Source: Vicinamibacterales bacterium
Lineage (GTDB): Bacteria > Acidobacteriota > Vicinamibacteria > Vicinamibacterales > UBA8438
Assembly: GCA_965207595.1 (NCBI GenBank)
Contig: CBDBMW010000012.1
Coordinates: 1,039,466-1,103,465 of the forward strand
Direction: 5' to 3'
Length of the DNA: 64,000 bases
Shown here: one piece after another, positions 1 through 64,000 of the stretch
How positions within the stretch are numbered: the first letter of the stretch is position 1
Layout of the letters: each line of letters opens with the position of its first letter
Notes under the pieces: generated by a model
The model's database searches: none
Seen by the model: the letters and a program-made list of their open reading frames with translations, nothing else
What the model was told of the DNA's origin: nothing
Made by a program: the position numbers and the translations under genes

Positions 1-1593
1 GCGGGACGGGATGTAGAGAATGCCGGTCTCGGGATCGACGGCCGCGCCGGCCCAGCCGGCCGTCCCGCCGTCGGGGGGCCGCATCAGGGTGCCCTGCGTG
101 CCGCCCTCGATGGGGCGGGTGGGCGGCGTGAAGAGCGGGCCGATCACGAAGTCGCTGACGGCCTCGACGGCCAGGGCGCGGATCTCCGGGGTGAAGTCGA
201 CGAGGTCGTCGATGGTGACGCCCTGGTAGTCGAAGGGGGCCGGCTTCGTCGGGAACGGCTGCGTCGGCGAGAGGACCTCGCCGGGCATGTTCGTCTCCTG
301 CGGGACGGGCCGCTCCTCGATCGGCCAGATCGGATCGCCGGTCGCCCGGTCGAAGACGTAGACGAAGCCCTGCTTGCTGACCTGCGCGATGGCCTTGATT
401 GGACGCCCGTCCACCTCCACGTCGACCAGGTTGGGGTGGGTCGGGAAGTCGTAGTCCCACAGGCCGTGGTGCACGGCCTGGAAGTGCCAGACGCGCTGCC
501 CGGTCTCGACGTCCACCGCGACGAGCGTCTCCGAGAACAGGTTGTCGCCGGGGCGATCCACCCCGTAGTAGTCGTTGGTCGCGGTGCCGGTCGGCAGGTA
601 GACGTGGCCGAGCTCGTCGTCCCCGGCCAGCATCGACCAGACGTTGGCGTTCCCCGAGTAGCGCCACGACTCGTTCCCCCACGTGTCGACGCCGAACTCG
701 TCGGCGCTGTTCGGCACCGTGTGGAAGTCCCAGGCGTGCTCGCCGGTCCGCACGTCCCAGGCGCGCACCCAGCCCGGCACGGCCTCCTTGGTGATGCGCC
801 GGTCCGCAATCTGGGAGCCGTGGATCACCTTGTCGCGGACGACGATGGGCGGCGAGTGGATGCCGTAGAGCAGCGCGTTCAGGTAGTCGCGGTCCTCGCG
901 GGCGGCCCGCGGCAGCCCGACCATGGCGTCGACCATGCCGCTGCCGTCGGGGCCGAAGTCGGCGCACGGGCGGCCGCTCGCGGCCTCGACGCAGACGACG
1001 TAGCCGCTGCCGGTCCCCCAGAAGATGCGCTCGTCCCCGGCGCCGTCGGTCCAGTAGGCGACGCCGCGCTGGCGGAACGTCCCCGTCATCGGGGTCGTGC
1101 CTTCCTCGTAGGACTTCGGGTTGAAGACCCACAGCGTCTCGCCGGTCGTCGCGTCGACGGCCACGCCCTGCGAGAGCGGCGTGTTGAAGTAGAGGACGCC
1201 GCCCACCATGAGCGGCGTCGACTGGAAGCCGGTCGCGCTCGGCCGGTGGCCGGTGCGGTAGAGGTTGGGGGTCGCCTCCTCGAGGGCGTCGACGATGGTC
1301 GCGAGCGGCGCCGACCACTCGCCGCCGCCGGGCGTCGTCATGCTGACGCGCCGGTCGACGGTGGTCCACTCCCAGGCCAGCTCCAGGTCGGCGAAGTTGC
1401 CGGCGTCGATCTGGTCGAGCGGCGAGTACTTCTTCCCGCCGATGTCGCCCGCGTAGCTCCGCCACTCGCCGTTCGACGTATCGTAGGTCTGCCAGGGGCC
1501 GGCCGTCGTCTCCGTCTGGGCGTGCGCGACGGGGGCCGCGCAGAGCAGAACGGCGAGCGACGACATCAGGACGATCGAGCGCAACTGGGGCAT
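1..1593 (-). CDS. PQQ-dependent (quinoprotein glucose dehydrogenase-like) beta-propeller protein; 3' end runs off the window
   Basis: Translated by hand (absent from the ORF track): MPQLRSIVLMSLAVLL signal peptide, GEWRSYAGDIGGKKYSPLDQID, FQSTPLMVGGVLY, WHFQAVHHGLWDYDFP, SPTQPFPTKP; open to position 1. Confidence 0.9.
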   Translation of the reverse strand, partial: MPQLRSIVLMSSLAVLLCAAPVAHAQTETTAGPWQTYDTSNGEWRSYAGDIGGKKYSPLDQIDAGNFADLELAWEWTTVDRRVSMTTPGGGEWSAPLATIVDALEEATPNLYRTGHRPSATGFQSTPLMVGGVLYFNTPLSQGVAVDATTGETLWVFNPKSYEEGTTPMTGTFRQRGVAYWTDGAGDERIFWGTGSGYVVCVEAASGRPCADFGPDGSGMVDAMVGLPRAAREDRDYLNALLYGIHSPPIVVRDKVIHGSQIADRRITKEAVPGWVRAWDVRTGEHAWDFHTVPNSADEFGVDTWGNESWRYSGNANVWSMLAGDDELGHVYLPTGTATNDYYGVDRPGDNLFSETLVAVDVETGQRVWHFQAVHHGLWDYDFPTHPNLVDVEVDGRPIKAIAQVSKQGFVYVFDRATGDPIWPIEERPVPQETNMPGEVLSPTQPFPTKPAPFDYQGVTIDDLVDFTPEIRALAVEAVSDFVIGPLFTPPTRPIEGGTQGTLMRPPDGGTAGWAGAAVDPETGILYIPSR

Positions 1594-1766
1594 CGCGGGT
1601 CTCTCCCTCGAGTTCTGTTTCGTCACGGCCGGCACGATGCCCGGCCCGCGCGACTGCGCGTGATCGTACACCGCGGCCCGCCGGAGTGAACCCCGTTCCT
1701 CGGAACCTCGAACGGCCGGCTCCCGTCATCACGCTCGACATCGCAGTCCGGGAGGGCAGCCCCATC

Positions 1767-4235
1767 ATGCGGAGCATCGACGGTCTCGGCCGCGACGTGC
1801 GCGACGGCGTCCGGTCGCTGGCCCGGCGGCCGGCGTTCACGGCGGTCGCCGTCGTCTCGCTCGCGCTCGGCATCGGAGCGAACACGGCCATCTTCAGCCT
1901 CGTCAACGCCGTCATCCTGCGCGACTCGCCCATCGAGCGGCCGGAGGAGGTCGTCAACCTCTACCTGCACCAGGCGTCGTTCGCCTACAGCTCGTTCTCC
2001 TACCCCGACTTCGAGGACGTCCGGGACGGCACCACCGAGGTGTTCAGCCACATCGGCGCCTCGCAGTTCGCGCCGGCGCACATCGACCGCGCCGAGGGCG
2101 GAGGGGTCGGCATCGTGCCGGCGGAGGCGGTGACCGGCAACTACCTCCCGATGCTGGGGATCGAGGCCGCGCTCGGACGCACCCTGCTGCCGAGCGACGA
2201 CGTCTCGCGCGGCGGGCACCCGGTGGTCATGCTCGACTACCGCTACTGGCAGACCGCCTTCGCCGGCGATCCGGACGTCGTGGGGCGCGAGATGCGCGCC
2301 GGCGGCCGGGCGTACACCGTGGTCGGGGTGGGGCCGCCCGACTTCACGGGCACCGTGCGCGGCTTCACGCCGGCGTTCTACGCACCCTACGCGATGGTCG
2401 AGGAGCTCGTCGGCGTCCGCACGTTCGACAATCGCGGAAACCACGCGCTGTTCGTCAAGGCGCGGCTCCGGCCGGGCGTCGCGCTCCCGGAGGCCGAGGC
2501 CGCCGTCGGGGCGGTGGCGGCGCAGCTCACCCGGGACCGCATCGAGAACTGGGACCCGGCCGGGCAGTTCGTGCTCCTGCCCCTCACCGACGTGCTGCTC
2601 TTCCCGCCGATGGACGTCTTCATCCGCGCCGCGGCGTGGCTGCTGACGGCGGTGGTCGGGCTCGTGCTGCTGCTGGCCTGCACCAACCTCGCCAGCTTCC
2701 TGCTCGCGCGGGCCCTCGACCGGCGCAAGGAGATTGCCGTGCGCCAGGCGCTCGGCGCGTCGCGCGCGTCGCTCGTGCGGCGGCTGCTGACCGAGACCAC
2801 GCTGCTCGGCCTGCTGGCCGGCGGTGCGGGCACCGGGCTCGCGGTCTGGCTGCTCCGCCTGCTGGCCACCGTGGACCTCCCGCTGCCGATCCCGGTGACG
2901 CTCGATCTCCGCCTCGACGGGCGCGTCCTCGCGTTCACGCTCGGCGTCTCGCTCGTGGCCGGCGCCCTGCTGGGCCTGGTGCCGGCCCTCCAGAGCACCC
3001 GGCCGGACGTCGCCGGCGCCCTCCGCAGCGAGAGCGCGGGGGGCGGGCAGCCCGGGCAGCTCCGGTGGCGCAACGCACTGGTCGTCGCGCAGCTCACGAT
3101 CTCGCTGGTGCTGCTCGTCGGGGCCGGGCTCTTCCTGCGCAGCTTCCAGCAGGTGCAGTCAGTCGACCCCGGCTTCGGCCGCGAGCCGACCGCCCTCCTG
3201 ACCTTCCTGACGCCGGCCACCCGCTTCACGCCGGACGAGTCGCGCGTCTACACCCGGCGCCTGCTCGACCGCTTCCGCGAGCTGCCCGGCGTCGAGGCGG
3301 TCGGGGCGATCAGCCGCCTGCACCTGAATCCGCTGAGCACCCGGACGAGCGACTTCAACGTCGCCGGCTTCGAGCCGCCGGACGATCGCGGCGCCTTCGT
3401 CGCGGACCGGGCCGAGGTCGACCCCGGGTTCTTCGAGGCGGCCGGCATCGAGATCGTCCGCGGCCGCAACTTCAGCGACGCCGACCGGCCGGACACGCAG
3501 CCCGTCGCCATCATCAGCGAGGCGATGGCCCGTCGCTTCTGGGAGGACGGCGACGCGGTCGGCCGCCTGGTCCGCCGGCCCGACGACGACGATCCCCCCT
3601 GGCTGGTCGTCGGCGTGGCCGCCGACGCGAAGGTGCGGACCCTCGGCGAGGCGCCGCGCAACCTGGTCTACCTCCCCTACTCGCAGCGGCTCGCGCGCTC
3701 CCTGACGGTCGTGGCGAGGACGTCGACCGACCCGGAGCGGACGGCGCTCGCGCTCCTGCGCGCCGGGCGCGAGGTCGACCCCGACCTGTGGGTGTTCGAG
3801 ACGGGGACGATGGACCGCCACCTGGCGCTGATGCGGCTCCCGCAGCGGCTCTCCGCCTTCGTCCTGTCCGCCTTCGGGGTGCTGGCCCTGGCGCTGGCCG
3901 CCATCGGCCTGTACGGCGTCGTCAGCCACGGCGTATCGCAGCGGACGCAGGAGATCGGCATCCGCATGGCGCTCGGCGCCGACGGGGCGCGCGTCGTGCG
4001 GCTACTCGTCGCGGGCGGCCTCCGGCTGGTGGTCGCGGGCGGCGCGCTCGGGCTGGTGCTCGCGCTCGTCGCGGCCCGCCTGCTGGGCGGGCTGCTGTTC
4101 GAGGTCGACACGCTCGACCCGCTGACGTTCGTTGGCGTGCCGCTGGTCCTCGCCGCCGCGGCGCTCCTCGCCGCCTGGCTGCCGGCCCGCCGCGCGAGCC
4201 GGGTGCATCCGGTCACCGCGCTCCGGACGGACTGA
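1767..4235 (+). CDS. ADOP-family duplicated ABC permease (MacB_PCD/FtsX x2), no N-terminal prefix domain
   Basis: SLALGIGANTAIFSLVNAV, LLLACTNLASFLLAR, RRKEIAVRQALGASR, QRTQEIGIRMALGA, PARRASRVHP; GGAGGG RBS before ATG 1767. Confidence 0.93.
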   Translation: MRSIDGLGRDVRDGVRSLARRPAFTAVAVVSLALGIGANTAIFSLVNAVILRDSPIERPEEVVNLYLHQASFAYSSFSYPDFEDVRDGTTEVFSHIGASQFAPAHIDRAEGGGVGIVPAEAVTGNYLPMLGIEAALGRTLLPSDDVSRGGHPVVMLDYRYWQTAFAGDPDVVGREMRAGGRAYTVVGVGPPDFTGTVRGFTPAFYAPYAMVEELVGVRTFDNRGNHALFVKARLRPGVALPEAEAAVGAVAAQLTRDRIENWDPAGQFVLLPLTDVLLFPPMDVFIRAAAWLLTAVVGLVLLLACTNLASFLLARALDRRKEIAVRQALGASRASLVRRLLTETTLLGLLAGGAGTGLAVWLLRLLATVDLPLPIPVTLDLRLDGRVLAFTLGVSLVAGALLGLVPALQSTRPDVAGALRSESAGGGQPGQLRWRNALVVAQLTISLVLLVGAGLFLRSFQQVQSVDPGFGREPTALLTFLTPATRFTPDESRVYTRRLLDRFRELPGVEAVGAISRLHLNPLSTRTSDFNVAGFEPPDDRGAFVADRAEVDPGFFEAAGIEIVRGRNFSDADRPDTQPVAIISEAMARRFWEDGDAVGRLVRRPDDDDPPWLVVGVAADAKVRTLGEAPRNLVYLPYSQRLARSLTVVARTSTDPERTALALLRAGREVDPDLWVFETGTMDRHLALMRLPQRLSAFVLSAFGVLALALAAIGLYGVVSHGVSQRTQEIGIRMALGADGARVVRLLVAGGLRLVVAGGALGLVLALVAARLLGGLLFEVDTLDPLTFVGVPLVLAAAALLAAWLPARRASRVHPVTALRTD

Positions 4236-4316
4236 CGCTTGGCGGCGAGCGTCACGACCCCATTGGCTAGAATGGCCGGGCCATATCGGCCAGTGCGTTG
4301 GCGTGAGAGGGGCGGA

Positions 4317-5555
4317 ATGATACTCCGTGATGACCAGATCCAAGCCCGCTTCAAGGACCTTCTGAACGCTCACTCCCGCGTGGACATCGCCACGGCATGG
4401 GCCACCTGCGGCGAACACTTGCGCACGTTGGCGGACGCCACGAAACGGGAGCAGAGGCCTGTAGCGGTCCGCGCCATCGTCGGCACGGCGGGGAACGCGA
4501 CGCACCCGGATGCCTTGGAGGAGCTATGCCGCATCACGAATGGCGACCTCAGGATCATCTCGGGCGGGATTCGTCTGTTCCATCCCAAGCTGTACCTGTT
4601 CGGCCGGCATATGAACGGCCACATGGGGTCTCACGCGTGGGTCGGGAGTGCCAACTTTACGAACGCGGGGTTCGGACGCCGCGCTGAGGCCAATGAAGAG
4701 TTGATCGTGGAGACAGGTCCGGGAAAGACCACCGATGATCTCGCCGCCTGGTTCCGAGAACGGTGGAGTTGCTGTCCCACGGATCGTCCCGTTGGGGAAG
4801 TGATTCGTCGGTACAGGGAAGCCTGGAAGCAGAACCCGCCTGGTGCAGATGTCCGAAGGATCATCTCCGGGGACGTCCGGTCCGACCTTCTCGCCGACGC
4901 CCATCGTCCTCGGACTCTTCAGGAGTACCGACAAGCTCTGAAGAGGTGTGAAGGGATGTTGCAGGTCGAAGGAAAGGACTGGGAAGTCCTCAACCCTCAA
5001 GGTCGGAGCTACATGAGGGCTGTATCCGAGCGTCGACGACTACTGCTTGGTGAAGCGCCCTGGTCGCAGCTCGGCGAGTCTCAGCTCCGCCAGCTGACAG
5101 GCGGTGTACCTCGCACGGATTCGAGTTGGTGGGGGCTACTGGGTCGCATGGCCCGGGCCCATCGGAAGGCAGTGCAGGACCACGAGGGCAGGATCCGACG
5201 AATTCTCGCAGAGGTTAAGTCAGCCGAGGATACCGAGTTTCCAGACGTTGCCGTTGCGGCGATGCAGAGGCTAATGAGCATCGACAATGTGGCTCACGGG
5301 ACGGCGACCCTGTTGCTGGCACTTGCACGACCGGACCGACTGCTGAGTCTAAACGGCGCGTCCCAGAAGGCGTACGGCAAGCTGTCCGGGATGAGCCATT
5401 CAACCCTCAGAAAGCCCCGAAACTATCGCAAACTGCTTCAATGGCTCTACGCCCAGCCCTGGTATGCTGACTCGTCGCCGACGGACGGAGACTTGGAGGA
5501 AATCCGCCGGTTCCGCGCGGCTCTCGTGGATGCGTTCGTCTATGAACCGACGTAG
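4317..5555 (+). CDS. Phospholipase D-family (single HxK) putative nuclease with an uncharacterised C-terminal domain
   Basis: LFHPKLYLF ... WVGSANFTNAGF ... NEE; visibly lower GC than the flanks; TAGAAT upstream. Confidence 0.75.
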   Translation: MILRDDQIQARFKDLLNAHSRVDIATAWATCGEHLRTLADATKREQRPVAVRAIVGTAGNATHPDALEELCRITNGDLRIISGGIRLFHPKLYLFGRHMNGHMGSHAWVGSANFTNAGFGRRAEANEELIVETGPGKTTDDLAAWFRERWSCCPTDRPVGEVIRRYREAWKQNPPGADVRRIISGDVRSDLLADAHRPRTLQEYRQALKRCEGMLQVEGKDWEVLNPQGRSYMRAVSERRRLLLGEAPWSQLGESQLRQLTGGVPRTDSSWWGLLGRMARAHRKAVQDHEGRIRRILAEVKSAEDTEFPDVAVAAMQRLMSIDNVAHGTATLLLALARPDRLLSLNGASQKAYGKLSGMSHSTLRKPRNYRKLLQWLYAQPWYADSSPTDGDLEEIRRFRAALVDAFVYEPT

Positions 5556-5732
5556 GATCTTGTGCGGCGTTGGTTCTGGGTATGCCGTGGTCCGGTTCTC
5601 CGCTGCCTCATCGACACGAGATCGCTCCGAGTTCCTGGCGCTCCACTCAGTCCAGATCGGTCCGCGGACAGCGAGAGCCGCCGTCAGCGTGCAGGGTCGC
5701 TCCATTGGGTCAAGGGCGAGGCATTCACGTAA

Positions 5733-5840
5733 CGCGCGCCGGGCGCCACGCTCGACCCGATCGCGAAGCTCCGACGACGCTTCCGAATGCGGGCGCCGAT
5801 CGAGCGCCACGTCGATGAGCACGTCGGTGTCGAGCAGCAT
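5733..5840 (-). pseudogene. Truncated PIN-domain (VapC) toxin
   Basis: [18 protein letters not shown] is a PIN N-terminus coupled to the antitoxin stop (TGATG); PIN-like sequence ends after about 36 codons. Confidence 0.7.
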
Positions 5841-6061
5841 CAGAGGTACTTCCGGGCCAGCACCTCGTAGCGGCCATCGTTCCGGCGCGCCGCCCGGAAT
5901 CGACCCCTCCACCGGAATGCGAACGAGGGGGTGTCCTCTGCCGCGAGCTCTCTGAGCGACGCTTCGATGATCGACGACAGCGACACGCCGCGAGAGCGCG
6001 CGTACTGCTTGGCTCGGGGAAGCAGGTCGGCGTCGACCGTAATCGTCAGCTTCGTCTTCAT
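5840..6061 (-). CDS. Ribbon-helix-helix antitoxin (DUF6364-like)
   Basis: [36 protein letters not shown]; 73 aa, directly upstream of the PIN start. Confidence 0.85.
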
Positions 6062-6129
6062 CGTGGGCCACCGTACGGCCCGCGTTGTATACCGTATTCC
6101 GTCTACCTCGCCCGGCCGCGGGGCGCCGG

Positions 6130-6154
6130 GATCGTACACTGGCCCGCGCGGACC
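6130..6154 (+). repeat. 25-bp direct repeat, copy 1 (contains a TACACT -10-like hexamer upstream of pdxJ)
   Basis: GATCGTACACTGGCCCGCGCGGACC; 24/25 identical to 10038-10062. Confidence 0.8.
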
Positions 6155-6174
6155 ACGGCCTCGGAATCAACGCC

Positions 6175-6972
6175 ATGACCGTACTCTCCGTCAACGTCAA
6201 CAAGATCGCGCTGCTCCGCAACTCGCGCGAGGGCACGCGGCCGGACGTCCTCAAGGCGGCGCGGACGGCCATCGCGGCCGGTGCGGGGGGCATCACCGTG
6301 CACCCGCGCCCGGATCAGCGCCACGTCCGGCCCGGCGACGTGCACGCCCTGGCCGTGATGCTGCGCGCCGACCACCCGGCGATCGAGTTCAACATCGAGG
6401 GCAACCCCGCCGCCGGACCCCGCGACAACGGCTACCCGGGCTTCGACCGGCTCATCGAGGAGGCGCGGCCCGACCAGGCCACGCTGGTCCCGGACGCCGA
6501 CGCGCAGCTCACGTCCGACCACGGATGGGACCTGTCCGACCCGGCCGCCGCGCGCCAGGTGACGGAGGTCGCCGCTCGCTACCGGGGCTGGGGCGTCCGG
6601 GTGAGCGTCTTCATGGACCCGGAGCCCGAGCAGATCGCCCGCGCGCAGGCTTGCGGCGTCGACCGCATCGAGCTCTACACCGGGCCCTACGCGGAGGCCG
6701 TCGCCCGCCACGGGCTCGACCACCCGGAGAGCCGCGCGCGGCTGGAGACCTACGCCCGCGCGGCCCGGCGCGCGACCGACCTGGGCCTGGGAGTCAACGC
6801 CGGGCACGACCTCGACCTCGTCAATCTCGCCGCCTTCATCGCCATCGGCGGCATCGCCGAGGTCTCCATCGGTCACGCCCTGATCGCGGACGCCCTCGAC
6901 ATCGGCCTTGCGGCGGCGGTGCGGAAGTACCTCGACTCGATCGCGGCCGGCACCGCGGAGCGCGGAGTCTGA
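6175..6972 (+). CDS. pdxJ: Pyridoxine 5'-phosphate synthase
   Basis: [58 protein letters not shown]. Confidence 0.96.
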
Positions 6973-7061
6973 GGGAGCGCCGGTGCGCGCACGGACGGGC
7001 AGGCGTGCGCCCACCCGTCCGGTCCACGCTCCCGATGGGGTTGCGGCGACTGCTCAGACCA

Positions 7062-7457
7062 TCACGGCTGGGGTTTCACCTCCTGGATCTGGATCAGGTT
7101 GCCGCACGAATCGTCGAATACCGCGGCGATGACGGTCCCCATGTCTGTCGGCGGCATTACGAATCGCACCCCTCTTGCCGTGAGGCGCTCGTGTTCGGCC
7201 TTGACGTCGTCCACCGCGAAGGCGGTCCAGTGGGTCCCGTCCTTGACGAGCGCCTCCTTGAGCGAACGCACCGCGGGATGGACGTCGGGCTCGAGCACCA
7301 ACTGCGTCCCCTCCGGGGCTTCCGGGGATACGACAGTGATCCAGGCATGCTCGCCCAGGGGGATGTTGTGCTTCAACTGGAAGCCAAGCGTCTCCGTGTA
7401 GAAGCGAAGCGCCTTCTGCTGGTCGTCTACCGCGACGCTGGCCAGGTGGATTCTCAT
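7062..7457 (-). CDS. VOC (glyoxalase/bleomycin resistance) family protein, copy 1
   Basis: VDDQQKALRFYTETLGF ... AVFDDSCGNLIQI; close paralog of 26477-26872. Confidence 0.92.
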   Translation of the reverse strand: MRIHLASVAVDDQQKALRFYTETLGFQLKHNIPLGEHAWITVVSPEAPEGTQLVLEPDVHPAVRSLKEALVKDGTHWTAFAVDDVKAEHERLTARGVRFVMPPTDMGTVIAAVFDDSCGNLIQIQEVKPQP

Positions 7458-7489
7458 CTGCGCTCCTGTCCTTTCATCTGTTGCGATAG

Positions 7490-7547
7490 GGCAAGCCTTC
7501 GCTTGCCTGTCAAGGCGATAATACGCAAGCGCGTGCTTGCGTGTCAA
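7490..7547 (-). promoter_or_regulatory. Sigma70-type promoter with two palindromic ArsR-type operators
   Basis: Minus strand TTGACA(7547-7542)-18 bp-TATTAT(7523-7518); spacer is the palindrome CGCAAGC-ACGC-GCTTGCG; second palindrome GGCAAGC-N4-GCTTGCC at 7490-7507; same layout at 27175-27231. Confidence 0.8.
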
Positions 7548-7580
7548 CGTGAAAAACCAGCCGGGGAGGGTGGGCCGGAC

Positions 7581-7967
7581 CTACCAGAGCACGGGCGCCG
7601 GATAGCGGGCGACCTCCTCATCGGGCGTCACGAGCGTGAGTCCGTGCAGGATCGCCTGGGCAACCAGTCCCCGATCGAACGGATCGGCATGGTGCGGCGG
7701 CAGCAGGGCGTCGTGCGCCGCACAGGCTTCGTCGAAGGCCAATGGCTGCAGCCGCAGCCACTCGCGCCGATCGACGACATAGCGGCCGGGCGGCGCCGGC
7801 AGCGACAGCCGACCGAGGCGGTACTTGATCGCGATCTCCCACGCCGACAGCGAGCTCACGTAGACGGCGTTCTCACGGGCGCGGCAGACCCTGCGCGCCA
7901 GCGAGGAGAGCTCCGGCGCGTCAGCCGCCAGCCACAGGAAGGTGCAGGTATCGACCAGCAGCTTCAA
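7581..7967 (-). CDS. vapC: PIN-domain VapC toxin
   Basis: MKLLVDTCTFLW, SSLSAWEIAIK, HHADPFDRGLVAQA, TLVTPD. Confidence 0.92.
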   Translation of the reverse strand: MKLLVDTCTFLWLAADAPELSSLARRVCRARENAVYVSSLSAWEIAIKYRLGRLSLPAPPGRYVVDRREWLRLQPLAFDEACAAHDALLPPHHADPFDRGLVAQAILHGLTLVTPDEEVARYPAPVLW

Positions 7968-8212
7968 GACCGCTCCTTGTCACCTCCGAACGCCCGGAGG
8001 ATGTCGTCCGGAAGCGGCTCGAAGAAACTGTCCGGCACTCTCATTCCACGGTCGATGCCCACCGGCCGCTCCTGCAGCGGCTGCCGCGGCAGGGCGCGTA
8101 TCTCGGCAACCGGGACGTTGCGGCGGCAGAGCACGACGGTCTCACCCCGTTCGACGCTCTCCAGGTACCTCGAGAGGTGAGCTTTCGCCTCGGCAATGTT
8201 GACCTTGAGCAT
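7964..8212 (-). CDS. Phd/YefM-family antitoxin
   Basis: MLKVNIAEAKAHLSRYLESVERGETVVLCRRNVPVAEI; 4-bp overlap with the toxin. Confidence 0.92.
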   Translation of the reverse strand: MLKVNIAEAKAHLSRYLESVERGETVVLCRRNVPVAEIRALPRQPLQERPVGIDRGMRVPDSFFEPLPDDILRAFGGDKERS

Positions 8213-8218
8213 GACCCA

Positions 8219-8248
8219 ATACTAGCTCTTGAACTTGACCATGTTCAA
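8219..8248 (-). promoter_or_regulatory. Toxin-antitoxin promoter/operator, probably leaderless
   Basis: TAGTAT 6 nt before ATG 8212; palindrome TTGAAC-N8-GTTCAA at 8229-8248 covers the -35 region. Confidence 0.6.
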
Positions 8249-8323
8249 CCGAAGTCTTGCGGCGGAGCTGTTCCGGAGCGGATCCGCCGCGCTCGGCCCT
8301 GGCTCCCGGCGTGCGGGCCGACC

Positions 8324-10012
8324 CTACGCGACGCCCAGCACGTCGGCGATCGCTTGCCGCATCCACGCGGTCCTCGCCAGATCGAGGGGCTGCTGGTTGA
8401 GCGGCGCCAGGTAGTCCCCCGGGCGCTGGGTCTTCATGTCGAGGAACGGATAGAAGGTCTCGAAATCGTTCGAAGCCGTGGCCTCGGCGATCTCCCGCAT
8501 CGCGCGGTCCTTCGTCTCCTTCGGGAGCGGCTTGAGGATCTCGTAGCTGTTCCGGCTCCGCTCCAGCGTCATGAGCAGACGGTCGCGGACGGCCGCCATG
8601 CGTTCCCGAATGAGCCGCCGATACTCCGCTTCGTCGAACCCGGACGGCGATGCCTCCGCGAGGTTCTGCGGGTGCAGGAGGTAGCTCTCGATCGAGTAGT
8701 ACCCGAGCACGAAGAGACGCGGCTGCTCGCGTCGCAGCGTCTCGAGCTCCTCGGAACCGATGTAGTCGCGATCGATGAGACCGCGGAGCTCCTCGTTGGC
8801 CCTGATCTGAAGGCCGACCGCGTTCTTGTTCCGGGAGGCAACGAACAGGAAGTCGGGCAGATCGATCGCGTTGTAGAGCGGCGCGTCCGTGTTCTCGCAC
8901 AGTACGAGCGTCTTGTTCGGAAACACCCGCAACGCGGAGTCCCCGGGTACGGCGATGTCGAAGATCTCCGCCGACTTCGGCGAGGGGGTCAGCACCTGCG
9001 GGCGGTCGAAGTCGAGGTCGTCGAAGTCGATGATGGCCGCGTCCGCCGCCTCGCTCGCGTATTCGATGAAGCCGAGCGAGTGGCTGGCCGTCCAGAGCTG
9101 CGAGGAATCCGGGATCCAGTGCTCGACGACTTCCCGAAGGAGGGCGTGCTGGAGACGCGTGTGCAGATGCACGTCGAGCTCGTCGATGAAGTAGATGGCG
9201 TTCGGGAAGTGCTCGTTGCGGATGAAGAGATTGAGGAGGACGTTGAACACTTCCTTCTCGCCGCTGCTGAGCAGGTCGTAGTGGATCTCCGACGCCCCCT
9301 TCCGGAAGCGTATGTCCGGCGGGCGTTCCTCCAGGGCCGCGCTGATCCTCGTCAGGTGCAGTTGCGTCGGAGAGTCGTGGCCGAAGATCCGCGTGAGAGC
9401 CGCATTGACGGGATCGACGAACTTCGCCCGCAGGCGACCGGAATCGAATTCCGATTCCCACACCTCGTCCTGGATGCGCCTCGTCATCTCCGCGACGTCC
9501 GTCTCGAACCGCGTGTCCTGGTCGATGTAGCGGCGCGGGCGGTCGCGGTCGGCGACGACGGGCGCGCCGGCCCCGCGTCCGCGGTGCAGCTCGGGGATCG
9601 TCCGCAGCGAGCTGCGACCGTAGAATGCGGACTTCACGTCCCACTCGGACGGCGAGGCGGCCGCCGGCGCCGCGTCGGATCGGCGGACCTCGAAGCCGCC
9701 GCCGAAGGAACATGCGACCGACATGTCGGCGCTGAGGTCCTTCTTGAGGTAACCCGTGAACCTCGCGTGCTCCTCGCCCTTGTAGAACTCGTCGCTGAAA
9801 TCGTCGTCGCTCCAATCGCCGTCGGCCCGCGGCCCCGCATCGCCCTTGTGGTGCGCGGACAGGTACTCGAACGCGTCGAAGACCGACGACTTGCCGCTGC
9901 CGTTGGCGCCGATCAGCAGCACGAGCTTCGGCGCGCCGGCGCACGACGAAAGATCGATCGTCAGGTCGGTGAAGCGCTTGAAGTTCGCGAGATGCAGCCG
10001 GGTGACGTTCAT
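8324..10012 (-). CDS. ABC-type (AAA_15/AAA_21-like) ATPase fused to a TOPRIM-like (DUF4435/OLD-type) domain
   Basis: Walker A GANGSGKS, signature LSSGEK, Walker B YFIDELDVHLH, TASHS; C-terminal LCENTD, GLIDRDY, YSIESY. Confidence 0.82.
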   Translation of the reverse strand: MNVTRLHLANFKRFTDLTIDLSSCAGAPKLVLLIGANGSGKSSVFDAFEYLSAHHKGDAGPRADGDWSDDDFSDEFYKGEEHARFTGYLKKDLSADMSVACSFGGGFEVRRSDAAPAAASPSEWDVKSAFYGRSSLRTIPELHRGRGAGAPVVADRDRPRRYIDQDTRFETDVAEMTRRIQDEVWESEFDSGRLRAKFVDPVNAALTRIFGHDSPTQLHLTRISAALEERPPDIRFRKGASEIHYDLLSSGEKEVFNVLLNLFIRNEHFPNAIYFIDELDVHLHTRLQHALLREVVEHWIPDSSQLWTASHSLGFIEYASEAADAAIIDFDDLDFDRPQVLTPSPKSAEIFDIAVPGDSALRVFPNKTLVLCENTDAPLYNAIDLPDFLFVASRNKNAVGLQIRANEELRGLIDRDYIGSEELETLRREQPRLFVLGYYSIESYLLHPQNLAEASPSGFDEAEYRRLIRERMAAVRDRLLMTLERSRNSYEILKPLPKETKDRAMREIAEATASNDFETFYPFLDMKTQRPGDYLAPLNQQPLDLARTAWMRQAIADVLGVA

Positions 10013-10037
10013 TCGACTCGGTTCCCCAGGCTCTCGC

Positions 10038-10062
10038 GATCGTACACTGGCCCTCGCGGACC
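10038..10062 (+). repeat. 25-bp direct repeat, copy 2
   Basis: GATCGTACACTGGCCCTCGCGGACC. Confidence 0.8.
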
Positions 10063-10213
10063 GCGGACCGCCCGGAGTCCGCGCCGCGAGACGCGGAGCC
10101 GGGAGGCGGCGCCGGAATCCGGGACGACTGTTCGGGTAACATCTACCCCAAATGACGTGCGACTGGCGACACGGTTCCGGACTCATGTCACACAGATCCT
10201 GTCGCACAGACCC

Positions 10214-11008
10214 ATGACGAACCCCATCGCCGCCGGCGACCCGGTGGTCGCGGTCGACGGCCTGACGTTCAGCTACGGCAGCGGCGAGGTGCTGCACGGC
10301 ATCTCGTTCGCGGTGCGGCCGGGCGAGGTGGTCGGGCTGCTGGGCCCGAACGGCGCCGGGAAGAGCACGACCATCAGGATCCTGACCGGCATACTGGCGC
10401 CGGGCGGCGGGTCGGTGCGGGTGGCCGGCTGCGCGATGCCCGAGGAGGCGACCGCGGCGAAGAAACGCCTCGGCTACGTGCCGGAGGCGGCGGGGCTCTT
10501 CGAGAGCCTCACGGCAGAGGAATACCTCCAGCTGGTCGGCCGCCTGCAGGAGGTGCCCGAGGACCGGCTGCAGGCGCGCATCGACCGCTTCCTGACGCAG
10601 TTCGGCCTCGCCGAGGACCGGGTCGCGTCGCTCGACACCTACTCCAAGGGAATGCGGCAGAAGGTGCTGCTGAGCGCGGCGCTGCTCCACAACCCGGATC
10701 TCCTGCTGCTCGACGAGCCGCTCTCGGGCCTGGACGTGAACGCCGGCATCATGGTGCGCGATCTCATCGCCGCCCTGGCCGCCGAAGGCAAGGCCGTCCT
10801 CTACAGCTCGCACGTCCTCGACGTCGTCGAGCGCGTCTGCGACCGCGCGCTGATCCTCCACGAGGGGCAGGTGATCGCGGACGGCTCGCTCGACGCGCTC
10901 CGGGCGTCGGCCGAGCGTGGCAGCCTCGAGGACGTCTTCCGGCAGTTGACCGGCACCGAGGGGACGGCGAGCGGGGCGGCCGAGATCGTGGCGGGCCTCC
11001 GGCCGTGA
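10214..11008 (+). CDS. ABC transporter ATP-binding protein (ABC-2/drug-exporter type)
   Basis: GPNGAGKST, YSKGMRQK, LLLDEPLSGLD, YSSH. Confidence 0.93.
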   Translation: MTNPIAAGDPVVAVDGLTFSYGSGEVLHGISFAVRPGEVVGLLGPNGAGKSTTIRILTGILAPGGGSVRVAGCAMPEEATAAKKRLGYVPEAAGLFESLTAEEYLQLVGRLQEVPEDRLQARIDRFLTQFGLAEDRVASLDTYSKGMRQKVLLSAALLHNPDLLLLDEPLSGLDVNAGIMVRDLIAALAAEGKAVLYSSHVLDVVERVCDRALILHEGQVIADGSLDALRASAERGSLEDVFRQLTGTEGTASGAAEIVAGLRP

Positions 11009-11632
11009 ACGCCGTCGCCGCCTTCGGACGCCGGCTCGTCCGCGGCCCCGCGGGCGCGCGCATCCTCGCGCGGCTGGGCATCGATCCGCACCGCTACTGG
11101 CTGCTGTACGACCTGTTCGGGACGCTGGGCAGGCGACAGGAAGTGACGCTGCTCGGCTCCGACTACTCCCTGCGAAGCACGGCCCTGCTCTGGTTCCTCG
11201 TCTCCGGCCTCGGGAGCGTGGTGCTCGTCGTCGCCGGCCCCACTCCCGGCGGTTACCTGCTCCTCTTCCTGGGGCTCACCGCCTTCCTGCTCGCCGTGCA
11301 CCTGGTCGCCGAGGTGGCGGAGAACCTCGTGAACCCGGTGGCGGAGCTGACGCTGGCGCACCAGCCGATCAGCGCCGGCACCTGGTCGGCCGCGAAGCTC
11401 AGCCACCTGCTCACGGTGGTCGCCTACCTCGTCGGGGGCATCAACGCCGTGCCGGCGGTCTCCGGCACCCTGCTCGACCACGCGGGATGGGGCGGCATGC
11501 TCGCGTACCCCGCCGTGCACCTGCTCGCCGCGCTGGGAGTCGGCCTGGTGGTGGCGCTGCTCTGCTGCAGCCTGTTCGGCTGGCTGGTGCGATTCGTGCC
11601 CGTCGGCCGGCTCAAGGCGTTCGCCGCGCTAG

Positions 11633-13219
11633 GAGCCTGCGCCGCAGAACGCCCCGCGGCGTGAACTGGGTTGTCGGTCGAGAACCTGAGTGATCGTAAA
11701 GAGAGCGACGATGGCGATCGGTCGACGACGGGGATTCTCGGCCGAAGAGCGATCCGGACCGCGAAACGGGGTTCTGAGGGCTTCTGGGCCCGTCAGAGAC
11801 CGTGATGCGCGCCGATCGGTCGCTGTCGAGCGTCGTGTTACGCCGCCATCAGCACGTGGAGGCGCTTGACGTTCAGGGCCAGGCACACGAGGACCCACTC
11901 GGCCCGCACGTTCGCCAGCCCCCGGAAGCTGAAGCGCCGGAATCCCAGCACGTGCTTGATCCAGCCGTGCGGGGCCTCCGACAGCCACTTGCGCTCGGCG
12001 TAGGCCGCACGCCCCTCCGGCTTCGACAGCTTCTCGGCCATGCGATTCGTCGCGGGACACTTCTCCGGGTCGCGGGCCTCCGTCTGCTTCCCCTCCCGGC
12101 CCAGCGCCACATACCCGTCCACGCCCCGCTTCTCCAGGTCCGTCAGGTCCCGCTCGTTGCAGTACCCCGCATCGGCCAGCACCGTCTCCGGCTGCGCGTC
12201 GAACGTCTCCTGCACCGCGTCGAGCACCACCGGCAACTCACCCTGGTCGCTCGCGTTCGCCGTCACCTCCGTCGCCACCACCAACTGCCGCTCCGCGTCC
12301 ACCGCCACCTGCGCGTTGTAGCACTGCTGGTACCCCTCGCTGCTCGTCTTCATGATCGAGCTCTCCGGGTCCGTGAAGTTGCTCTGCGCCTTCTCGTCCG
12401 GCTCGCCGTACTCTCGCTTGTACGGCGGACCGCCCTTCGGGTTCCGGTCCTGGCCCGGCTGCCGCCCGCGCGCGTCGTCCGCCGCCCGAGCCGCCGCTTC
12501 CAGGCGCGCCTTCGCTTCCCGGATCGCCTCCAGGCGCGCCTCCCGCCGACGCAACTCCGTCGGCAGGTCATCGCCCCGAACCTCCGGGCCCAAGCGCGCG
12601 TCCTCGGCCTCGTCCACTGCGTCCGCTCGGCGCAACAGCGCCTCGACCTCGCTCTCCAGCCGCCGCTCCTCTTCCTGCATCCGGTCGTAGCTCATCGCCT
12701 TGCGCTTGCTCGCGTTCGCTCGCACCTTCGTCCCGTCGATCGACAGCTTCCCCAAGCGCACCAGACCCAACTCCCGGGCCAGATGGACCACCTCCACGAA
12801 CAGCGCCTGGACATCCGCCAGATGCCGACGCCGGAACTCGCACAGCGTCCGATGTTGCGGAAAGTTGCCCGCCGCCAGCACTCGGAACCCCACGTCTTCT
12901 TCCAGTTTCCGCGCGATCCGCCGCGACGAGAACACCCCCGTCGCGTACGCGTAGAGCAGAACCTTCACCATCATCCGCGGGTCATACGGTGCGTTGCGAC
13001 GGCCGTCCCCCTCGTACGGCGCGTAGAACACCGTCAGGTCCAGCCCGTCCACCAGATCGTTCACGTGATGCGCCAAGTGGCCCTCGGGCAGCCACTCCCG
13101 CACATCCGGCGGCAACAGCAGCGACTGCTCCGGCAAGTAGGGGCGGAATGTCGTCGGCATCGAGTCCTTCCCTCGTCCGCTCACCTAAATTGTCGCATCA
13201 GTTTCTGCGGCGCAGACTC
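11633..13219 (-). mobile_element. IS1182-family insertion sequence, 1587 bp
   Basis: 17-bp TIRs GAGCCTGCGCCGCAGAA (11633-11649) and, reverse-complemented, GAGTCTGCGCCGCAGAA (13203-13219); CTAG on both sides. Confidence 0.9.
11838..13160 (-). CDS. tnp: IS1182-family DDE transposase
   Basis: PYDPRMMVKVLLYAY, SSRRIARKLEED, SIDGTKVRANASK, NFTDPES, YNAQVAVD, VLADAGY, FRRFSFRGL; alternative GTG start at 13184. Confidence 0.93.
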   Translation of the reverse strand: MPTTFRPYLPEQSLLLPPDVREWLPEGHLAHHVNDLVDGLDLTVFYAPYEGDGRRNAPYDPRMMVKVLLYAYATGVFSSRRIARKLEEDVGFRVLAAGNFPQHRTLCEFRRRHLADVQALFVEVVHLARELGLVRLGKLSIDGTKVRANASKRKAMSYDRMQEEERRLESEVEALLRRADAVDEAEDARLGPEVRGDDLPTELRRREARLEAIREAKARLEAAARAADDARGRQPGQDRNPKGGPPYKREYGEPDEKAQSNFTDPESSIMKTSSEGYQQCYNAQVAVDAERQLVVATEVTANASDQGELPVVLDAVQETFDAQPETVLADAGYCNERDLTDLEKRGVDGYVALGREGKQTEARDPEKCPATNRMAEKLSKPEGRAAYAERKWLSEAPHGWIKHVLGFRRFSFRGLANVRAEWVLVCLALNVKRLHVLMAA

Positions 13220-13328
13220 CTAGCGCCGCCAACCCGTCGCACGCTCCGGGTCGGCCCCAGCCCCCACCGTCCCAGGAGCTTGCGCCGCGGCACGCACTCC
13301 GTTGACGTTCTGCGGCGCAAGCTCCTAG
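13220..13328 (+). mobile_element. 105-bp in-frame MITE-like insertion: 52-bp arm plus a 49-bp mini-element with IS1182-type TIRs, bounded by CTAG
   Basis: GAGCTTGCGCCGC (13276) ... TTCTGCGGCGCAAGCTC (13324); CTAG at 13220 and 13325; 35 sense codons; related to 48587-48670. Confidence 0.75.
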
Positions 13329-13381
13329 CGCAGGCGCTCCCCCTCGTCGCCTTCTGGGGATTCACCTTCGCTCGCAACCCG

Positions 13382-13450
13382 CCGGGCCAGGAGCCCGGAA
13401 CCGGTCAGGAGCCCGGAGCCGGGCAAGAGTCCGGAGCCGGTCAGGAGCCC
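13382..13450 (+). repeat. 18-bp coding tandem repeat, about 4 copies (xGQEPG)
   Basis: PGQEPG TGQEPG AGQESG AGQEP. Confidence 0.85.
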
Positions 13451-14648
13451 GCTGCGGCGGCAACGTCGCTGGAGATGCCGGCCGCGCTTCAGGCCGCCGT
13501 GGAGGCGATGCCGGGCGGGCTCCGCGGGACTCTTGCGGCGGCCGGGGCGATCGTCGCGGTGGGGGCGGTCGGCTTCGGCCTCCGGGCGCTGTCGAGCCCC
13601 CACCTGCTGCGAGTCGCCGGCTCGATGCGCTCCGGCGTCCGCACGCCCCGGCGGCGGAGACGAAGGTTGCCGGGAGCGGGTCCGTGGGTGGCCCGGCTCG
13701 CGGGCGGTCCGGCGGCCCGCGCCGGGTACGGGTACGTCCGCGCCCTGCTCTTCCGCGACTGGCAGTTCCTGCGCAACACGGGCATGAACGCCGCCGGAAT
13801 GCTCGCGCTGATCGTCGTCCTGCCGGTCGTCGGCCGCGAGGTCTCCCCCTTCCGGCCCGGCGACGACTTCGCCCTGGCGCACATGCTGCCCCACGTGCTG
13901 GGCCTGGGCACGATCTTCGCGTGCCGCTTCCTGGCGTTCGGCAACGACCACAAGGGGGCCTGGACCTTCTCGGCCGCGCCCGAGTCGTCCCTGCGCCCGT
14001 TCGCGGCCGGGGTCTACGCGGCGCTCTGGGTCGTGCTGGTGGCCGCGCCGCATCTGGCCCTGCTGCTGCTCTTCGGCTGGTACTGGGGCTTGCCCGATGC
14101 CGCCGGTTTCGTCGTGTTCAGCGCCGCCGTCGCCTCCCTCTACCTGGCCGGGGCCCTGCGGCTGACCGACGGGCTCCCCTTCGGCCGCCCGTCGCCCGCG
14201 ACGCGCACGAGCGTGCCGATCTGGCTCGGGATTGCCGTCTTCATCGTGGCGGCCATCGCGGTCGGGATGCAGGTCCTGCTCTTCCGCGCCGCCGTCGCCG
14301 TTGCTGCCGTCACGCTCCTCGTCGCCGCGGCCGCCCACCTCTTGGCTCGCGTGACGCTCGGCGGCCTCGCCTCCCGCATCGCATCGAGCCTCCACCACGC
14401 GCCGTCGGCATCGATGTTCCGCTCCGTGGGCGAGCACGAGGACTGAGGGCCCGGCGACGGCGGGCGGAGAGCGCCCCGAGTGCCCGGAGCCGCCCCTCCT
14501 CCGTGGGCGGCCACCGCGGCGGTGAGGCCCCCCCCGCGTGCCCCGAATGCCCCGCGTGCCCTGGCGGGCGATCGGGTGAGGCACGGAACCGCCGCCGGCC
14601 CGCGACCGTCATCACGCAAGAACCGGTCGGGACGGGGAGGGCAGCGTG

Positions 14649-17120
14649 ATGATGCGGGGCTTCGACGATCTCGGCCGCGACCTGCGCGACGGCGTCCGGT
14701 CGCTCTCCCGGCGGCCGGCGTTCACGGCGGTCGCCGCCCTCTCGCTCGCGCTCGGCATCGGAGCCAACACGGCCATCTTCAGCCTCGTCAACGCCGTCAT
14801 CCTCCGCGACTCGCCCATCGAGCGGCCGGAGGAGGTGGTCAACCTCTACCTCCACCAGGCGGCGTTCGCCTACAGCACGTTCTCCTACCCCGACTTCGAG
14901 GACGTCCGCGACGGCACCACCGAGGTGTTCAGCGACATCGCGGGCTCGCAGTTCCTGCCGGCGCAGATCGACCGCGACGAGAGCGGAGGCGTCGGCATCG
15001 TGCCGGCGGAGGCGGTCACCGGCAACTACTTCCCGATGCTGGGGATCGAGGCCGCGGTCGGGCGCACGCTGCTCCCGAGCGACGACGTCTCGCGCGGCGG
15101 GCATCCGGTCGTCATGCTCGACTACCGGTACTGGCAGAGCGCCTTCGGCGGCGACCCGGACGTGGTCGGGCGCGAGATGCGCGTCGGCGGCCGGACGTAC
15201 ACGGTGGTCGGGGTGGGGCCGCCCGACTACACCGGCACGCTGCGCGGGCTCACGCCGACGTTCTATGCACCCTTCATGATGGTCGAGGAGCTCGTCGGAT
15301 TCGGCGTGCTCGACTCGCGCGGCAACCACGCGATGTTCGTCAGGGCGCGGCTGCGGCCGGGCGTCACGCTGCCCGAGGCCGAGACCGCCGTCGGCGCGGT
15401 GGCCGCGCAGCTCACCGGGGACCGCATCGAGAACTGGGATCCGGCCGGGCAGTTCGTGCTCCTGCCGCTCACCGACGTGCTGCTCTTCCCGCCCATCGAC
15501 GTCTTCATCCGCGCCGCGGCGTGGCTGCTGATGGCGGTCGTCGGGCTCGTGCTGCTCCTGGCCTGCACCAACCTCGCCAGCTTCCTGCTGGCGCGGGCCC
15601 TCGACCGGCGCAAGGAGATCGCGGTGCGCCTGGCGCTCGGCGCCTCGCGAAGGTCCCTGGTGCGGCGGCTGCTGACCGAGACCACGCTGCTCGGCCTGCT
15701 GGCCGGCGGCGCGGGGGCGGGGCTCGCCGTCTGGCTGCTCGACCTGCTGGCCACGGCGGACCTCCCGCTGCCGATCCCGGTGGCGCTCGATCTCCGTCTC
15801 GACGGCCGCGTCCTCGCGTTCACGCTCGGCGTCTCGCTCGTGGCCGGCGCCCTGCTGGGCCTGGTGCCGGCGCTCCAGAGCACGCGGCCGGACGTCTCCG
15901 GCACGCTCCGGAGCGAGAGCGCGGGGGGCGGGCAGCCCGGGCAGCTCCGCTGGCGCAACGCCCTGGTCGTCGCGCAGCTCACCATCTCGCTGGTGCTGCT
16001 CGTCGGGGCCGGCCTCTTCCTGCGCAGCTTCCAGCAGGTGCAGTCGGTCGACCCCGGCTTCGGCCGCGAGCCCAGCGCCCTCCTGACCTTCCTGACGCCG
16101 GCCACCCGCTTCACTCCCGATGAGGCGCGGGTCTACACACGGCGCCTGCTCGACCGTTTCCGCGAGCTGCCCGGCGTCGGCGAGGTCGGGGCCATCAGCA
16201 ACCTGCACCTCAACCCGCTCAGCACCAGCTCCAGCGACTTCAACGTCGCCGGCTTCGAGCCGCCGGGCGATCACGGCGCCTTCATCGCGGACCGGGCCGT
16301 GGTCGACCCCGGGTTCTTCGCGGCGGCCGGCATCGAGCTCGTCCGCGGCCGCAACTTCAGCGAGGCCGACCGGCCGGACACGCAGCCCGTCGTCATCATC
16401 AGCGAGGCGATGGCCCGGCGCTTCTGGGAGGAGGGCGACGCCGTCGGCCGCCTCGTCCTGCGGCGCGACGAGGAGGATCCCCCCTGGCTGGTCGTCGGCG
16501 TGGTGAGCGACGCGAAGGTGCGGACGCTGGGCGAGGCGCCGCGCAACATGGTCTACCTGCCCTACTCGCAGCAGCTGACGCGCTCCCTGACGGTGGTGGC
16601 GCAGACGTCGACCGACCCGCAGCGGACGGCGCTGGCGCTCCTGGCCGCCGGCCGCGAGGTCGACCCCGACCTGTGGGTGTTCGAGACGAAGACGATGGAC
16701 CGCCACCTGGCGCTGATGCGGCTCCCGCAGCAGCTCTCGGCCTTCGTCCTGTCCGCCTTCGGGGTGCTGGCGCTGGCCCTCGCCGCCATCGGCCTCTACG
16801 GCGTGGTCAGCCACGGCGTCTCGCAGCGCACGCAGGAGATCGGCATCCGCATGGCGCTCGGCGCCGACGGAACGCGAGTCGTGCGCCTGCTCGTCGCGGG
16901 CGGCCTCCGGCTGGTGCTGGTCGGCGGCGTGCTCGGGCTGGCCCTCGCCTTCGCCGCGGCCCGCCTGCTGGGCGGGCTGCTGTTCGAGGTCGACACGCTC
17001 GACCCGCTGACGTTCGTCGGCGTCCCGCTCGTCCTCGCCGCCGCGGCGCTGCTCGCCGCGTACCTTCCGGCCCGCCGCGCCAGCCGGGTGCATCCGGTCA
17101 CCGCGCTGCGGACCGACTGA
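14649..17120 (+). CDS. ADOP-family duplicated ABC permease, no prefix domain
   Basis: Close paralog of 1767-4235 with the same motifs. Confidence 0.93.
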   Translation: MMRGFDDLGRDLRDGVRSLSRRPAFTAVAALSLALGIGANTAIFSLVNAVILRDSPIERPEEVVNLYLHQAAFAYSTFSYPDFEDVRDGTTEVFSDIAGSQFLPAQIDRDESGGVGIVPAEAVTGNYFPMLGIEAAVGRTLLPSDDVSRGGHPVVMLDYRYWQSAFGGDPDVVGREMRVGGRTYTVVGVGPPDYTGTLRGLTPTFYAPFMMVEELVGFGVLDSRGNHAMFVRARLRPGVTLPEAETAVGAVAAQLTGDRIENWDPAGQFVLLPLTDVLLFPPIDVFIRAAAWLLMAVVGLVLLLACTNLASFLLARALDRRKEIAVRLALGASRRSLVRRLLTETTLLGLLAGGAGAGLAVWLLDLLATADLPLPIPVALDLRLDGRVLAFTLGVSLVAGALLGLVPALQSTRPDVSGTLRSESAGGGQPGQLRWRNALVVAQLTISLVLLVGAGLFLRSFQQVQSVDPGFGREPSALLTFLTPATRFTPDEARVYTRRLLDRFRELPGVGEVGAISNLHLNPLSTSSSDFNVAGFEPPGDHGAFIADRAVVDPGFFAAAGIELVRGRNFSEADRPDTQPVVIISEAMARRFWEEGDAVGRLVLRRDEEDPPWLVVGVVSDAKVRTLGEAPRNMVYLPYSQQLTRSLTVVAQTSTDPQRTALALLAAGREVDPDLWVFETKTMDRHLALMRLPQQLSAFVLSAFGVLALALAAIGLYGVVSHGVSQRTQEIGIRMALGADGTRVVRLLVAGGLRLVLVGGVLGLALAFAAARLLGGLLFEVDTLDPLTFVGVPLVLAAAALLAAYLPARRASRVHPVTALRTD

Positions 17121-17202
17121 CGGCCGGCAGCGCGCGGCTCGGCCCCGGCCTTCAGAGACCACAGCCTTGCGGCGCCGAGCGTCAACCGCCTATGCTGACG
17201 AC

Positions 17203-18288
17203 ATGGGACTCGATCGGTATGTGACACTCGGCGATTCCGGGTTGCGCGTCAGCCCGTTCTGTCTCGGCGCGATGACCTTCGGCAAGGACTGGGGTTGGGG
17301 CTCGGAAGTCGCCGCGTCGAAAGAGATACTGGCCCGCTACATTGAACTCGGCGGGAACTTCATCGACACGGCGAACGCCTATACGAAGGGGCATTCGGAG
17401 GCGATCATCGGCGACTACGTGCGGGACGGCGGTCTCCGGCGCGGTCGCCTGGTCATCGCCACGAAGTTCTTCGCCAACCTGTACCGCGGCGATCCGAACG
17501 GGGGCGGCGCCAGCCGCAAGTCGCTGACGGCCGCGTGTGACGAATCGTTGCGCCGTCTGCGGACCGACTACATCGACCTCTACTGGATGCACGCCTGGGA
17601 CTGGTTCACGCCCATCGAGGAGACGATGCGCGCGCTCGACGACCTGGTGAGGGCCGGCAAGGTGCGCTACATCGGTTTCTCCGACACGCCCGCGTGGAAG
17701 ACCACGGAGGCGCAGATGCTGGCGCGCTTCCGGGGCTGGACGCCGCTGGTTGCGGTGCAGATCGAGTACTCGCTGCTCGAACGCACCGTCGAGGCCGAGC
17801 TGATCCCCATGGCGCGTGCTCTCGGGATGGGCGTCGCGCCCTGGTCGCCGCTGCGCAGCGGCGCGCTGAGCGGGAAGTACACGCGCGAGAACGCCGCCGC
17901 CGCCAAGCCCGGGCGGGGCAGCGGCGTGACGGACGCTCTCGACGCGCGGGCGTTCGACATCATCGACGAGCTGATCCGCATCGCCGCGGAGCTCGGCACG
18001 ACCCCCGCGGCCGTGGCGCTCGCCTGGGTGCAGGGAAAGCCGGGCGTTACGTCGACCATCATCGGCGCCCGCACGATGGAGCAGCTCGAGCAGAACCTGA
18101 CCGGCCTCGACGTGCAGCTCGCGGCCGAGCACGTGCAGGCCCTCGATCGGTTGTCCGCGCCGGTCCTGCCGTTCCCGTCCCGGATGATGCAGGGTGCGTC
18201 GACCCCCCTGCATTCGGGCGCGACCGTGAACGGGGAGCCGTCCTCGGTCTGGCCCCGGTCGCCCGCGAGCGACGATGAGCGCTACTGA
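17203..18288 (+). CDS. Aldo/keto reductase
   Basis: LGDSGLRVSPFCLGAMTFG, FIDTANAY, LVIATKF, SLRRLRTDYIDLYWMH, QIEYSLLER, PWSPL. Confidence 0.93.
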   Translation: MGLDRYVTLGDSGLRVSPFCLGAMTFGKDWGWGSEVAASKEILARYIELGGNFIDTANAYTKGHSEAIIGDYVRDGGLRRGRLVIATKFFANLYRGDPNGGGASRKSLTAACDESLRRLRTDYIDLYWMHAWDWFTPIEETMRALDDLVRAGKVRYIGFSDTPAWKTTEAQMLARFRGWTPLVAVQIEYSLLERTVEAELIPMARALGMGVAPWSPLRSGALSGKYTRENAAAAKPGRGSGVTDALDARAFDIIDELIRIAAELGTTPAAVALAWVQGKPGVTSTIIGARTMEQLEQNLTGLDVQLAAEHVQALDRLSAPVLPFPSRMMQGASTPLHSGATVNGEPSSVWPRSPASDDERY

Positions 18289-18313
18289 GTGGTCCCAGCC
18301 CAGGAGCACGCCC

Positions 18314-18871
18314 ATGGCCACCACGACGCAAGGCGCCGTCAGGCAGACGTACAAGGACTACTGCGCAACACCCGACGACGAGCGCTACGAGTTGCTCAAC
18401 GGCGATCTGATGATGGTTCCCGCACCGAACATGAGGCACCAGTCGGTGCTATTCAGGCTCGCCCGGAAGCTGGGCGATTTCACCGAAGAACACGGGCTGG
18501 GCAAGGTGTACGTCGCACCCTGCGACGTGGTTCTATCGGACACCGAGGTCGTGCAGCCCGACGTGCTGTTCGTCTCGCGAGCGCGCGAGCACACGCTCAC
18601 GGACGAGAACGTGCGGGGAGCGCCCGACCTCGTGATCGAGATACTCTCGCCGTCCACCGCCGACCGGGACTTGGGCTACAAGCACGACCTGTACGGGAGA
18701 CACGGCGTGCTCGAGTACTGGATCGTCGATCCGGTGGCCGAGACCGTCGCCGTCCACCGGCAGAGGAACGGGAGGCTCGAACTCGCTGATACCTTCGGTC
18801 GCCGGGACACCCTGCGGACGGCGCTGCTCGACGGGCTGCAGCTCGAGCTCGACTACGTCTTTGCGGGATGA
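18314..18871 (+). CDS. Uma2 (DUF820) family PD-(D/E)XK endonuclease-like protein
   Basis: RYELLNG, VVQPDVLFVS, GAPDLVIEILSPST, YGRHGVLEYWIVDP; AGGAG RBS. Confidence 0.92.
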   Translation: MATTTQGAVRQTYKDYCATPDDERYELLNGDLMMVPAPNMRHQSVLFRLARKLGDFTEEHGLGKVYVAPCDVVLSDTEVVQPDVLFVSRAREHTLTDENVRGAPDLVIEILSPSTADRDLGYKHDLYGRHGVLEYWIVDPVAETVAVHRQRNGRLELADTFGRRDTLRTALLDGLQLELDYVFAG

Positions 18872-18934
18872 CCAATCCCGACGCGCGCCCGGCGCCAACC
18901 TGACCTTCCTGACCCCGCCGTCCGTCACGTGCGA

Positions 18935-18985
18935 CCTATTGACATCCGATAGGTGTGGGCCCTAGACTTATGGAAATTCGATAGG
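18935..18985 (+). promoter_or_regulatory. padR promoter with two 19-bp operator palindromes
   Basis: CCTATTG-ACATC-CGATAGG (18935) contains TTGACA; CTTATGG-AAATT-CGATAGG (18967); TAGACT 18 bp after the -35; first site identical at 35919. Confidence 0.75.
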
Positions 18986-19004
18986 TCGTTCCAGGAGCCC
19001 AGCC

Positions 19005-19340
19005 ATGTCCCGCACCGACCTCATGCGCGGCACGCTCGATCTGCTTATCCTGCGCGCGCTCATCACGGGCCCCAATCACGGCCTCGGCATCGCGCGCCGG
19101 GTCGAGCAGATGACGCAGGGGGCGTTCCGCGTCAACCCCGGCTCCCTGTTCCCCGCGCTGCACCGGCTCGACCAGAAGGGCTGGCTGACCGCGACGTGGG
19201 GCCGTTCCGAGACCAATCGGAAGGCGAAGTTCTACGAGCTGACCGCCGCCGGGCGCCGGCAGGCCGTGGCGGAAGTCCGCAACTGGAGGCGAGTCTCGCT
19301 CGCCATCGAGCTGGCGCTCCGCGACGTAGAGGAAGCGTGA
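19005..19340 (+). CDS. PadR-family regulator, Acidobacterial type
   Basis: DLMRGTLDLLILRAL, HGLGIARRVEQ, GSLFPALHRL, RKAKFYELT; coupled to the ADOP gene. Confidence 0.93.
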   Translation: MSRTDLMRGTLDLLILRALITGPNHGLGIARRVEQMTQGAFRVNPGSLFPALHRLDQKGWLTATWGRSETNRKAKFYELTAAGRRQAVAEVRNWRRVSLAIELALRDVEEA

Positions 19341-22057
19341 TGTCCGGCCCCGCGGATCGGCCTGGCGCGGGAGGCGTCGCAAGTCGGCTGCGGAACTTCG
19401 CGGTTCGCCTGGTGAATCTCTTCCGCCGGGAACATCTCGAACGGGAGCTCGATGCGGAGCTGGAGGCCTACCTGGCGCTGGACGTCGAGGAGCGCGTGCG
19501 CCGGGGCATGGCTCCGCGAGAAGCGCGCCGCACCGCGCTCGTGCGCCTGGGGGGCATGGAGATGGTGAAGGAGTTGTGTCGCGACGTGCATCGGGTTCGC
19601 GCCGCCGACCTCGGACGCGACGTGCGGGACGGCGTCCGATCGCTCGCCCGGCGTCCGGCGTTCACCGCGGTCGCGTTGCTCTCGCTCGCGATCGGCATCG
19701 GAGCCAACACCGCCATCTTCAGCCTGGTCAACGCCGTCATCCTCCGCGACACGCCGGTCGAGCGGCCGGAGGAGGTCGTCAACGTCTATCTCCACCAGGC
19801 GTCGTTCGCCCACGGTCCGCTCTCCTATCCCAGCTTCGAGGACGTCCGCGATGGCACCTCGGACGTGTTCAGCCACGTCGCGGCCGCGCAGCTCGTCCCG
19901 GCGCAACTCGACCGCGCGGGCGGGGGCGTGGAGATGGTCCTCGCCGAGGCCGTCACCGGCGACTACCTCCCCATGCTGGGGGTCGAAGCCGCGCTCGGGC
20001 GCACCCTGCTGCCGAGCGACGACGTCTCTCCCGGCGGCCATCCGGTGGCGATGCTGGACTACCAGTACTGGCAGAGCGCCTTCGGCGGCGACCCGGACGC
20101 CGTGGGCAGCGAGATGCGCATCGCCGGCCGGGCGTACACGGTGGTCGGCGTGGGGCCGCCCGACTTCGCGGGCACGATGCGCGGCCTCGCACCGGCGTTC
20201 TATGCGCCGTCCGTGATGGCGGAGGAGCTTCTCGGCGCCCGCCTGTTCGACGCGAGGGGCGGCCAGGTGCTGTTCGTCAAGGCGCGGCTGCGGCCGGGGG
20301 CAACGCTGCCGCAGGCCGAGGCCGCCGTCGGGGCGGTGGCCGCACAGCTCACCCGGGACCGCATCGAGCACTGGGACCCGGCCGGGCAGTTCGTGGTCCT
20401 GCCGCTCACCGACGTGCTGCTCTTCCCGCCGATCGACATCTTCATCCGGCCCGCGGCGGGACTGCTGATGGCGGTCGTGGCGCTGGTCCTGCTGCTGGCG
20501 TGCACCAACCTCGCCAGCTTCCTGCTGGCGCGGGCGCTCGACCGGCGCAAGGAGGTCGCGGTGCGTCTGGCGCTCGGCGCGTCGCGCGGATCCCTGGTGC
20601 GGCGGCTGCTGACCGAGACCACGCTGCTGAGCCTGCTGGCCGGGGCCGCGGGCACGGGGCTCGCGGTCTGGCTGCTCCACCTGCTGGCCACGGCCGACCT
20701 CCCGCTGCCGATCCCCGTCGCGCTCGATCTCCGTCTCGACCGGAACGTCCTCGCGTTCACGCTCGGCGTCTCGGTCGTGGCCGGAACCCTGCTGGGCCTG
20801 GTGCCGGCGCTGCAGAGCACCCGGCCGGACGTCTCCGGCGCCCTCCGGAGCGAGAGCTCGGGCGGGGGGCAGCCCGGCCAGCTCCGGTGGCGCAACGTAC
20901 TGGTCGTCGCACAGCTCACGATCTCGCTCGTGCTGCTCGTCGGGGCCGGCCTCTTCCTGCGCAGCTTCCAGCAGGTGCAGTCGGTCGACCCCGGCTTCGG
21001 ACGCGAGCCGAGCGCCATCCTCACCTTCCTGACGCCGGCCACCCGGTTCACGCCCGACGAGGCGCGCGTCTACACGCGGCGCCTGCTCGACCGCTTCCGC
21101 GAGCTGCCGGGCGTCGACGCGGTCGGCGCCATCAGCCGCCTCCACCTGGACCCGCTCACCCAGAGCACGAGCGACTTCAACGTCGCCGCCGTCGAACCGC
21201 CGACCGATCACGGCGCCTTCCACGCGGACCAGGCCCAGGTGGACCTCGGGTTCTTCGAGGCGGCCGGCATCGAGATCGTCCGCGGCCGCAGCTTCAGCGA
21301 CGCCGACCGGGCGGACACGCAACCCGTGGCGATCATCAGCGAAGCCATGGCCGGGCGCTTCTGGGAGGACGGCGACGCCGTCGGCCGGCTGGTGCGGCCG
21401 CGCGGCGACGAGAGATCCCCCTGGCTGGTCGTCGGCGTCGCCAGCGACGCCAAGGTGCGGACGCTCGGCGAGGCGCCGCGCAACATGATCTACCTCCCCT
21501 ACTCGCAGCGGCTCACGCGGTCGCTGACGGTCGTGGCCCGGACGTCGATGGACCCCCAGCAGACAGCGCTCGCGCTCCTGACGGCCGGGCGCGAGGTCGA
21601 CCCCGACCTGTGGGTCCTCGCGTCGAAGACGATGGACCGCCACCTCGCGGTGATGCGCTTGCCGCAACAGCTCTCCGCGTTCGTCCTGTCCGCCTTCGGG
21701 GTGCTGGCGCTCACGCTCGCTGCGGTCGGCCTCTACGGCGTGGTCAGCTACGCCGTCTCCCAGCGCACGCGCGAGGTCGGCATTCGCATGGCGCTCGGCG
21801 CCGACGGAGCGCGCGTCGTGCGGATGCTCGTCGCGGGCGGCCTCAGGCTGGTGGTCATCGGCGGCGCGCTCGGGCTGGCCCTCGCCGTCGTTGCCGCGCG
21901 CCTCCTGGGCGGGCTGCTGTTCGAGGTCGATACGCTCGACCCGCTGACGTTCGTCGGCGTGCCGCTGGTCCTCGCCGCCGCGGCCTTCGTCGCGGCCTGG
22001 CTGCCGGCCCGCCGCGCCAGCCGGGTCCATCCGGTCACCGCGCTCCGGACCGACTGA
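19340..22057 (+). CDS. ADOP-family duplicated ABC permease with N-terminal prefix domain
   Basis: LERELDAELEAYL...RRGMAPREARRTAL prefix followed by ADOP motifs; TGATG coupling to padR. Confidence 0.93.
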   Translation: MSGPADRPGAGGVASRLRNFAVRLVNLFRREHLERELDAELEAYLALDVEERVRRGMAPREARRTALVRLGGMEMVKELCRDVHRVRAADLGRDVRDGVRSLARRPAFTAVALLSLAIGIGANTAIFSLVNAVILRDTPVERPEEVVNVYLHQASFAHGPLSYPSFEDVRDGTSDVFSHVAAAQLVPAQLDRAGGGVEMVLAEAVTGDYLPMLGVEAALGRTLLPSDDVSPGGHPVAMLDYQYWQSAFGGDPDAVGSEMRIAGRAYTVVGVGPPDFAGTMRGLAPAFYAPSVMAEELLGARLFDARGGQVLFVKARLRPGATLPQAEAAVGAVAAQLTRDRIEHWDPAGQFVVLPLTDVLLFPPIDIFIRPAAGLLMAVVALVLLLACTNLASFLLARALDRRKEVAVRLALGASRGSLVRRLLTETTLLSLLAGAAGTGLAVWLLHLLATADLPLPIPVALDLRLDRNVLAFTLGVSVVAGTLLGLVPALQSTRPDVSGALRSESSGGGQPGQLRWRNVLVVAQLTISLVLLVGAGLFLRSFQQVQSVDPGFGREPSAILTFLTPATRFTPDEARVYTRRLLDRFRELPGVDAVGAISRLHLDPLTQSTSDFNVAAVEPPTDHGAFHADQAQVDLGFFEAAGIEIVRGRSFSDADRADTQPVAIISEAMAGRFWEDGDAVGRLVRPRGDERSPWLVVGVASDAKVRTLGEAPRNMIYLPYSQRLTRSLTVVARTSMDPQQTALALLTAGREVDPDLWVLASKTMDRHLAVMRLPQQLSAFVLSAFGVLALTLAAVGLYGVVSYAVSQRTREVGIRMALGADGARVVRMLVAGGLRLVVIGGALGLALAVVAARLLGGLLFEVDTLDPLTFVGVPLVLAAAAFVAAWLPARRASRVHPVTALRTD

Positions 22058-22823
22058 CGGGTGCGATCAGGTCGACGAGGTTCTCGCGAAAGCGGCGGCT
22101 GAGTCGCAGCTCGCCTCCGTCGGCGAGCACGACCCGATAGTCGTTGTGAGACCAGGGCCGGACCGTCCGCACACGGTCGACGTTGACGACCACGGAACGG
22201 TGAATGCGGGCAAAGTACCGCGGGTCGAGCTGCTCCACCAGGCCGGCCAGGCTCTCTCGCAGGAGATGGGTCTCACGGCCGACGTGCAGCTCGACGTAGT
22301 TGCCGGCGGCTCCGATCCAATCGATGCTGGTCACCGGTATGACGCGCAGCTGTTTGCCGGCGCGCACCCCGATGCGTGTCCGGTACCGGCGTTTCCTGGC
22401 GACCGTCTCCAGCAATCCGGCGAGGCGTTCGCGCAGGTCGCCTGCCGACTTCTCCCTGAGGCCGGCACGAACCCGATCCAGAGCCTGCGCGAAGCGTTGC
22501 TGGTCGAACGGTTTGAGCAGGTAGTCGGTCGCGTGCACTTCGAACGCTCGGAGCGCGTACTTGTCGTACGCCGTGGTGAAGACGACGTGAGGACGCTCGC
22601 CGTCTTGCAGCTGCCCCAGGACGTCGAATCCGCTCAGCCCCGGCATCCGAATGTCCAGAAACGCTGCGGCCGGACGCTCTCGACGCAGCAGCTCCACGGC
22701 TTCCCGGCCGTCCCCGGCGTCACCCACCAGGTTGAAGTCGCTGTGGCTCTCCAACAGGCCGACCACCTTGCGACGGGCTGGAACCTCGTCATCGACGACG
22801 ACGGTGCGGATCCCCTCCGTCAA
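22035..22823 (-). CDS. LytTR-family response regulator
   Basis: VVDDEVPAR, FLDIRMPGLSG, FTTAYDKYALRAFEVHATDYLLKP, FARIHRSVVVN. Confidence 0.93.
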   Translation of the reverse strand: MTEGIRTVVVDDEVPARRKVVGLLESHSDFNLVGDAGDGREAVELLRRERPAAAFLDIRMPGLSGFDVLGQLQDGERPHVVFTTAYDKYALRAFEVHATDYLLKPFDQQRFAQALDRVRAGLREKSAGDLRERLAGLLETVARKRRYRTRIGVRAGKQLRVIPVTSIDWIGAAGNYVELHVGRETHLLRESLAGLVEQLDPRYFARIHRSVVVNVDRVRTVRPWSHNDYRVVLADGGELRLSRRFRENLVDLIAPVSRSGAR

Positions 22824-23911
22824 CCTGAAGACTCCTCCCTGCGTGCCGGAACCTCGATCGTGACTCGCAGGCCCCCGCCCTCGCGGTTCGCCAGATCGAA
22901 CCGGTGGCGGTCGCCGTACACCAGCCTCAGTCGAGCCGCGGTGTTCCCCAAACCCGTACCCCGAGACCCCTCGTCGTCGGCAGGCTCGACGCCCGGGCCA
23001 TTGTCCTGGACCGTAAGTGCGAGGTTGTTACCCCGCAGACGTCCCAGGACCTCCAGCTTTCCTCCCGCCCGCCGGTGGGCAAGTCCGTGCTCGAAGGCGT
23101 TTTCCGCGAGTGGTTGCAGAAGGAAGCCCGGAACGAGGACGCCTCCTGCGTCGCGATCGACATCGACGGTGACTTCAACGGACCTTCCGAACCGGCTCTG
23201 CATGATCTCGAGGTAGGTCTTCAACGACTGCACTTCCTCGACCAACGGAATCGTCGCTCGGGTCGAGGAATCGAGGGCCCTGCGCAGCAGATCGCTCAGC
23301 TTGCGAAGCATCGTGTCGGCGCGCTCGGCGCTCTCGTACATCACGGAGGAGATGGTATTGAGCGTGTTGAACAGGAAATGCGGATTGAGTTGTCCGCGAA
23401 GATTGCCCAGCCTGGCTTCCGCGAGACTCCGCCGCAAGTGCTCAGCCTGCAGCTCACCGTCCCGATGCCGATCGTAATAGTTGAACCCCAACGTGCACAT
23501 TACAATCGTCCCATAGAGCGGAACGTCCTGAAGGAACTCGTAGAGTAGCTGACTGACGAAGCCGCCGCGCGCGAAGTCGTAGTCGCGGTCCATCATCCAG
23601 TAGACGCCCTCACGCATCGCCACCATCCCGCCCGTGTGCGCGAGCGAGAACATCGCGAGAAGCACGATGTGACTCGAAGCGGCCAGTATCCAGTCTGGCC
23701 GGGCAATCGGAATGCGGAGCGTACTGAAGACCACGAGTGGGCAGACCATGCCGACGGCGTAGAGACTGGTCATCGACCAGACGATCGGTTCCCACGAGGG
23801 GATGGACGGATCGATGCGCGCGGTCTCGATCACCGCCGCACCGGCCCCCAGCAGACCCAATACGCTCCAGAAGGCGAAGTACACGGACCAGCGTACGGTG
23901 CGGCGAGGCAT
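22820..23911 (-). CDS. LytS/YehU-type sensor histidine kinase
   Basis: N-terminal TM helices, QLNPHFLFNTLNTI, LQPLAENAFEHG, VQDNGPG, GTGLGN. Confidence 0.92.
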   Translation of the reverse strand: MPRRTVRWSVYFAFWSVLGLLGAGAAVIETARIDPSIPSWEPIVWSMTSLYAVGMVCPLVVFSTLRIPIARPDWILAASSHIVLLAMFSLAHTGGMVAMREGVYWMMDRDYDFARGGFVSQLLYEFLQDVPLYGTIVMCTLGFNYYDRHRDGELQAEHLRRSLAEARLGNLRGQLNPHFLFNTLNTISSVMYESAERADTMLRKLSDLLRRALDSSTRATIPLVEEVQSLKTYLEIMQSRFGRSVEVTVDVDRDAGGVLVPGFLLQPLAENAFEHGLAHRRAGGKLEVLGRLRGNNLALTVQDNGPGVEPADDEGSRGTGLGNTAARLRLVYGDRHRFDLANREGGGLRVTIEVPARREESSG

Positions 23912-23990
23912 CCTCTCATCATACAGACAGAAGCTCGTCGAGCCCTTCACCGCGTGCACGTGGCATTGAGACGGAGACCTCGACAGACGG

Positions 23991-26015
23991 TTACGGAAGG
24001 CGGAAGGCGACAAGCGCGTCTCCGACGGGATCGGGATCGTCGCCCGGATCTCCGGCCGTCACCACGACGTACTGGCGGCCATTCGCCGGAGCCCTGTACG
24101 TCATCGGGGTAGCCTGGGCAGCGGCCGGAAGGTGGCCTCGCCACAGCTCGGCGCCGGTATCACTGTCCAGGGCGCGAAGAGTGCGGTCGGCCGCTCCGGA
24201 CACGAAGACCAGGTCGCCGGCCGTCGCGATGGCTCCGCCCAGAGTCGCGGAGGCCGACGACGTCTCCCAGACGATACGCCCCGCGTTCAGATCTACGGCA
24301 GCGGTCCTGCCCTCCGACAGACAGGCGCGGCCGGTCTCGGAGCGGAGCAATGAACGGCTCATGCCGTACGGGGTACCGTGTTGCGCCGTGAACTGCGCGG
24401 GGCCAGGGTGTCGAGCGCAGCAGCGGCAGATACCGCACCACCACGAGCCGACCCTGGATGCGACGGCCAGGCGATCGTACTCGTACCTGGGATGAAGGCG
24501 TACCCAGAACGGGAGGTAGTTGATGTTGACGAACATGACCGAGCGTCGAGGGTCCACCGCGGCGCTCCCCCAATTGACCGCTCCTCCGTACCCGGGATAG
24601 AGCAAGGTCCCCTCGAAACTCGGCGGCGTGAATGGGCCGTCGTGCCGCAGGGCGGCGAGTTGTGCGCGACAACTCGCCCGGTCGGGTCCGTCGAGGCCTT
24701 CGAGGTCGGCCGCGGTCAGCGCCGTCGGATGGAGAGGGGGAGGCAACACTGGAAAGGGTTGGGTCGGTGACAGCATCTCACCGGGAACATCGCTGGCGGG
24801 CACGGGACGCTCCTCGACCGGAAACAACGGTTCGCCGGTGGTGCGGTGCAGTACGAAGACATGACCCATCTTCGTGTTGACGACGACCGCCGGCACAGGC
24901 TCGGCCCGCTGCAGCGTCGTCAGCACCGGCTGCGAGGCTACGTCGTAGTCCCAGACGTCGTGGTGCACCACCTGGAAGTGCCAGACGACCTCGCCCGTGG
25001 AGGCTCGCAGCGCCACTACGCTGTTGGCGAACAGATTGTCGCCAGGCCGCTCGCCGCCGTAGAAGTCGGGCGCCGGGCTCCCGGTCGGAACGAAGACGAG
25101 ATCGCGTGCCGGATCGGCAGACATGACCGTCCACGCGTTGGCCGCGCCGGTGATCGCCGCAGCGTCGGGGGACCAGGAATCCCACTCGGGGTGATCGGCA
25201 CGTCTGGGGATTGGATCGAACGACCAGATCAGGTCTCCCGATCGGGCGTCGAATCCGCGGACGGTGCCTCGCTCGACCTGAACTCGTCGGTTGTCGCCGA
25301 TGGCCGACCCGACGACGACGACGCGTCCAACGACCGCTGGCGGAGAGGTCACCTGGTACTCGCCGACTTCCACGCGTCCGACGCCGGCCGTCAGGTCGAC
25401 GTAGCCGCCACGCCCGAATCCGAGGCAGGGCGCGCCGTTGTCCGCGTCGACGGCGAGGAGCCGCGCATCGAGGGTAGCGAACAGAACGCGGCTCGCACAC
25501 GGTTGGGAGGACGCGGGAAGCTCGTCCTGCCATGCCGCGACGCCGCGCGATACGAGGGATTCGGAGTACGGTTCGTAGAGGTCGATCTCCGGGTCGTACG
25601 ACCACACCTCCCGTCCCGTCGCGGGGTCGAGGGCGATGACCCGGTTGAAGGGCGTGCTGAAGATCAGCTTCCCCGCGAACAGGATCGGCGTGGCTTGGAA
25701 CTTCGACTCCCGCATTCTGTTGGAACCGTCGGAGTAGTCGCCCGTCCGGTACTCCCACGCCACCTCGAGACGCGCCACATTGTCCCGGTTGATTTCGTGG
25801 AGCGCCGAGTACCGCGAGCCGCCGGCATCGCCACCGTAGTATTGCCAGCCTCCCTCCTCGGCTGCGTCGCCGTTCTCCGGTGCCGACGGGTGGAGTCGCG
25901 CCGCGGAGGACGCGGTCGGCAGCGGCGTCGACACCGGATTCGTGTCGACTCCGGGAGCGGCCCGGTCGGGAGTACACCCGAAGGCGGACAGGAGAACGAA
26001 GGTCGTCGCGTACAC
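23991..26015 (-). CDS. PQQ-dependent dehydrogenase (quinoprotein GDH-like), possible lipoprotein
   Basis: WQYYGGDAGGSRYS, FQATPIL, WHFQVVHHDVWDYD, SPTQPFP; LSAFGC lipobox-like N-terminus; start codon uncertain. Confidence 0.88.
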   Translation of the reverse strand: MYATTFVLLSAFGCTPDRAAPGVDTNPVSTPLPTASSAARLHPSAPENGDAAEEGGWQYYGGDAGGSRYSALHEINRDNVARLEVAWEYRTGDYSDGSNRMRESKFQATPILFAGKLIFSTPFNRVIALDPATGREVWSYDPEIDLYEPYSESLVSRGVAAWQDELPASSQPCASRVLFATLDARLLAVDADNGAPCLGFGRGGYVDLTAGVGRVEVGEYQVTSPPAVVGRVVVVGSAIGDNRRVQVERGTVRGFDARSGDLIWSFDPIPRRADHPEWDSWSPDAAAITGAANAWTVMSADPARDLVFVPTGSPAPDFYGGERPGDNLFANSVVALRASTGEVVWHFQVVHHDVWDYDVASQPVLTTLQRAEPVPAVVVNTKMGHVFVLHRTTGEPLFPVEERPVPASDVPGEMLSPTQPFPVLPPPLHPTALTAADLEGLDGPDRASCRAQLAALRHDGPFTPPSFEGTLLYPGYGGAVNWGSAAVDPRRSVMFVNINYLPFWVRLHPRYEYDRLAVASRVGSWWCGICRCCARHPGPAQFTAQHGTPYGMSRSLLRSETGRACLSEGRTAAVDLNAGRIVWETSSASATLGGAIATAGDLVFVSGAADRTLRALDSDTGAELWRGHLPAAAQATPMTYRAPANGRQYVVVTAGDPGDDPDPVGDALVAFRLP

Positions 26016-26220
26016 CGCTCGCGTTGCTCTATCCAGTTGCCTGCTCCTTCATCTCGTACCAGCTCAAGCGGGCACAGCCAACCACCGCGGACCCGGGGAA
26101 CACAAGGCCCTTGGGACGAGCGGGGGATACGGAGACGCAGGCGGGAAGGAGTACGGCCTTCGACGACCGCACGCGATTCCCGGCGCGGAGGAGCACGCCG
26201 GTGCCAGCTTGACCGGCCGA

Positions 26221-26446
26221 GTCCTGCAGGTGGAAGTGCAGGTGCGGTTCGGCGCTGTGGCCCGTGTGACCGCAGCGGCCGAGGACCTGGCCTCGCTCTA
26301 CACACGACCGCCCAACCGCACCCGAGCAGCAGCACGACCGCCAACGCCTGGTGGCTGTACAGACCGACGAGACGCAGGGAGAACAGGCCCACGACGCCCA
26401 GCAGCGTGAGCAGGGTCGTGAGGATCGCGTAAGCGCCGAGGTTCAT
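26221..26446 (-). pseudogene. Remnant: hydrophobic segment joined out of frame to the C-terminus of an M23 peptidase
   Basis: MNLGAYAILTTLL... then, after a frameshift near 26300, VERGQVLGRCGHTGHSAEPHLHFHLQD (M23 HxH motif). Confidence 0.6.
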
Positions 26447-26476
26447 CAGCGGATCATAAGTGAGCCGCTCGGACCG

Positions 26477-26872
26477 TCACGATTGCGGTTTCTCCTCCTG
26501 GATCTGGATCAGGTTGCCGCACGAATCGTCGAATACCGCGGCAATGACGGTCCCGAGGTCTGTCGGCGGCTGTACGAATCGCACGCCTCTTGCCGTGAGG
26601 CGCTCGTGCTCGGCCTTGACGTCGTCGACCGCGAAGGCGGTCCAGGGAATACCGTCCTCGACGAGCGCCTTCTTGAACGGACGCGCCGCGGGATGGGCAT
26701 CAGGCTCGAGCCCGAGCTGCGCCCCCTCCGGAGCTTCCTGGGATACGACGGTGATCCAGGCATGCTCGCCCAGGGGAATGTTGTGCTTCAACTGGAAGCC
26801 GAGCGTTTCCGTGTAGAAACGAAGTGCCTTCTGCTGGTCGTCCACCATGACGCTGACGCCGATGATTCTCAT
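26477..26872 (-). CDS. VOC family protein, copy 2
   Basis: MRIIGVSVMVDDQQKALRFY...DDSCGNLIQIQE; 4-bp overlap with arsR. Confidence 0.92.
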   Translation of the reverse strand: MRIIGVSVMVDDQQKALRFYTETLGFQLKHNIPLGEHAWITVVSQEAPEGAQLGLEPDAHPAARPFKKALVEDGIPWTAFAVDDVKAEHERLTARGVRFVQPPTDLGTVIAAVFDDSCGNLIQIQEEKPQS

Positions 26873-27159
26873 CCTTCAAGTGTCCTTTCATCCGTCGAGA
26901 TCGGCCAACGCTCCACGATGGCCTTCAGCGGGCCGCCCACGAACCAATGGAGCTTCGACCTCCCCTCGCGCCTCGTGCGAATCAGCCCGGCGGCCTCCAG
27001 GACGTCCAGGTGCTGCGTGATCGCCTGGCGTGAGGATTCGATGCCGTGCTTCATGGTCAGGCGTCCGCAGATCTCGAAGAGCGATTGCCCTGACCGATCG
27101 ACGAGCTCATCCAGGATGGCTCGCCTCGTCGGGTCGGCGATTGCGCGATACACGTCCAT
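26869..27159 (-). CDS. ArsR/SmtB-family HTH regulator
   Basis: MDVYRAIADPTRRAILDEL...SRQAITQHLDVLEAAGLIRTRREGR. Confidence 0.9.
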   Translation of the reverse strand: MDVYRAIADPTRRAILDELVDRSGQSLFEICGRLTMKHGIESSRQAITQHLDVLEAAGLIRTRREGRSKLHWFVGGPLKAIVERWPISTDERTLEG

Positions 27160-27174
27160 AGGCGGCTGGTCCCA

Positions 27175-27231
27175 GGCAAGCGTTCGCTTGCCTGGCCGGC
27201 GATGATACGCAAGTGCATGCTTGCGTGTCAA
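27175..27231 (-). promoter_or_regulatory. arsR-VOC promoter with two operator palindromes
   Basis: TTGACA(27231-27226)-18 bp-TATCAT(27207-27202); spacer CGCAAGCATGCACTTGCG; GGCAAGC-N4-GCTTGCC at 27175-27192. Confidence 0.8.
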
Positions 27232-27249
27232 CTGCCCGGGAGCGCCCTC

Positions 27250-27403
27250 ACCAATCCGACAACCCTCTCGCCGCCCTTCACGGCAGCGACCGACATGGTG
27301 CCTTCGGACGGGCCGATCTTCGAGTTCGCCTGCCACGAGGGCAACTACGGACTGGCCAGCATGCAGGCCGGGCGCCCGCGCCGAGGAACGCGAGGCCCGC
27401 TGA
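27250..27403 (+). pseudogene. C-terminal fragment of an uncharacterised protein of the ACHEGNY-motif type, frameshifted
   Basis: TNPTTLSPPF...IFEFACHEGNYGLASM, continuing in another frame as GARAEEREAR-stop; no 5' part. Confidence 0.55.
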
Positions 27404-27450
27404 GGGAAGGCGGCGCATCAACACCGATCTGATGTTACAGTGATTACATC

Positions 27451-27708
27451 ATGGTGCGTACCCAGATACAGGTAACCGAAGCTCAGCACCGGCGGTTGAC
27501 ACGCTACGCGGCGCGTTTGGGCATCTCGCTGGCGGAAGCGGTGCGGCGCTGTGTCGACGCGCAGCTCGATCAGGACGACACGCATCCGTCGCGCCAGGAG
27601 CGGCTTCGCGCCGCGCTTGCCGTCTGCGGAAAATACCGCGACTCGAGTGGCGAGACCCGCGTGGCTCGGGAGCACGATCGGCACTTGGACGCGGCGTACG
27701 GCACATGA
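27451..27708 (+). CDS. RHH/CopG-type antitoxin
   Basis: MVRTQIQVTEAQHRRLTRYAARLGISLAEAVRRCVD; imperfect palindrome GATGTTA-N6-TTACATC at 27431-27450. Confidence 0.88.
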   Translation: MVRTQIQVTEAQHRRLTRYAARLGISLAEAVRRCVDAQLDQDDTHPSRQERLRAALAVCGKYRDSSGETRVAREHDRHLDAAYGT

Positions 27709-28115
27709 GCGTCTTCGCTGACACGTCCGGCCTGTATGCCCTGCTCGTTGGCTCCGAAGATGGCCATGCCGGCGTGGTGCGCGCGTTCCGGGCCGTTGTT
27801 TCGCAACAGCGTCCGCTCCGGACGACGTCGTATGTCGTGGTCGAGACGGTCGCTCTGCTGCAGCACCGCGTTGGACTGGAAGCGGTGCGCGACTTCGACG
27901 ACCATGTGTACCCGTTGCTGTCCGTGGAGTGGGTGTCCGACGAGTTGCACCGCCGCGGCATGCGATGCCTGTCGCGGGCGAACCGCCGCCGCCTGAGTCT
28001 CGTCGACTGTGTGAGCCTGGAGTTCATGCGCCAGCACGCGATAGAGGACGTGCTGGGACTGGACCGGCACTTCGAGGAAGCCGGCTTCACACTGCTCCCT
28101 GCGGCGGCCGACTAA
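27705..28115 (+). CDS. vapC: PIN-domain VapC toxin
   Basis: VFADTSGLYALL, TTSYVVVETVALL, LSLVDCVSLEFM, LDRHFEEAGF. Confidence 0.92.
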   Translation: MSVFADTSGLYALLVGSEDGHAGVVRAFRAVVSQQRPLRTTSYVVVETVALLQHRVGLEAVRDFDDHVYPLLSVEWVSDELHRRGMRCLSRANRRRLSLVDCVSLEFMRQHAIEDVLGLDRHFEEAGFTLLPAAAD

Positions 28116-28147
28116 GAAAAGACACCAGCCTTGGCCACCGCGGAAAT

Positions 28148-28278
28148 CGTTCCACCCAGACCGATTGCGAGGTCTGGACCCGGCTGCACCGGCGTAACTG
28201 GGGATGTCCCGCGGCCAGGGCGCCGAAGCCCTGCTCAAGCGAATCAACGTGCTGGAACTGTCGGCGCCGGTCCTCACC
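28148..28278 (+). pseudogene. Degraded internal fragment of another PIN/VapC toxin
   Basis: CEVWTRLHRRN, one-base frameshift, then GAEALLKRINVLELSAPVL; resembles the central helices of a VapC subfamily (recalled, not searched). Confidence 0.5.
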
Positions 28279-31005
28279 CTACTCCCGGCGGAGCGCCGCC
28301 ATCGGGTCGATGCGGGATGCCCGCCGCGCCGGGACGAATCCGGCGGCCAGCGCGACGGCGGCCAGGGTCAGCACGGAGACGGCGACGGGCGCGGGCGTCA
28401 GCCCCTCGATCTCGTAGAGGAGCGACCGGGCCAGACGGCCGACGCCGAACGCGGCCGCGAGCCCGACCGCGCCCGCGACGAGCGTCAGTCGGGCGACGTG
28501 GCCCAGCACCATCGCCCGAACGCGCGTCGCACCCGCGCCGAGCGCCATCCGAAGGCCGATCTCGCGCGTGCGCTGGGCCACCGTGTAGGCCAGCACCCCG
28601 TAGAGGCCCACCGCCGCCAGGAGGGTGGCCAGCCCGGCGAAGGCAGCCGACAGCAGCGTGATCACGCGATCCTCGAACGCGGCCTCCTCCACCAGCCGGG
28701 GGAGGGTCATCAGTTGGGTGACGGGCAGGTTGGGATCGAGTGCGGCCACCAGCGGGCGGACCGTGCGGAGCGCAGCCTCCGGGGGCACGGTGCTCCGCGC
28801 ATAGAACGCGAGCGAGCCGACCGTCTCGGCCTGCCGGTACGGCACGTAGAGGAGCGGCGGGGCCGGGGTCTTGACGCTGTTGTAGCGCGTGTCCGCGACG
28901 AGGCCGACGATCTCGGTGTCGAGCTCGACGTCGAGGCCGCCGCGGCCCAGGCGCCGGCCCACGGCGCCGCGGCCCAGGGCGAACTTGCGCGCGAACGCCT
29001 CGTTGACGACCGCCACCGGGGGCGCCCCCCGCACGTCCGCCTCCGTGAACGTGCGGCCCGCGAGCAACGGGATCCCGAGCGTCCGGAAGTAGTCCGTGCC
29101 CACCTGGTTGAACCGCGTTTCGCGATCCGCATCGGGCGGCGCCTCGAAGCCCTCCACCCGCACGTCGATGGCCCAACTGTCTCCGACGAACACCGGGATC
29201 GAGGCCGCTGTGGCCCCCGTCACGCCGGGTTGCGCGGCCAGCTCCCCTTCGAGGCGCTCGAAGAAGGCGCGCGCCTGCTCGTCCCCATAGCCGTTCAGGC
29301 CGGGCCACAGGCGGAACGTCACGACGTCGTGCGTCCGGATCCCGAGGTCCGCGCCGCTGACGTTGCGCAGGCTCTGGACGAAGAGCCCGGTCACCACCAG
29401 CAGCATCGCCGCCAGCGCGAACTGCGCCATGACCAGCCCGCTCCGGAAGCCGGCCGCCGAACGGGCGCCGTCCGGCTGGCCGGCGTCGTGCTTGAGGGCG
29501 GTGACCAGCGCCCCCCGCGTTCCGTGGAAGGCCGGGAAGATCCCGAAGAGCAGGCCGGTCGCGAGCGCGACCGCCGCGGTGAACGGAAGCGCGTAGGGGT
29601 CCAGCGTCAACTGCAGGACCTCCGCCACCCGGGGCGGCAGCAGCGCGGCGATGAAGCGCAGCGTCCACGGCGCCGCGAGCAGCCCGGCCACGCCGCCGAG
29701 CGTGGCCAGGAGGCACGACTCGGTCAGCAGTTGCGTCACGAGCTGCCGCCGCGTCGCGCCGAGCGAGAGCCGCACCGCCATCTCGGAGGCGCGAGCGGCC
29801 GAGCGCGCCAGCAGCAGGTTGGCGATGTTCGCGCACGCGATGAGCAGGACCACGCCCGTGATGCCGAGTAGGAGCAGCAGCGGTACGGCAAAAGCCTCGT
29901 GCGCGCCGCTCTGACCTCGCCATCCGTCCACGATGGGCAACGGCTTGGCGAGGAACCGCGCCCGCATCTCCTCGCTCATGTCCGCCTGGAGCGGCGCCTC
30001 CACGTCGGTCAGGATGCTCCGGTAGAGGGGCGCCATCGCGGCGCGGGCCTGTTCGACGGCGACGTCCGGCTTCAGGCGGGCGAACAGGTAGAGCCAGTAG
30101 TTCCGGCGGTCCTCGAAGCGGCCCTCGCCGAAGCCGCCGCCCAGCCTCACGTGCATCGTGAGCGGCACGAACACCATCGACGGCATGTTGAACGCCGTCC
30201 CGCGGAAACCGGCCGGGGCCACCCCGACGATGGTCAGCGGCTCCCCGTTGACAAGCAACACGTCGCCGACCACGTCGCCCGCCCCGCCCAGTTGGGTCTG
30301 CCAGAAGGCGTGGCTCAGCACGGCGACGGGATGCCCGCCGATCGGCTCGTCGACTTCCGGGCCGAACAGGCTTCCGAGCGCCGGCACGAGGCCCAGCGCC
30401 GGAAAGTACGAGCCGGAGACCTGCATGCCCTGGACGATGTCGATGGTGCGCCCCTCGTGGGCGACGCTCGCGCCGAAGCCGCGGTGCGCCACGAGGTCCG
30501 TGAACACGGTCTGCTCCCGCTGCAGGTCGCGGAACATCGGGTAGCTGAACACCTCGTCGCAGCCGCCCTGGCCCGTGCAACTGTCCGAGCCCGGCTTCGG
30601 CCCGGGGGCCTCCAGATTCACGAGGCGCTCGGGCTCGACGACCGGCAGCGGGCGCAGCAGGAACTGGCTGTAGAGCGAGAAGATCGCGGCGTTCGACCCG
30701 ATGCCGAGGGCCAGCGACACGACCGCCACGCCGGTGACCACCGGGGTCTTGACGAGCATGCGCAGCGCCAGTCGGACGTTGGTCATCGCCTGCTCCAGTT
30801 CCTCGATGGGCCGCAGGTTGCGCTCGCGCCGGCAGGCGTCCTTCGCGCCCTCGACGCTGCCGAACTGCACCCGGGCCCGCCGCAGCGCTTCCGGCCGGGG
30901 CACCCCGGAGCGGATCAGGTCGTCGGTGTAGGCATCGAGGTGAAACCGCATCTCCTTGTCGAGATCGTCCTCGAGGCCCTCCCGGCGGCGTGTCCACCAG
31001 CTCAT
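28279..31005 (-). CDS. ADOP-family duplicated ABC permease with prefix domain (divergent clade)
   Basis: EDDLDKEMRFHL, SLALGIGSNAAIFS, LLIACANIANLLLAR, QRTREIGLRMALGA, PARRASRIDP. Confidence 0.93.
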   Translation of the reverse strand: MSWWTRRREGLEDDLDKEMRFHLDAYTDDLIRSGVPRPEALRRARVQFGSVEGAKDACRRERNLRPIEELEQAMTNVRLALRMLVKTPVVTGVAVVSLALGIGSNAAIFSLYSQFLLRPLPVVEPERLVNLEAPGPKPGSDSCTGQGGCDEVFSYPMFRDLQREQTVFTDLVAHRGFGASVAHEGRTIDIVQGMQVSGSYFPALGLVPALGSLFGPEVDEPIGGHPVAVLSHAFWQTQLGGAGDVVGDVLLVNGEPLTIVGVAPAGFRGTAFNMPSMVFVPLTMHVRLGGGFGEGRFEDRRNYWLYLFARLKPDVAVEQARAAMAPLYRSILTDVEAPLQADMSEEMRARFLAKPLPIVDGWRGQSGAHEAFAVPLLLLLGITGVVLLIACANIANLLLARSAARASEMAVRLSLGATRRQLVTQLLTESCLLATLGGVAGLLAAPWTLRFIAALLPPRVAEVLQLTLDPYALPFTAAVALATGLLFGIFPAFHGTRGALVTALKHDAGQPDGARSAAGFRSGLVMAQFALAAMLLVVTGLFVQSLRNVSGADLGIRTHDVVTFRLWPGLNGYGDEQARAFFERLEGELAAQPGVTGATAASIPVFVGDSWAIDVRVEGFEAPPDADRETRFNQVGTDYFRTLGIPLLAGRTFTEADVRGAPPVAVVNEAFARKFALGRGAVGRRLGRGGLDVELDTEIVGLVADTRYNSVKTPAPPLLYVPYRQAETVGSLAFYARSTVPPEAALRTVRPLVAALDPNLPVTQLMTLPRLVEEAAFEDRVITLLSAAFAGLATLLAAVGLYGVLAYTVAQRTREIGLRMALGAGATRVRAMVLGHVARLTLVAGAVGLAAAFGVGRLARSLLYEIEGLTPAPVAVSVLTLAAVALAAGFVPARRASRIDPMAALRRE

Positions 31006-31349
31006 CCGGCGTCTCCGCCCGCGGTCCGGAGAATCAGCCCCACCGCCTCCGCGAGCCGGGTCCAGCTCTCGACCTGCTCCTGCAGTTGCGCCCGCCCCCT
31101 GAGGGTCAGGCGGTAGAACTTCGCTTCCCGTCCCGTGTCGGACGGACGCCACTCCGCGGCGAGGAGCCTGCGCTTCTCCAGGCGGTGGAGGGCGGGATAG
31201 AGCGAGCCCTGCGGCGCCTGGAGCACGTCGCCGGATATCTGCCGGATCCGCTGCGCGATGCCGTAGCCGTGGATGGGACCGGCGGCGGCCACCCGCAGCA
31301 CGAGCAGATCCAGGGTCCCCTGCGGCAGTTCGATCCGGGGTGCGGTCAT
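31002..31349 (-). CDS. PadR-family regulator, Acidobacterial type
   Basis: ELPQGTLDLLVL, HGYGIAQRIRQIS, QGSLYPALHRLE, REAKFYRLT. Confidence 0.93.
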   Translation of the reverse strand: MTAPRIELPQGTLDLLVLRVAAAGPIHGYGIAQRIRQISGDVLQAPQGSLYPALHRLEKRRLLAAEWRPSDTGREAKFYRLTLRGRAQLQEQVESWTRLAEAVGLILRTAGGDAG

Positions 31350-31358
31350 CGCTCGATA

Positions 31359-31402
31359 CCTCTAGCTGCTACACGTACCCGATCACGTGTAGAAGATCAA
31401 GG
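31359..31402 (-). promoter_or_regulatory. padR upstream inverted operator pair
   Basis: CCTCTAGCTGCTACACGT (31359-31376) and ACGTGTAGAAGATCAAGG (31385-31402) form an imperfect inverted repeat. Confidence 0.55.
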
Positions 31403-31656
31403 CAACCGCCCCTTCGCCGTCTCGCAGCACCAAGGTATCGCTCGACCGGCACGAGCGGAAGCCCGGTACGCCCAGGTACCCTGAACGTCTCCAGCGCCGT
31501 CGCGGTACAGGACGCGCATGAGTCACCCCTCGAGGGCCCTCGAGAAGGGTCAACCAGGACCGGAAGGCGTCGCCGATGACCTACCTGGTCGGGGCAGGCA
31601 GTTTCGTCGGTATCCCAGGCTGGGGTTCTGGACGCCTGCGCTGTCTCGATCTCAGC

Positions 31657-32064
31657 CTACGGGGTGTATTGCACGTCCCAGATTCGAAGCAGGTTGCGGC
31701 ATCCGTCGTCGAAACTACGGGTGAAATCGATCATCTGCAACTGAGCCAGGGTCCAGGACAACGGGTCGTAGTCACAGGCTCGATGCATCAGCGGCGCGAT
31801 GCGCCCCTCGAACCGGTCCTGCCGAAGGGCGTACATGAGCTCTCTCTTCACCCACATGGAAGCCACAGAGTCCGGGGAGAGAACGACGATGAACCAATCG
31901 CAGCGCTGGAGCGCTTTGCCGATCTCGTCGTGCCACTGCTGGGCGCCCTGGATGTCGGTGTCGCTGTACCAGACTGGAATCTGATGGCGGCGCAGAACGC
32001 CGACCAGCCGCTCGGCGAACTCCTGATCTACATGCGAATGCGAGACGAAAACCTCGGTCGGCAC
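31657..32064 (-). CDS. Stand-alone TIR-domain protein (TIR_2-like) B
   Basis: EVFVSHSHVD, GKALQRCDWFIVVLSPDSVASMWVKRELMYAL (catalytic Glu position present), IDF; GTG start. Confidence 0.88.
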   Translation of the reverse strand: MPTEVFVSHSHVDQEFAERLVGVLRRHQIPVWYSDTDIQGAQQWHDEIGKALQRCDWFIVVLSPDSVASMWVKRELMYALRQDRFEGRIAPLMHRACDYDPLSWTLAQLQMIDFTRSFDDGCRNLLRIWDVQYTP

Positions 32065-32086
32065 TTGGGCTCGCCGCCTACGGGGC

Positions 32087-32497
32087 TCAGGCTTGGCCGA
32101 GGAGCGCCGCGGCGATGGGCTTGACCTCGGGATCGGCGCTCTCCGGGTCCGGCAGATCCACCCAGTGCAGCTTTCGGACGATCCAGGGAATCTCCCCCTT
32201 CGGAAGCTGCTCCCGACCACCGACTGCGACGGGAATCAGTCGGTTTCTGTAGCTCTTCGAACCCAGCGCGTACATCATCTCGGCCTTGACGTGCGGCGAG
32301 CTGATCGAGTTGGGCGTCAAGAGCACGACCATGGCGTCGGACTCTTCGAGCGCGCGGCCCACCTGGGCCGGCCAGTTGTCGCCGAGGAAGAGGTGGACTT
32401 CCGGATCCCACACCTGCAGCCCGGCCTTCCGGAGCGCCCTGGACACCCGGGCGGCCAGCGGCGAGTCCGAATGGGAGTGGCTGACGAAGACCTGCAT
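32087..32497 (-). CDS. Stand-alone TIR-domain protein (TIR_2-like) A
   Basis: MQVFVSHSHSD, ALEESDAMVVLLTPNSISSPHVKAEMMYAL, LIPV, WVDL; GAGGG RBS. Confidence 0.88.
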   Translation of the reverse strand: MQVFVSHSHSDSPLAARVSRALRKAGLQVWDPEVHLFLGDNWPAQVGRALEESDAMVVLLTPNSISSPHVKAEMMYALGSKSYRNRLIPVAVGGREQLPKGEIPWIVRKLHWVDLPDPESADPEVKPIAAALLGQA

Positions 32498-32605
32498 CGG
32501 AAGCAACCCTCAACGTACTCGACGCCGCTGCGGGCGTCAACGCGCCGGGACCCGGCCTCGACTTGAACAGGCCGCCGGGTCGCGCGGCGCTCGGGCCGCC
32601 GGCAC

Positions 32606-35293
32606 TCAGTCGTCCCGGAGCGCCACCATGGGACTGACCCGGCTGGCGCGCCGGGCCGGCAGCCAGGCGGCCAGGAGCGCCGCGGCGCCGAGGACCAGCG
32701 GCACGCCGGCGAACGTCAGCGGGTCGAGCGCGTCGACCTCGAACAGCAGCCCGCCCAGCAGGCGGGTCGCCACGACGGCGAGCGCCAGCCCCAGCGCGCC
32801 GCCGAGGACCACCAGCTTGAGGCCGCCCGCGACGAGCAGCCGCACGACGCGGGGGCCGTCGGCGCCGAGCGCCTTCCGGATGCCGATCTCGCGCGTCCGC
32901 CGGGCGACGCCGTAGCTGACCACCCCGTAGAGACCGACCGCGGCGAGCGCCAGGGCCAGCACCCCGAACGCCGACAGGACAAAGGCGGTCAGCCGCTGGG
33001 GCAGCCGCATCAGGGCCAGGTGGCGGTCCATCGTCTTCGTCTCGAGGACCCGCAGGTCGGGATCCAGCTCACGACCGGCGGCCAGCAGGGCGAGTGCCGT
33101 CCGCTCCGGGTCGACGGACGTCCTCGCCACGACCGTCAGCGCCGGCGTGAACCGCTGCGAGTACGGGAGATAGACCAGATTGCGCGGAGGCTCGCCGAGC
33201 GTCCTCACGTTCGCGTCGCTCGCCACGCCGACGACGAGCCAGGGGGCATTGTCGCCGGGCCGCCGGACGAGCCGCCCGACCGCGTCGCCGTCCGTCCAGA
33301 AACGCCGGGCCATCGCTTCGCTGACGATGACCACGGGCTGGGCGTCCGGCCGATCGGCGTCGAGGAAGTTGCGCCCGCGGACGATCTCGATGCCTGCCGC
33401 CTCGAAGAACCCCGGCTCGACCTCGACCCGGTCCGCGATGAAGGCACCGTGGTCCGTCGGCGGCTCGAAGCCGTCGACGTTGAAGTCGCTCGAACGCTGG
33501 CTGAGCGGGTTCAGGTGCAGGTTGCTGATGGCGCCCACCGCCTCCACGCCGGGGAGCGCGCGGAAGCGATCCAGGAGGCGCCGCGTGTACACACGCGCCT
33601 CGTCGGGCGTGAACCGGGTCGCAGGCGCCATGAACGTCAGCAGGGCGGCCGGCTCACGGCCGAAGCCCGGGTCGACCGCCTGCGCCTGCTGAAAGCTGCG
33701 GAGGAACAGGCCGGCGCCGACGAGCAGCACCAGCGAGATCGCGAGTTGCGCGACGACCAGCGCGTTGCGCCAGCGGAGCTGTCCGGGTTGGCCGCCCCCG
33801 GCGCTCTCGCCTCGGAGGGCGCCGGCCACGTCCGGCCGCGTGCTCCCGAGCGCCGGCACCATACCGAGCAGGGCGCCGGCCACGACGGAGACGCCGAGCG
33901 TGAACCCGAGGACGTTGCCGTCGGGACGGAGATCCAGCGTGACCGGCGCCGGCAGCGGGAGATCCGCGGTCACCAGCAGGTCGAGCAGCCAGACCGCCAG
34001 CCCGACGCCGGCGCCGCCGGCCAGCAGGCCGAGCAGCGTCGTCTCGGTCAGGAGGCGCCGCACGAGCGAACCGCGCGACGCGCCCAGCGCCAGGCGCACC
34101 GCAACCTCCTTGCGCCGGTCGAGGGCGCGCGCGAGCAGGAAGCTGGCGAGGTTGGTGCACGCCAGCAACAGCACGAGCCCGACGACCACCATCAACAGCC
34201 ACGCCGCCCCCCGGATGTAGCCGTCCAGCGGCGGGAAGAGCAGTACGTCGGTGAGCGGGAGGAGCGCGTACTCCCCGGCCGGATCCCAGTTCGGAATGCG
34301 GTCCCGGGTGAGCTGCGCGGCCACCGCCCCGACGGCGGTCTCGGCACGGGACAGGGTGACGCCCGGCCGGAGACGCGCCTTGACGAAGAGCGAGCTCTGG
34401 CCGCGATGGTCGAACACCGGGACTCCGTTCAGCTCCTCGGCCATCATGTACGGGACGTAGAACGTCGGCACAAGGCCGCGGAGCGTGCCCGCGAAGTCGG
34501 GCGGTCCCACCCCGATCACCGTGTACGCGCGGCCGCCGACGCGCATCTCGCGTCCCACGACTCCCGGGTCGCCGGCGAACGCGCTCTGCCAGTAGCGATA
34601 GTCGAGCATCACGACCGGGTGCCCGCCGCGCGAGACGTCGTCGCTCGGCAGCAGGGTGCGTCCGACCGCCGCCTCGATCCCCAGCATCGGGAAGTAGCTG
34701 CCGGTGACCGCCTCCGCCGGCGCCAGGCCGACGCCACCCTCCCCCCGGTCGATCGTCAATGGCAAGAAATGGGAGGCCGCGATGTCGCTGAACACCTCGG
34801 CGGTGCCGTCGCGGACATCCTCGAAATCGGGGTACGACAACGAGCCGAACTCGAACGCTGCCCGGTGCAGGTAGACGTTGACCACCTCTTCCGGCCGCTC
34901 GATCGGCGAATCGCGAAGGATCACGGCGTTGACGAGGCTGAAGATGGCGGTGTTGGCCCCGATGCCGAGCGCGAGCGAGAGGATGGCGACCGCCGTGAAG
35001 GCCGGACGCCTGGCGAGGGAACGCATGCCGTCGCGGACGTCGCGACCGACTCCGAGCTGGAGCCAGACCCAGCCGCCGCGGATGTCGCGCACCGCGTCCT
35101 TCTGTGCTTCGACGCCGCCGAAGACGGCGCGCGCCCGTCGCCGCGCTTCCCGCGGATGGACTCCTGCCTCGCGCACCAGGCGCTCTACTTCCATGTCGAG
35201 ATGGAAGCGGAACTCCTCGTCCATCCGCTGCTCGACCTCGCCACCGAACAGCAGACGGCGGAGACGGGCGCGGGCGGCATCTACCCACCGCAT
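32606..35293 (-). CDS. ADOP-family duplicated ABC permease with prefix domain
   Basis: EQRMDEEFRFHL prefix; body closely related to the permeases at 1767, 14649 and 19340. Confidence 0.93.
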   Translation of the reverse strand: MRWVDAARARLRRLLFGGEVEQRMDEEFRFHLDMEVERLVREAGVHPREARRRARAVFGGVEAQKDAVRDIRGGWVWLQLGVGRDVRDGMRSLARRPAFTAVAILSLALGIGANTAIFSLVNAVILRDSPIERPEEVVNVYLHRAAFEFGSLSYPDFEDVRDGTAEVFSDIAASHFLPLTIDRGEGGVGLAPAEAVTGSYFPMLGIEAAVGRTLLPSDDVSRGGHPVVMLDYRYWQSAFAGDPGVVGREMRVGGRAYTVIGVGPPDFAGTLRGLVPTFYVPYMMAEELNGVPVFDHRGQSSLFVKARLRPGVTLSRAETAVGAVAAQLTRDRIPNWDPAGEYALLPLTDVLLFPPLDGYIRGAAWLLMVVVGLVLLLACTNLASFLLARALDRRKEVAVRLALGASRGSLVRRLLTETTLLGLLAGGAGVGLAVWLLDLLVTADLPLPAPVTLDLRPDGNVLGFTLGVSVVAGALLGMVPALGSTRPDVAGALRGESAGGGQPGQLRWRNALVVAQLAISLVLLVGAGLFLRSFQQAQAVDPGFGREPAALLTFMAPATRFTPDEARVYTRRLLDRFRALPGVEAVGAISNLHLNPLSQRSSDFNVDGFEPPTDHGAFIADRVEVEPGFFEAAGIEIVRGRNFLDADRPDAQPVVIVSEAMARRFWTDGDAVGRLVRRPGDNAPWLVVGVASDANVRTLGEPPRNLVYLPYSQRFTPALTVVARTSVDPERTALALLAAGRELDPDLRVLETKTMDRHLALMRLPQRLTAFVLSAFGVLALALAAVGLYGVVSYGVARRTREIGIRKALGADGPRVVRLLVAGGLKLVVLGGALGLALAVVATRLLGGLLFEVDALDPLTFAGVPLVLGAAALLAAWLPARRASRVSPMVALRDD

Positions 35294-35634
35294 CACGTGC
35301 TCCGCAGCACCGCGCCGAGGCCTTCGGCGAAGCGCTGCCAGCTATCGATCTCGTCGCCGAGCGCTCGCCGACCCGACGGCGTCAGCCGGTAGTAGCGCGC
35401 CCGCCGGTTGTTGTCGGTCGTGCCCCAGTCGCTCCGAATCAACCTCTGCTTCTCGAGGCGCTGGAGGGCCGGGTACAGCGAGCCCTGGTTGATGTCCAGC
35501 ACCCCCGAGGACATCTGCCGGATCCGCTGGCCAATGCCCCAGCCGTGCATCGGCGCAAGGGAGAGCGTCTTCAGGATCACCAGGTCGAGCGAGCCTCGAA
35601 GGTCGTCTGGTCCTCTAGCCATCGAGAGGAGCAT
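35293..35634 (-). CDS. PadR-family regulator, Acidobacterial type
   Basis: DLRGSLDLVILKTL, HGWGIGQRIRQMS, QGSLYPALQRLE, RRARYYRLT. Confidence 0.93.
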   Translation of the reverse strand: MLLSMARGPDDLRGSLDLVILKTLSLAPMHGWGIGQRIRQMSSGVLDINQGSLYPALQRLEKQRLIRSDWGTTDNNRRARYYRLTPSGRRALGDEIDSWQRFAEGLGAVLRST

Positions 35635-35663
35635 GGCTCACAGCTCCTCTAGATGTCAAGAGG
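35612..35663 (-). promoter_or_regulatory. padR promoter with two 18-bp operator palindromes
   Basis: CCTCTAG-CCAT-CGAGAGG (35612) and CCTCTAG-ATGT-CAAGAGG (35646; TTGACA on the minus strand). Confidence 0.7.
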
Positions 35664-35770
35664 ACACCGAAGGACCGCGCCGATCTCGGTAGTAGACCAG
35701 CATGAACAGCGTTACGCCATCGGACCGCTACGAAGAGGCGGTCGTCGTCGAATCCGAGCGGGGTGACGGC

Positions 35771-35896
35771 GACCCGGCCGTCTTCGCCGGCGCCGCCCTC
35801 ACGATCACGGTCGTCGGCCTGCTGGCGGGGTGGGTCCCGGCGTACCGTGCAGCACGGCTCCACCCGGCGCGCACGTTGACGGAGACCCGGTCGTAG
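35771..35896 (+). pseudogene. C-terminal remnant of a seventh ADOP permease
   Basis: DPAVFAGAALTITVVGLLAGWVPAYRAARLHPARTL-stop with no upstream body. Confidence 0.7.
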
Positions 35897-35918
35897 GGGG
35901 TGTGCCCCGCGGGCACCT

Positions 35919-35967
35919 CCTATTGACATCCGATAGGAACCGTCCTATCCTATCGAAACTCAATAGG
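35919..35967 (+). promoter_or_regulatory. Orphaned padR-type promoter/operator pair
   Basis: CCTATTGACATCCGATAGG identical to 18935-18953; second site CCTATCG-AAACT-CAATAGG at 35949; TTGACA-18 bp-TATCCT. Confidence 0.78.
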
Positions 35968-35969
35968 AG

Positions 35970-36045
35970 TAGCCGGTCTCGCACGCCGGGTGGAGCGCGC
36001 CTCGGTCGCCATCGAGCTGGCGCTGCGCGACGCAGGAGAAGCGTG
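35970..36045 (+). pseudogene. padR remnant (internal deletion)
   Basis: TCGCCATCGAGCTGGCGCTGCGCGACGCAGGAGAAGCGTGA matches the 3' end of padR 19005-19340. Confidence 0.8.
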
Positions 36046-38700
36046 ATGACGAACCCCTTGCGGGCCTTCGCCGTTCGACTGCTGAATCTGTTCCGCCGCC
36101 TTCCGCTCGAACGCGAGCTGGACGCGGAGCTTCAGGCGTACCTGGAGATGGAAGTCGACGAGAACGTCCGGCGCGGCATGGCTCCCCGGGAAGCGCGGCG
36201 CGCGGCGCTGGCCCGCCTGGGAGGCCTGGAGACGGTCAAGGAACAGTGCCGCGACGTGCACCGTTTCCGTGCCGTCGACGACTTGTGGCGGGACTTCCAG
36301 TTCGGGTTGCGCCGGTTGCGCGCGCGACCGATGCTTGCCGCGGTGGCGACCGCGGTCCTGGCCATCGGAATCGGTGCGAACGCCGTCATCTTCGCGCTGG
36401 TCGACGCCCTGCTGCTGCGGCCCCTGCCCGGCCCCGACCCCCATCGGCTGGTCGTGGTGTCCACGAGCGACTTCTCGAGCGGGCGGCCGGGCGCGAACTC
36501 CTGGCCGGACTTCCTCGACATTCGCGAGTCCACGCGCGACGTGTTCGAGCAGCTCACCGCCTCGTCGCTCGTTCCGGTGGGCGCACCCATCGGCGGAGAG
36601 ACCCGGGTCCTGTCCGCCGGGATGGTGGAGCCGAACTACTTCGCCACGATGGGATTGCGGCCGGTCCTCGGGCGCGGGTTCGTGGCGACCGAGACGCGCC
36701 CCGTTGCCGTCCTCGGCAACGCAGCGTGGCGGTCCGAGTTCGGCGGCGATCCGTCGGTGCTGGGCCGCGCGATTGTCCTCAACGGCGTGCCGTTCACGAT
36801 CGTGGGGGTGGCGCCCGTCGAGCTGGCTGCCCTGCAGAACCTCTTCCGCGTCGACCTCTGGCTGCCCGCGGCCTTCGAGCCGTCGGTACGGCTCGGCGAT
36901 GCCAGACAGGAGCAGCGCGGCGTCCGCGGGTACTCCATAGTCGGTCGACTGCAACAAGGCGTCAGTACCGACGAGGCAGGCGCCCGGCTGGCGGTAATCG
37001 GCCGGCGACTCCATCAGGCATACCCCGAGGAATGGACGAGCCTCGCCGGACAGCCACGATCCCTGACGGTCAGAGAAGCGCACGACGCGCGCCTGCCGTT
37101 CTCGGCGTTCGGTCCCCTGGCCGTGCTGACCGGACTGGTCGGCACGCTCCTGCTCATCGTCTGCGCCAACATCTCGGGCCTCCTGCTCGCCGACGCGTCG
37201 GTCCGCCGCCGCGAGATGTCGATCCGGCAGGCCCTGGGAGCGAGCCGCCCGAGACTGATCCGGCAGGTGGCCGTCGAGAGCCTCGGCCTCGGCCTGGTCG
37301 CGGGGGGCCTGGGCGTTGCCGCGGCATCGGTCGCCGTCCGGTACGTGACGCTGCTGGTACCGGACCTGCCGTTGCCCCTCCCCCTGCACCTGGACCTCGA
37401 GCCCGGCTGGCGCCTGCTCGTGGCGTCGCTGGCCGTGTCGTCGGGCGTGGGGCTCCTGGTGGGGTTCCTGCCCGCCCTGTACGCAACGCACGCCCGACCC
37501 GGCCACGGCAGCTTCTCGCAGACGAGGTTCCGCAACGCCCTGACCGCGATGCAGGCGACCGCCGCGGTCTTTCTCCTGATCGTCGCGGGTGCGTTCGCGC
37601 GCAGCATCGTGACCGCGTACGCCGTACCGCTCGGCTACGACACCGACGACCTGGCGCTCGTCACGGTCGATCTGGAGGCAGCCGGGTACTCCGAGGAGCG
37701 CGGTCGCGCGTACCTCCGACGGGTGTTCGAGGAGGTGCCGGCGGCCGAGGCCTCCGCGGCGCCGTTCCTGTCGCTCCAGGCGCGGTCCCGCATCGGCCTG
37801 GAAGTCGACGGGTACCGCTACCGGCCCGGAGAGGACCGGGAGGTGTACGCGAACCGCGTCAGTCCGGGTTTCGTTCGCCTGCTGGGCGTGCCTCTCGTTC
37901 GCGGCCGGGACCTCGAACCCGGAGAGCGGAACGCGGTGCTCGTCAACCGGGCGTTCGCGGAGCGGTTCTGGCCGGGGCGGAATGCGGTCGGCGGCCGACT
38001 CCGCCGACTGAGCCTGGATGCGCTTCTTGGTCGCGGGCCGAGCGACCCCGCGCGTCCGGCCGCCTTCCCGTGGTCCACCGTGGTCGGCGTGGTCGAGGAC
38101 GGCCAGTTCGTGTCGTTTCGAGAGGAAGGCGTGCCCGTCGTGTTCGCGTCCCTGGAGGACGTCTACTCCCCGCAGGTCACGTTCCACATCCGCGGCGTAT
38201 CGGCCGAAGCGGCACGAGAGGGCATCGGCCGGATCGATCCCGGCGTGCCCGTGGTGAACGTGGGGATGATGGTCGAGATGGTCGACGCGGCTCTGCTGCC
38301 GGCGTGGGCCGCGACGGTCGTGAGCGGCTTCGTCGGGGTCGGCGGCCTGCTTCTCGCCTGCATCGGGCTCTTCGGCACGCTGAGCTACGTCGTCGCGCAG
38401 CGCGCCCCGGAGATCGGCCTCCGCGTCGCGCTCGGGGCACGGCCGCTGCAGATCGTCCGGCTCGTCGCGGGAGGCGCCGGCGTGAAGCTGGTGACGGTCG
38501 GCGTCATCGCCGGAGCCGCCCTGGGCAGCGGAGTCTCGCCGCTGCTGCAGGCACAGTTCTCTCGCGCCGCAGGCCTGGATCCCCTCGCGTTCGTGGCGGT
38601 GGGGCTATGCCTCGCGCTGGTGGCCGCGGTTGCCGTGGGGTTGCCGGCCGCGCGCGCGCTCGGGATCGACCCCGCGGAGGTGCTGCGCGCCGAGGAGTAG
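36046..38700 (+). CDS. ADOP-family duplicated ABC permease: prefix like that of the 19340 gene, divergent body
   Basis: LERELDAELQAYL prefix; AIGIGANAVIFALV, LLIVCANISGLLLA, QRAPEIGLRVALGA. Confidence 0.9.
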   Translation: MTNPLRAFAVRLLNLFRRLPLERELDAELQAYLEMEVDENVRRGMAPREARRAALARLGGLETVKEQCRDVHRFRAVDDLWRDFQFGLRRLRARPMLAAVATAVLAIGIGANAVIFALVDALLLRPLPGPDPHRLVVVSTSDFSSGRPGANSWPDFLDIRESTRDVFEQLTASSLVPVGAPIGGETRVLSAGMVEPNYFATMGLRPVLGRGFVATETRPVAVLGNAAWRSEFGGDPSVLGRAIVLNGVPFTIVGVAPVELAALQNLFRVDLWLPAAFEPSVRLGDARQEQRGVRGYSIVGRLQQGVSTDEAGARLAVIGRRLHQAYPEEWTSLAGQPRSLTVREAHDARLPFSAFGPLAVLTGLVGTLLLIVCANISGLLLADASVRRREMSIRQALGASRPRLIRQVAVESLGLGLVAGGLGVAAASVAVRYVTLLVPDLPLPLPLHLDLEPGWRLLVASLAVSSGVGLLVGFLPALYATHARPGHGSFSQTRFRNALTAMQATAAVFLLIVAGAFARSIVTAYAVPLGYDTDDLALVTVDLEAAGYSEERGRAYLRRVFEEVPAAEASAAPFLSLQARSRIGLEVDGYRYRPGEDREVYANRVSPGFVRLLGVPLVRGRDLEPGERNAVLVNRAFAERFWPGRNAVGGRLRRLSLDALLGRGPSDPARPAAFPWSTVVGVVEDGQFVSFREEGVPVVFASLEDVYSPQVTFHIRGVSAEAAREGIGRIDPGVPVVNVGMMVEMVDAALLPAWAATVVSGFVGVGGLLLACIGLFGTLSYVVAQRAPEIGLRVALGARPLQIVRLVAGGAGVKLVTVGVIAGAALGSGVSPLLQAQFSRAAGLDPLAFVAVGLCLALVAAVAVGLPAARALGIDPAEVLRAEE

Positions 38701-38708
38701 GGTGCGGG

Positions 38709-39074
38709 TCAGGTCCGGGGCCGCCGCCGGTCGCGCTTCGCCTTCGCGTTCTTGTCGACGCGCAGCTTCCACGCGGTGCGCAGCGCGCCCGCCACGGTCT
38801 CCTCGTCGGCCGCGGCCAGGCGGATGTGCGTCATGCCCATGCGGCCCCAGCCGCCGGCGATGGGCACGAAGACCGCGGGCGCCTCGGCGACGAACATCGC
38901 CTGGACCTCGGGCGAGAGCATGAGGTTGCCGTAGCCCTCTGCCTCGTGGGCGAGGGTGGCGAAGATCCGGCCGCCGACGCGGAAGTCGGCGGCGCCCATG
39001 TGCGAGCGCTCCTCCGCCCCGTCGAGGACGAGCGCGAGGCGGCGGAAGTCGTCGGCGGTCGCCACGCCGCCCAT
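38709..39074 (-). CDS. MmcQ/YjbR-family putative DNA-binding protein
   Basis: DDFRRLALVLDGAEERSHMGAADFRVGGRIFATL, GGWGRMGMTHIRL. Confidence 0.85.
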   Translation of the reverse strand: MGGVATADDFRRLALVLDGAEERSHMGAADFRVGGRIFATLAHEAEGYGNLMLSPEVQAMFVAEAPAVFVPIAGGWGRMGMTHIRLAAADEETVAGALRTAWKLRVDKNAKAKRDRRRPRT

Positions 39075-39195
39075 CCTCGCAGGTCGGCCCGGGGCCGTCC
39101 AGGGCTGCAGCCCCGCAGGCGACGGCCGCCGGCGGTGGTAGCCGACGAGTCGTTCGCGATCTTCGCCGCCGCACCACCCCGCGAGGGCCGCCGCT

Positions 39196-40032
39196 TCAGC
39201 CGACCGCCAGCGACGCGTTGCGCACGTCGGTGACCAGCATGTGCGCCGGCGTGTGGGTGATCGCGATGGGCGGGCGCGCCGCGCGCAGCGCCACCTGCGG
39301 GGTCACGCCGCACGCCCAGAAGACCGGCATTTCGCCGGGGACGATGACGGGATCGTCACCCTCCCATGCACGCCCGATGTCCGCGATCCCGATGCGCTCC
39401 GGCATGCCGAGATGGACCGGCGCGCCGTGCACGCGCGGGTAGCGGCTCGTGATCTGCACCGCCTTGATGGCGTCCGCGGGCGGGAACGGCCGCATCGAGA
39501 CCACCATGCGGCTGCGGAAGCGGCCGGCCGGCGCGCACTCGATGTCGGTCAGGTACATCGGGCAGACGCCGCCGTCGTTCCAGTGCCGAAGGGTGAGGCC
39601 GGCGTCGACGAGGGCCTCCTCGAACGAGAAGGAGCACCCGAGCGCGAACGCCACGAAGTCCGCCTGCCAGAGATCGCCGATGCTCGCGACGTCGCCGTCG
39701 GCCTCGCCGTCGCGGTAGACCCGGTAGCTCGGTAGATCGGTGCGCAGGTCGAGGTCGCGGGCAAGCTCCGGCAGGTGCGGGCGGCCCGGCTCCGACATCG
39801 CAAGCAACGGGCAGGGCTTGGGATTGCGCTGGCAGAAGCGCGCGAACTCGTCGGCGTAGGCCGCCGGCAGCACGACGAGGTTGGCCTGCACGTAGCCCCG
39901 GGCGAGCCCGCCCGTCTGCCCGCGGTGCGCGCCCGAGCGGATCCGGCGCCGGACCTCTACGGGGTCAGAGCCGTCCCAGTCGGCACCAGGCCGCGGCGCG
40001 AGCGCGACGGTGCGGGTTCCGGTCGCGTTCAT
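39196..40032 (-). CDS. DUF1445 putative hydro-lyase (D-glutamate cyclase-like family)
   Basis: GYVQANLVVLP, FCQRNPKPCPLL, DLRTDLPSYRVY, GCSFSFE, FWACGVTPQ, ITHTPAHMLVTD. Confidence 0.88.
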   Translation of the reverse strand: MNATGTRTVALAPRPGADWDGSDPVEVRRRIRSGAHRGQTGGLARGYVQANLVVLPAAYADEFARFCQRNPKPCPLLAMSEPGRPHLPELARDLDLRTDLPSYRVYRDGEADGDVASIGDLWQADFVAFALGCSFSFEEALVDAGLTLRHWNDGGVCPMYLTDIECAPAGRFRSRMVVSMRPFPPADAIKAVQITSRYPRVHGAPVHLGMPERIGIADIGRAWEGDDPVIVPGEMPVFWACGVTPQVALRAARPPIAITHTPAHMLVTDVRNASLAVG

Positions 40033-40152
40033 GGCGTGCTCCTCCGACCACATTGTATGGCTGCGCTACCGGCAGAGTCCGCTCCTGCGGTGCCGCACGA
40101 GTGGCGGCGTCGCAGACCCGTGGCTGGCGGCGGCCGCGTGCGATACTGGCCC

Positions 40153-41766
40153 GTGGGCCGCTTCTTCAACACGACCGGTCCTGTGGTTGCGACGGACCAC
40201 TACTGCATCCCGCCCCTGGACCGCCTGGATCTCCGCGAGGTGCTCGACCTCGTCCGCACGGCGCGCTACTTCGTGCTTCACGCCCCGCGGCAGACGGGCA
40301 AGACGTCCGCTCTGCTGGCGCTGCGCGACCTGCTGAACAGCGGCACGGAAGGCGAGTACCGGTGCGTGTACGTCAACGTCGAGGTAGGCCAGGCGGGACG
40401 CGAAGACGTCGACCGGGCGATGCGGGCGATGCTCACCCAGCTCGCAGCGCGCTGTCGGTTGACGCTCGGGGACGACCTCGTGAGCCGGATCTGGCCCGAC
40501 ACCCTGCAGCGATCCGGGCCGGACGCGGCGCTGCAGGAAGTCGTCAGCCGCCTGGCCGAAGCGGACCCGCGGCCGCTGGTCCTGCTCATCGACGAGATCG
40601 ATGCCCTCGTGGGCGACACCCTGCTGTCGGTACTGCGGCAGCTCCGCGCCGGCTATGACCTTCGCCCGGCGGGCTTCCCGCAGAGCGTCGTGCTCTGCGG
40701 GGTGCGGGACGTGCGGGACTACCGCATCCACTCCAGCGCCGAGAAGACCGTCGTCGCCGGCGGCAGCGCCTTCAACGTCAAGGCCCGCTCCCTGCGCCTC
40801 GGCGACTTCTCCCGCGACGACGTGCTCGCCCTCCTCGCCCAGCACACCGCCGAGACCGGGCAGGCGTTCGACGCCGACGCCCTCGACACGATCTGGGAGC
40901 GGACCCGCGGCCAGCCCTGGCTGGTCAACGCCCTCGCCGACGAGGCCTGCTTCCGGAGCGAGGCCGGCCGCGACCGCACCCGCGCGATCCGTGCCAGCGA
41001 CATCCACGACGCGCAGGAGCGCATCGTCCTGCGGCGCGAGACGCACCTCGATCAGTTGGCGGACAAGCTCCGCGAGGACCGGGTGCGCCGCGTCGTCGGG
41101 CCGCTGCTGAGCGGCGGCGACGAACGCGACTTCTCCGCCCGCGACATCGAGTACGTCCGCGACCTCGGCCTCGTCGCCGCCGAGCCTCCGCTCCGCATCG
41201 CCAACCCGATCTACGCCGAGGTGGTCCCGCGCGAGCTCACCGCGGCCGCCCAGGAAGGGCTGGTCCAGGAGCTTGCGTGGTACGTCGACGCCGGCGGCGG
41301 CCTCCTGGTCGGCAAGCTGCTCGCCGCCTTCCAGGCCTTCTTCCGCGAGCACTCCGAGCACTGGGTGGCGCGCTTCGACTACCGGGAGGCCGGACCGCAG
41401 CTCCTCCTCCAGGCCTTCCTGCAGCGCATCGTCAACGGCGGCGGCCGCATCGAGCGCCAGTACGGCCTCGGCCGGGGACGCACGGACCTCCTCATCGTCT
41501 GGCCGCAACCTGGCGACGGACCGGACACGGGAGGCGCGGCGCCCGGGCGGGAGCGCAAGTTCGTAGTCGAGTGCAAGGTGCTCCGCAAGAGCCTGGAGCG
41601 GACCATCCGCGACGGCCTGGAGCAGACCGCGGCCTACATGGACCGCTGCGCCGCCGAGGCGGGCCATCTCGTCGTCTTCGACCGCAGCGAGGCCCCCTGG
41701 GACGACAAGATCTTCCACCGCCCCGCCCCCACCGGCGGCCCCGCCATCGACGTCTGGGGCATGTAG
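40153..41766 (+). CDS. AAA-like ATPase (AAA_35-like) with a C-terminal PD-(D/E)XK-like domain
   Basis: RFFNTTGPV, HAPRQTGKTS, LLIDEIDAL, GQPWLVNAL, GRGRTDLLI...FVVECK. Confidence 0.85.
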   Translation: MGRFFNTTGPVVATDHYCIPPLDRLDLREVLDLVRTARYFVLHAPRQTGKTSALLALRDLLNSGTEGEYRCVYVNVEVGQAGREDVDRAMRAMLTQLAARCRLTLGDDLVSRIWPDTLQRSGPDAALQEVVSRLAEADPRPLVLLIDEIDALVGDTLLSVLRQLRAGYDLRPAGFPQSVVLCGVRDVRDYRIHSSAEKTVVAGGSAFNVKARSLRLGDFSRDDVLALLAQHTAETGQAFDADALDTIWERTRGQPWLVNALADEACFRSEAGRDRTRAIRASDIHDAQERIVLRRETHLDQLADKLREDRVRRVVGPLLSGGDERDFSARDIEYVRDLGLVAAEPPLRIANPIYAEVVPRELTAAAQEGLVQELAWYVDAGGGLLVGKLLAAFQAFFREHSEHWVARFDYREAGPQLLLQAFLQRIVNGGGRIERQYGLGRGRTDLLIVWPQPGDGPDTGGAAPGRERKFVVECKVLRKSLERTIRDGLEQTAAYMDRCAAEAGHLVVFDRSEAPWDDKIFHRPAPTGGPAIDVWGM

Positions 41767-41846
41767 GGCGGCGGCCGCCGTTGGCGACCGCGCGCAAGCA
41801 CCCTTGACGACGTCGAGCCGTGTCGGAGACCTACCGGCAGGCTACG

Positions 41847-42320
41847 TCAGGCGCCACCGGGTACCTCACGTCGCTGCGTCTCCTGGGGCGACGGGCCGCC
41901 GTCCACTACACGCAGGAGGTCAACGATGGCGTGCTCGATCGGACGCGACGAGGGGAATAGCGCCTTGCTATAGAGCCAGCCGCGCCGCCTGTGACCTACG
42001 TCAACGAGCCCCGTACGCACCGACTTCGGCTTCGTGTCGACCGCAATCGTTCCGTCGGACCCGGTTGTCATCTCGCTCCTGCCCACCGAGCGCGCGACTC
42101 GCGGGGCCGGCCGCCGCACGTCGTCGAGGATGAAGTACAAGCGGTCTCTGGTGGCAACGATCCACGTGTGCTGCTTGGACGTCTCGAAAATGAGGAGACT
42201 ACGCGCGTCTTCCGGCGACTCTCTCGACGAATCGTATCCCCTGGACTTCTCGATGCTCCGGCGGATCTCGCCCTCGCTCGAGAACGCCCGATAACCGAGC
42301 AGGCTCTCAACCAGATTCAC
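41847..42320 (-). CDS. Hypothetical protein, 157 aa
   Basis: Protein-like composition, lower GC than the flanks, GAGGAG RBS and overlap with an upstream short reading frame; no family recognised. Confidence 0.65.
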   Translation of the reverse strand: MNLVESLLGYRAFSSEGEIRRSIEKSRGYDSSRESPEDARSLLIFETSKQHTWIVATRDRLYFILDDVRRPAPRVARSVGRSEMTTGSDGTIAVDTKPKSVRTGLVDVGHRRRGWLYSKALFPSSRPIEHAIVDLLRVVDGGPSPQETQRREVPGGA

Positions 42321-42431
42321 GGCATCTTCTCCTCTTCGTCCTGCTCCTCTTCCCTGAGGCTCCCTGATGCCATCGAGAGCAGCCGGGGAAGCAAGGTTGC
42401 CGGGTACCGAGACGGCACGGCCCCGACGACC

Positions 42432-44453
42432 TCACTCCGGCAGGACGAGAGCCACCAGCTGGGGAACGTCGCCGCCTACAGTCAGGGCGATGTACTGCCG
42501 GCCCTCGTGCAGGTAGGTCATCGGGGTGCCGATGGGGCCGCCGGGGAGGTCGACGGAGGCGAGGATCTCGCCTGTCGCCTTGTCGCGGGTGACGAGCCGG
42601 GGACCGTCGTCGGTGCCGCCGGCGGTCAGTCCGCTGACGACCAGGGTCTTCGTCACCACGACGCCGCCGCGGCCGTCACCGCCGAGGGGCGGGAGGTCGA
42701 GGTCCCGCAGCAGCGGGTGGCGGCGGTAGCGGTTGCCGTCGCCGTTCGGCTGCATCCAGGCGTGCTCGCCGGCGTTGAGGTCGATGGCCGTCATCCGCGT
42801 GTAGGGCGGCTTCAGCAGCGGCAGCCCGTTCGGCATGCGCGGCTGCACGCCCGCCGCGAGCCCGAGCATCGTGTGGCGGAGGTTGCCTCCCTCGGCCGGG
42901 TCCGGCGTGTAGTACTTGATCACCGAGAAGTCGTTGACCGACGGGACGTAGAGCAGGCCGGTCTCGGGGTCGACGCCGGAGCCCGCCCAGCCGGCGCCGC
43001 CGCCGACGTGGGGGCGCTGGATGGTGCCCTGCAGGCCGCCGTCGACGCTCGCCATCGGCGGCGTGAAGAGCGGCCCAAGCCGGAAGTCGGCCACGGCCTC
43101 GATGGCCATCTGGCGGATCTCAGGCGTGAAGTCGACCAGGTCGTCGACGGTGACGCCCTGGTACTCGAACGGCGGCGGCTTCGTCGGGAACGGCTGGGTC
43201 GGCGACAGCACCTCCCCGTCGAGGTCGGTGTCGGTCTCCACGGGGCGCTCCTCGATCGGCCAGACCGGATCGCCCGTCACGCGGTCGAAGACGTAGGTGA
43301 AGCCCTGCTTGCTGACCTGCGCGATGGCCTTGATGGGGCGGCCGTCGACGGTGATGTCAATCAGGCTCGGGGCGGCCGGGAAGTCGTAGTCCCAGACGCC
43401 GTGGTGCACGGCCTGGAAGTGCCACATCCGCTGGCCGGTCTCGATGTCGACGGCGACGAGGCTCTCCGCGAAGAGGTTGTCGCCCGGCCGCTGGCCGCCC
43501 CAGTAGTCGCCGGTCGGCGTGCCGGTCGGGAGGTAGACGTAGCCGGTCTCCTCGTCCGCCGTCAGCATCGACCAGACGTTCGTGTTGCCCGAGTAGCGCC
43601 ACGACTCGTTGCCCCACGTCTCGGCGCCGAAGTCGTCGCCCTGGGGCACGGTGCGGAACATCCAGCGGACATCCCCGGTCCGCGCGTCGACGCCCTTGAG
43701 CCAGCCGGGAGGCGCCTCCTGCGTGATGGCCTCGTCGGAGATGATGTTGGGGGTGACGACGACGTCGCGCGCGACGATGGGCGGCGACGCCACGCCCATG
43801 AGGTTCCGTCCCCGGTGGTTGGTGCCGCCCCGGACGGCGCGCGGGATGCCCTCCATCAGATCGACGCGGCCGTCGTCGCCGAACTCCGCCACCGGCACCC
43901 CGGTCTTGGCGTCGAGCGCGATCAGGTAGGCCTCGTTCGTGCCGAAGAAGATGCGCTCGTCGTCGCCGTCCGACCAGTAGGCGACCCCGCGCGAGTTGTA
44001 GAAGTGGGTCGGGAGCCCCGCGAGGTAGGCCTGCGGGTCGTGCACCCAGATCGTCTCCCCCGTGGCGGCGTCGATGGCCGCCACCTGGTGCAGCGCGGTC
44101 GAGATGTAGAGCACGCCGCCCACCATCAGCGGGGTCGCCTGGAACATCCGGAACCCGAAGCGGGGCCGCCCCTCGCTCATCGCCTCGAGGTCCAGCGCCT
44201 CGTCGGCCGACGTCCAGCGCCACGCCAGGCGGAGGTCGGCGAAGTTCGAGGCGTCGATCTGATCCAGTGGCGAGTACTTCGTGCTGCCGAGGTCGCCCCC
44301 GTAGCTGCGCCACTCGCCGTCGGTGGCGCCGTACTGGGCCGCCGCGGCGGCGGGGACCAGGGTGACGGCGCCGAGAGTCAGGACCGCGGCCCCGCGCACC
44401 AGGAGAGCCACCGCCGGTCGCCGGTTGGAACGATGCCGTGTGGCTGAGAACAT
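42432..44453 (-). CDS. PQQ-dependent dehydrogenase (quinoprotein GDH-like)
   Basis: Signal peptide, GEWRSYGGDLGSTKYSPLDQID, FQATPLMVGG, HFQAVHHGVWDYDFP, GTPMTY; GGAGG RBS before ATG 44453. Confidence 0.9.
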   Translation of the reverse strand: MFSATRHRSNRRPAVALLVRGAAVLTLGAVTLVPAAAAAQYGATDGEWRSYGGDLGSTKYSPLDQIDASNFADLRLAWRWTSADEALDLEAMSEGRPRFGFRMFQATPLMVGGVLYISTALHQVAAIDAATGETIWVHDPQAYLAGLPTHFYNSRGVAYWSDGDDERIFFGTNEAYLIALDAKTGVPVAEFGDDGRVDLMEGIPRAVRGGTNHRGRNLMGVASPPIVARDVVVTPNIISDEAITQEAPPGWLKGVDARTGDVRWMFRTVPQGDDFGAETWGNESWRYSGNTNVWSMLTADEETGYVYLPTGTPTGDYWGGQRPGDNLFAESLVAVDIETGQRMWHFQAVHHGVWDYDFPAAPSLIDITVDGRPIKAIAQVSKQGFTYVFDRVTGDPVWPIEERPVETDTDLDGEVLSPTQPFPTKPPPFEYQGVTVDDLVDFTPEIRQMAIEAVADFRLGPLFTPPMASVDGGLQGTIQRPHVGGGAGWAGSGVDPETGLLYVPSVNDFSVIKYYTPDPAEGGNLRHTMLGLAAGVQPRMPNGLPLLKPPYTRMTAIDLNAGEHAWMQPNGDGNRYRRHPLLRDLDLPPLGGDGRGGVVVTKTLVVSGLTAGGTDDGPRLVTRDKATGEILASVDLPGGPIGTPMTYLHEGRQYIALTVGGDVPQLVALVLPE

Positions 44454-44799
44454 GATGACCTCCGTCGCAGAGAGTCCTGGCCGCCGGGACACGGCGGGCC
44501 GCACGGCGCCGACCGACGCAACTCGCCGTGAGACGTCCGATCGGCGTTTTCCCGCGCCTCGCGCCTGCCGGTGTCGCACGCCTCCGACGGCCGCGGCGGA
44601 CGCCGCAACGCCGGGCGCTCCACTGTCGCACGTCTCCGCCCATGAGGCAACGCGCCCGGCGATGGGCTCCGCCCGCGACCGGGCCGTTGCCGCCACGGCA
44701 CTGCTTGCCACCACTCTCGCGGCTGCGGGAGAATGCGCCGTCCGCGCGTCCTTGGCCAGCGTCTGAACCGATGAGGAGTTCCTCGCGAGGTACCGACCC

Positions 44800-46881
44800 A
44801 TGAAGCGCGCTGCGGTTCTCACGTTGGCGCTGGCGTTCTGGGCGGGCGACGCCGCGCCGGAAGCGTGGAGCGGGACGCGCGGCGAGGCCGGCACCCGGGC
44901 CCTCGCGGCGACCGCCGAGGAATCGGCGGCCATCCCGGGCACCCCCGCTACGGAACCGCATCCGAACCAGCGCTCGCCAGCCCCGGAGCCGGCGGCCATC
45001 GCGGGCGCCCCGGCCACGGAGCCCGCGCTGCGCACGCCGCCGCTGGCCCTGACGCCGGCCGAGTACAACAACACGATCGCCGACCTGCTGGGCTTCCCGC
45101 GCGACAGCGAGGGGTGGCCGGCGCGGACAGAACTGGCGGACCGCCTGAGCCCGCGCCGCGCGGCCAGCAAGGGCGTGTTCCTGCCGCCGCCGCCTCCGCC
45201 GCCCTGGCCGTGGCGCTTCCCCGCCGAGCCCGGTTCGGAGGGCTTCGAGGGGATCGTCCAGGGGCAGAACCCGTCGTCCTACCAGGTGGAGGAGCTGCAC
45301 TTGGCGGCGATGCACTTCGCGTCCTACGCGCTCCTCTCGCCCACCTTCTTCGCGTGCGAGGGGTGGGCGGAGCTGCCCGCCGCGGAGCAGGCGGCTTGCG
45401 CCGGGACGAGCATCGAGCGCTTCGCGCGGCGCGCCTACCGTCGGCCGCTGCGCGCGGCGGAACGGGAGCGGCTGCTCGACTTCTGGCAGGCCAACCGCGG
45501 CGCCGGACCGCTGGACGAAGCGGTCGCGCTCACCGTCGCCGGCATCCTCCAGGCCCCCGCGTTCCACTTCCGGGTGGAGCCGGGCGCCGAGGGCGGGCGC
45601 GGGGACGGCGACCGGGCCGGCTCCGGCGCCGGCCAGGCGGGTCCCGGCGCCGACCAGGCGGGTCCCGGCGCCGACCAGGCGGGGTCCGGCGCCGACCCGT
45701 GGACGCTCGCCTCCCGCCTCTCGTACTTCCTCTGGGACTCGATGCCCGACGCGGAGCTCTTCGCCGCCGCCGAGGCGGGCGAGCTGGCGACGGCGGCCGG
45801 CGTCGAGCGGCAGGCGCGGCGCATGCTCGACGACCCGAAGGCCCGGCCCGCCGTGGTCCGCTTCCACCACCAGTGGTTGGGCACGGAGGACGTGCTGCTC
45901 ATCGCCCCCGCGCGCCGGGCGTTCGGGCCGCGCTTCGGCATCGCGCCCCGCATGGGCGAGGCCAACGACGACGACATCGAGTGGCCGACCATCCTCGGCC
46001 CCGTGCGCCACTCGCTGCTGCTCGAGGCGGGACTCTTCGTCGAGCGGACGGTCTTCGACGGCGACGGCACGTTCACGGCCCTGATGACCGATCACCACGG
46101 GTACCTGTCGGACGCCACGGCGCCGATCCACGGGGCGGGCGCCGTGCGCGACCCCGGCGGAGCGCCCGTGACGCGGCCGATCGAGTTCGTGGCGATCTCC
46201 ATCGGGCGCAAGGACTCGCTGACGCTCTACCCGGCCACGTTCCCGCCCGCCGAGCGGGCCGGCGTCCTGACGCTGCCGGCCGTGCTCGCGGTGGGCGCCT
46301 ACGCCGTGCAGCCGGGGCCGATCCTGCGCGGCGTGCGGGTGCTCGAGCGGATCGCGTGCATGCACCTCGGCACGCCCATCCAGGGGGCGGAGACCGCCCT
46401 CCCACCCGACACGCTGGCCGTCGAGAGCACCAACCGCGAGCGGACGGCGACGGCCACAGACCGCCCCGCGTGCGCCTCCTGCCACCGGCGGATCAACCCG
46501 CCGGGCTTCGCCTTCGAGCACTACGACGCACTCGGCGCGTGGCGCGCGGAGGACAACGGCCAGCCGGTCGACGCGAGCGGGACGCTTCACCTTCCGGGCG
46601 GCGAGACGCTGACCTTCACGGACGGCGTCGACTTCGCGCGCCAACTCGGGGCCAGCCGCCGCGTTCGGGACTGCTACGCGCTGCACTGGACGCGCTACGC
46701 GCTGGGCGATCGGATCGCGTCGTCCGAGCCCGCCCTGGAGCCGATCCGGCGCCGCTTCCGCGAAGACGATTCCATCAAGGACCTGCTGGTGTCCATCGCG
46801 ACCAGCGACCTGTTCCGGTTCGGCGCTGGCGCTGGCGCAGACGCAGACGCGCACGCGGACGCGCCGGGAGATGCCCGATGA
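44800..46881 (+). CDS. Secreted DUF1587/1595/1592/1588/1585 (PSD-domain) protein with one CxxCH
   Basis: AEYNNTIADLLG, FARRAYRRPL, LASRLSYFLWDSMPDAEL, PILRGVRVL, CASCHRRINPPGFAFEHYD. Confidence 0.88.
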   Translation: MKRAAVLTLALAFWAGDAAPEAWSGTRGEAGTRALAATAEESAAIPGTPATEPHPNQRSPAPEPAAIAGAPATEPALRTPPLALTPAEYNNTIADLLGFPRDSEGWPARTELADRLSPRRAASKGVFLPPPPPPPWPWRFPAEPGSEGFEGIVQGQNPSSYQVEELHLAAMHFASYALLSPTFFACEGWAELPAAEQAACAGTSIERFARRAYRRPLRAAERERLLDFWQANRGAGPLDEAVALTVAGILQAPAFHFRVEPGAEGGRGDGDRAGSGAGQAGPGADQAGPGADQAGSGADPWTLASRLSYFLWDSMPDAELFAAAEAGELATAAGVERQARRMLDDPKARPAVVRFHHQWLGTEDVLLIAPARRAFGPRFGIAPRMGEANDDDIEWPTILGPVRHSLLLEAGLFVERTVFDGDGTFTALMTDHHGYLSDATAPIHGAGAVRDPGGAPVTRPIEFVAISIGRKDSLTLYPATFPPAERAGVLTLPAVLAVGAYAVQPGPILRGVRVLERIACMHLGTPIQGAETALPPDTLAVESTNRERTATATDRPACASCHRRINPPGFAFEHYDALGAWRAEDNGQPVDASGTLHLPGGETLTFTDGVDFARQLGASRRVRDCYALHWTRYALGDRIASSEPALEPIRRRFREDDSIKDLLVSIATSDLFRFGAGAGADADAHADAPGDAR
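45625..45697 (+). repeat. 21-bp coding tandem repeat, about 3.5 copies (GADQAGP)
   Basis: GGCGCCGACCAGGCGGGTCCC units. Confidence 0.85.
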
Positions 46882-48281
46882 TCCCGCGACGACAGATCCT
46901 CCGCATGGGTGCCCTGACCGCGCTCGGGGCCGGCTGGCCCGGTGGCGTGGTGCGGGCGCTGGCCCAGGCCCCGGCCGGGCCGCCCCGCCGCCTCCTCGTC
47001 ATCAGCCACTGTCACGGGTGGCCGTACGCCGACTGGCGCATGCGACCTGCCGGCGCGGCCGAGGACCGGCCGTGGGAGCTCGACCTCGGCCCGCTGCCCG
47101 CCGGCGCGTTCAGCGCGCCGCTGGTGCCGCTCCACCCGCACCGGCGGCGCGTGCTCGCCCTCGACGGGCTCTCGCTGGGGACGGCCGAGCTCGACGGCGG
47201 CGGCAACCGCCACGACCGGGGATGGATTCACTCGTGGACCGGCAACGACGCCGACTTCGCGGGACGCGACACCCGCTCGACCTCCGCTTCGATCGACCAG
47301 CTCGTCGCCGCGCACATCGCGCGCCCCGACCGGCTGCCGTCGCTGGAGCTCTCCGTCGACGCGGCGCTCGAGGCGGGGCGCCCCATCAGCTACAACGCGG
47401 GCGGAGTGCGCCTGCCGGCCGAGAACACGCCGCTCCGCGCCTGGGAGCGCGTCTTCGGGCCTGCCTCGTCCGGAGACGCCGTCGGCACGCGGCGGCGGAC
47501 GACGCTCGACTTCGCCTACCGCGAGTACCGCGCCCTCGCGCCGCGCTTCGACGCCGCCGGCCGTGCGCGGGTCGAGGCCCACTTCGGGCTCGTCGAGCGG
47601 CTCGGCCATCGGCTCGAGGGTCTGGCGACGCTCGCCTGCGAGGCGCCCCCGCGGCCCGCCGGCTCGTTCGAGCAGTACGACCGGCGCTTCGACGCCTTCA
47701 CCGACATCATCGCCGCGGCGTTCGCCTGCGACATCACGCGCGTCGTCTCCCTGTCGCTGGGCGAGATGCCGACGGCCGAGTTCGGCGCCGCCCACATCAG
47801 CGACAAGGTGCACAAGGGCATCGCCCACTACATCTACGACGATCCCGCGAAGCACGCCGCGATGGCCGACTACGCGCGCCACCACGCGGAACAGGTGGCG
47901 CGGCTCGTGAGCACCCTGGAGGCGATCCCCGACGCCGGGGGCGGCTCCGTGATGGACAACACCCTGATCGTGTGGGGCTCCGAGCTCGGCGACGGCTGGC
48001 ACGGCTACGGCCACTACTGCCCGGTGCTCATCGGGGGGTCGTGGGCCTTCGCCACCGGACGCTACCTCTACTGGCCGCACACGACCCCGATCGAGGTGCG
48101 GGTGCCGTCGCAGGTGGTGGCGGGCGGCTCCACCCGCCTGTCCGGCATCCCCCACCAGCGGCTGCTGGTGAGCGTGGCCCGCGCGATGGGCCTCGACGTG
48201 GACCACGTGGGCCTGTCGTACGTGCGGGGACAGCGGGGCGACTTCGTCGACGTGAGCGGGCCGCTCGGCCGGCTGGCGTAG
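46878..48281 (+). CDS. DUF1552-family protein with a twin-arginine signal
   Basis: MIPRRQILRMG Tat-like leader; STSASIDQLVA, AFACDITRV, MDNTLIVWGSELGDG; ATGA overlap with the upstream gene. Confidence 0.87.
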   Translation: MIPRRQILRMGALTALGAGWPGGVVRALAQAPAGPPRRLLVISHCHGWPYADWRMRPAGAAEDRPWELDLGPLPAGAFSAPLVPLHPHRRRVLALDGLSLGTAELDGGGNRHDRGWIHSWTGNDADFAGRDTRSTSASIDQLVAAHIARPDRLPSLELSVDAALEAGRPISYNAGGVRLPAENTPLRAWERVFGPASSGDAVGTRRRTTLDFAYREYRALAPRFDAAGRARVEAHFGLVERLGHRLEGLATLACEAPPRPAGSFEQYDRRFDAFTDIIAAAFACDITRVVSLSLGEMPTAEFGAAHISDKVHKGIAHYIYDDPAKHAAMADYARHHAEQVARLVSTLEAIPDAGGGSVMDNTLIVWGSELGDGWHGYGHYCPVLIGGSWAFATGRYLYWPHTTPIEVRVPSQVVAGGSTRLSGIPHQRLLVSVARAMGLDVDHVGLSYVRGQRGDFVDVSGPLGRLA

Positions 48282-48322
48282 GGGCCGCGGGCGCCATACG
48301 GCTGCGCGCCTCCCCGGGCCGG

Positions 48323-49675
48323 TCAGGCCGTCCGCGCGAGCTGCCGAGCGCGACCGGCGACCTGCATCGCGAATGCTCCCAGGGCGTCCCCATCCAGCCC
48401 GGAGGCGGCAAGCTCGCCCGCGGTTCCTTCGGCCCGCTCGATCGCGAGTGCAGCCAGCGCCGCGACCCGCCGCCGCACGAACGGCGGCGCCAGCCCGACG
48501 CTCTTCGCGAACCGATCCCAGTCCCCGGGACGCAGCTCCCGCAGCGTGGCGCGCCCGGCGACCCGCATCGCGAGGTTGGGGGCCAGGGGTCTGCGCCGTG
48601 GAACGGCGCGGACTCCTGAAGGATTGGGTTGGGCGCCGAGCGGAGCCGCAGGCGACGAACGGCGGGCGAAGTCGGGATAGGCGACGGTCGAGAGCAGGTC
48701 GTAGAGCGGAGCGAGCTCCGTGCCCCCTTCGCGGTGGAGCAGGCTGTAGTTCTTGGCGTGGGCATCGGCGTTCCCGATGAGCACCTGCACGATGGCCGCG
48801 TCGAGCAGCTTGAGCACCTCGACGGCCGGACGCGGGCACGCGCGCCGGACCAGATCGAAGCACTGGCGGAACGCCGGACCGCCGTCGGCGGCGTACTTGC
48901 GGCTGGAGGGCACCCGGAGCGCCTGGCAGAAGTCCTCCTGGTGCAGGCGGCGCACGGAACCGTCCGCCTCCCGCTGCCGGTCGTAGCGGGTGACGAGCAG
49001 GCAGTGCCCATCGGCCACGCGATACGCGTCCACCGGGGCCGCGTCCACCCCGAGGCTGGCGGCGAGGCGCATCGCGAACGCCTCGTTCTCGGTGGTTGCC
49101 GGGAACCGGGCGATGGGCGGCTTGAGGATATGCGTGGTCGGCTGCCCCGGCCCAGGCAGCGCGACCCGCCCGCCGACCAGGACGACGGGGAGCTTCGACT
49201 GCGCCCCGGCGAGCGACAGCCGCAGGCCGCGCGTGCCGGCCAGCATCGGCCGGGTACCGAGCTGCCCGAGCACGCCGGCCAGCTCCTGCTCGTCGAGCGC
49301 CGCCGCGGGCTGGCCGCCGGCCGGGGTCACGACCGGCGGCGGCTGCGGCGCGTCACCCTCCGGCCGCAGGGTCAGCGCACCGGCCACGTCGCCCCCCAAC
49401 CGCTCGAGCAGTGCGAACTCGTTGCCCGGCGACACGCCGAAGACCGCCGCGACCGCGTCGCGCTGCGCACCCTCGGGCAGCAGTCCTTCGAAGAAGGGCC
49501 GACACGCCCGGGCGCGGAACGGCTCCGCGCGCTTCGGCAACGAGAAGGAGAGCGCGGGCGAGGCGGGGTCGGCGAGCCAGACCGCGTCGTACGCGAACCG
49601 CATCGCGCCGTCGCGATCCACGCGCAGGGAGCCGACGAGCGCGTCCTCCCACCAGACCGCCAGCGCGCGCGTCAT
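48323..49675 (-). CDS. hipA: HipA-family kinase toxin with HipA-N domain and a 28-aa insertion
   Basis: SLAGAQSKL, THILKP, ENEAFAM, LLVTRYDR, HQEDFCQAL, IGNADAHAKNYSL, LAPLYD. Confidence 0.92.
   Translation of the reverse strand: MTRALAVWWEDALVGSLRVDRDGAMRFAYDAVWLADPASPALSFSLPKRAEPFRARACRPFFEGLLPEGAQRDAVAAVFGVSPGNEFALLERLGGDVAGALTLRPEGDAPQPPPVVTPAGGQPAAALDEQELAGVLGQLGTRPMLAGTRGLRLSLAGAQSKLPVVLVGGRVALPGPGQPTTHILKPPIARFPATTENEAFAMRLAASLGVDAAPVDAYRVADGHCLLVTRYDRQREADGSVRRLHQEDFCQALRVPSSRKYAADGGPAFRQCFDLVRRACPRPAVEVLKLLDAAIVQVLIGNADAHAKNYSLLHREGGTELAPLYDLLSTVAYPDFARRSSPAAPLGAQPNPSGVRAVPRRRPLAPNLAMRVAGRATLRELRPGDWDRFAKSVGLAPPFVRRRVAALAALAIERAEGTAGELAASGLDGDALGAFAMQVAGRARQLARTA
48587..48670 (-). 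mobile_element. 84-bp in-frame MITE-like insertion in hipA with IS1182-type terminal hairpin
   Basis: Gene sense: arm + TCAG + GAGTCCGCGCCG-TTCCA-CGGCGCAGACCC + CTGG; adds FARRSSPAAPLGAQPNPSGVRAVPRRRP between YPD and LAPNLAM. Confidence 0.72.
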
Positions 49676-49899
49676 GCCCGAGGGTCGCCCCCGGCGCCGG
49701 CCGGCGGTTCGATCCGCAGCGTGCAGCCGAGGGCGGCGAGCACGGCGAGGGCCTTGCCGATCTGCGCCGTCACCTTCCCGGCCTCCAGCTCCACCACGAA
49801 CCGCACGCCGACGCCCGCCGCTCCGGCAAGCTGGTCCTGCCGGAGACCCTGTGCGCGGCGCGTCTCCCGAACGACTCGTCCGATGTCGCGCGGCGTCAC
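49672..49899 (-). CDS. hipB: HipB-like XRE HTH antitoxin
   Basis: IGRVVRETRRAQGLRQDQLAGAAGVGVRFVVELEAGK; GTG start; overlaps the hipA start. Confidence 0.88.
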   Translation of the reverse strand: MTPRDIGRVVRETRRAQGLRQDQLAGAAGVGVRFVVELEAGKVTAQIGKALAVLAALGCTLRIEPPAGAGGDPRA

Positions 49900-49907
49900 G
49901 GCTTGAT

Positions 49908-49970
49908 TTCCCGATCGGGAATATAGGGCGTCCGCCGCGGCTTGGCAACCTCCGGCTTCCCGATCGGGAA
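49908..49970 (-). promoter_or_regulatory. hipBA promoter flanked by two perfect 14-bp operators
   Basis: TTCCCGATCGGGAA at 49908 and 49957; minus strand TTGCCA-17 bp-TATATT between them. Confidence 0.82.
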
Positions 49971-50152
49971 ATCCCAGCGTGCTCTCCACCCTGTCGGGGG
50001 CCTCGTCAGGACCGATTCCGACCCGTTCCTGCGATAGCCCGAAGGCAGATCGGGGCCTCCAAACGCGAGCACAGCCACGCTGTGCCCTTGCTACCTGTCG
50101 CGGCCCGCGGGACAATGCTCCGTCCGGTGCGCCGCCCCGCCCCACTGAGACC

Positions 50153-52213
50153 ATGAACAGCATTCGGCCGCATCGTCTGCATGCGTCCGCGCACCCGGCG
50201 CCGCCAGCTGTCGCCCTGGCTGCCCTGGCGCTGATGCTCGGCGCGCCGCCGTCCATCACCGCCGGGCAGCCGCCCGACGCAGCGGACGCGGTGCCTCCCC
50301 TCACGACGGCGGCCGGCGAGTGGCCGAGCTACGGCGGTGACGCCGGGAACGCGCGCTACTCGCCCCTCGAGCAGATCGACGCCTCGAACTTCGACCGGCT
50401 CGAGATCGCCTGGCGCTTCCGGACCGACAACTTCGGCCCCTCGCCCGAGTTCAAGCTCGAAGGCACCCCGGTGATGGCCGGGGGCGTCGTCTACGCCACC
50501 GCCGGGACGCGCCGGGCCGTGGTCGCGCTCGACGCCGCGACCGGCGAGCTGCTCTGGATGCACCGCGAGGACGAGGGGGCGCGGGCCGCGGCTTCCCCGC
50601 GGCGCCTGTCCGGGCGCGGGCTGGCGTACTGGACCGACGGCGACGAGGCGCGGATTCTCTACGTGACGATCGGCTTCCGCCTCGTGGCGCTCGACGCCCG
50701 CACCGGGGCGCGGGTGGCGGACTTCGGCGCCGGCGGAGCGGTGGACCTCAAGGCGGCGGCCGTGGTCGGCGACGGGCGGCCCATCGATCCAGTCACGGGG
50801 TCGATCGGGACCAACGCCGCCCCGACCGTGGCGGGCGACGTGGTGATCGTCGGCGGCACGTTCGCCGACGGAGCCGCACCGCGGACGCACAACAACGTCA
50901 AGGGGCTGGTCCAGGCCTTCGACGTCCGCACCGGCGAGCGACTCTGGACGTTCCGCACCGTTCCCCGCCCCGGCGAGTTCGGCGCCGAGACGTGGCTCGC
51001 CGACTCCTGGGGCAGCAACGGCAACAACGGCGTCTGGACGCAGATCTCGGCCGACCCCGAGCTGGGCCTCGCCTACCTGCCGGTCGAGACGCCCACGGGC
51101 GATTACTACGGCGGCCACCGCCCCGGCGACAACCTGTTCGCCGAGAGCCTCGTCGCCGTCGATCTCGCGACCGGAGAGCGCCGCTGGCACTTCCAGCTCG
51201 TGCACCATCCGCTGTGGGGCTTCGACATGGCGAGCCCGCCGATCCTGGCCGACATCACGGTCGACGGCCGGGCGGTCAAGGCCGTGGCGCAGCCGGGGAA
51301 GCAGGCGTTCCTCTACGTCTTCGACCGCGTGACGGGCGAGCCGGTCTGGCCCATCGAGGAGCGGCCGGTACCGCAGGGCGACGTGCCGGGCGAGTGGTAC
51401 TCCCCGACCCAGCCGTTCCCCACCCGTCCGCCGCCCTACGACCGGCAGGGCGCCTCGATCGACGACCTCATCGACTTCACGCCCGAGCTCCGAGCGGAGG
51501 CCGTCGAGCTGGTCTCGCGGTATCGGCTGGGTCCCATCTTCACGCCGCCCGTCGTCAGCCGACCGGAGGGGCCGATCGCGACCCTCGGGCTCGGGGCCGG
51601 GAGCGGCGGCACGAACTGGCCCGGCGGCGGCTACGATCCCGAGACGAACGTCCTCTACGTGCCCTCGCGGACCGCCTTCTACTCCTGGGAGCTGATTCCG
51701 AGCCCCGGCCCGGACGTCTCCGACATGCGCTACGTGAAGGGGACGGAGCGGCGCGGCGTGGGCCACGGCGGCCTGCGCGATCTCAATGTCCGCGGCCTGC
51801 CGCTCGTCAAGCCGCCCTACGGCCGCCTGTCGGCCATCGACCTCGACCGCGGCGACCTCCTGTGGCAGGTCCCGCACGGCGCCACCCCGGAGCGCGTGGC
51901 GCGCCATCCGGCCCTCGCCGGGCTCGACATCCCGCGGACCGGCCAGCCCTGCACGCACCTCGTCGGCCCGCTCGTCACCGCGACCCTCGTCGTCCTCGGC
52001 GAGTGCGACTTCCGCCGGACGCCCGCCGGGCGCGGCGCCATGCTGCGGGCCTACGACAAGGCGACGGGCGACGAGGTGGGCGCCGTCTTCCTGCCCGCGC
52101 CGCAGTCCGGCTCGCCGATGACGTACCTGGCCGGCGGCCGCCAGCACATCGTCCTCGCCATCGGCGGCCGCGGCCACTCCGGCGAGTACGTCGCGCTGCG
52201 GCTGCCGTCGTGA
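50153..52213 (+). CDS. PQQ-dependent dehydrogenase (quinoprotein GDH-like)
   Basis: GEWPSYGGDAGNARYSPLEQID, LEGTPVM, WHFQLVHHPLWGFD, SPTQPFPTRP, SGSPMTY. Confidence 0.9.
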   Translation: MNSIRPHRLHASAHPAPPAVALAALALMLGAPPSITAGQPPDAADAVPPLTTAAGEWPSYGGDAGNARYSPLEQIDASNFDRLEIAWRFRTDNFGPSPEFKLEGTPVMAGGVVYATAGTRRAVVALDAATGELLWMHREDEGARAAASPRRLSGRGLAYWTDGDEARILYVTIGFRLVALDARTGARVADFGAGGAVDLKAAAVVGDGRPIDPVTGSIGTNAAPTVAGDVVIVGGTFADGAAPRTHNNVKGLVQAFDVRTGERLWTFRTVPRPGEFGAETWLADSWGSNGNNGVWTQISADPELGLAYLPVETPTGDYYGGHRPGDNLFAESLVAVDLATGERRWHFQLVHHPLWGFDMASPPILADITVDGRAVKAVAQPGKQAFLYVFDRVTGEPVWPIEERPVPQGDVPGEWYSPTQPFPTRPPPYDRQGASIDDLIDFTPELRAEAVELVSRYRLGPIFTPPVVSRPEGPIATLGLGAGSGGTNWPGGGYDPETNVLYVPSRTAFYSWELIPSPGPDVSDMRYVKGTERRGVGHGGLRDLNVRGLPLVKPPYGRLSAIDLDRGDLLWQVPHGATPERVARHPALAGLDIPRTGQPCTHLVGPLVTATLVVLGECDFRRTPAGRGAMLRAYDKATGDEVGAVFLPAPQSGSPMTYLAGGRQHIVLAIGGRGHSGEYVALRLPS

Positions 52214-52218
52214 AGCGA

Positions 52219-52467
52219 TCAGTTCATGAGGCGAAGCAACGCGAACAGGGCGGCCGCCTGAAGCCCGGCGACAGCCAGCACGATGCCGACCACCCACTTG
52301 ATCAGGCGCGCTTCGAGCGTGGCGAGGTCGGCCTTGGTTGCCAGGACGGTGGCGTCGACTCCTTGATGCTCTGCCGCCTGACGGACGGCGTCCGCCACGG
52401 CTTCGGCCTGCTCCGGCTCGATCCCAACGCCTTTCAACTGGCGCGCAATGGCCAACGTGTCGAACAT
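52219..52467 (-). CDS. DUF1640/CCDC90-like small coiled-coil membrane-anchored protein
   Basis: MFDTLAIARQL...EQAEAVADAV...LATKADL...LIKWVVGIVLAVAG. Confidence 0.8.
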   Translation of the reverse strand: MFDTLAIARQLKGVGIEPEQAEAVADAVRQAAEHQGVDATVLATKADLATLEARLIKWVVGIVLAVAGLQAAALFALLRLMN

Positions 52468-52541
52468 CACGTTCAACGTATCATGCCCTGCCGCGCGCGA
52501 CGACAGCTCCGCCTCTCCGCGTCGCCATTCGACTGCCCTGG

Positions 52542-52937
52542 CTACGAATCGGATCGATCCGGACCGGCAGGGCGGCCGGCGACCTTCCCCGGCCAGAGGA
52601 CGACGTGCAGCCGGTCGATCTCCCGGTGGAACTCCTCCGGCAACCACGCCCAGTCGTGTGCCTCGACCAGGAAGGGAATGGTCGACTCCCGGAGGGCGTC
52701 CTCGAAGTCCCCCAGCGCGGCGGTGGCAATCCTCTTCAGTCCGGGACCGCGCAGCACGAGATCGAGGTCGCTACCGTCGTGGCTCTGTCCGCTCACGCGG
52801 CTGCCGTAGGCCCAGACCTCCACATAGGGAAGGTGCTTCCGCAGCAGGGTCTCGATCACGGCACGGTGCTTCTGCGACAGGTGCAGCCTGTTACCGTCAC
52901 CCGGGCGCCGCACCCCGCGGGCAGGGGAATCAGGCAT
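52542..52937 (-). CDS. Minimal nucleotidyltransferase (MNT antitoxin)
   Basis: VEVWAYGSRVSGQSHDGSDLDLVL, IPFLVEAHDW. Confidence 0.9.
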   Translation of the reverse strand: MPDSPARGVRRPGDGNRLHLSQKHRAVIETLLRKHLPYVEVWAYGSRVSGQSHDGSDLDLVLRGPGLKRIATAALGDFEDALRESTIPFLVEAHDWAWLPEEFHREIDRLHVVLWPGKVAGRPAGPDRSDS

Positions 52938-53250
52938 CGTCGCCGGGCTCCGGCGCCTCGATCGCATCGGCGAGCGCCTTGGCGTCGACGATGATCAAGC
53001 CGTGCTTGGCCGCGTGGCGGAACACGTCCTTGAAGGCGAGGCGGTCGATCTGCCGGTTGCTCGCGAACCAGGCGCGGAGCCTCTTGCGCAGCAGCTTGCC
53101 GCTCTGTTCGAGCACCAGCTCGAACTCCTTCACGCAGGCGGCGCGGTAGATGTCGTAGAGCACTTCGTCCGCGGCGCGCTCCTGCAGGCCTTCGTACGCC
53201 GACTCGAGGATCCGGATGCAGCGCCGCAGGTTGCCGGTCTGAAGCGTCAT
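52930..53250 (-). pseudogene. HEPN (nucleotidyltransferase substrate-binding type) toxin with an apparent in-frame deletion of the R-x4-H motif
   Basis: YDIYRAACVKEFELVLEQSGKLL, FKDVFRHAAKHGLI joined directly to IVDAKALADAIE; no RxxxxH anywhere in 106 aa. Confidence 0.75.
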
Positions 53251-53350
53251 GGCGCGTCGACAGGATACCGCGGCCGTACGGCGGGCCTGCTCGCGCCGGG
53301 CGCTTCCGCCCGAGGTAACACGAGGCCTCGGAGGTCACGAACGGATACCT

Positions 53351-54481
53351 TCACGGCAGGTCCGCCGTCGTGCAGACCGTGAACACCCTGCCGCCTCGGC
53401 GGACGCGGTAGGGGGCGCCCGCGACGGGCGTGGCGAGGAAGTTCTCGCCCTCCGGATACCGGCTCCGGAACGCCTCGACGGGGACCGGGTCCAGCGCGTC
53501 GGGGTTGACCTTGCACTCGACCAGGTCCAGCCGGTCGCGCTCGCGGCGGATGACGAAGTCGACCTCGCGCTGCGCCTTGTCCCGCCAGTAGAAGATGCGC
53601 TCGTCGGGGTGACGGGCCCTGAGCGCGTCCAGGACGAGGTGCTCCCACAGCAGGCCGCGGTCGTCGTCGCGGATGGTGTCCCAGCCCTTCTCGAAGGTGA
53701 CGAAGCCGGTGTCGAACGCGTAGCACTTGGGACGGCTGACGATCTCGCGCGTGCCGCCGCCGTGGAACGGCGGGAGGTGATGCACGGCGCGCGCGACCTC
53801 CAGTGCCTCGAGGTAGGACTTGACGGTCGGGCGGCTCAACTCGCTCAGGCGCGCCAGGCGGGTGTAGTCCACCTGGCCGCCGCTCCAGCGCAGCAGGAGC
53901 CGGAAGAGCGACAGGAAGCCCTGCCGGTTGCGGATGCCGAACAGCTCCAGGATGTCCCGCGCGTAGAAGCTGTCGATCCACTCGCTGAAGAACGCGGGGT
54001 CCTTCCGCGCCGCGAGCAGTGGCTCCGGCAGGCCGCCGTGGAGGAGGCGGCGGTCGAAGTCGGGCACGCCGAACGGATCGGCGCACTCCTCCCACAGCAC
54101 CGGGAAGAGCTGGAGCGCCGCCTTGCGGCCGGTGAGCGTGTCGCGGAACCTGCCGGCCGCGGCGAGAGTCGACGAGCCCGTGGCGAGCACGCGGAGCCGC
54201 GGGAAGACGTCGGCGGCGATCTTCAGCAGGCGACTGGGATCCCGCAGTCGCTGCACCTCGTCGAGCACGAGGGTCGAGCCCGGTGCCTGCCCGGCGAGGA
54301 ACAGCTCCGGCTCGTCCGCCGCCCGGGCCGCGGAGGGCAGGTCGCAGTTCACGTACACCGCGTCCGGCAGCATGCGGGCGAGCGTGGTCTTGCCGACACG
54401 GCGGACGCCCGAGAGCCAGACGACGGATCGGCGGGACCATGCCTGCTCCACGCGGCTCAACCAGATGGGGCGCTGAATCAC
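53351..54481 (-). CDS. AAA_14-type ATPase with DUF4143 C-terminal domain
   Basis: SGVRRVGKTT, LVLDEVQ, ATGSS, HGGLPE, KCYAFDTG, YWRDKAQREVDFVI, VECK. Confidence 0.9.
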   Translation of the reverse strand: MIQRPIWLSRVEQAWSRRSVVWLSGVRRVGKTTLARMLPDAVYVNCDLPSAARAADEPELFLAGQAPGSTLVLDEVQRLRDPSRLLKIAADVFPRLRVLATGSSTLAAAGRFRDTLTGRKAALQLFPVLWEECADPFGVPDFDRRLLHGGLPEPLLAARKDPAFFSEWIDSFYARDILELFGIRNRQGFLSLFRLLLRWSGGQVDYTRLARLSELSRPTVKSYLEALEVARAVHHLPPFHGGGTREIVSRPKCYAFDTGFVTFEKGWDTIRDDDRGLLWEHLVLDALRARHPDERIFYWRDKAQREVDFVIRRERDRLDLVECKVNPDALDPVPVEAFRSRYPEGENFLATPVAGAPYRVRRGGRVFTVCTTADLP

Positions 54482-54718
54482 AACGCAATTTTACATTTGG
54501 TCGGACTGATTGGCAGATTCGCTTTCGGATACCTCCCCCGCACCGCTCAGGATGCTTCGTCAGCCTGTCCGGTTGCGCGGCTGGGCGTTTCCCAGCACAA
54601 TACGTCTCCCCCTGCGGCCTGACGAGGCCTGCCGGTCCCGGTTCGGGCGCCCCGGGGCGCCCGGACGCCTGCGAGTCCAGGGAAACAGCAGCGTCGCGAC
54701 GGAGAACGGGTTTCGGGC

Positions 54719-57433
54719 ATGGATTCGCGGTCGACAGCACCGGCGCTGGTCGTCTCCGGCAAGTTCCTCACGGTCGGCGGCCGGCACTTCCTGATCAAGG
54801 GCGTCTCGTACGGGACGTTCGCCCCGGACGAGAGCGGCGGCCAGTTTCCCGCGGCCGCCGTCGTCGCCCGTGACTTCGCGCGGATGCGCGAGGCCGGCAT
54901 CAACACCGTCCGGACCTACACGGCGCCGCCGGAGGCGGTGCTCGACGAGGCGGCGCGGCACGACCTGCACGTGATCGCCGGGGCGCCGTGGCCGCAGCAC
55001 GTCGCGTTCCTCGACGACCGGCGCCTGACGGCCGAGATTCGCAGCGGGGTGGCCGAGGAGGTGCGCCGGGTGGCGGCCCACCCCGCGGTGCTCCTGTGCG
55101 CGGTCGGCAACGAGATTCCGGCCGGCGTGGTGCGGTGGCACGGCCTCCGGCGCATCGAGGCCTTCCTGCGCGAGCTCCACGACGACGCGAAGGCCGCGGC
55201 CCCGGACGCGCTGGTCACCTACGTCAACTACCCGCCGACCCACTTCCTGGACCTGCCCTGGTTCGACGTCTGCGCCTTCAACGTCTACCTGCACGAGGAA
55301 GCGGAGCTCCGGGCCTACGTCGCCCAGCTCCAGCACCTGGCGGGGTGCCGGCCGCTGCTGCTCACGGAGGCGGGAGCGGACGCCATCCGGGAGGGCGCAG
55401 AGGGGCAGGCGGCCCTGACCGCCATGCAGATTCGCGCCGCGTTCGCGGGCGGCGCGTGCGGGGCGGTGGCCTTCACCTGGACGGACGAGTGGTGGCGCGG
55501 CGGCCGCCCGGTGGACGACTGGGCGTTCGGGCTCGTCGACGCCGACCGCCGGCCGAAGCCGGCCCTGGAAGCCACCGCCCGGGCCTTCGCCGCCGCGCCG
55601 TTTCCGGCCGCGGACCGGGAGCGGTGGCCGCTGGTCTCCGTGCTCGTCTGCGCCTACAACGCGGCCGAGACCCTGGCGGACTGTCTCGATTCGCTCGAGG
55701 TGCTCGACTACCCGAACTACGAGGTCATCGTCGTCAACGACGGGTCGACCGACGACACGCCGGCCATCGCCCGCCGGCACCGGCGGGTGCGGGTGATCGA
55801 CACGCCGCCCGGCGGCCTCTCCGTCGCCCGCAACGTGGCCCTGGCCCACGCGGCGGGCGAGATCGTCGCCTACACCGACGCCGACGTGCGGGCCCACCCG
55901 CAGTGGCTCACCTACCTGGTGCAGCCGTTCCTGGAGCGCGACGTCGCCGGGGCCGGCGGCCCCAACGTCGTGCCGCCCGACGATCCGTGGCTCGCGCAGT
56001 GCGTGGCCCGCGCCCCCGGCGCCCCGACGCACGTCATGCTCGACGACGTCATCGCCGAGCACGTGCCGGGCTGCAACATGGCCTTCCGGCGGCAGGCGCT
56101 GCTCGAGGTCGGGGGCTTCAACCCGATCTTCGGGTGCGCGGCCGACGACGTCGACGTCTGCTGGCGTTTCCAGGCGGTCGGCGCCGAGATCGGGTTCGCG
56201 CCGGCGGCGCTCGTCTGGCACCACCATCGGTCGTCGGTGCGGGCCTACTGGAAGCAGCAGTTCAACTACGGGAAGAGCGAGGCGTGGCTGACCCGGCGCC
56301 ACCCCGAGAAGTTCGCCGACGGCCGGGCGCGCTGGAGCGGCCGGATCTACAGCCCGCTGCCGTGGGTGCTGCCGATCGGCGAACGCCGCATCAACGCCGG
56401 CGTCTGGGGCATGGCCCCGTTCCCTTCCGTCTACCACGCGGGCGGGGCGGGGCTCGCGTTCCTGCCGCACCAGGCGCGGTGGCAGGTGCTGGCGGCCCTG
56501 CTGGTGGCAGTGGGATGCGCCGGCGTCGCGGCCGGGTTCCCCCGGCAGGGGACCGTCGTCGCCTTGCTGGGGACGGCGGCGATGCTCACCACGGTGACGC
56601 GCTGCGTTCAGCGTGCGCGCCGCGTCGACATCGACGATCTGCCCCGGATCGGGGGCCTGCCGCGGAGCGCGAGCCGCGCCGTCTACCGGGTGACGATTGC
56701 GGCCCTGCACGTGCTGCAGCCTCTCGCACGCGGGTTGGGGCGCCTGCGCGGCTTCCTGTCGCCGCCGGGCGAGCCGCCCCTCCCGGCGCCCGCGCCCGGG
56801 TCCGACCCGGTCCCGGTGGAACGCGACCTAGCCGGGCACGACCCCGCCGTCCGCGATCTCCGGGTCCGCGACCTCGGGCGCGCGCTGCGGCTCGTGCGGC
56901 GCCGATCGGTCGAGGACCGCTTCTGGAGCGAGCGCTGGACCGCGCGGCCGGACCTCCTCGGACGCATCGTGCGCGGCCTCCGGGGCGCGCCGGTGGGATT
57001 CGGCGTGGAGACCGACGACGGCTGGCAGGGCTACGACTTCCGGATCCACGCGGCGCGGTGGGGCCGCCTCGACCTGCTGACCGTCATCGAGGAGCACGCG
57101 GAGGGGCGCTCCCTGCTCCGGACCCGGATGCGCCTCCGCGTCAGCCCGTTCGCCCTGACCCTCGTGGCGGGGCTGGCCGCGGCGAGCGGCGTGACCGCCG
57201 CGCTCGGCCTGGGCACCGCAGCCGTGGTGTCCGGCGCCCTGGCGGCGGGAATGGCCGGCGCCGCTCTCCGGCGTCTCGCCCGCGTCGTGCCGGTGATTCG
57301 GCTGGCCGTCGCGCGCGCGTCCCGCGGCTGCGGGTTCGAGCCGCTCGACGCACCGGAGCTCGCCGAGAGCGGGACCGCCGATCCGACCCTCGAACCCGAC
57401 GGCGAGCTCGAAGAGGTAGGATGGGAACGATGA
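54719..57433 (+). CDS. Clan GH-A (GH2-like) TIM barrel fused to a GT2 glycosyltransferase and TM segments
   Basis: IKGVSYG, AVGNEIP, LLLTEAGAD; then VSVLVCAYN, VVNDGSTD, YTDAD, GCNMAFRR, DDVDVCWR, QQFNYG. Confidence 0.88.
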   Translation: MDSRSTAPALVVSGKFLTVGGRHFLIKGVSYGTFAPDESGGQFPAAAVVARDFARMREAGINTVRTYTAPPEAVLDEAARHDLHVIAGAPWPQHVAFLDDRRLTAEIRSGVAEEVRRVAAHPAVLLCAVGNEIPAGVVRWHGLRRIEAFLRELHDDAKAAAPDALVTYVNYPPTHFLDLPWFDVCAFNVYLHEEAELRAYVAQLQHLAGCRPLLLTEAGADAIREGAEGQAALTAMQIRAAFAGGACGAVAFTWTDEWWRGGRPVDDWAFGLVDADRRPKPALEATARAFAAAPFPAADRERWPLVSVLVCAYNAAETLADCLDSLEVLDYPNYEVIVVNDGSTDDTPAIARRHRRVRVIDTPPGGLSVARNVALAHAAGEIVAYTDADVRAHPQWLTYLVQPFLERDVAGAGGPNVVPPDDPWLAQCVARAPGAPTHVMLDDVIAEHVPGCNMAFRRQALLEVGGFNPIFGCAADDVDVCWRFQAVGAEIGFAPAALVWHHHRSSVRAYWKQQFNYGKSEAWLTRRHPEKFADGRARWSGRIYSPLPWVLPIGERRINAGVWGMAPFPSVYHAGGAGLAFLPHQARWQVLAALLVAVGCAGVAAGFPRQGTVVALLGTAAMLTTVTRCVQRARRVDIDDLPRIGGLPRSASRAVYRVTIAALHVLQPLARGLGRLRGFLSPPGEPPLPAPAPGSDPVPVERDLAGHDPAVRDLRVRDLGRALRLVRRRSVEDRFWSERWTARPDLLGRIVRGLRGAPVGFGVETDDGWQGYDFRIHAARWGRLDLLTVIEEHAEGRSLLRTRMRLRVSPFALTLVAGLAAASGVTAALGLGTAAVVSGALAAGMAGAALRRLARVVPVIRLAVARASRGCGFEPLDAPELAESGTADPTLEPDGELEEVGWER

Positions 57434-57609
57434 GTGGCGAAGTGATCGCGACGGTGCTGACCGGCGTGGCCGTGCTGGTCGGTATCTGGCGTCTGGTCGA
57501 CGTCAAGATCGAAGCGTTGCGCCGCGACCTGACGGCGCAGATCGCGGCGGTGAACACACGCATCGACAACATCCTGCTCGCGGACCGCGGCGGTCGGAAA
57601 TCCTCCTGA
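57430..57609 (+). CDS. Small membrane-anchored coiled-coil protein, 59 aa
   Basis: N-terminal TM helix then heptad-like IEALRRDLTAQIAAVNTRID; ATGA coupling to the GT gene. Confidence 0.7.
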   Translation: MSGEVIATVLTGVAVLVGIWRLVDVKIEALRRDLTAQIAAVNTRIDNILLADRGGRKSS

Positions 57610-57636
57610 TCGCCACCCGGTGTCGTCGAATCGGCC

Positions 57637-58947
57637 TCAGATGGCGTCTTCCGGCGCGTCCCGCAGGAAGTGCTCGCGCGGGTGGTGGATGCGGTCGTAG
57701 CTGTCGGCGGCCACCACGTAGTACCAGTTCGCGAAGCGCGCCGCGAGCCGCTCCGCCTTCTCGCGCCCCTCGTCGACCCGCCGCTGCCAGGACTCGTGGG
57801 CGTCGGTGTCGGACTCGTCCGGCTCCGGGAGGGCCGTCTCGTCGAACTCGGCCGTGATGAAGACGTAGCGGTTCTCGCCGGGGCCGCTCTCGGCGTCGTC
57901 GCTCGTGTCGTCGCCGACGGCGATGGCCTCGCCGCGGCCGTACACGATCTCGCCGAAGCGGAGCGTGTAGAGCACGCCTTCCGTGGTCCGGACCAGCAGC
58001 TCGCCCTCGTTCGAGAGCAGGCCGCCCTCCTGCGTCGGGTAGAAGCCCTTGTTGATCAGGTCGCGGACGTCGCGCTGGCTGATGCGTCCGGCCATGGCCG
58101 CGTCGCGGAGGTTGCCGCTGACGCCGGCCGGCTTCGGGCGCACACCCGCGATCTCCATGCCGATGATCGCGCCGACGAGGCGGTTCACCTCGACGAAGTT
58201 GACCTCCTGCCCCTCCGGCACGTCGCTGCCGCTCCAGACGTTGTCCTCGACCTTGTCGAGCGTGAACTCGCGGGGCAGGGTGGCGCGCCGGGTCTGCTCG
58301 TCCACCTCGTACTCGTTGAGCACGATGTGGACCACCTGGTCGCGCTCGACCTCCAGCAGGTTCTGCTCGATCCAGTCCTCGAACGCGGTGCTGATGTCGG
58401 CCTCGAAGCGCGCCGCGTAGACCCGCTTCTGTTCCGGAACGCGCACGAAGCGCAGCCCCTGGCGACCCTCGACGGCGTTGCCGACGATGAGGTCGGCCAA
58501 CCCCTCGCTGTTGGCGTCCCGGACGGTGACCCGCGTGCCGCGCCCCACCAGGCCCGGCGTCGTCAGATCCGTGGGGTCGATGACGCCGAGGGCCTCGTGA
58601 TCCGCCACGTTGTCGGACCGGAAGTCCTCCTTGACGACGCTGATGATGTCGGCCGCGATGTTCGCCAGGCGCTCGCGGCCGTCCGCGGGATAGTCGTTGT
58701 GGGAGGGTATGGTCCACAGCCCGTCCTGGTTCGTCACCTGGAACGGGATGGCGGCCGCGGTGTCCTCGTCGAACTCCACGACCTCGAGCGTGGCCGCGGC
58801 CTCCGGATCGGTGAACTCCGGGAAGAAGGGCTCGCCGATGTCGAAGAAGGCGTCGGGCACGGCCCGACCGGGTGCGCTCACAAGGGCCACGACGGCCAGC
58901 ACGACCGCCGCGCCCCCCAGGGCCAGCGTGGTTCTGAGCTCGTTCAT
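57637..58947 (-). CDS. DUF4340-like membrane-anchored protein (partner of Gld-type ABC systems)
   Basis: N-terminal TM; VTNQDGLWTIPSHNDYPAD, LIVGNAV, FVRVPEQKRVY. Confidence 0.78.
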   Translation of the reverse strand: MNELRTTLALGGAAVVLAVVALVSAPGRAVPDAFFDIGEPFFPEFTDPEAAATLEVVEFDEDTAAAIPFQVTNQDGLWTIPSHNDYPADGRERLANIAADIISVVKEDFRSDNVADHEALGVIDPTDLTTPGLVGRGTRVTVRDANSEGLADLIVGNAVEGRQGLRFVRVPEQKRVYAARFEADISTAFEDWIEQNLLEVERDQVVHIVLNEYEVDEQTRRATLPREFTLDKVEDNVWSGSDVPEGQEVNFVEVNRLVGAIIGMEIAGVRPKPAGVSGNLRDAAMAGRISQRDVRDLINKGFYPTQEGGLLSNEGELLVRTTEGVLYTLRFGEIVYGRGEAIAVGDDTSDDAESGPGENRYVFITAEFDETALPEPDESDTDAHESWQRRVDEGREKAERLAARFANWYYVVAADSYDRIHHPREHFLRDAPEDAI

Positions 58948-58949
58948 CG

Positions 58950-62456
<3,507 letters not shown>

Positions 62457-62540
62457 CGGCCTTCTTCTCTGGTCCTGATCGTCTCCGGGTTGGGCCGGCG
62501 AACAGCAACGCCACCGGCCGTGATCCTCGATCGAGCAGCG

Positions 62541-63554
62541 TCAGCCGGCTCCCGGAGGCGCAGCCTCCGGACCGCCGGAACGGGCCGCCTCTTCGCCGGC
62601 GCCGGGAGCAGCCGTCTCCGCGGCCTTGGGAGCGGTGGCTTCCGTCCCTCCGCCGGCAGGAGCGGCGGCAGGACCCGCTGCGGCAGGACCCGCTGCGGCA
62701 GGACCCGCTGCGGCAGGACCCGCTGCGGCAGGACCCGCTGCGGGCGCCGGATCGGAAGGGCCGGCCTGCGCCCCGTCGTCGGGAGGCGCGGCGGGCCCGT
62801 CGCCCGCCGCCAGCGGCAGCTCTTCCGCGCCGGCGGTCAGCCGGTAGAAGGGCCGCTCGAGCGAGCCGTCCTCCTTGAGGTCGTCGATGGTGCCGTCGAA
62901 GACGAGCCGGCCGCTGTTGACCAGCAGCACGCGGTCGGCGACCGCCTCGGCCTCGTGCAGGATGTGCGTCGAGATGAGGAGCGTCTTCGTGCGGCCGAGG
63001 CGCTGGATGTTCTCCCGGAACTGCCGGATCTGATTCGGGTCGAGGCCCGCCGTCGGCTCGTCCATGATCAGCACCGCCGGGTCGTGCAGCAGCGCCTGCG
63101 CGAGCCCGACGCGCTGCCGGTATCCCTTCGAGAGCTTGCCGGTCGGCTTCTCGAGGACCAGCGCGAGCCCGCAGAGCTCGATGACCTCGTCGATGCGCTG
63201 CCGCAGGTGCGGCCGCGGCATCTGGCGCGCCTCCCCCATGAAGCTCAGCAGATCGAGCGGCGTCATGTCGGGGTACAGAGGCCCGTTCTCCGGGAGGTAG
63301 CCGAGGTGGCGGGCCGCGTCGATGCGCCCCCGGCGCACGTCGAAGCCGGCGATGGCCGCGGAGCCCGCGCTCGGGGCCAGGTAGCCGGTCATCATGCGCA
63401 TCATCGTCGTCTTCCCGGCACCGTTGGGTCCGAGGAAGGCGACGATCTGCCCCTGCGGCACGGAGAACGAGATGTCCTGAACGGCGACGAACGGCCCGAA
63501 GTACTTCGTCAGGCCGACGGCCTCGATCATCGATGGCGCGGTTGCCGGATCCAT
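62541..63554 (-). CDS. ABC ATP-binding protein (GldA-like)
   Basis: GPNGAGKTT, LSKGYRQRVGLAQAL, IMDEPTAGLD, ISTH; low-complexity tail. Confidence 0.92.
   Translation of the reverse strand: MDPATAPSMIEAVGLTKYFGPFVAVQDISFSVPQGQIVAFLGPNGAGKTTMMRMMTGYLAPSAGSAAIAGFDVRRGRIDAARHLGYLPENGPLYPDMTPLDLLSFMGEARQMPRPHLRQRIDEVIELCGLALVLEKPTGKLSKGYRQRVGLAQALLHDPAVLIMDEPTAGLDPNQIRQFRENIQRLGRTKTLLISTHILHEAEAVADRVLLVNSGRLVFDGTIDDLKEDGSLERPFYRLTAGAEELPLAAGDGPAAPPDDGAQAGPSDPAPAAGPAAAGPAAAGPAAAGPAAAGPAAAPAGGGTEATAPKAAETAAPGAGEEAARSGGPEAAPPGAG
62665..62743 (-). repeat. Perfect 15-bp coding tandem repeat x5 (GPAAA)
   Basis: GCGGCAGGACCCGCT repeated five times on the plus strand. Confidence 0.93.
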
Positions 63555-63800
63555 ACCCCCCTCATCAGACGCTCCGGACGACCCCCCGGCCGGTACGTCG
63601 ACCGGCTTCCCGGGAAAGCCGCAGTGCCACGAACGCTGGGCGATGGTCGCCGAACGCCGTGCGACGCAGAGAATAGCCAAGACGGCCGCGAGCCTTCAAG
63701 ATCTCACGGGGCCGACCCGCCGCGGCACCGCCCCCGCAGCGCAACGAAAATTCTTGTTTGCACACATTTAACACCGCGTTAACTTTCGACTGCGGGAGCG

Positions 63801-63983
63801 ATGGCCGCTCCGGCGCTCCCGCGGGGCACGCGGATCGAGCTCCACGGCGAAGCCTCGGATCGCCAACATGTCGTCGAGTGGATCGGTCTGCCGGTCGGAA
63901 GGTACGAGGTGCTCGGGACGCTCGTCGACGTGGCCGGCCACGAGCAGGTCGTGGTCCGCGGCTACCTGCGCGTCATCGAGTAG
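63801..63983 (+). CDS. Small hypothetical protein or fragment, 60 aa
   Basis: GGGAG RBS, AT-rich upstream segment with TTAAC-N5-GTTAA; no family recognised. Confidence 0.4.
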   Translation: MAAPALPRGTRIELHGEASDRQHVVEWIGLPVGRYEVLGTLVDVAGHEQVVVRGYLRVIE

Positions 63984-64000
63984 CGGCGCCCGCTCGCCGG

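What the first reader, a model, noticed from the sequence alone, without database searches (positions are those of the whole stretch)
8324..10012. Single-gene ABC ATPase-TOPRIM fusion, a PARIS/OLD-like defence candidate
Seen: a complete ABC ATPase motif set followed by a domain with E, DxD (DRD) and IESY motifs. Established: PARIS pairs an AAA_15/21 ATPase (AriA) with a DUF4435 TOPRIM nuclease (AriB) and also occurs fused; OLD nucleases have a similar architecture. Inference: an abortive-infection protein, here next to an intact Phd-PIN pair.
Basis: partly seen in the sequence, partly recalled or inferred. Interest (0 to 1): 0.65.

Follow-up and report, generated by a model that had tools for sequence, protein, structure and literature searches.

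The report
Compact fused PARIS-like ATPase-nuclease gene
This gene encodes one 562-residue protein that joins an ATP-driven switch to a distant relative of the tRNA-cutting nuclease of the PARIS anti-phage system; fused PARIS genes are already known, so it is a small, divergent variant of a known defence type, not a new system.

Summary
Window 8324-10012 (minus strand) is one intact 562-aa gene under purifying selection.

- **N-terminal half (residues 1-~325):** a compact AAA_15/AAA_21 ABC ATPase with every motif intact.
- **C-terminal half (residues ~336-562):** no Pfam hit for this protein. Its relatives match the PADLOC AriB/DUF4435 profile (30 of 38). A profile-profile comparison with PF14491-positive DUF4435 proteins gives 93% probability and aligns E373, D414-x-D416 and E442 with the Toprim catalytic residues.
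- **Structure:** the model is confident and has Toprim strand-helix order. Fold searches found no significant match, AriB and OLD included, so the structural test is inconclusive.
- **Distribution:** the gene stands alone, is rare among close relatives (3 of 151 genomes of the order) and is scattered across several phyla.
- **Phd-PIN neighbour:** incidental. The 96% orthologous locus has lost most of it.
- **Module reuse:** the nuclease module forms a sharply bounded family (345 clusters). It is also fused to long ABC ATPases, a LRR-Roc-COR GTPase, receiver domains and unknown domains.

Best reading: a divergent single-chain PARIS-like defence protein activated in cis. The defence role and the substrate are untested.

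The parts
8324..10012 (-). Complete gene, 562 aa plus stop: compact ABC ATPase fused to an AriB-like Toprim module
   Evidence: Full-length homologues at 37-96% identity. dN/dS 0.16-0.26.
9038..10012 (-). ABC ATPase domain, residues 1-~325 (AAA_15/AAA_21 type)
   Evidence: Pfam AAA_15 2.9e-15 and AAA_21 4.2e-15. Best PADLOC matches are AriAB, AriA and PtuA. Foldseek matches PtuA, Rad50 and SMC heads at E 1e-9 to 1e-11.
9887..9910 (-). Walker A, GANGSGKS (residues 35-42, K41)
   Evidence: invariant.
9497..9625 (-). Family-specific invariant motif block: FYGRSxxRxxPxL ... DxDRPxRxIxxDxRFxxD (residues 130-172). The part 136-166 is modelled with low confidence.
   Evidence: Conservation at 95% or more across 39 sequences. 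pLDDT below 50 for 136-166. Function unknown.
9254..9271 (-). ABC signature motif, LSSGEK (residues 248-253)
9161..9196 (-). Walker B and D-loop, IYFIDELDVHLH (residues 273-284; D277, E278, D280)
9077..9091 (-). H-loop, TASHS (H311)
8912..9037 (-). Linker, residues ~326-367, with conserved DFDxLDFD and PxPK motifs. Found only in the ABC-fused architecture.
   Evidence: other architectures start matching at profile position ~34-40.
8663..8911 (-). Toprim-like core, residues 368-450: strand 1 ending in E373, DKN 395-397, strand 3 followed by D414-R-D416, strand 4 followed by I-E442-S-Y and H447-P448
   Evidence: AF2 model with pLDDT 89.6 and four strand-helix repeats. PADLOC AriB model matches 30 of 38 relatives. 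hhalign 93%, E 3.5e-7 against DUF4435 proteins with the acidic residues aligned.
8327..8662 (-). All-helical C-terminal subdomain, residues 451-562, with invariant R487, Y490, K527, W550. It does not align with the C-terminal part of canonical DUF4435.
   Evidence: only the core columns align.

Best explanation
The gene encodes a single-chain, PARIS-like anti-phage protein.

Shown:
- The N-terminal 325 residues are a compact but complete Rad50/SMC-type ABC ATPase of the AAA_15/AAA_21 kind.
- The C-terminal ~230 residues are a divergent member of the DUF4435/AriB Toprim lineage. It keeps the metal-binding acidic set: E373, D376 (most relatives carry this Asp one residue later), D414, D416 and E442.
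- The gene is intact, under purifying selection, always stand-alone, rare among close relatives and scattered across phyla.
- The same nuclease module is reused behind other sensor or switch domains.

Inferred:
- The ATPase acts as the infection sensor and switch, and the Toprim module is a two-metal endonuclease effector.
- Because the two parts are covalently joined, activation cannot work by releasing the nuclease from an ATPase scaffold, as in two-gene PARIS.
- It must instead work in cis, most likely by ATP-dependent head engagement or oligomerisation that unlocks or pairs the nuclease modules.
- By analogy with AriB, the likeliest substrate is tRNA or other RNA, giving translation arrest and abortive infection. 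DNA nicking, as in OLD and GajA, is not excluded.
For: - Intact ATPase motifs and AAA_15/AAA_21 hits.
- The best PADLOC families for the whole protein are AriAB (68.4 bits) and AriA.
- The C-terminal domain alone hits AriB at 1e-4. Among relatives, 30 of 38 hit AriB (best 2.4e-9) and 13 of 38 hit AriAB.
- Pfam DUF4435 is hit by 14 of 30 full-length relatives.
- hhalign against DUF4435 proteins from the same phylum (8 of 9 above the Pfam cut-off, L076 at 25.7 bits): 93%, E 3.5e-7, with E/DxD/E in register. The smaller reference set gives E 0.0045 with the same register.
- The AF2 model is confident (pLDDT 89.6) and places E373 at the end of strand 1 and the DxD after strand 3, as in Toprim.
- dN/dS is 0.16-0.26 in both halves.
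- Present in 3 of 151 genomes of the order, yet in Spirochaetia, Bacteroidota, Chloroflexota and Ignavibacteria.
- No conserved partner gene.
- The module is fused to at least five other N-terminal types, some matching PADLOC candidate defence proteins.
- Merged ariAB genes are documented (PMC9122126, PMC11464382).
Against: - This protein has no Pfam DUF4435 hit even at E<=10, and a six-frame PF14491 search of its genome finds nothing.
- Family profiles do not reach AriB in the PDB by sequence.
- Foldseek with the confident C-terminal model finds no significant match in PDB or BFVD. Neither AriB nor OLD is in the top 50, and the best hits are CheY-like receivers at E~0.1.
- The helical C-terminal half does not align with canonical DUF4435.
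- The ATPase lacks roughly 115 residues relative to AriA, where the coiled-coil and trigger-binding parts lie.
- No phage assay, expression data or defence-island statistics exist. Some homologues sit among ordinary metabolic genes.
Confidence: 0.68

Rival explanations
1. It is a class 1 OLD-type nuclease, like P2 Old or Thermus scotoductus OLD. In that case it is a single-chain ABC ATPase plus Toprim DNA nuclease that nicks or degrades DNA, not a PARIS-type RNase.
For: The overall architecture is the same (single gene, N-terminal ABC ATPase, C-terminal Toprim). The full-length model weakly overlaps GajA and retron Eco8 structures through the ATPase. The PADLOC model 'ATPase-Toprim_I-B' scores 37.8 bits on the ATPase part.
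Against: The C-terminal domain gives no Pfam hit other than a chance Utp14 match at E<=10, so the OLD Toprim model (PF20469, named in PMC11464382) was not matched. PADLOC hits on that domain are AriB and AriAB only. No OLD or GajA chain is among the top 50 fold matches of the C-terminal model.
Confidence: 0.1
2. The C-terminal domain is not a nuclease. It would be a receiver-like or otherwise regulatory alpha/beta domain, and the protein an ATPase with a non-defence role, for example a RecF/RecR-like or SMC-like DNA transaction factor.
For: The best Foldseek hits of the C-terminal model are CheY-like receiver domains (probability 0.7-0.77, E~0.1). RecF gives a weak N-terminal match. Some homologues lie among metabolic genes.
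Against: Pfam Response_reg does not match. The invariant residues are the Toprim set E...DxD...E, and they align with DUF4435. Weak fold hits also include topoisomerase I, DnaG and phage primases, all Toprim proteins. The very patchy distribution (3 of 151 genomes) does not fit a housekeeping role.
Confidence: 0.1
3. It works as one functional unit with the downstream Phd-PIN pair, as a three-gene abortive-infection cassette.
For: All three genes lie on the same strand, with only 111 bp between the gene and phd. Phd homologues lie 0.6-1.8 kb downstream of the gene in L012 and L013. Another homologue sits beside an AbiEii pair.
Against: The 96% orthologous locus L005 keeps the gene intact but retains only the 3' end of the PIN gene, with no phd. 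Most other loci have unrelated neighbours.
Confidence: 0.05

Closest known systems
Merged PARIS (single-gene AriAB; 'merged 1' and 'merged 2' clades of Burman et al. 2024, PMC11464382; first noted in Rousset et al. 2022, PMC9122126)
   Same: One polypeptide with an N-terminal AAA_15/21 ABC ATPase and a C-terminal DUF4435-type Toprim carrying the E, DxD and E acidic residues. It is a stand-alone gene. The length (562 aa) is close to the 570-position PADLOC AriAB profile.
   Different: It scores only 68 bits on one AriAB profile, all from the ATPase part, and about 17 bits on the other. There is no Pfam DUF4435 hit. The helical half of the nuclease module does not align with canonical DUF4435. 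Whether it descends from the published merged clades was not resolved.
Two-gene PARIS of E. coli B185 (AriA + AriB, PDB 8UX9)
   Same: An ABC ATPase sensor paired with a Toprim effector. The AriB catalytic residues E26, D30, D88, E90 and E122 have counterparts E373, D376 (one residue later in most relatives), D414, D416 and E442.
   Different: AriA is about 55 kDa, forms a hexameric scaffold and releases AriB on trigger binding. Here the ATPase is about 325 aa: K41 to E278 spans 237 residues, against K39 to E393 (354) in AriA. The covalent link excludes activation by release. No sequence or fold search reached 8UX9.
Class 1 OLD nucleases (P2 Old, Ts OLD, PDB 6P74) and GajA
   Same: A single chain with an ABC ATPase followed by a Toprim nuclease, with a defence role.
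   Different: There is no match to the OLD Toprim model or to OLD/GajA structures for the C-terminal domain. OLD and GajA cut DNA.

Membership tests
PARIS (AriA/AriB, merged AriAB) | AAA_15/AAA_21-type ABC ATPase with intact Walker A, signature, Walker B and H-loop | tested here: met
   Pfam AAA_15 57.2 bits and AAA_21 57.0 bits, both above their cut-offs. Motifs located and invariant.
PARIS (AriA/AriB, merged AriAB) | DUF4435 (PF14491) domain at the Pfam gathering threshold (27 bits) | tested here: not met
   No PF14491 hit for this protein at E<=10. No hit in a six-frame search of its genome at E<=1. The older PADLOC AriB profile gives 20.5 bits.
PARIS (AriA/AriB, merged AriAB) | Remote homology of the effector domain to the DUF4435 Toprim core, with catalytic acidic residues aligned | tested here: met
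   30 of 38 relatives hit PADLOC AriB, best 2.4e-9. 14 of 30 hit PF14491, best 1.4e-5. hhalign gives 93%, E 3.5e-7 over 85 columns with E373, D414xD416 and E442 aligned to E, DxD and E of DUF4435.
PARIS (AriA/AriB, merged AriAB) | Toprim fold shown by structure comparison with AriB | tested here: inconclusive
   The model is confident (pLDDT 89.6) and has Toprim strand order. Foldseek gives no hit at E<=0.001 in PDB or BFVD, and AriB is not in the top 50.
PARIS (AriA/AriB, merged AriAB) | AriA-type coiled-coil and trigger-binding insertions supporting a hexameric scaffold | tested here: not met
   Judged by length and model only. Walker A Lys to Walker B Glu spans 237 residues, against 354 in AriA (residue numbers from PMC11464382). 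Only a short helical hairpin, 167-210, occupies that position. Oligomeric state was not testable.
PARIS (AriA/AriB, merged AriAB) | Score above the detection thresholds of the merged AriAB profiles | tested here: inconclusive
   PDLC02981 gives 68.4 bits. PDLC02982 gives 17.2 bits on residues 201-562 and less than 33.7 bits on the full length. The thresholds published in 2022 were 80 and 20 (PMC9122126), but how the PADLOC profiles map onto them is assumed. DefenseFinder could not be run.
PARIS (AriA/AriB, merged AriAB) | Phage defence triggered by a phage protein, with tRNA cleavage | not testable with these tools
OLD family, class 1 | OLD-type Toprim domain (Pfam Toprim_Old, PF20469) | tested here: not met
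   The Pfam scan of the C-terminal domain at E<=10 returned only a chance Utp14 hit. No OLD or GajA chain appears among the top 50 fold hits.
CheY-like receiver domain | Match to Response_reg and the conserved phospho-acceptor pocket | tested here: not met
   No Response_reg hit. The fold hits are non-significant, E~0.1. The domain has four strands and the E/DxD/E pattern.

The most novel reading that the evidence does not exclude
The nuclease module may not be a descendant of the published merged AriAB clades. It could be a separate, sharply bounded clade of AriB-like Toprim effectors (345 clusters in 1.84 billion representatives). This clade is self-contained and is licensed in cis by interchangeable switches: short ABC ATPase, long coiled-coil ABC ATPase, LRR-Roc-COR GTPase, one or two receiver domains, and two unknown N-terminal domains. 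In a quick tree the short ABC fusion spans most of the diversity, and the other architectures nest in one supported clade. That would define a PARIS-related effector family whose activation logic (no release from a scaffold) differs from the solved PARIS mechanism.
Probability: 0.35. Interest if true: 0.6.

Novelty: new variant of a known kind. Interest (0 to 1): 0.4.

Why it matters
PARIS is understood mechanistically only for the two-gene form, where the ATPase hexamer releases the nuclease. Fused forms cannot use release, and none has been characterised in the papers I read. This family is abundant in soil, sponge and sediment bacteria. It is annotated only as 'AAA family ATPase', and the Pfam DUF4435 model (one of the profiles used to detect PARIS) does not detect this protein. 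Recognising it would extend defence-system annotation in Acidobacteriota, Spirochaetia and Bacteroidota. It also offers a small (62 kDa) single-chain model for how an ABC ATPase gates a Toprim nuclease. The same module behind ROCO and receiver domains hints at signalling-controlled versions.

Tried and rejected
- **Long ORF.** The 845-aa ORF from the GTG at 10861 was rejected as the gene, because homologues start at the ATG at 10012.
- **Sequence searches of the PDB.** Full-length and C-terminal family profiles found only ATPase heads or chance helical hits. A profile of six Acidobacteriota DUF4435 proteins found nothing either, so no sequence bridge to AriB 8UX9 was obtained.
- **Foldseek.** The full-length model was dominated by the ATPase. 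The C-terminal model gave nothing significant in PDB or BFVD.
- **Conserved partner gene.** Neighbour clustering over 67 loci plus the window gave only lineage-specific synteny.
- **Phd-PIN as part of the system.** Rejected.
- **Promoter and terminator scan.** Nothing useful around the gene.
- **The 353-aa ORF filling the variable spot in L005.** No PDB relative.
- **Tree.** The careful tree search did not finish. Only the quick tree is reported.

Full report
**Observation**

The finding's coordinates hold one gene on the minus strand, with the ATG at 10012 and the stop at 8324-8326, giving 562 aa. A mechanical ORF extends upstream to a GTG at 10861. Every homologue starts at the MNV/MNI that corresponds to 10012, so that is the real start.

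The ABC ATPase motifs are complete:
- Walker A GANGSGKS, residues 35-42
- signature LSSGEK, residues 248-253
- Walker B and D-loop IYFIDELD, residues 273-280
- H-loop H311

Pfam finds AAA_15 (2.9e-15) and AAA_21 (4.2e-15), both above their cut-offs. They are invariant or nearly so in alignments of 38-39 homologues at 30-96% identity drawn from several phyla.

The gene is functional. dN/dS against five orthologues is 0.16-0.26, and it is similar in the two halves.

**What the N-terminal half is**

Among defence-protein profiles the best matches are AriAB (68.4 bits), AriA (63 and 62 bits) and PtuA (60 bits). NCBIfam gives only sub-threshold PtuA, RecF and Rad50 matches.

The full-length AlphaFold model (pLDDT 77) matches PtuA, Rad50 and SMC heads at E 1e-9 to 1e-11.

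The ATPase is compact. Walker A Lys to Walker B Glu spans 237 residues, against 354 in AriA (K39 and E393; PMC11464382). Only a short helical hairpin (167-210) stands where Rad50-like proteins carry a coiled coil.

A family-specific block at residues 130-172 is invariant across phyla: FYGRSxxRxxPxL...DxDRPxRxIxxDxRFxxD. Residues 136-166 of it are modelled with pLDDT below 50. Its role is unknown.

**What the C-terminal half is**

For this protein Pfam finds nothing, even at E<=10. A six-frame PF14491 search of the whole genome is also empty. The domain is nevertheless related to DUF4435/AriB:
- The PADLOC AriB profile hits it at 1e-4. It hits 30 of 38 family members (best 2.4e-9), and AriAB profiles hit 13 and 5 of them.
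- PF14491 is hit by 14 of 30 full-length relatives, best 1.4e-5.
- I fetched PF14491-matching DUF4435 proteins from the same phylum, both stand-alone and ATPase-fused (8 of the 9 used are above the Pfam cut-off). A family HMM aligns their DxD ... (I/V)E(S/N)Y.HP segment.
- hhalign of the enlarged module alignment against those proteins gives 93% probability and E 3.5e-7 over 85 columns. It places E373 on the VEG glutamate, D414xD416 on DxD and E442 on the downstream glutamate. A smaller reference set gives E 0.0045 in the same register.

These positions correspond to the AriB metal ligands E26, D30, D88, E90 and E122 described in PMC11464382.

A separate AlphaFold model of residues 330-562 is confident (pLDDT 89.6, pTM 0.82). 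It shows four strand-helix repeats, with E373 ending strand 1 and the DxD following strand 3, which is the Toprim order. A helical subdomain follows.

Foldseek finds nothing significant in the PDB or BFVD. The best E-values are about 0.1, and the hits are a mix of CheY-like receivers, topoisomerase I, DnaG and phage primases. AriB, OLD and GajA are not in the top 50. Only the Toprim core aligns to canonical DUF4435; the helical half does not.

**Family, distribution and context**

More than 1,600 homologues were found, and the best 120 are mostly 535-565 aa. In the species-representative genomes, full-length relatives occur in several groups:
- Vicinamibacterales
- Blastocatellia and Pyrinomonadaceae
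- Spirochaetia
- Cytophagales and Bacteroidales
- Ignavibacteria
- Thermoflexus
- a deltaproteobacterium

Only 3 of 151 genomes of the window's own order carry it. That patchiness is typical of accessory, horizontally moving genes.

No neighbour is conserved beyond lineage-level synteny. Some loci carry AbiEii, a methyltransferase with a small AAA_21 ATPase, or a PDDEXK protein nearby. Others are surrounded by metabolic genes.

The Phd-PIN pair is intact in the window. In the 96% orthologous locus L005 the sequences diverge about 65 bp after the stop codon. L005 keeps only the 3' end of the PIN gene, followed by about 2.3 kb of other DNA, while the ATPase-nuclease gene stays intact. The adjacency is therefore incidental.

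The window region 4-10 kb has lower G+C than its surroundings (0.64-0.66 in most 1-kb bins, except the pdxJ bin at 0.73, against 0.71-0.75 in the flanks). It also holds a PLD-like nuclease and an orphan antitoxin gene, which gives it a weak defence-island flavour.

**The module elsewhere**

A profile of the C-terminal domain, searched against 1.84 billion representatives, finds only 345 clusters at E<=0.001, of which 151 are at E<=1e-30. It does not reach ordinary DUF4435 proteins, so this is a sharply bounded subfamily.

Besides the ~540-580-aa architecture, the module sits at the C-terminus of other proteins:
- ~900-1050-aa proteins with a long AAA_15/21 ATPase, whose best PADLOC matches are NsnB, PDC-M55A, HEC-03B and AriA
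- a LRR-Roc-COR GTPase
- proteins with one or two receiver domains, matching the PADLOC candidates PDC-M60B and PDC-M60C
- a ~700-aa and a ~220-aa N-terminal region without any family match

In a quick maximum-likelihood tree of the module, the short-ABC form spans most of the diversity. The other architectures fall together in one supported clade (SH-aLRT 96). The root is midpoint only, and the careful search did not finish. I checked that guess independently here.

**Mechanism**

Shown: a complete ABC ATPase is covalently joined to a Toprim-type module that retains its acidic residues, and both halves are under selection.

Inferred:
- The ATPase senses infection and switches the nuclease on.
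- The fusion rules out the release mechanism of two-gene PARIS (PMC11464382).
- Activation is probably in cis, through ATP-driven head engagement or oligomerisation that frees or pairs the nuclease modules.
- By analogy with AriB, a two-metal tRNase that leaves 3'-OH and 5'-phosphate ends (PMC12409363), the target is most likely tRNA or other RNA. I put that at about 0.3. DNA remains possible.

**Comparison and novelty**

Single-gene PARIS fusions are known: 5.2% of genomes carry PARIS in two-gene or fused form (PMC9122126), and two merged clades have been described (PMC11464382). This is therefore not a new kind of system.

It differs from described members in four ways:
- Its score is below the Pfam DUF4435 threshold.
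- Its ATPase is much smaller.
- The helical half of its nuclease module is different.
- The module is reused behind other switches.

I rate it a new variant of a known kind, of moderate interest.

Noticed in passing
window 9497-9625 (residues 130-172): A motif block invariant across phyla (FYGRSxxRxxPxL ... DxDRPxRxIxxDxRFxxD). It lies partly in a segment that AlphaFold models with pLDDT below 50. It occupies about the same residue range as AriA's insertion IS1 (residues 122-180), whose pore-lining residues are poorly conserved in AriA, whereas this block is invariant.
   Followed up: partly
window 7581-8260 versus L005 6750-9100: Indel hotspot just downstream of the gene. The window has an intact Phd-PIN pair. 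The 96% orthologous locus keeps only the PIN 3' end, followed by about 2.3 kb of other DNA that includes a 353-aa ORF without PDB relatives. The arsR-like gene before the VOC gene is present in L005 and missing in the window.
   Followed up: partly
window 4239-5555 (+): A 438-aa protein with an N-terminal PLD-like domain (PLDc_2 1.6e-09; NgoFVII-type 1e-05) and an unassigned C-terminal half. It lies in the same lower-GC stretch.
   Followed up: no
window 5840-6139 (-): A DUF6364/RHH-type antitoxin-like ORF of 99 aa. No intact toxin gene was identified next to it: the downstream PIN-like reading frame (~5400-5830) is interrupted by stop codons.
   Followed up: no
P0185 (843 aa), P0175 and P0187 (355 and 501 aa), P0151 (933 aa), P0155 (424 aa): The same nuclease module is fused to LRR-Roc-COR, to one or two receiver domains (matching PADLOC candidates PDC-M60B and PDC-M60C), and to two N-terminal regions with no family match.
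   Followed up: partly
L082 3646-5517 and 9629-11377; L083 1705-2629: Homologues sit next to a D12-class methyltransferase with a 311-aa AAA_21 ATPase and a AAA-ATPase_like/PDDEXK_9 protein (a Spirochaetia genome). Another sits next to an AbiEii pair.
   Followed up: no
window 11838-13184 (-): A DDE transposase (DDE_Tnp_1, DUF772) lies 1.8 kb upstream of the gene. Earlier notes of the scan describe MITEs derived from it.
   Followed up: no
L075, L076, L077 (Acidobacteriota genomes G034, G285, G181): ATPase-DUF4435 fusions that reach or nearly reach the Pfam threshold. They share the GxxDxD ... (I/V)E(S/A)(I/Y)(Y/L)xHP motif with this family. L076 looks truncated upstream.
   Followed up: partly

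Follow-up and report, generated by a model that had tools for sequence, protein, structure and literature searches.

Palindromic units of the BIME/REP type are sites into which the insertion sequences (ISs) IS1397 and ISKpn1 insert. Short elements that share their ends with a resident IS are known as well. MITEs of 160 to 169 bp are paired with ISMac2, a member of the IS1182 family, in Methanosarcina acetivorans (PMC3852290), and MITEPsy1 of Pseudomonas syringae duplicates either CTAG or YTAA (PMC3189936). In-frame MITE fusions are "not unusual" according to a 2024 review, which also covers repeats that insert into one another (PMC10969869). In-frame intragenic MITEs include the Rickettsia palindromic elements (RPEs), QMITE1 of Coxiella, ERIC, and BOX, and the pneumococcal BOX/RUP/SPRITE clusters are made of repeats that insert into one another (PMC10969869).

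Here we analyze a family of short repeats that came to attention in a window of 64,000 nucleotides (positions 1 to 64000) from a genome of the order Vicinamibacterales (13 contigs, 6.68 Mb, 71% GC). Plain coordinates refer to the window, and coordinates elsewhere in the genome carry a contig label. As in the ISMac2-paired MITEs and MITEPsy1, the units are non-coding, about 100 bp long, and dispersed in many copies, with the terminal inverted repeats (TIRs) of a resident IS, a 4-bp target duplication (CTAG), and presumed mobilization in trans. They differ from these MITEs in being bipartite, with a minimal TIR-TIR hairpin and an arm that carries only a truncated TIR, in reaching hundreds of copies in an acidobacterial host, and in that the scarcity of CTAG steers copies to stop codons and to one another. 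With RPEs, QMITE1, ERIC, and BOX they share a stop-free length divisible by three and can be read as extra peptide (in hipA and in a gene for a DUF1592-type protein). Unlike RPEs, which are frequent in open reading frames, only about 1% of the units lie in intact genes, and in-gene targets are strongly underused. Like BIMEs/REP and BOX/RUP/SPRITE, they are mosaic palindromic repeats that cluster and attract IS insertions. In contrast to those systems, repeat and IS have the same TIRs and the same target, RAYT is absent from the genome, insertions favor the CTAG at a single defined end of the repeat (that of the arm), and IS and repeat could travel together.

We conclude that this is a new, well-populated MITE family and not a new kind of element. 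A preliminary description of the window had known of no such elements for IS1182, which was too strong a claim, as IS1182-derived MITEs are listed for Methanosarcina acetivorans (PMC3852290). For Vicinamibacterales, our literature search found no description of MITEs or elements of this kind. The features that merit attention are the bipartite unit, the hot spot at its arm end, the composites of IS and unit, and the occupation of stop codons.

RESULTS

The resident IS

The window contains one of five genomic copies of an IS1182-family IS, which are 100% identical over 1,595 bp and have CTAG at both sides in all five cases. With both flanking CTAGs included, the copy in the window occupies 11629-13223 (minus strand), with a period of 1,591 bp. 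The span between the outer TIR ends (11632-13221, no strand assigned) runs from the repeat at 11632-11650 (GGAGCCTGCGCCGCAGAAC) to the one at 13202-13221 (reverse complement, GGAGTCTGCGCCGCAGAAAC); the TIRs are thus 19 to 20 nt long. The transposase gene (11838-13184, minus strand) encodes 448 aa and is assigned to the IS1182 family by the equivalog model NF033551, with 368.6 bits against a cutoff of 270; IS5 models scored under their own cutoffs. No other IS1182-type transposase was found in the genome.

Related IS copies in other Vicinamibacterales genomes have CTAG on both sides at about 75 of the 78 loci where both ends were found. Elsewhere in the order, the related IS repeatedly abuts two more types of CTAG-ending repeat, which end in GACGTGACGGACCA-CTAG and CATAATCCGGG-CTAG (loci L024, L062, L073, L091, and L098, with L089, L093, and L102 reversed; L027, L035, L036, and L086). 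These repeats are probably additional CTAG-targeting elements. Tandem IS-IS pairs with one common CTAG also occur in other Vicinamibacterales genomes (L075, L077, and L080).

Anatomy of the unit beside the IS

Directly next to the IS lies a unit of the type that we call A (13220-13328), for which the minus strand is the hairpin-to-arm orientation of our profile. The preliminary description had proposed that it consists of CTAG, an arm, CCAG, a 49-bp mini-element, and CTAG, and this anatomy is exact. The outer boundary CTAG at the arm end (13220-13223) is common to the IS and the unit. It is followed by the arm (13224-13271, no strand assigned), the internal CCAG (13272-13275), the 49-bp hairpin (13276-13324, likewise unstranded), in which two inverted IS-type TIRs enclose a 13-nt loop, and the CTAG of the hairpin end (13325-13328). 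The arm had been given as 52 bp; it is present, with a length of 48 bp, and the larger figure includes a CTAG. From CTAG to CTAG the period is 105 bp, which in the frame of the surrounding permease gene yields the 35 stop-free sense codons that had been reported.

By our own count, the ends of the hairpin match the IS TIRs at 17 of 19 positions (GGAGCTTGCGCCGCAGAAC in the hairpin versus GGAGCCTGCGCCGCAGAAC and GGAGTCTGCGCCGCAGAAA in the IS). Over the three types of element distinguished below (A, B, and C), hairpin arms and IS TIRs differ by at most one to three mismatches over 19 nt. When folded, the units form strong hairpins (z = -4.4 to -5.0 versus shuffles). An Rfam scan of 13150-13400 at E <= 1 gave no match.

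The arm holds a degenerate copy of the TIR (GGAGCGTGCGACG on the minus strand) and includes GGAGCCTGCGACG, a 12/13 match to the IS end. This TIR match aside, the best score of the A arm against the IS body is no better than that of shuffles (119 of 200 reach the same value). For the B arm, a single weak match to IS positions 981-1005, which 2 of 200 shuffles equal, was treated as chance. The arms of A and B resemble each other (score of 22 versus a shuffle mean of 14.9, reached by 15 of 500 shuffles), and each forms a second, weaker stem-loop. Read from the outer CTAG inward, they resemble the inner TIR (CGCCGCCAAC versus CGCCGCAGAAC; CCCGCCGTTC versus CGCCGTTC). In both A and B, the arm side ends in TIR-like sequence that lacks the outer ~7 nt, whereas each end of a C element, or of a hairpin, is a TIR. 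In our own reading of these alignments, the arm looks like a spacer followed by a truncated second hairpin from which the outermost ~7 nt are missing.

A family of about 250 full copies

We searched the genome with nhmmer profiles, each derived from a single copy of its unit, and found 220 A-type and 184 B-type matches. The profile search that had been suggested as a check thus returned several hundred matches, with similarity far beyond chance. After removal of overlaps, there are about 95 full-length A units (modal period, 105 bp) and 141 full-length B units (modal period, 84 bp, with subvariants near 102 and 123 bp). C is a classical MITE of 113 bp with 14 copies, eight of them identical. 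About 80 fragments consist of a hairpin only or an arm only or are decayed. A fuzzy search of the genome with the IS end, at up to 4 mismatches, gave 707 matches, only part of which are genuine. Altogether, the family comprises about 250 full copies of 84 to 113 bp without coding capacity of their own. The A unit was found in all four congeners, and it occurs in three other genera of the family at 75 to 88% identity. A non-autonomous, MITE-like family tied to the IS had been proposed, and the same TIRs, the CTAG duplication, the hundreds of copies, and the differences in presence and absence between congeners all agree with that proposal.

Neighbors in head-to-tail arrays are 96 to 100% identical, versus 86% (A) and 71% (B) for random pairs. 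Because neighbors are mostly this similar and have common decayed junctions, the arrays are mostly local duplications, and we dropped them as evidence of insertion polarity. Three tandem arrays of three to four identical or nearly identical 84-bp B units have decayed junctions (CGAG/CCAG), at C12:1695800-1696133, C13:791409-791744, and C12:2469459-2469714. Their appearance is that of VNTR-type duplication in place rather than of repeated insertion.

The target is scarce

CTAG occurs 1,361 times in the genome, versus ~17,600 occurrences expected from base composition (a 13-fold depletion); for GTAC, which has an identical base composition, the count is 14,968. The window contains 10 CTAGs where 77 are expected, and three of these are element boundaries. 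All 14 C copies have CTAG on both sides. For A units, CTAG is present at the hairpin end (left) in 65 of 95, at the arm end (right) in 52 of 95, and at both ends in 42 of 95, and most of the other flanks differ from CTAG by one step, as CCAG and CTGG do. Decay has gone further at the flanks of B units, many of which, including the copy in hipA, are without CTAG flanks. Thus, either B accepts looser targets or its flanks have decayed. CCAG and CTGG predominate among decayed element flanks, as either very-short-patch-type repair or selection against CTAG would predict.

Two C elements (C13:436099-436215 and C9:65309-65425) have nearly the same whole A or B unit on both sides. They either landed at the junction of a tandem pair or generated a very long target duplication; ISfinder lists target duplications of up to ~60 bp for IS1182 members.

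Units lie between genes and on stop codons

Gene positions are those of our own codon-usage gene finder, trained on this genome (5,336 genes, 84% of the sequence), and not of a curated annotation. Of the 241 CTAGs bound by an element, 4 are in genes, 148 are intergenic, and 89 are at stops; the 1,120 free CTAGs divide into 269, 568, and 283, respectively. In-gene CTAGs are therefore used about 14 times less than expected from their availability. Roughly 40% of the units abut a predicted stop (40/95 for A and 55/141 for B), nearly all of them at offset 0, so that the boundary CTAG supplies the TAG stop. Offset +15, with a TAG within the TIR of the B repeat as the stop, accounts for another 16 B units. 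Other offsets within 25 bp of the stop are almost empty, which serves as an internal control. In the 16 genes that appear to end in a TAG of the B repeat (GCCGTAGAAC), the stop lies 15 nt into the element and the five terminal residues are element encoded. Among the 375 genes with a C-TAG stop, 89 (about a quarter) carry an element there. B units at stops are mostly placed hairpin first (44 of 51, or 44:7; e.g., C12:2161634 and C9:296273), and A units show no bias (21:19).

We joined the flanks of ten stop-docked units and searched the four congeners with them; some sites were empty, some filled, and some filled differently. In congener G002, the empty site corresponding to C12:2161634 consists of a single CTAG, which is the stop of the gene. 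Since CTAG is so scarce at 71% GC, the available targets are mostly intergenic sites, C-TAG stops, and the CTAGs left by earlier insertions. With targets restricted in this way, units dock on stops and regenerate them, elements pile up, and few insertions are seen inside genes. Almost every copy is intergenic or coincides exactly with a TAG stop, and copies in frame within proteins are rare accidents.

An IS plus unit at the permease locus

The IS and the A unit together interrupt a gene for an ABC-2-like permease (plus strand) at a codon CTA-G; its 5' part is at 11005-11632 and its 3' part at 13325-14446. The two elements form a composite (11629-13328, no strand assigned) with inverted IS-type TIRs and CTAG at both sides. 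In congener G001, whose flanks are ~99 to 100% identical, the site is a single GTAG and both elements are absent, so that the net insert is 1,696 bp. More distant permease orthologues also lack the A unit. The identical pair of IS and A unit recurs at a second locus (C10:76141-77840), and the A units beside these two IS copies are identical over all 109 bases. They share two variants, a combination present in only 3 of the 95 A units, the third of which adjoins a C element. The pattern recurs in another Vicinamibacterales genome, where units of at least 98% identity lie on the same side of three IS copies and the DNA beyond them is unrelated. The orientation of the IS relative to the arm, constant in our genome (4/4), is not fixed, as arms occur on either side of the IS in other genomes.

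Just downstream of the insertion site, the permease gene contains a short GQEPG-type peptide repeat (13384-13450). This repeat may account for part of the difference between the lengths of the orthologues (575, 564, and 563 codons) and the 581 codons here.

The arm end is a hot spot

An arm end is abutted by 4 of the 5 IS copies and by 10 of the 14 C copies. Intact arm-end CTAGs number only about 80 of the 1,361 CTAGs in the genome (~6 to 7%). Hairpin-end CTAGs number 95, and the only two cases of their use are at the joint between tandem units. The eight identical C copies adjoin A units that are mostly non-identical, which indicates independent landings. By our own arithmetic, ~10 independent landings in ~17 placements, where 7% would be expected, correspond to a p value of ~1e-8. 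Counted over all units, TIR-bearing neighbors lie at the arm end in 64 cases and at the hairpin end in 5, and in other genomes the flanks of the IS are arm ends in 23 cases and TIR ends in 7. The suggestion that the units serve as a landing pad for the IS fits these counts, and the proposed check for IS1182 copies next to units gave the same 4 of 5 at the arm end.

In-frame copies

The B unit in hipA (48587-48670, minus strand) is 84 bp long and adds 28 codons (FARRSSPAAPLGAQPNPSGVRAVPRRRP) in frame. It retains the order of parts of the A unit, with a hairpin of 29 bp. The gene itself spans 48323-49675 (minus strand), and the insert begins at residue 337, shortly past the conserved LAPLYD motif. 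In the orthologues (two congeners at 95% identity and four further relatives), residues 1-336 and 364-450 are encoded by contiguous DNA, and the DNA alignment shows an exact gap of 84 bp in the five orthologues that span the site. The related in-frame unit that had been described in hipA is therefore an exact insert of 84 bp and 28 codons, and the expectation that homologous proteins would lack such peptides holds for the permease and hipA orthologues alike. We conclude that the hipA copy is a genuine, recent, and tolerated in-frame insertion. The empty site in congeners is TTGG or TTGT and not CTAG, and the flanks here are TTCG and CTGG. Either B has a looser target or an ancestral CTA codon was present and both copies changed later.

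A second in-frame B unit (C10:268732-268819) lies in a gene (C10:267643-270075) for an 811-aa DUF1592-type, cytochrome-like protein. It adds ~29 residues in a variable linker, exactly where paralogues have a gap of ~28 to 30 residues. These two are the only units with an open frame and coding signal on both sides (240-bp flanks). Looser read-through tests (60- to 150-bp flanks) produced up to 8 blocks, all of which, other than these two, proved to be upstream of or between genes. Units are thus read through in intact genes in 2 of 236 full copies (~1%); the copy in the permease is a third case, in a gene already disrupted by the IS. A general habit of sitting in frame inside proteins, as the preliminary description had put forward for the family, does not agree with these 2 cases among 236 full units, nor with the presence of 4 of 241 bound versus 269 of 1,120 free CTAGs in genes.

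Neither the A nor the B consensus has a stop in any of the four gene contexts that CTAG allows, and the same is true of 20% and 17% of composition-matched shuffles, respectively; because the shuffles ignore the depletion of TA in this genome, this openness is less surprising than the percentages suggest.

DISCUSSION

We observed directly the anatomy of the units, their copy numbers and locations, the target, the empty sites, and the statistics of adjacency. These observations are best explained if the unit in the permease is a copy of a composite MITE family that derives from the resident IS1182-family transposon system and is most likely moved in trans by its transposase, a view that we hold to be probable. 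Mobilization by this enzyme is inferred from the common TIRs and the common target. Each unit is a hairpin of two IS terminal repeats, with a decayed CTAG as the joint to an arm of ~48 bp that contains a degenerate, truncated second TIR. Units insert at CTAG and duplicate it, as the IS and the 113-bp C element do, and insertions inside genes are rare and, in the mechanism that we propose, mostly purged by selection. Elements with TIRs strongly prefer the CTAG at the arm end as their target. With an IS in that place, IS and unit are bounded by two proper TIRs and could move as one piece.

Some observations weigh against this mechanism. Because the arm end lacks the outermost ~7 nt of the TIR, the mechanism does not explain how a solitary unit is cut or moved at that end. 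At least one member of an identical, dispersed group of B units (C12:1631433) has no TIR partner at its arm end. TIR partners are only weakly enriched among recently moved units (10/21 versus 54/215; p = 0.04).

How the unit came to lie in the permease can be read in two ways. The A unit may have inserted alone into a permease that stayed functional with 35 extra residues, and the IS may have landed later at its arm end. IS and C demonstrably insert with preference at arm-end CTAGs, and solitary units do insert alone, as in hipA; we nevertheless find this order of events doubtful. The congener with nearly identical flanks has neither element, the same unit, base for base, adjoins another identical IS although so few A units are of this variant, the chance of two independent landings of this kind is ~0.1% by our own arithmetic, and composites of IS and A unit recur in another genome. 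We therefore favor entry of the unit as a single 1.7-kb composite of IS and A unit, which probably disrupted the gene in one step, and we infer composite transposition as the route. Given such an entry, the 35 open codons result from a GC-rich sequence whose length is a multiple of three and not from adaptation. It is very unlikely that the family as a whole is adapted to in-frame life inside proteins in the manner of RPEs, with surviving copies that add peptides. Such adaptation would account for periods that are both multiples of three (105 and 84), for consensus sequences that stay open in four contexts where 20% and 17% of shuffles do, and for B units in frame in two intact genes, with all three intragenic copies in the same orientation and frame. 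However, the two intact genes stand against 236 full units, the ~14-fold underuse of in-gene CTAGs is a signature of purifying selection, the coincidence of lengths alone has a chance of 1 in 9, and the host gene of the permease copy is broken by the IS.

Two further alternatives concern the function and the mobilizing enzyme of the units. Host-recruited 3'-end elements, such as the terminators or mRNA-stabilizing hairpins proposed for REP, would be kept by selection and would be expected exactly where some 40% of the units are found, at stops; the strong hairpins and the hairpin-first placement of B units there also speak for such a role. The choice of CTAG as a target, combined with its scarcity, however, predicts stop docking without selection. 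Stops make up 27% of all CTAGs and 37% of those that are element bound, A units at stops have no orientation bias, docked copies vary in presence between congeners, and no T-tract follows the hairpin. We consider a selected 3'-end function unlikely. Far less credible still is a REP/REPIN-type family moved by a RAYT (Y1) transposase, with a coincidental likeness to the IS ends. The units are indeed short, GC-rich, extragenic palindromes with high copy numbers that are sometimes in tandem, and ISs are known to target REPs. Yet a search for Y1_Tnp (PF01797) that was positive in 6 of 14 control genomes gave no match in this one, and the 19-nt ends of the units equal IS1182 TIRs, with a 4-bp CTAG duplication as for the IS. 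We rejected this model for a genome without a Y1 transposase and regard it as extremely improbable. Descent from the IS, with most likely mobilization by its transposase, remains our preferred explanation.

Why TIR-bearing elements should prefer the arm end is a matter for interpretation. Tentatively, and with considerable doubt on our part, the arm might be an evolved decoy end, in which the truncated TIR recruits the transpososome to the adjoining CTAG; the IS would then find a harmless site, and the unit would hitchhike in the resulting composite. If this is true, MITE and autonomous partner would be in a reciprocal relationship, in which the IS gains a harmless site and the unit, otherwise immobile, gains a second functional end. 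In combination with the extreme depletion of CTAG, such a decoy would confine the whole system to stop codons and to its own junk DNA.

The family illustrates how an avoided 4-bp target can steer transposons, as about a quarter of the C-TAG stops are occupied and new insertions favor one end of old ones. In practice, the units account for breaks in short-read assemblies in the genus, can lead gene callers astray at the ends of genes, and provide polymorphic markers between close strains. They also reveal an abundant, recently active MITE/IS1182 system in the Vicinamibacterales, a widespread and little-studied lineage of soil bacteria.

What the first reader, a model, noticed from the sequence alone, without database searches (positions are those of the whole stretch)
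31657..32497. Two tandem stand-alone TIR proteins with no effector gene
Seen: a two-gene unit of 136-aa and 135-aa TIR-only proteins 22 bp apart. They are clearly divergent from each other, both keep the FxSHS box and the catalytic-position Glu (VKAEM, VKREL), have lower GC than the flanks, and lie between two PadR-ADOP cassettes. No SIR2, Macro, nucleotide-sensor or STAND gene is adjacent. Established: Thoeris uses several ThsB TIRs to make signals for ThsA, and bacterial TIRs can deplete NAD+ on oligomerising. Inference: a minimal TIR-TIR defence module (sensor plus NADase, or a heteromeric filament), or signal generators for a distant effector.
Basis: partly seen in the sequence, partly recalled or inferred. 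Interest (0 to 1): 0.7.

Follow-up and report, generated by a model that had tools for sequence, protein, structure and literature searches.

The report
Mobile effector-less two-TIR gene cassette
Two small adjacent genes for TIR (NAD-cleaving immune-type) proteins form a self-contained 0.9-kb cassette found in over a dozen bacterial phyla; the second gene looks like a dangerous NAD-destroying enzyme that is never kept without the first, so the pair probably works like a toxin with its keeper, an arrangement I found described in no searched paper.

Summary
Window 32087-32497(-) encodes TIR-A (136 aa) and 31657-32064(-) encodes TIR-B (135 aa, GTG start). Both are TIR_2-only proteins, 32% identical, 22 bp apart, lower in GC than the flanks, and set between PadR/FtsX-permease (ADOP) units.

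- **Conserved unit.** In genomes of other genera, DNA homology ends at a ~920-bp cassette (31651-32572) while the flanks are unrelated. Cassette dS to those genera is 2-6 times lower than rpoB dS, which indicates horizontal transfer.
- **Distribution.** In the best 80 of 387 B-family loci across more than 12 phyla, every testable locus (79/79) has A directly upstream. No third gene recurs.
- **No Thoeris effector.** The host genome, a sponge-associated Vicinamibacterales, has no ThsA-type SLOG or Macro effector. Its only SIR2 gene is a split DSR2.
- **B looks catalytic, A does not.** B keeps an invariant W-x-x-x-E site and folds most like SPARTA, PdTIR and AbTir NADase TIRs. A's equivalent Glu is replaced by N, D or H in 25% of orthologues, and A evolves faster.
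- **Asymmetric decay.** In 104 family genomes, at least 9 independent lesions destroyed B and left A intact. The converse was never seen.

Best reading (about 0.5): B is an NADase toxin/effector and A is its non-catalytic TIR-fold keeper or sensor, in a TA-like abortive-infection or addiction module. This is a new variant of known TIR defence logic, and none of it has been tested experimentally.

The parts
31651..32572 (-). Whole conserved cassette: about 75 bp upstream region, TIR-A, spacer and TIR-B. It ends about 6-10 bp after the TIR-B stop.
   Evidence: blastn and MAFFT against copies in other genera. Homology of 84-89% nt is confined to these coordinates and the flanks are unrelated.
32512..32540 (-). 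Conserved promoter-like element TTGACG-N17-TACGTT, 14 nt upstream of the TIR-A ATG. GAGGG lies at 32507-32511.
   Evidence: Read from the sequence and conserved in all copies. It falls below the threshold of the consensus scan, so it is an inference. Metatranscriptome contigs of relatives begin just inside TIR-A, with no coverage upstream.
32087..32497 (-). TIR-A, 136 aa. TIR_2-only protein and proposed non-catalytic partner (keeper or sensor). E73 sits in HVKAEM. Family-invariant motifs are PGDNW, ALEES.AMVVLLTP, YALG, NRLIPV and PW.
32065..32086 (-). 22-bp A-B spacer. Its CCCCGTAGGC motif recurs at the TIR-B stop (31650-31664 / 32071-32085, spacing 421 nt). This is probably a trace of the ancient tandem duplication.
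   Evidence: family D7.
31657..32064 (-). TIR-B, 135 aa, GTG start. TIR_2-only protein and proposed NADase effector/toxin. F6, S8, H9, W44-HDEIG and W71-V-K-R-E75-L are invariant in the family.
32606..35296 (-). Context only, not part of the unit: upstream ADOP-type permease (MacB_PCD + FtsX). Its PadR gene lies at 35293-35634.
   Evidence: An orthologue is present in G004 without the TIR pair.
31002..31349 (-). Context only: downstream PadR regulator of the next PadR-ADOP unit (28279-31152).

Best explanation
The pair is a self-contained, horizontally mobile two-gene module.

- **TIR-B** is the catalytic component. It is a TIR NADase whose unrestrained activity is harmful to the cell, so it acts as an effector or toxin.
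- **TIR-A** is an ancient paralogue made from the upstream gene of the same transcript. It does not need catalysis. I infer that it binds B and blocks the B-B head-to-tail assembly that forms TIR active sites.
- **Trigger (inferred).** A trigger such as phage infection, or loss of the cassette, removes or re-arranges A. B then depletes NAD+ and causes abortive infection or post-segregational killing.

**Shown:**
- the domain identities;
- obligate A-to-B linkage in all testable loci;
- conservation of B's catalytic motif and relaxation of A's;
- mobility of the cassette;
- absence of ThsA-type effectors in the genome and of any recurrent neighbouring gene;
- one-sided decay.

**Inferred:**
- NADase activity of B;
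- a physical A-B complex;
- inhibition by A;
- the trigger.
For: 1. Both genes are TIR_2 only.
2. B's W71/E75 are invariant in 47 homologues found without motif bias. B's AF2 model (pLDDT 89) is closest to the NAD-depleting TIR of SPARTA (TM 0.76-0.81) and to PdTIR, BtpA, BtTir and AbTir. By sequence it is closest to PdTIR 3h16 (4.5e-8) and AbTir.
3. At A's catalytic position, 79 orthologues paired with B show E 59, N 10, D 8, H 2. The Trp position shows Y, W, H, D, N and others. A's invariant residues lie elsewhere.
4. Linkage: 79/79 testable B loci in more than 12 phyla have A directly upstream on the same strand, mostly 20-60 bp away. All 75 testable loci with an intact B have an intact A.
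5. Census of 104 family genomes, about 30 loci:
   - both genes intact: 10;
   - A intact with B broken or deleted: 11, of which at least 9 have different junctions and so are independent events;
   - A broken with B intact: 0;
   - both broken: 8.
   An even-odds binomial on 9-11 first hits against 0 gives p of about 0.002-0.0005.
6. Orphan A genes still show dN/dS of 0.05-0.3.
7. The architecture is TA-like: keeper gene first, B second with a weak GTG start in the Vicinamibacterales copies and most of the proteobacterial ones, and a shared conserved upstream region.
8. A and B co-diverge (r = 0.77, Mantel 0/999) and A evolves faster than B in 96% of comparisons.
9. The module is self-sufficient:
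   - the cassette alone is shared between genera;
   - cassette dS is 0.27 against rpoB dS of 1.70 (G028) and 1.03 (G006);
   - no neighbour family recurs in more than 10 of 80 loci;
   - the genome has no ThsA SLOG or Macro effector.
10. Precedents:
   - single short TIR proteins are complete anti-phage systems in E. coli (PMC11350192);
   - Sau-Thoeris pairs a ThsB1 whose putative catalytic residues are dispensable for immunity with a catalytic ThsB2 (PMC12578639).
11. Sponge metatranscriptome contigs of ~94%-identical relatives cover both genes, and one contig spans the junction.
Against: - No biochemical or genetic data exist for this family. NADase activity, toxicity and A-B binding are all inferred.
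- The one-sided decay could arise because B is simply costly and its loss is favoured, without A being an inhibitor.
- A has no DNA-binding domain, unlike classical type II antitoxins.
- In many lineages A keeps a canonical W...E motif and may be catalytic.
- The 80-locus set was retrieved through B's conserved motifs. It therefore over-represents intact B, and B's invariance within that set is partly by construction.
- The promoter match is weak.
- Metatranscriptomes may contain DNA, and the contigs come from relatives, not from this strain.
- I could not co-fold A and B.
- The mechanism that moves the cassette is unknown. I found no recombinase, no flanking inverted repeats and no attC-like ends.
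Confidence: 0.5

Rival explanations
1. Sensor-activator pair, as in staphylococcal ThsB1/ThsB2. A senses a phage protein and recruits or activates B. B is inert on its own. Once activated, B depletes NAD+ directly, so no ThsA is needed.
For: - In Sau-Thoeris, mutating ThsB1's putative catalytic residues did not disrupt immunity, and ThsB1 binds the capsid protein and activates the catalytic ThsB2 (PMC12578639).
- A evolves faster than B, as sensors do.
- A's catalytic residue is dispensable.
- Short stand-alone TIRs can be complete defence systems (PMC11350192).
Against: If B were harmless without A, first inactivating hits should fall on A and B about equally. Observed: at least 9-11 hits on B and 0 on A. 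No locus with an intact B lacks an intact A. This model can be combined with the best explanation, with A both restraining B and sensing.
Confidence: 0.22
2. Orphan ThsB-type signal generators. One or both TIRs make a cADPR-type messenger for an effector encoded elsewhere in the genome.
For: - Weak matches to ThsB models: PF08937 gives 23 bits for B against a cut-off of 21.2. Matches to PADLOC ThsB models range from 1e-6 to 1e-9.
- Thoeris operons can carry several ThsB genes.
Against: - There is no SLOG-containing ThsA and no Macro-domain protein anywhere in a 98.7%-complete genome. The only SIR2_2 gene is a split DSR2.
- The cassette transfers alone between genomes with unrelated flanks.
- No recurrent neighbour occurs in 80 loci.
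- The one-sided loss of B is not expected for a harmless cyclase.
- Caspase-type (type IV Thoeris) or other effectors were not searched for.
Confidence: 0.1
3. Host-interaction or housekeeping role. The TIR proteins of a sponge symbiont mimic or interfere with animal TIR signalling, as BtpA/TcpB do, or they tune NAD metabolism, rather than serving in defence or addiction.
For: - The genome and its closest cassette holders come from sponge or marine metagenomes.
- Fold matches include BtpA/TcpB and animal adaptor TIRs.
Against: - The same pair occurs in bacteria not labelled as sponge-derived: other Vicinamibacterales MAGs, Nostoc, Chloroflexota, Planctomycetota and others.
- No signal or secretion feature was noticed, though this was not tested.
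- Patchy distribution, multiple copies per genome, frequent decay, and neighbours from TA, defence or mobile elements are typical of conflict systems.
Confidence: 0.05

Closest known systems
Staphylococcal type I Thoeris ThsA-ThsB1-ThsB2 (PMC12578639)
   Same: Two different TIR proteins encoded side by side. The putative catalytic residues of one (ThsB1) are dispensable for immunity, and it partners the catalytic one (ThsB2, Glu opposite a Phe). B likewise has an invariant F6 and E75.
   Different: There is no ThsA effector next to the pair or, for types I and II, anywhere in the genome. Both proteins are minimal ~135-aa TIR-only proteins, whereas ThsB1's putative catalytic residues lie at positions 242 and 318, so it is much longer. 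The decay pattern implies that the catalytic TIR is itself the harmful effector.
Single-protein short TIR anti-phage systems of E. coli (TIR-V, TIR-VI, TIR-IX; PMC11350192)
   Same: Short TIR-only proteins that act without a separate effector and cause cell death or growth arrest when a phage protein appears.
   Different: Those are single genes. Here two diverged TIR genes are obligately linked (79/79), and the second is never found without the first.
Bacterial TIR NADases PdTIR (3H16), BtTir (7UXR), AbTir (7UWG/7UXU/8G83), BtpA/TcpB, and the TIR of SPARTA TIR-APAZ
   Same: These are the best sequence and fold matches of TIR-B. The W-x-x-x-E catalytic motif is shared. SPARTA's TIR is a direct NAD-depleting effector activated by oligomerisation.
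   Different: Those TIRs carry extra regulatory domains (coiled coil, APAZ/Ago). Here the candidate regulator is a separate TIR-fold protein.
Type II toxin-antitoxin modules, including NAD-depleting toxins such as the RES-domain NatT/NatR pair
   Same: - A two-gene bicistronic unit with the protective gene first.
- Patchy, multi-copy and mobile distribution.
- The toxin is never found alone, while orphan upstream genes are common.
- The unit sits among VapBC-type TA genes.
   Different: The putative antitoxin is a paralogue of the toxin, with the same TIR fold and no recognisable DNA-binding domain. Toxicity and neutralisation are untested.

Membership tests
Pfam TIR_2 (PF13676) | Whole-protein score above the gathering threshold (28 bits) | tested here: met
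   A scores 88.2 bits and B 102.8 bits. The match covers essentially the whole protein in both.
Catalytic TIR NADase | Conserved catalytic Glu in the alpha-C W-x-x-x-E motif, opposite the beta-A Phe | tested here: met
   TIR-B: F6, W71 and E75 are invariant in 47 homologues. Its fold is closest to NADase TIRs. Enzyme activity itself cannot be tested here.
Catalytic TIR NADase | The same motif in TIR-A | tested here: inconclusive
   E73 is present in this copy, but Trp is replaced by His. Across 79 orthologues the Glu position is E 59, N 10, D 8, H 2, and the Trp position is highly variable.
Thoeris (types I and II) | ThsA effector (SIR2-SLOG or Macro-TM) encoded with the TIR gene or genes | tested here: not met
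   - No such gene is adjacent.
- In the genome, the PADLOC ThsA1 model hits only the SIR2 part of a DSR2 gene on another contig.
- There is no Macro domain in the genome.
- There is no recurrent neighbour in 80 loci.
Thoeris ThsB (PF08937 ThsB_TIR) | Score above the gathering threshold (21.2 bits) | tested here: inconclusive
   B scores 23.0 bits, marginally above the threshold. A scores 18.5 bits, below it. Both match TIR_2 far better.
Thoeris type IV (TIR + caspase-like protease) | Caspase-like effector encoded with the TIR gene | not tested
   None is adjacent in the window or in the related loci examined. The genome was not searched for one.
Type II toxin-antitoxin module | Two small co-oriented genes, with the toxin never lacking its antitoxin and orphan antitoxins tolerated | tested here: met
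   79/79 linkage. All 75 testable intact-B loci have an intact A. Counts are 11 (A only) against 0 (B only) in 104 genomes.
Type II toxin-antitoxin module | Toxin toxicity neutralised by direct binding of the antitoxin | not testable with these tools
   This needs expression and pull-down assays.
Type II toxin-antitoxin module | Antitoxin with a DNA-binding, autoregulatory domain | tested here: not met
   A is a TIR domain from end to end, with no other Pfam, NCBIfam or PADLOC domain.
Integron gene cassette or other IR-bounded mobile element | Terminal attC-like or inverted repeats, or a linked recombinase | tested here: not met
   No flanking inverted or direct repeats lie at the cassette ends. 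No conserved recombinase neighbour was found. No dedicated attC model was run.

The most novel reading that the evidence does not exclude
TIR-A/TIR-B would be the first toxin-keeper or defence pair in which both partners are TIR domains. A catalytically dispensable TIR paralogue would act as the dedicated inhibitor, and possibly the infection sensor, of a minimal TIR NADase by poisoning its self-assembly. The whole system would fit in a 0.9-kb promoter-plus-two-gene cassette that spreads horizontally through more than 12 bacterial phyla by an unknown mechanism. This would be a bacterial parallel to the auto-inhibition of SARM1 and to paired plant TIR immune receptors.
Probability: 0.4. Interest if true: 0.75.

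Novelty: new variant of a known kind. Interest (0 to 1): 0.6.

Why it matters
TIR NADases are central to immunity in bacteria, plants and animals. How their lethal activity is held in check is a live question, for example SARM1 auto-inhibition, the AbTir coiled coil and Thoeris sensing.

A minimal system in which one TIR domain controls another would give a very small, tractable model for TIR-TIR regulation. It would also add an effector-less two-TIR class to the defence and TA catalogues. The pair occurs in 387 loci among about 185,000 species genomes, mostly of uncultured phyla but also in cultured Nostoc strains.

The one-sided decay gives a directly testable prediction: B alone is toxic, and A rescues.

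Tried and rejected
- **Empty-site comparison.** G004, a same-genus genome without the pair, keeps the ADOP-2/PadR-2 orthologue (90% nt) but has no synteny on either side. No clean insertion site could be defined.
- **Promoter scan.** The conserved TTGACG-N17-TACGTT falls below the tool's threshold.
- **Terminal repeats or attC-like ends.** None were found. The hairpin at 32541-32589 straddles the left boundary and is specific to this locus.
- **ThsA search.** The only SIR2_2 hit is a DSR2 split into two ORFs. The ThsA1 model hits only its SIR2 part. There is no Macro domain.
- **Phage and plasmid collections.** There was no phage match. Plasmids carry only distant TIRs (45% identity or less), and the best one is a 267-aa single TIR protein, not the pair.
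- **Third-gene search.** Clustering the ORFs around 80 loci gave only lineage-specific blocks. Examples are a Nostoc block and an HTH-A-B-HNH block in Gemmatimonadota and Latescibacterota.
- **Literature.** Five searches found no description of an effector-less two-TIR pair.
- **Co-folding A with B.** The structure tool takes single chains only.
- **Gene caller.** My simple GC3-based caller missed TIR-B and PadR-1, so I did not use it for conclusions.

Full report
**Observation.** On the minus strand, 32087-32497 encodes a 136-aa protein (TIR-A, ATG start) and 31657-32064 encodes a 135-aa protein (TIR-B, GTG start). They are 22 bp apart. Each is a TIR_2 (PF13676) domain from end to end, at 88 and 103 bits against a cut-off of 28. 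They are 32% identical to each other. Both begin FVSHSH. A has HVKAEM and B has WVKREL at the catalytic helix. GC is 0.61-0.65 against 0.70-0.77 in the flanks. The neighbours are a PadR gene (31002-31349) and a MacB_PCD+FtsX 'ADOP' permease (32606-35296). These belong to an array of at least six such permease units in the window.

**A discrete, mobile cassette.** I compared the region with copies in related genomes. DNA homology of 84-89% is confined to 31651-32572 in genomes of other genera (G028, G006, G022) and in a same-genus genome where the copy sits in a different context (G002). It starts about 75 bp upstream of the A start codon and ends a few bases after the B stop codon. The flanks are unrelated.

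- The conserved upstream stretch holds TTGACG-N17-TACGTT, 14 nt before the ATG. This is only a weak sigma-70 match, so calling it a promoter is an inference from its conservation.
- Synonymous divergence of the cassette between this genome and G028, G006, G116 and G101 is 0.27, 0.27, 0.20 and 0.32. For an rpoB fragment of the same genomes it is 1.70, 1.03, 0.53 and 0.72. For three other genomes the two values agree. The cassette has therefore moved horizontally among genera of this family.
- I found no terminal repeats, attC-like ends or linked recombinase. The mechanism of movement is unknown.
- In genus g6 the upstream permease flank is also conserved. There the unit sits at the same locus as in this window.

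**Distribution and linkage.** The host is a sponge-associated Vicinamibacterales (Acidobacteriota).

- Protein searches found 756 B-type and 309 A-type clusters. Nearly all of the listed hits (the best 120 of each) are 128-160 aa TIR-only proteins, apart from a few truncated or extended ones.
- A scan of one genome per species found 387 B-family loci. The best 80 span Acidobacteriota, Gamma-, Alpha- and Deltaproteobacteria, Cyanobacteria (including cultured Nostoc), Chloroflexota, Gemmatimonadota, Planctomycetota, Latescibacterota, Armatimonadota, Binatia, Spirochaetia and Firmicutes.
- In 79 of 79 testable loci an A-family gene lies directly upstream on the same strand, usually 20-60 bp away. 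All 75 testable loci with an intact B have an intact A.
- Clustering all flanking ORFs found no family present in more than 10 of the 80 loci. The recurrent ones are lineage-specific synteny blocks (examples).
- A and B distances are correlated (r = 0.77, Mantel 0/999). B is the more conserved partner in 96% of comparisons.
- Both genes are under purifying selection, with median dN/dS of 0.31 for A and 0.26 for B.

**No distant Thoeris effector.** The genome is 98.7% complete. It contains one SIR2_2 gene on another contig, and PADLOC identifies it as DSR2 (2e-251) split into two ORFs. The ThsA1 model matches only its SIR2 part, so no SLOG domain is present. There is no Macro domain. Together with the solitary mobility of the cassette, this argues against 'orphan ThsB' signal makers. 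Caspase-type effectors were not searched for.

**Which partner is the enzyme.**

- In 47 B homologues retrieved without motif bias, F6, S8, H9, W44-HDEIG and W71-V-x-R-E75-L are invariant.
- B's AF2 model (pLDDT 89) matches the NAD-depleting TIR of SPARTA best (TM 0.76-0.81). PdTIR, BtpA, BtTir and AbTir follow (sequence matches).
- In A, the residue equivalent to the catalytic Glu is E in 59, N in 10, D in 8 and H in 2 of 79 orthologues that sit next to an intact or near-intact B. The Trp position is Y, W, H, D, N and others.
- A's invariant residues (PGDNW, ALEES.AMVVLLTP, YALG, NRLIPV, PW) lie elsewhere.
- A's model (pLDDT 86) is a generic TIR fold. It matches scaffold TIRs as well as it matches enzymes.
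- I conclude that B is the catalytic subunit and that A's role does not require catalysis.

**One-sided decay.** I searched all 104 genomes of the family with both proteins and inspected the loci. Among about 30 loci the counts are:

| State | Loci |
|---|---|
| Both genes intact | 10 |
| A intact, B broken or deleted | 11 |
| A broken, B intact | 0 |
| Both decayed | 8 |
| Cut by a contig end | 1 |

- The lesions in B differ from one another:
  - a 77-bp deletion (G001);
  - a stop codon (G002, where A's ATG is also changed to ACG);
  - truncation after codon 60 (G022);
  - two different near-precise excisions of the B ORF (G123, G125a);
  - deletions of the N-terminal part (G121, G125b);
  - loss after about codon 14 (G104);
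  - complete loss (G091);
  - internal remnants only (G077).
- At least nine are therefore independent events.
- Outside this family, four of the 80 loci again have a broken B beside an intact A; two of these four are G001 and G002 again, and the other two are a Bryobacterales and a Paracoccaceae genome.
- A sponge metatranscriptome contig carries a 229-bp deletion inside B.
- Orphan A genes still look constrained against their nearest paired relatives (dN/dS 0.05-0.3).
- If A and B were simply two co-required parts, first hits should fall on either gene equally. Counts of 9-11 against 0 give p of about 0.002-0.0005.
- So either an intact B without A is counter-selected because it is toxic, or loss of B is itself favoured because B is costly. 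Either way B is the harmful component and A is not.

**Mechanism proposed.** B is a minimal TIR NADase effector. A is an old paralogue of B; a shared CCCCGTAGGC motif after each gene may be a remnant of the duplication.

- A is translated first from the same transcript. In the Vicinamibacterales copies and most of the proteobacterial ones B has a weak GTG start.
- I infer that A binds B and prevents the head-to-tail B-B assembly that builds TIR active sites.
- A trigger such as a phage protein, degradation of A, or loss of the cassette would free B, which then depletes NAD+.
- This is toxin-antitoxin or abortive-infection logic. It fits the neighbourhoods, which hold VapBC-type pairs here (27451-28115) and TA, HTH, HNH, helicase and ATPase genes in other phyla.
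- Related cassettes appear in sponge metatranscriptomes, with one contig spanning the A/B junction. This is only suggestive, because such libraries can contain DNA and the contigs are about 94% identical relatives.

**Rival readings.**

1. A sensor-activator pair like staphylococcal ThsB1/ThsB2 (PMC12578639). This explains A's dispensable catalysis and its faster evolution, but not the one-sided decay. It can be merged with the main model if A both restrains and senses.
2. Signal makers for an unlinked effector. The evidence above disfavours this.
3. A host-interaction role in the sponge. This is disfavoured by the wide distribution of the pair in bacteria not labelled as sponge-derived.

**Comparison with known systems.** The closest are the following:

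- Thoeris operons with two ThsB genes. The paired-TIR logic is the same, but ThsA is absent here.
[quoted passage not shown] These are also effector-less, but they are single genes.
- Stand-alone or fused bacterial TIR NADases (PdTIR, AbTir, SPARTA).
- Type II TA modules. The genetics are the same, but the putative antitoxin here is a TIR paralogue without a DNA-binding domain.

Five literature searches found no description of an effector-less two-TIR pair. Earlier AI notes of this scan had spotted the same pair in other genomes and likewise called it undescribed. I used them as leads only. Linkage, order and the enzyme/look-alike split were re-tested here.

**Verdict.** This is a real feature and a new variant of a known kind (TIR NADase conflict systems). 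My confidence in the toxin-plus-keeper mechanism is about 0.5, and everything beyond sequence inference remains untested.

Noticed in passing
G000 contig C9:354024-357765 (locus L113 6024-9765): The only SIR2_2 gene of the genome is a DSR2 (PADLOC Dsr2, 2e-251). It is split into two overlapping ORFs of 697 and 615 aa that cover model positions 4-594 and 626-1220. This is either a frameshifted pseudogene or an assembly error.
   Followed up: partly
window 1686-4235, 14646-17120, 18953-22057, 28279-31152, 32606-35296, 35830-38700: An array of at least six large FtsX/MacB-type 'ADOP' permease paralogues, several with a PadR gene. The three at 1686-4235, 14646-17120 and 18953-22057 match the G004 orthologue of ADOP-2 at 83-85% nt. 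The units themselves appear to be rearranged between genomes of the same genus.
   Followed up: partly
window 27451-28115 and 7581-8212: Two small TA-like pairs. One is RHH (CopG) + PIN at 27451-27708 / 27705-28115. The other is a second small two-gene pair at 7581-8212, not domain-scanned, so its PIN + antitoxin identity is a guess. The region is therefore rich in addiction or defence modules.
   Followed up: partly
loci L052/L169, L182, L184, L201, L211, L213, L215: In Gemmatimonadota, Latescibacterota and one Heliobacteriaceae MAG, a small HNH endonuclease gene follows the pair immediately, and in the Gemmatimonadota/Latescibacterota loci an Xre-type HTH gene (plus PcfJ in the two annotated Gemmatimonadota loci) precedes it. 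This could be a lineage-specific mobility or regulatory add-on.
   Followed up: no
window 31691-31921 (run X28, contig record 19): A sponge metatranscriptome contig of a ~94%-identical relative carries a 229-bp internal deletion of TIR-B. This is another natural B-inactivated variant.
   Followed up: no
window 31650-31664 and 32071-32085: The motif CCCCGTAGGC recurs just after TIR-A and at the stop of TIR-B, 421 nt apart. It is probably a relic of the tandem duplication that created the pair, or a shared 3' element.
   Followed up: no
G000 C13:753342-753683, C12:1303090-1303392, C13:1655491-1655793: Three further TIR_2 domains in the genome lie inside much larger open frames (1426, 450 and 402 aa). 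These are other TIR-fusion proteins that I did not characterise.
   Followed up: no
G006 C1:1707306-1708060, G121 C2:5411860-5412525, G100 C1:384900-385109, G125 C2 (two sites): Several relatives carry two copies of the cassette at different sites, and one of the two is usually decayed. This is consistent with repeated acquisition.
   Followed up: partly

Follow-up and report, generated by a model that had tools for sequence, protein, structure and literature searches.

How a toxin gene comes to carry 84 additional nucleotides close to its catalytic centre and still reads through, and whether the added segment serves the kinase or is only carried by it, is the question raised by the hipA gene analysed here. 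The gene lies in the window (the whole stretch of DNA that was analysed, 64,000 nucleotides), which comes from a sponge-associated acidobacterium. The locus contains the following features.

48323-49675, minus strand: hipA, a HipA-family Ser/Thr kinase toxin of 450 amino acids, assigned from Pfam PF13657 and PF07804, PDB matches, the homologue alignment and an AlphaFold model
49672-49899, minus strand: hipB, an HTH antitoxin (Pfam HTH_3) with a likely GTG start at 49899
49908-49921 and 49957-49970, no strand: two perfect 14-bp palindromes, TTCCCGATCGGGAA, upstream of hipB, presumed to be HipB operators

Judged by its domains, its catalytic motifs and the HTH antitoxin encoded upstream, the hipA product is a HipA-family kinase toxin of a hipBA module. 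It matches Couple_hipA (PF13657) at 2e-21 and HipA_C (PF07804) at 1e-48, and its nearest solved structures in the PDB are those of E. coli HipA (E ~1e-36; 9e-37). It shares with E. coli HipA (PDB 3DNT/3FBR) an N-terminal coupling domain joined to a HipA_C kinase, the P-loop, the catalytic Asp/Asn and the Mg-binding Asp, but differs from it in overall sequence (~30% identity) and in having a 28-amino-acid, repeat-derived loop at the equivalent of P338/V339. The surroundings are likewise those of a hipBA module, with an HTH-encoding hipB upstream, a hipB stop and a hipA start that share an ATGA overlap, and a promoter-like site (TTGCCA-17-TATATT) upstream of hipB that is bracketed by the two TTCCCGATCGGGAA palindromes, all of them intact; the palindromes are probably the HipB operators. 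Kinase residues that are invariant among the homologues are 100% kept in hipA, including the SLAGAQSK P-loop, GNADAHAKN and LYD, and the alignment shows D304/N309 and the Mg-binding D326 retained in the insert-bearing protein. An earlier note on this DNA, made from the sequence alone, had described the kinase motifs and the hipB operators as intact; indeed, all the motifs are present in the alignment and both palindromes are perfect, with the operator role of the latter presumed. In the sponge metatranscriptome X23, hipBA came only from a relative of ~94% identity, with no coverage of the insertion site.

The protein reads LAPLYDLLSTVAYPD, then the additional segment FARRSSPAAPLGAQPNPSGVRAVPRRRP and then LAPNLAM. 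The segment, residues 336-363, is rich in Pro, Arg, Ala and Ser; its 28 codons separate YPD from LAPNLAM, and the ORF is open throughout. The corresponding DNA has these parts.

48586-48669, plus strand (consensus orientation): 84-nt inserted repeat unit, 97.6% identical to the family consensus, with empty sites in G001, G003/L031 and runs X10 and X5/X6
48584-48618, plus strand: stem-loop 1, a palindrome with arms GGGTCTGCGCCG and the reverse complement of GAGTCCGCGCCG, each resembling the IS1182 TIR
48634-48664, plus strand: stem-loop 2, which folds and shows compensatory changes (CGCCG/CGGCG versus CACCA/TGGTG)

Against the empty alleles, the boundaries carry an ambiguity of one nucleotide (an 'A'), so that 48585-48668 is equally possible. 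Aligned to codons, the insert is 48587-48670, and hipA reads the reverse complement of the unit as 28 codons (48670-48587).

We aligned the window's protein with 35 HipA homologues of 41-96% identity, drawn from Acidobacteriota, Alphaproteobacteria, Gemmatimonadota and other groups. The 28 amino acids are absent from all 35 homologues, which run from YP[DE] straight into LS/LA with zero length variation at this site. The alignment to HipA homologues, which had been named earlier as a check, thus confirms the 28-amino-acid indel and finds it solely in the window's protein among the 36 aligned. In two genomes of the same genus, G001 and G003, hipA is 95% identical at the amino-acid level and the two parts of the query abut in the DNA; residues 337-363 are therefore missing there. 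The empty site in the relatives reads CCCGACT|TGGCCCCC (on the plus strand, GGGGGCCA|AGTCGGG), and in the DNA alignment the filled site is exactly 84 nt longer, which bears out the earlier description of 28 extra in-frame codons between YPD and LAPNLAM.

Both alleles are found in natural populations. A contig of the sponge metagenome run X10 skips exactly 84 nt (48585-48668, with the 1-nt ambiguity) between flanks that are ~98% identical, and runs X5 and X6 provide a further empty allele. In runs X1-X4 and X12, which represent three samples from two studies, independent contigs cross each junction with 0 mismatches; the junctions are crossed one at a time, as no single short-read contig covers the whole repeat. 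No empty allele was seen among the compared contigs from X1-X4. The error-free junction contigs, together with the empty alleles in close populations, show that the insert is real, is no assembly artefact, and is polymorphic. The insertion in hipA is recent and strain-level.

The insert belongs to a large family. A BLAST search of the bacterium's own genome (6.68 Mb, 71% GC) returned 147 matches of at least 60 nt, with the consensus GGAGTCTGCGCCGTAGAACGGCGCGGACTCCTGAAGGATTGGGTTGGGCGCCGAGCGGAGCCGCAGGCGACGAACGGCGGGCTA, to which six copies are identical. The hipA copy has three private changes relative to this consensus, none of which removes a stop. A longer form of the unit (~103 nt) has an additional internal hairpin, and some units form head-to-tail arrays with a period of 84. 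The repeat family occurs throughout the genus (5/5 genomes) and beyond it, in three further genera belonging to the same bacterial family. Two stem-loops are predicted for the consensus; the free energy of the element strand is -50 kcal/mol (z = -4.9), and that of the strand transcribed in hipA is -39.9 kcal/mol. In 62 distinct copies, base-pairing is seen in 87% of pair cells, versus 31-39% with slid partners, and double compensatory changes number 17 and 22 at two pairs of stem-loop 2, largely from one subfamily (CGCCG/CGGCG to CACCA/TGGTG). Scanned against Rfam with a permissive threshold, 48400-48850 returned nothing above noise (mir-6827, 14.9 bits; radC, 14.6 bits), and our search of the literature on IS1182, MITEs and CTAG found no description of the 84-nt family. 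In being short, non-coding and present in many dispersed copies, the unit agrees with a MITE.

A candidate for the autonomous relative of the family lies in the same window.

11629-13223, minus strand: IS1182-family insertion sequence of 1595 bp with ends CTAGGAG...CTCCTAG; transposase ORF at 11838-13184 (minus strand)

This element, with its DDE transposase, its TIRs and its multiple copies, is a member of the IS1182 family. The transposase scores 368.6 bits against NCBIfam NF033551 (IS1182; cut-off 270) and matches Pfam DUF772, DDE_Tnp_1 and DDE_Tnp_1_6; the TIR is 31 nt long, and the genome holds 5 copies that are 99.9-100% identical, each flanked by CTAG.

The earlier note had drawn the connection from the hairpin in hipA, whose arms it matched at 11/12 to the start of the TIR of an IS 35 kb away. 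We reproduced this: GGGTCTGCGCCG (48587-48598, plus strand) and GAGTCCGCGCCG (48604-48615, minus strand) each match GAGTCTGCGCCG at 11/12, and the exact 12-mer GAGTCTGCGCCG stands at 13208-13219, at the right end of the IS and ~35.4 kb from the insert. The arms of stem-loop 1 (48584-48599 and 48603-48618) are 16 nt long and 88% complementary, with a 3-nt spacer. By itself, the 12-mer likeness is weak, with 5 matches found in the window versus 2.3 expected and at least 5 reached in 8/100 shuffles. The relation is settled by the family consensus, whose start, CTAGGAGTCTGCGCCGTAGAA, agrees with the IS at 20/21 positions of its right end and 21/23 of its left end; the second hairpin arm matches at 13/14. 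The TIR 13-mer GGAGTCTGCGCCG occurs exactly 173 times in the genome versus 1.3 expected, and there are 99 arm-loop-arm palindromes. The insert, one of ~147 dispersed copies of a repeat whose consensus carries the TIR of the IS1182 family, is thus mobile-element-derived and IS1182-related, as had been proposed.

The description of the insert as a mini-element 'with IS1182 ends', by contrast, does not hold. Both TIR copies abut as one hairpin at the left end of the unit, whereas at the right end, which is conserved as ...GCGACGAACGGCGGGC-TA, no TIR was detected: when the right 30 nt, reverse-complemented, were aligned to the left 30 nt, 591/1000 shuffles reached the score, and the shared 8-mer GAACGGCG was not significant as a right-end TIR (75/1000 shuffles reached its score). 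Past the TIR, no homology between the repeat and the IS was found (score 14 versus a shuffle mean of 15). The unit is therefore better described as a TIR hairpin plus structured tail than as a textbook MITE.

Most likely, the IS1182 transposase supplies the mobility of the 84-nt units in trans. Genomes G009, G013 and G015 hold many units, and the IS1182 transposase was not found in them; this is not decisive because MITEs commonly outlive their parent elements. The family resembles prokaryotic MITEs derived from IS5/IS1182-type elements in being short (84 nt), non-coding, dispersed and high-copy, in carrying the TIR of an autonomous IS of the same genome, in having the CTAG flanks of that IS, and in its presence/absence polymorphism among close strains. 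It differs from them in that the TIR pair abuts at one end and in that the family persists in genomes without the transposase.

We analysed the target habit of the family from its flanks and from empty sites. On their left side, units are most commonly flanked by GCTAG or GCCAG; the commonest right-hand motif is GCTAGG. At the copy C9:64581, the empty site of G003 reads CC-TA-GG, versus CC-TA-[82]-TA-GG in the bacterium's own genome (G000), which defines an 82-nt core and a duplication of TA within CTAG. A search for the empty site of another copy, C12:1631434, found the position occupied or rearranged in 4/4 relatives. The family-wide signal of target duplication is modest, as 18/61 copies match, versus a shuffle mean of 11.2, and 19/2000 shuffles reach 18. 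CTAG itself is rare in this genome, with 1361 occurrences versus 17707 expected, a depletion of ~13-fold.

The units also show a relation to stop codons. At 44 of 130 left junctions, an ORF with strong coding signal and the same orientation ends no more than 60 nt away, and in at least 24 of these 44 the upstream stop is a TAG with its G provided by the first base of the element. The mirror-image case was seen at only 4/86 right junctions. The units thus sit on stops and restore them, with a clear orientation bias. Taken together, the unit is an 82-nt core plus a 2-bp duplication, with the TIR-TIR hairpin first, then the second stem-loop, and the end ...GGCGGGC-TA. It normally lands in the rare CTAG, where it would duplicate the TA; where the CTAG holds the TAG stop of an upstream gene, as it very often does, the first G of the element restores that stop. 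The family is of interest for this combination of an IS1182 TIR hairpin with a structured tail, of homing to CTAG and TAG stops with restoration of the stop, and of self-nesting into 84-nt arrays, and it offers a tidy example of small transposon life in a genome of 71% GC where the target is 13-fold depleted.

Residence within genes is rare. When copies were called intragenic by coding signal on both flanks (a flank-wise test), only 2/~147 qualified, both in frame: the hipA copy and a copy in a gene for a DUF1592-type protein (C10:268735). In-frame residence is thus not the habit of the family. The DUF1592-type copy is 73% identical and agrees with the hipA copy in orientation and frame; it has the same length in the orthologues of G001 and G003, where the ORFs are intact, so that it is present in three species in total, and it is an old linker that the protein tolerates. 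The peptides encoded in the two genes have in common only what the DNA consensus dictates.

The consensus has no stop in four of its six frames, among them the one that hipA uses, and 84 is a multiple of three, so that an open frame in hipA is the chance expectation and not a sign of selection; hipA stayed open because 82+2 is divisible by three and no stop occurs in the reverse-complement frame. The insertion site lies nine residues past the Mg-binding Asp of LYD and is equivalent to P338/V339 of E. coli HipA. The phmmer alignment to E. coli HipA (PDB) stops at this site, as does that of the natural empty allele; the exact structural context in E. coli HipA is thus unreadable from sequence. 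An AlphaFold2 model built on the 36-sequence alignment (pTM 0.86) has pLDDT below 50 in four segments, the last of which, 336-363, is exactly the insert, whereas the 10-residue blocks on both sides have pLDDT of at least 90. Low pLDDT is to be expected in the insert and is in part a product of the method, since the alignment offers no information on these residues. The model assigns no secondary structure to the insert and predicts it as a disordered loop at the surface of a HipA fold that is otherwise native. At the level of the transcript, the hipA mRNA is predicted to gain a strong hairpin from the insert, and a scan for intrinsic terminators found none that it creates.

It is possible that the loop has been retained for tuning HipA down or altering its regulation, which would give a less toxic kinase, although we consider this unlikely. 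The ORF, the catalytic motifs, hipB, the promoter and the presumed operators are all intact, the insert is near enough to the Mg-binding Asp that it could affect catalysis, and the family has an in-frame copy that has long been kept in the DUF1592-type protein. However, the insertion is very young, as it is absent where the flanks are ~98% identical, and the intactness of the ORF is therefore uninformative on selection. In addition, the open frame is what chance would give, and the filled alleles are confined to X1-X4 and X12 (three samples, two studies), with no spread or recurrence seen. Since the length at the YPD|LSP site is invariant in the 35 homologues, damage to the kinase by the insert is quite possible. 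The earlier note suggested that the segment is tolerated in the kinase or attenuates it; the intact ORF and the disordered-loop model neither support nor refute an effect of either kind. We saw no evidence for the insert as an adapted feature.

We therefore favour, with good though not full confidence, the view that the 84 nt are a recent, strain-level insertion of a dispersed, structured, non-coding repeat unit, probably mobilised in trans by IS1182, and that the insert is a young, neutral-to-damaging passenger. On this view the unit struck a near-cognate site, GCCA|AG, off target, and hipA gained a 28-amino-acid segment without loss of frame. Loss of hipA would probably be costless as long as hipB is present.

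The site in hipA departs from the usual target, as it reads GCCA|AG instead of CTAG, and its putative duplication of 2 bp is imperfect, with CA on the left and GA on the right, the perfect repeat being 1 bp (A). The 82+2 model predicts CA...CA at hipA, and the right-hand GA thus requires one change. These departures would also suit entry without transposition, for example by template switching or microhomology-mediated copying of one period of a tandem array. Arrays with a period of 84 exist, the target GGGGGCCA resembles the unit end GGCGGGCGA, and the hipA copy has the GGGG start and GCGA end in common with the tandem array at C12:1695800-1696132. Nevertheless, the hipA copy is 97-98% identical to the dispersed consensus and only 93% to this array, and its second junction is without homology. 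Moreover, GCCAG, the left junction that resulted in hipA, is the commonest left-flank motif (12/61), so that the hipA junction looks ordinary for the family. Entry by copying is thus decidedly improbable, and insertion of a mobile unit remains our preferred reading.

We also considered whether the family could be a REP/REPIN-type element, moved by a RAYT transposase (Y1, IS200-like) instead of an IS1182 enzyme. The units are indeed hairpin-rich, mostly extragenic and high-copy, they have GTAG/GTGG in the loop, and they lack a conventional end-to-end TIR pair. However, the arms of the hairpin consist of the IS1182 TIR, and units and IS have CTAG in common at their flanks. A search of the bacterium's own genome (98.7% complete) for Y1_Tnp (PF01797) gave no match, while the same search was positive in 6 control genomes. 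With no Y1 transposase match in its own genome, we dropped the RAYT/REPIN model, which has a negligible chance of being correct. Hardly any credence can be given to the bare possibility of an ancestral segment lost in other lineages, or of an assembly artefact in a repeat that no single short-read contig spans, against 35 homologues from many phyla without the segment, 98% identity to a ~147-copy repeat, and junctions crossed error-free in five runs.

The likeness to REP/BIME and REPIN sequences is nevertheless worth stating for the family inserted in hipA: these are GC-rich extragenic hairpins, often just 3' of genes, with an orientation bias and occasional tandem clusters. The 84-nt family differs from them in that no RAYT gene was found in the genome, the arms are those of the IS1182 TIR, and insertion takes place in CTAG with duplication of TA.

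Both MITE insertions in frame and repeats derived from IS elements are well documented. The entry of mobile palindromic repeats into genes in frame is already known in other bacteria, and current understanding is not overturned by the hipA case. Rickettsia palindromic elements (RPEs) are palindromic repeats found in frame within protein-coding genes (Ogata et al. 2000, 2002, as reviewed in PMC10969869); in R. conorii, nearly half of the 44 RPE copies, from three of the ten RPE families, are inside ORFs (PMC10969869). The same review also covers intragenic copies of ERIC, BOX and the Coxiella QMITE1 (PMC10969869). The hipA insert is like an RPE in being a palindromic mobile repeat that sits in frame in a gene, leaves the ORF open and adds a predicted surface-loop peptide. 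The family as a whole is unlike the RPEs, as only 2/~147 copies are intragenic, its habit is intergenic sites and the CTAG of stop codons, and no evidently selected conserved peptide is encoded; a large share of copies in frame within ORFs, combined with a conserved peptide, which would mark an RPE-like family, was not found for the 84-nt units.

There is a slim chance that the 82+2 design has a wider consequence. Every intragenic landing would preserve the frame and two-thirds of the phases would be free of stops, so that the family would supply disordered loops of ~28 amino acids which proteins can keep, as the DUF1592-type protein has done in three species; the hipA copy would then be a selectable, 'detuned' allele of a persistence kinase and not a dead gene. 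Independently of this, the hipA case is a clean and datable example of a mobile repeat that has entered a toxin-antitoxin kinase without breaking the frame. Its value lies chiefly in the natural pair of alleles, with and without the insert, for testing loop tolerance in HipA: because filled and empty alleles both occur in natural sponge-associated populations, HipA with and without a 28-amino-acid loop by its catalytic centre can be compared directly.

The 84-nt repeat, of which one copy lies in frame in hipA (48586-48669), also lies in frame within a second gene of the window's own genome (G000). This copy, outside the window at G000:C10:268735-268816, is 73% identical to the consensus and matches the hipA copy in both orientation and frame. 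Its host, which codes for a DUF1592/cytochrome-type protein, is an open frame of about 960 codons (962 aa between stops). The orthologues in two species of the same genus (G001 and G003) share the copy at equal length, with their frames open across it; more distant paralogues of the protein do not carry it.

We also found that contigs of the repeat family are plentiful in a public sponge metatranscriptome run, X23 (summed word depth of about 774 on comparison with window 48585-48698), which additionally contains a hipBA locus of about 94% identity. DNA carry-over may be the source of the X23 signal.

Genome-wide, units exactly occupy TAG stop codons, as at G000:C9:64581-64664. The G of the stop is the first base of the element at 24 of 130 left junctions (the hairpin end), and the mirror-image case was found at 4 of 86. 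The orientation bias of units on TAG stops, about 6:1, suggests selection on the transcribed strand, perhaps for a hairpin in the 3' UTR. The usual target, CTAG, is 13-fold under-represented in the whole of G000 (1361 found versus 17707 expected from base composition), and the ends of these repeats hold a sizeable share of the CTAGs that exist. In addition, units form head-to-tail arrays of 3-5 with a period of exactly 84 (G000:C12:1695800-1696132, C13:791412-791812 and C12:2469457-2469721), and related arrays are present in G001, G003 and G013, a genome from another genus. Such arrays would be the expected product of repeated insertion into the CTAG/CYAG that ends a resident unit.

Many copies of the repeat were seen in each of three complete or near-complete genomes from other genera (G009, G013 and G015; 100-466 first-look candidates and 22-29 scored matches per genome), in which no IS1182 transposase was found. 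In these genomes the units must be fossils, or else an agent other than this transposase mobilises them.

Two of the five copies of the IS1182-family element in G000 (C10:4159-5834 and C10:371521-373217) adjoin the tail-end CTAG of an 84-nt or 103-nt unit, and the units' own CTAG ends thus seem to be targets of the IS. In the window, a 105-nt sister mini-element (13224-13328) directly adjoins the right end of the IS; it follows the plan of the 84-nt unit, with a hairpin of the terminal inverted repeat and a tail ending in GCGACGGGTTGGCGGCG-CTAG, and the same appendage accompanies a second IS copy (C10:76141-77841). The copy at G000:C10:432911-434505 is flanked on both sides, a few bases from its ends, by a direct repeat of about 40 bp (cgtgtcgccggggcgcgggtcccggccttcgttgagcgat), which could have arisen as a long duplication of the target or could reflect insertion of the IS into a pre-existing repeat.
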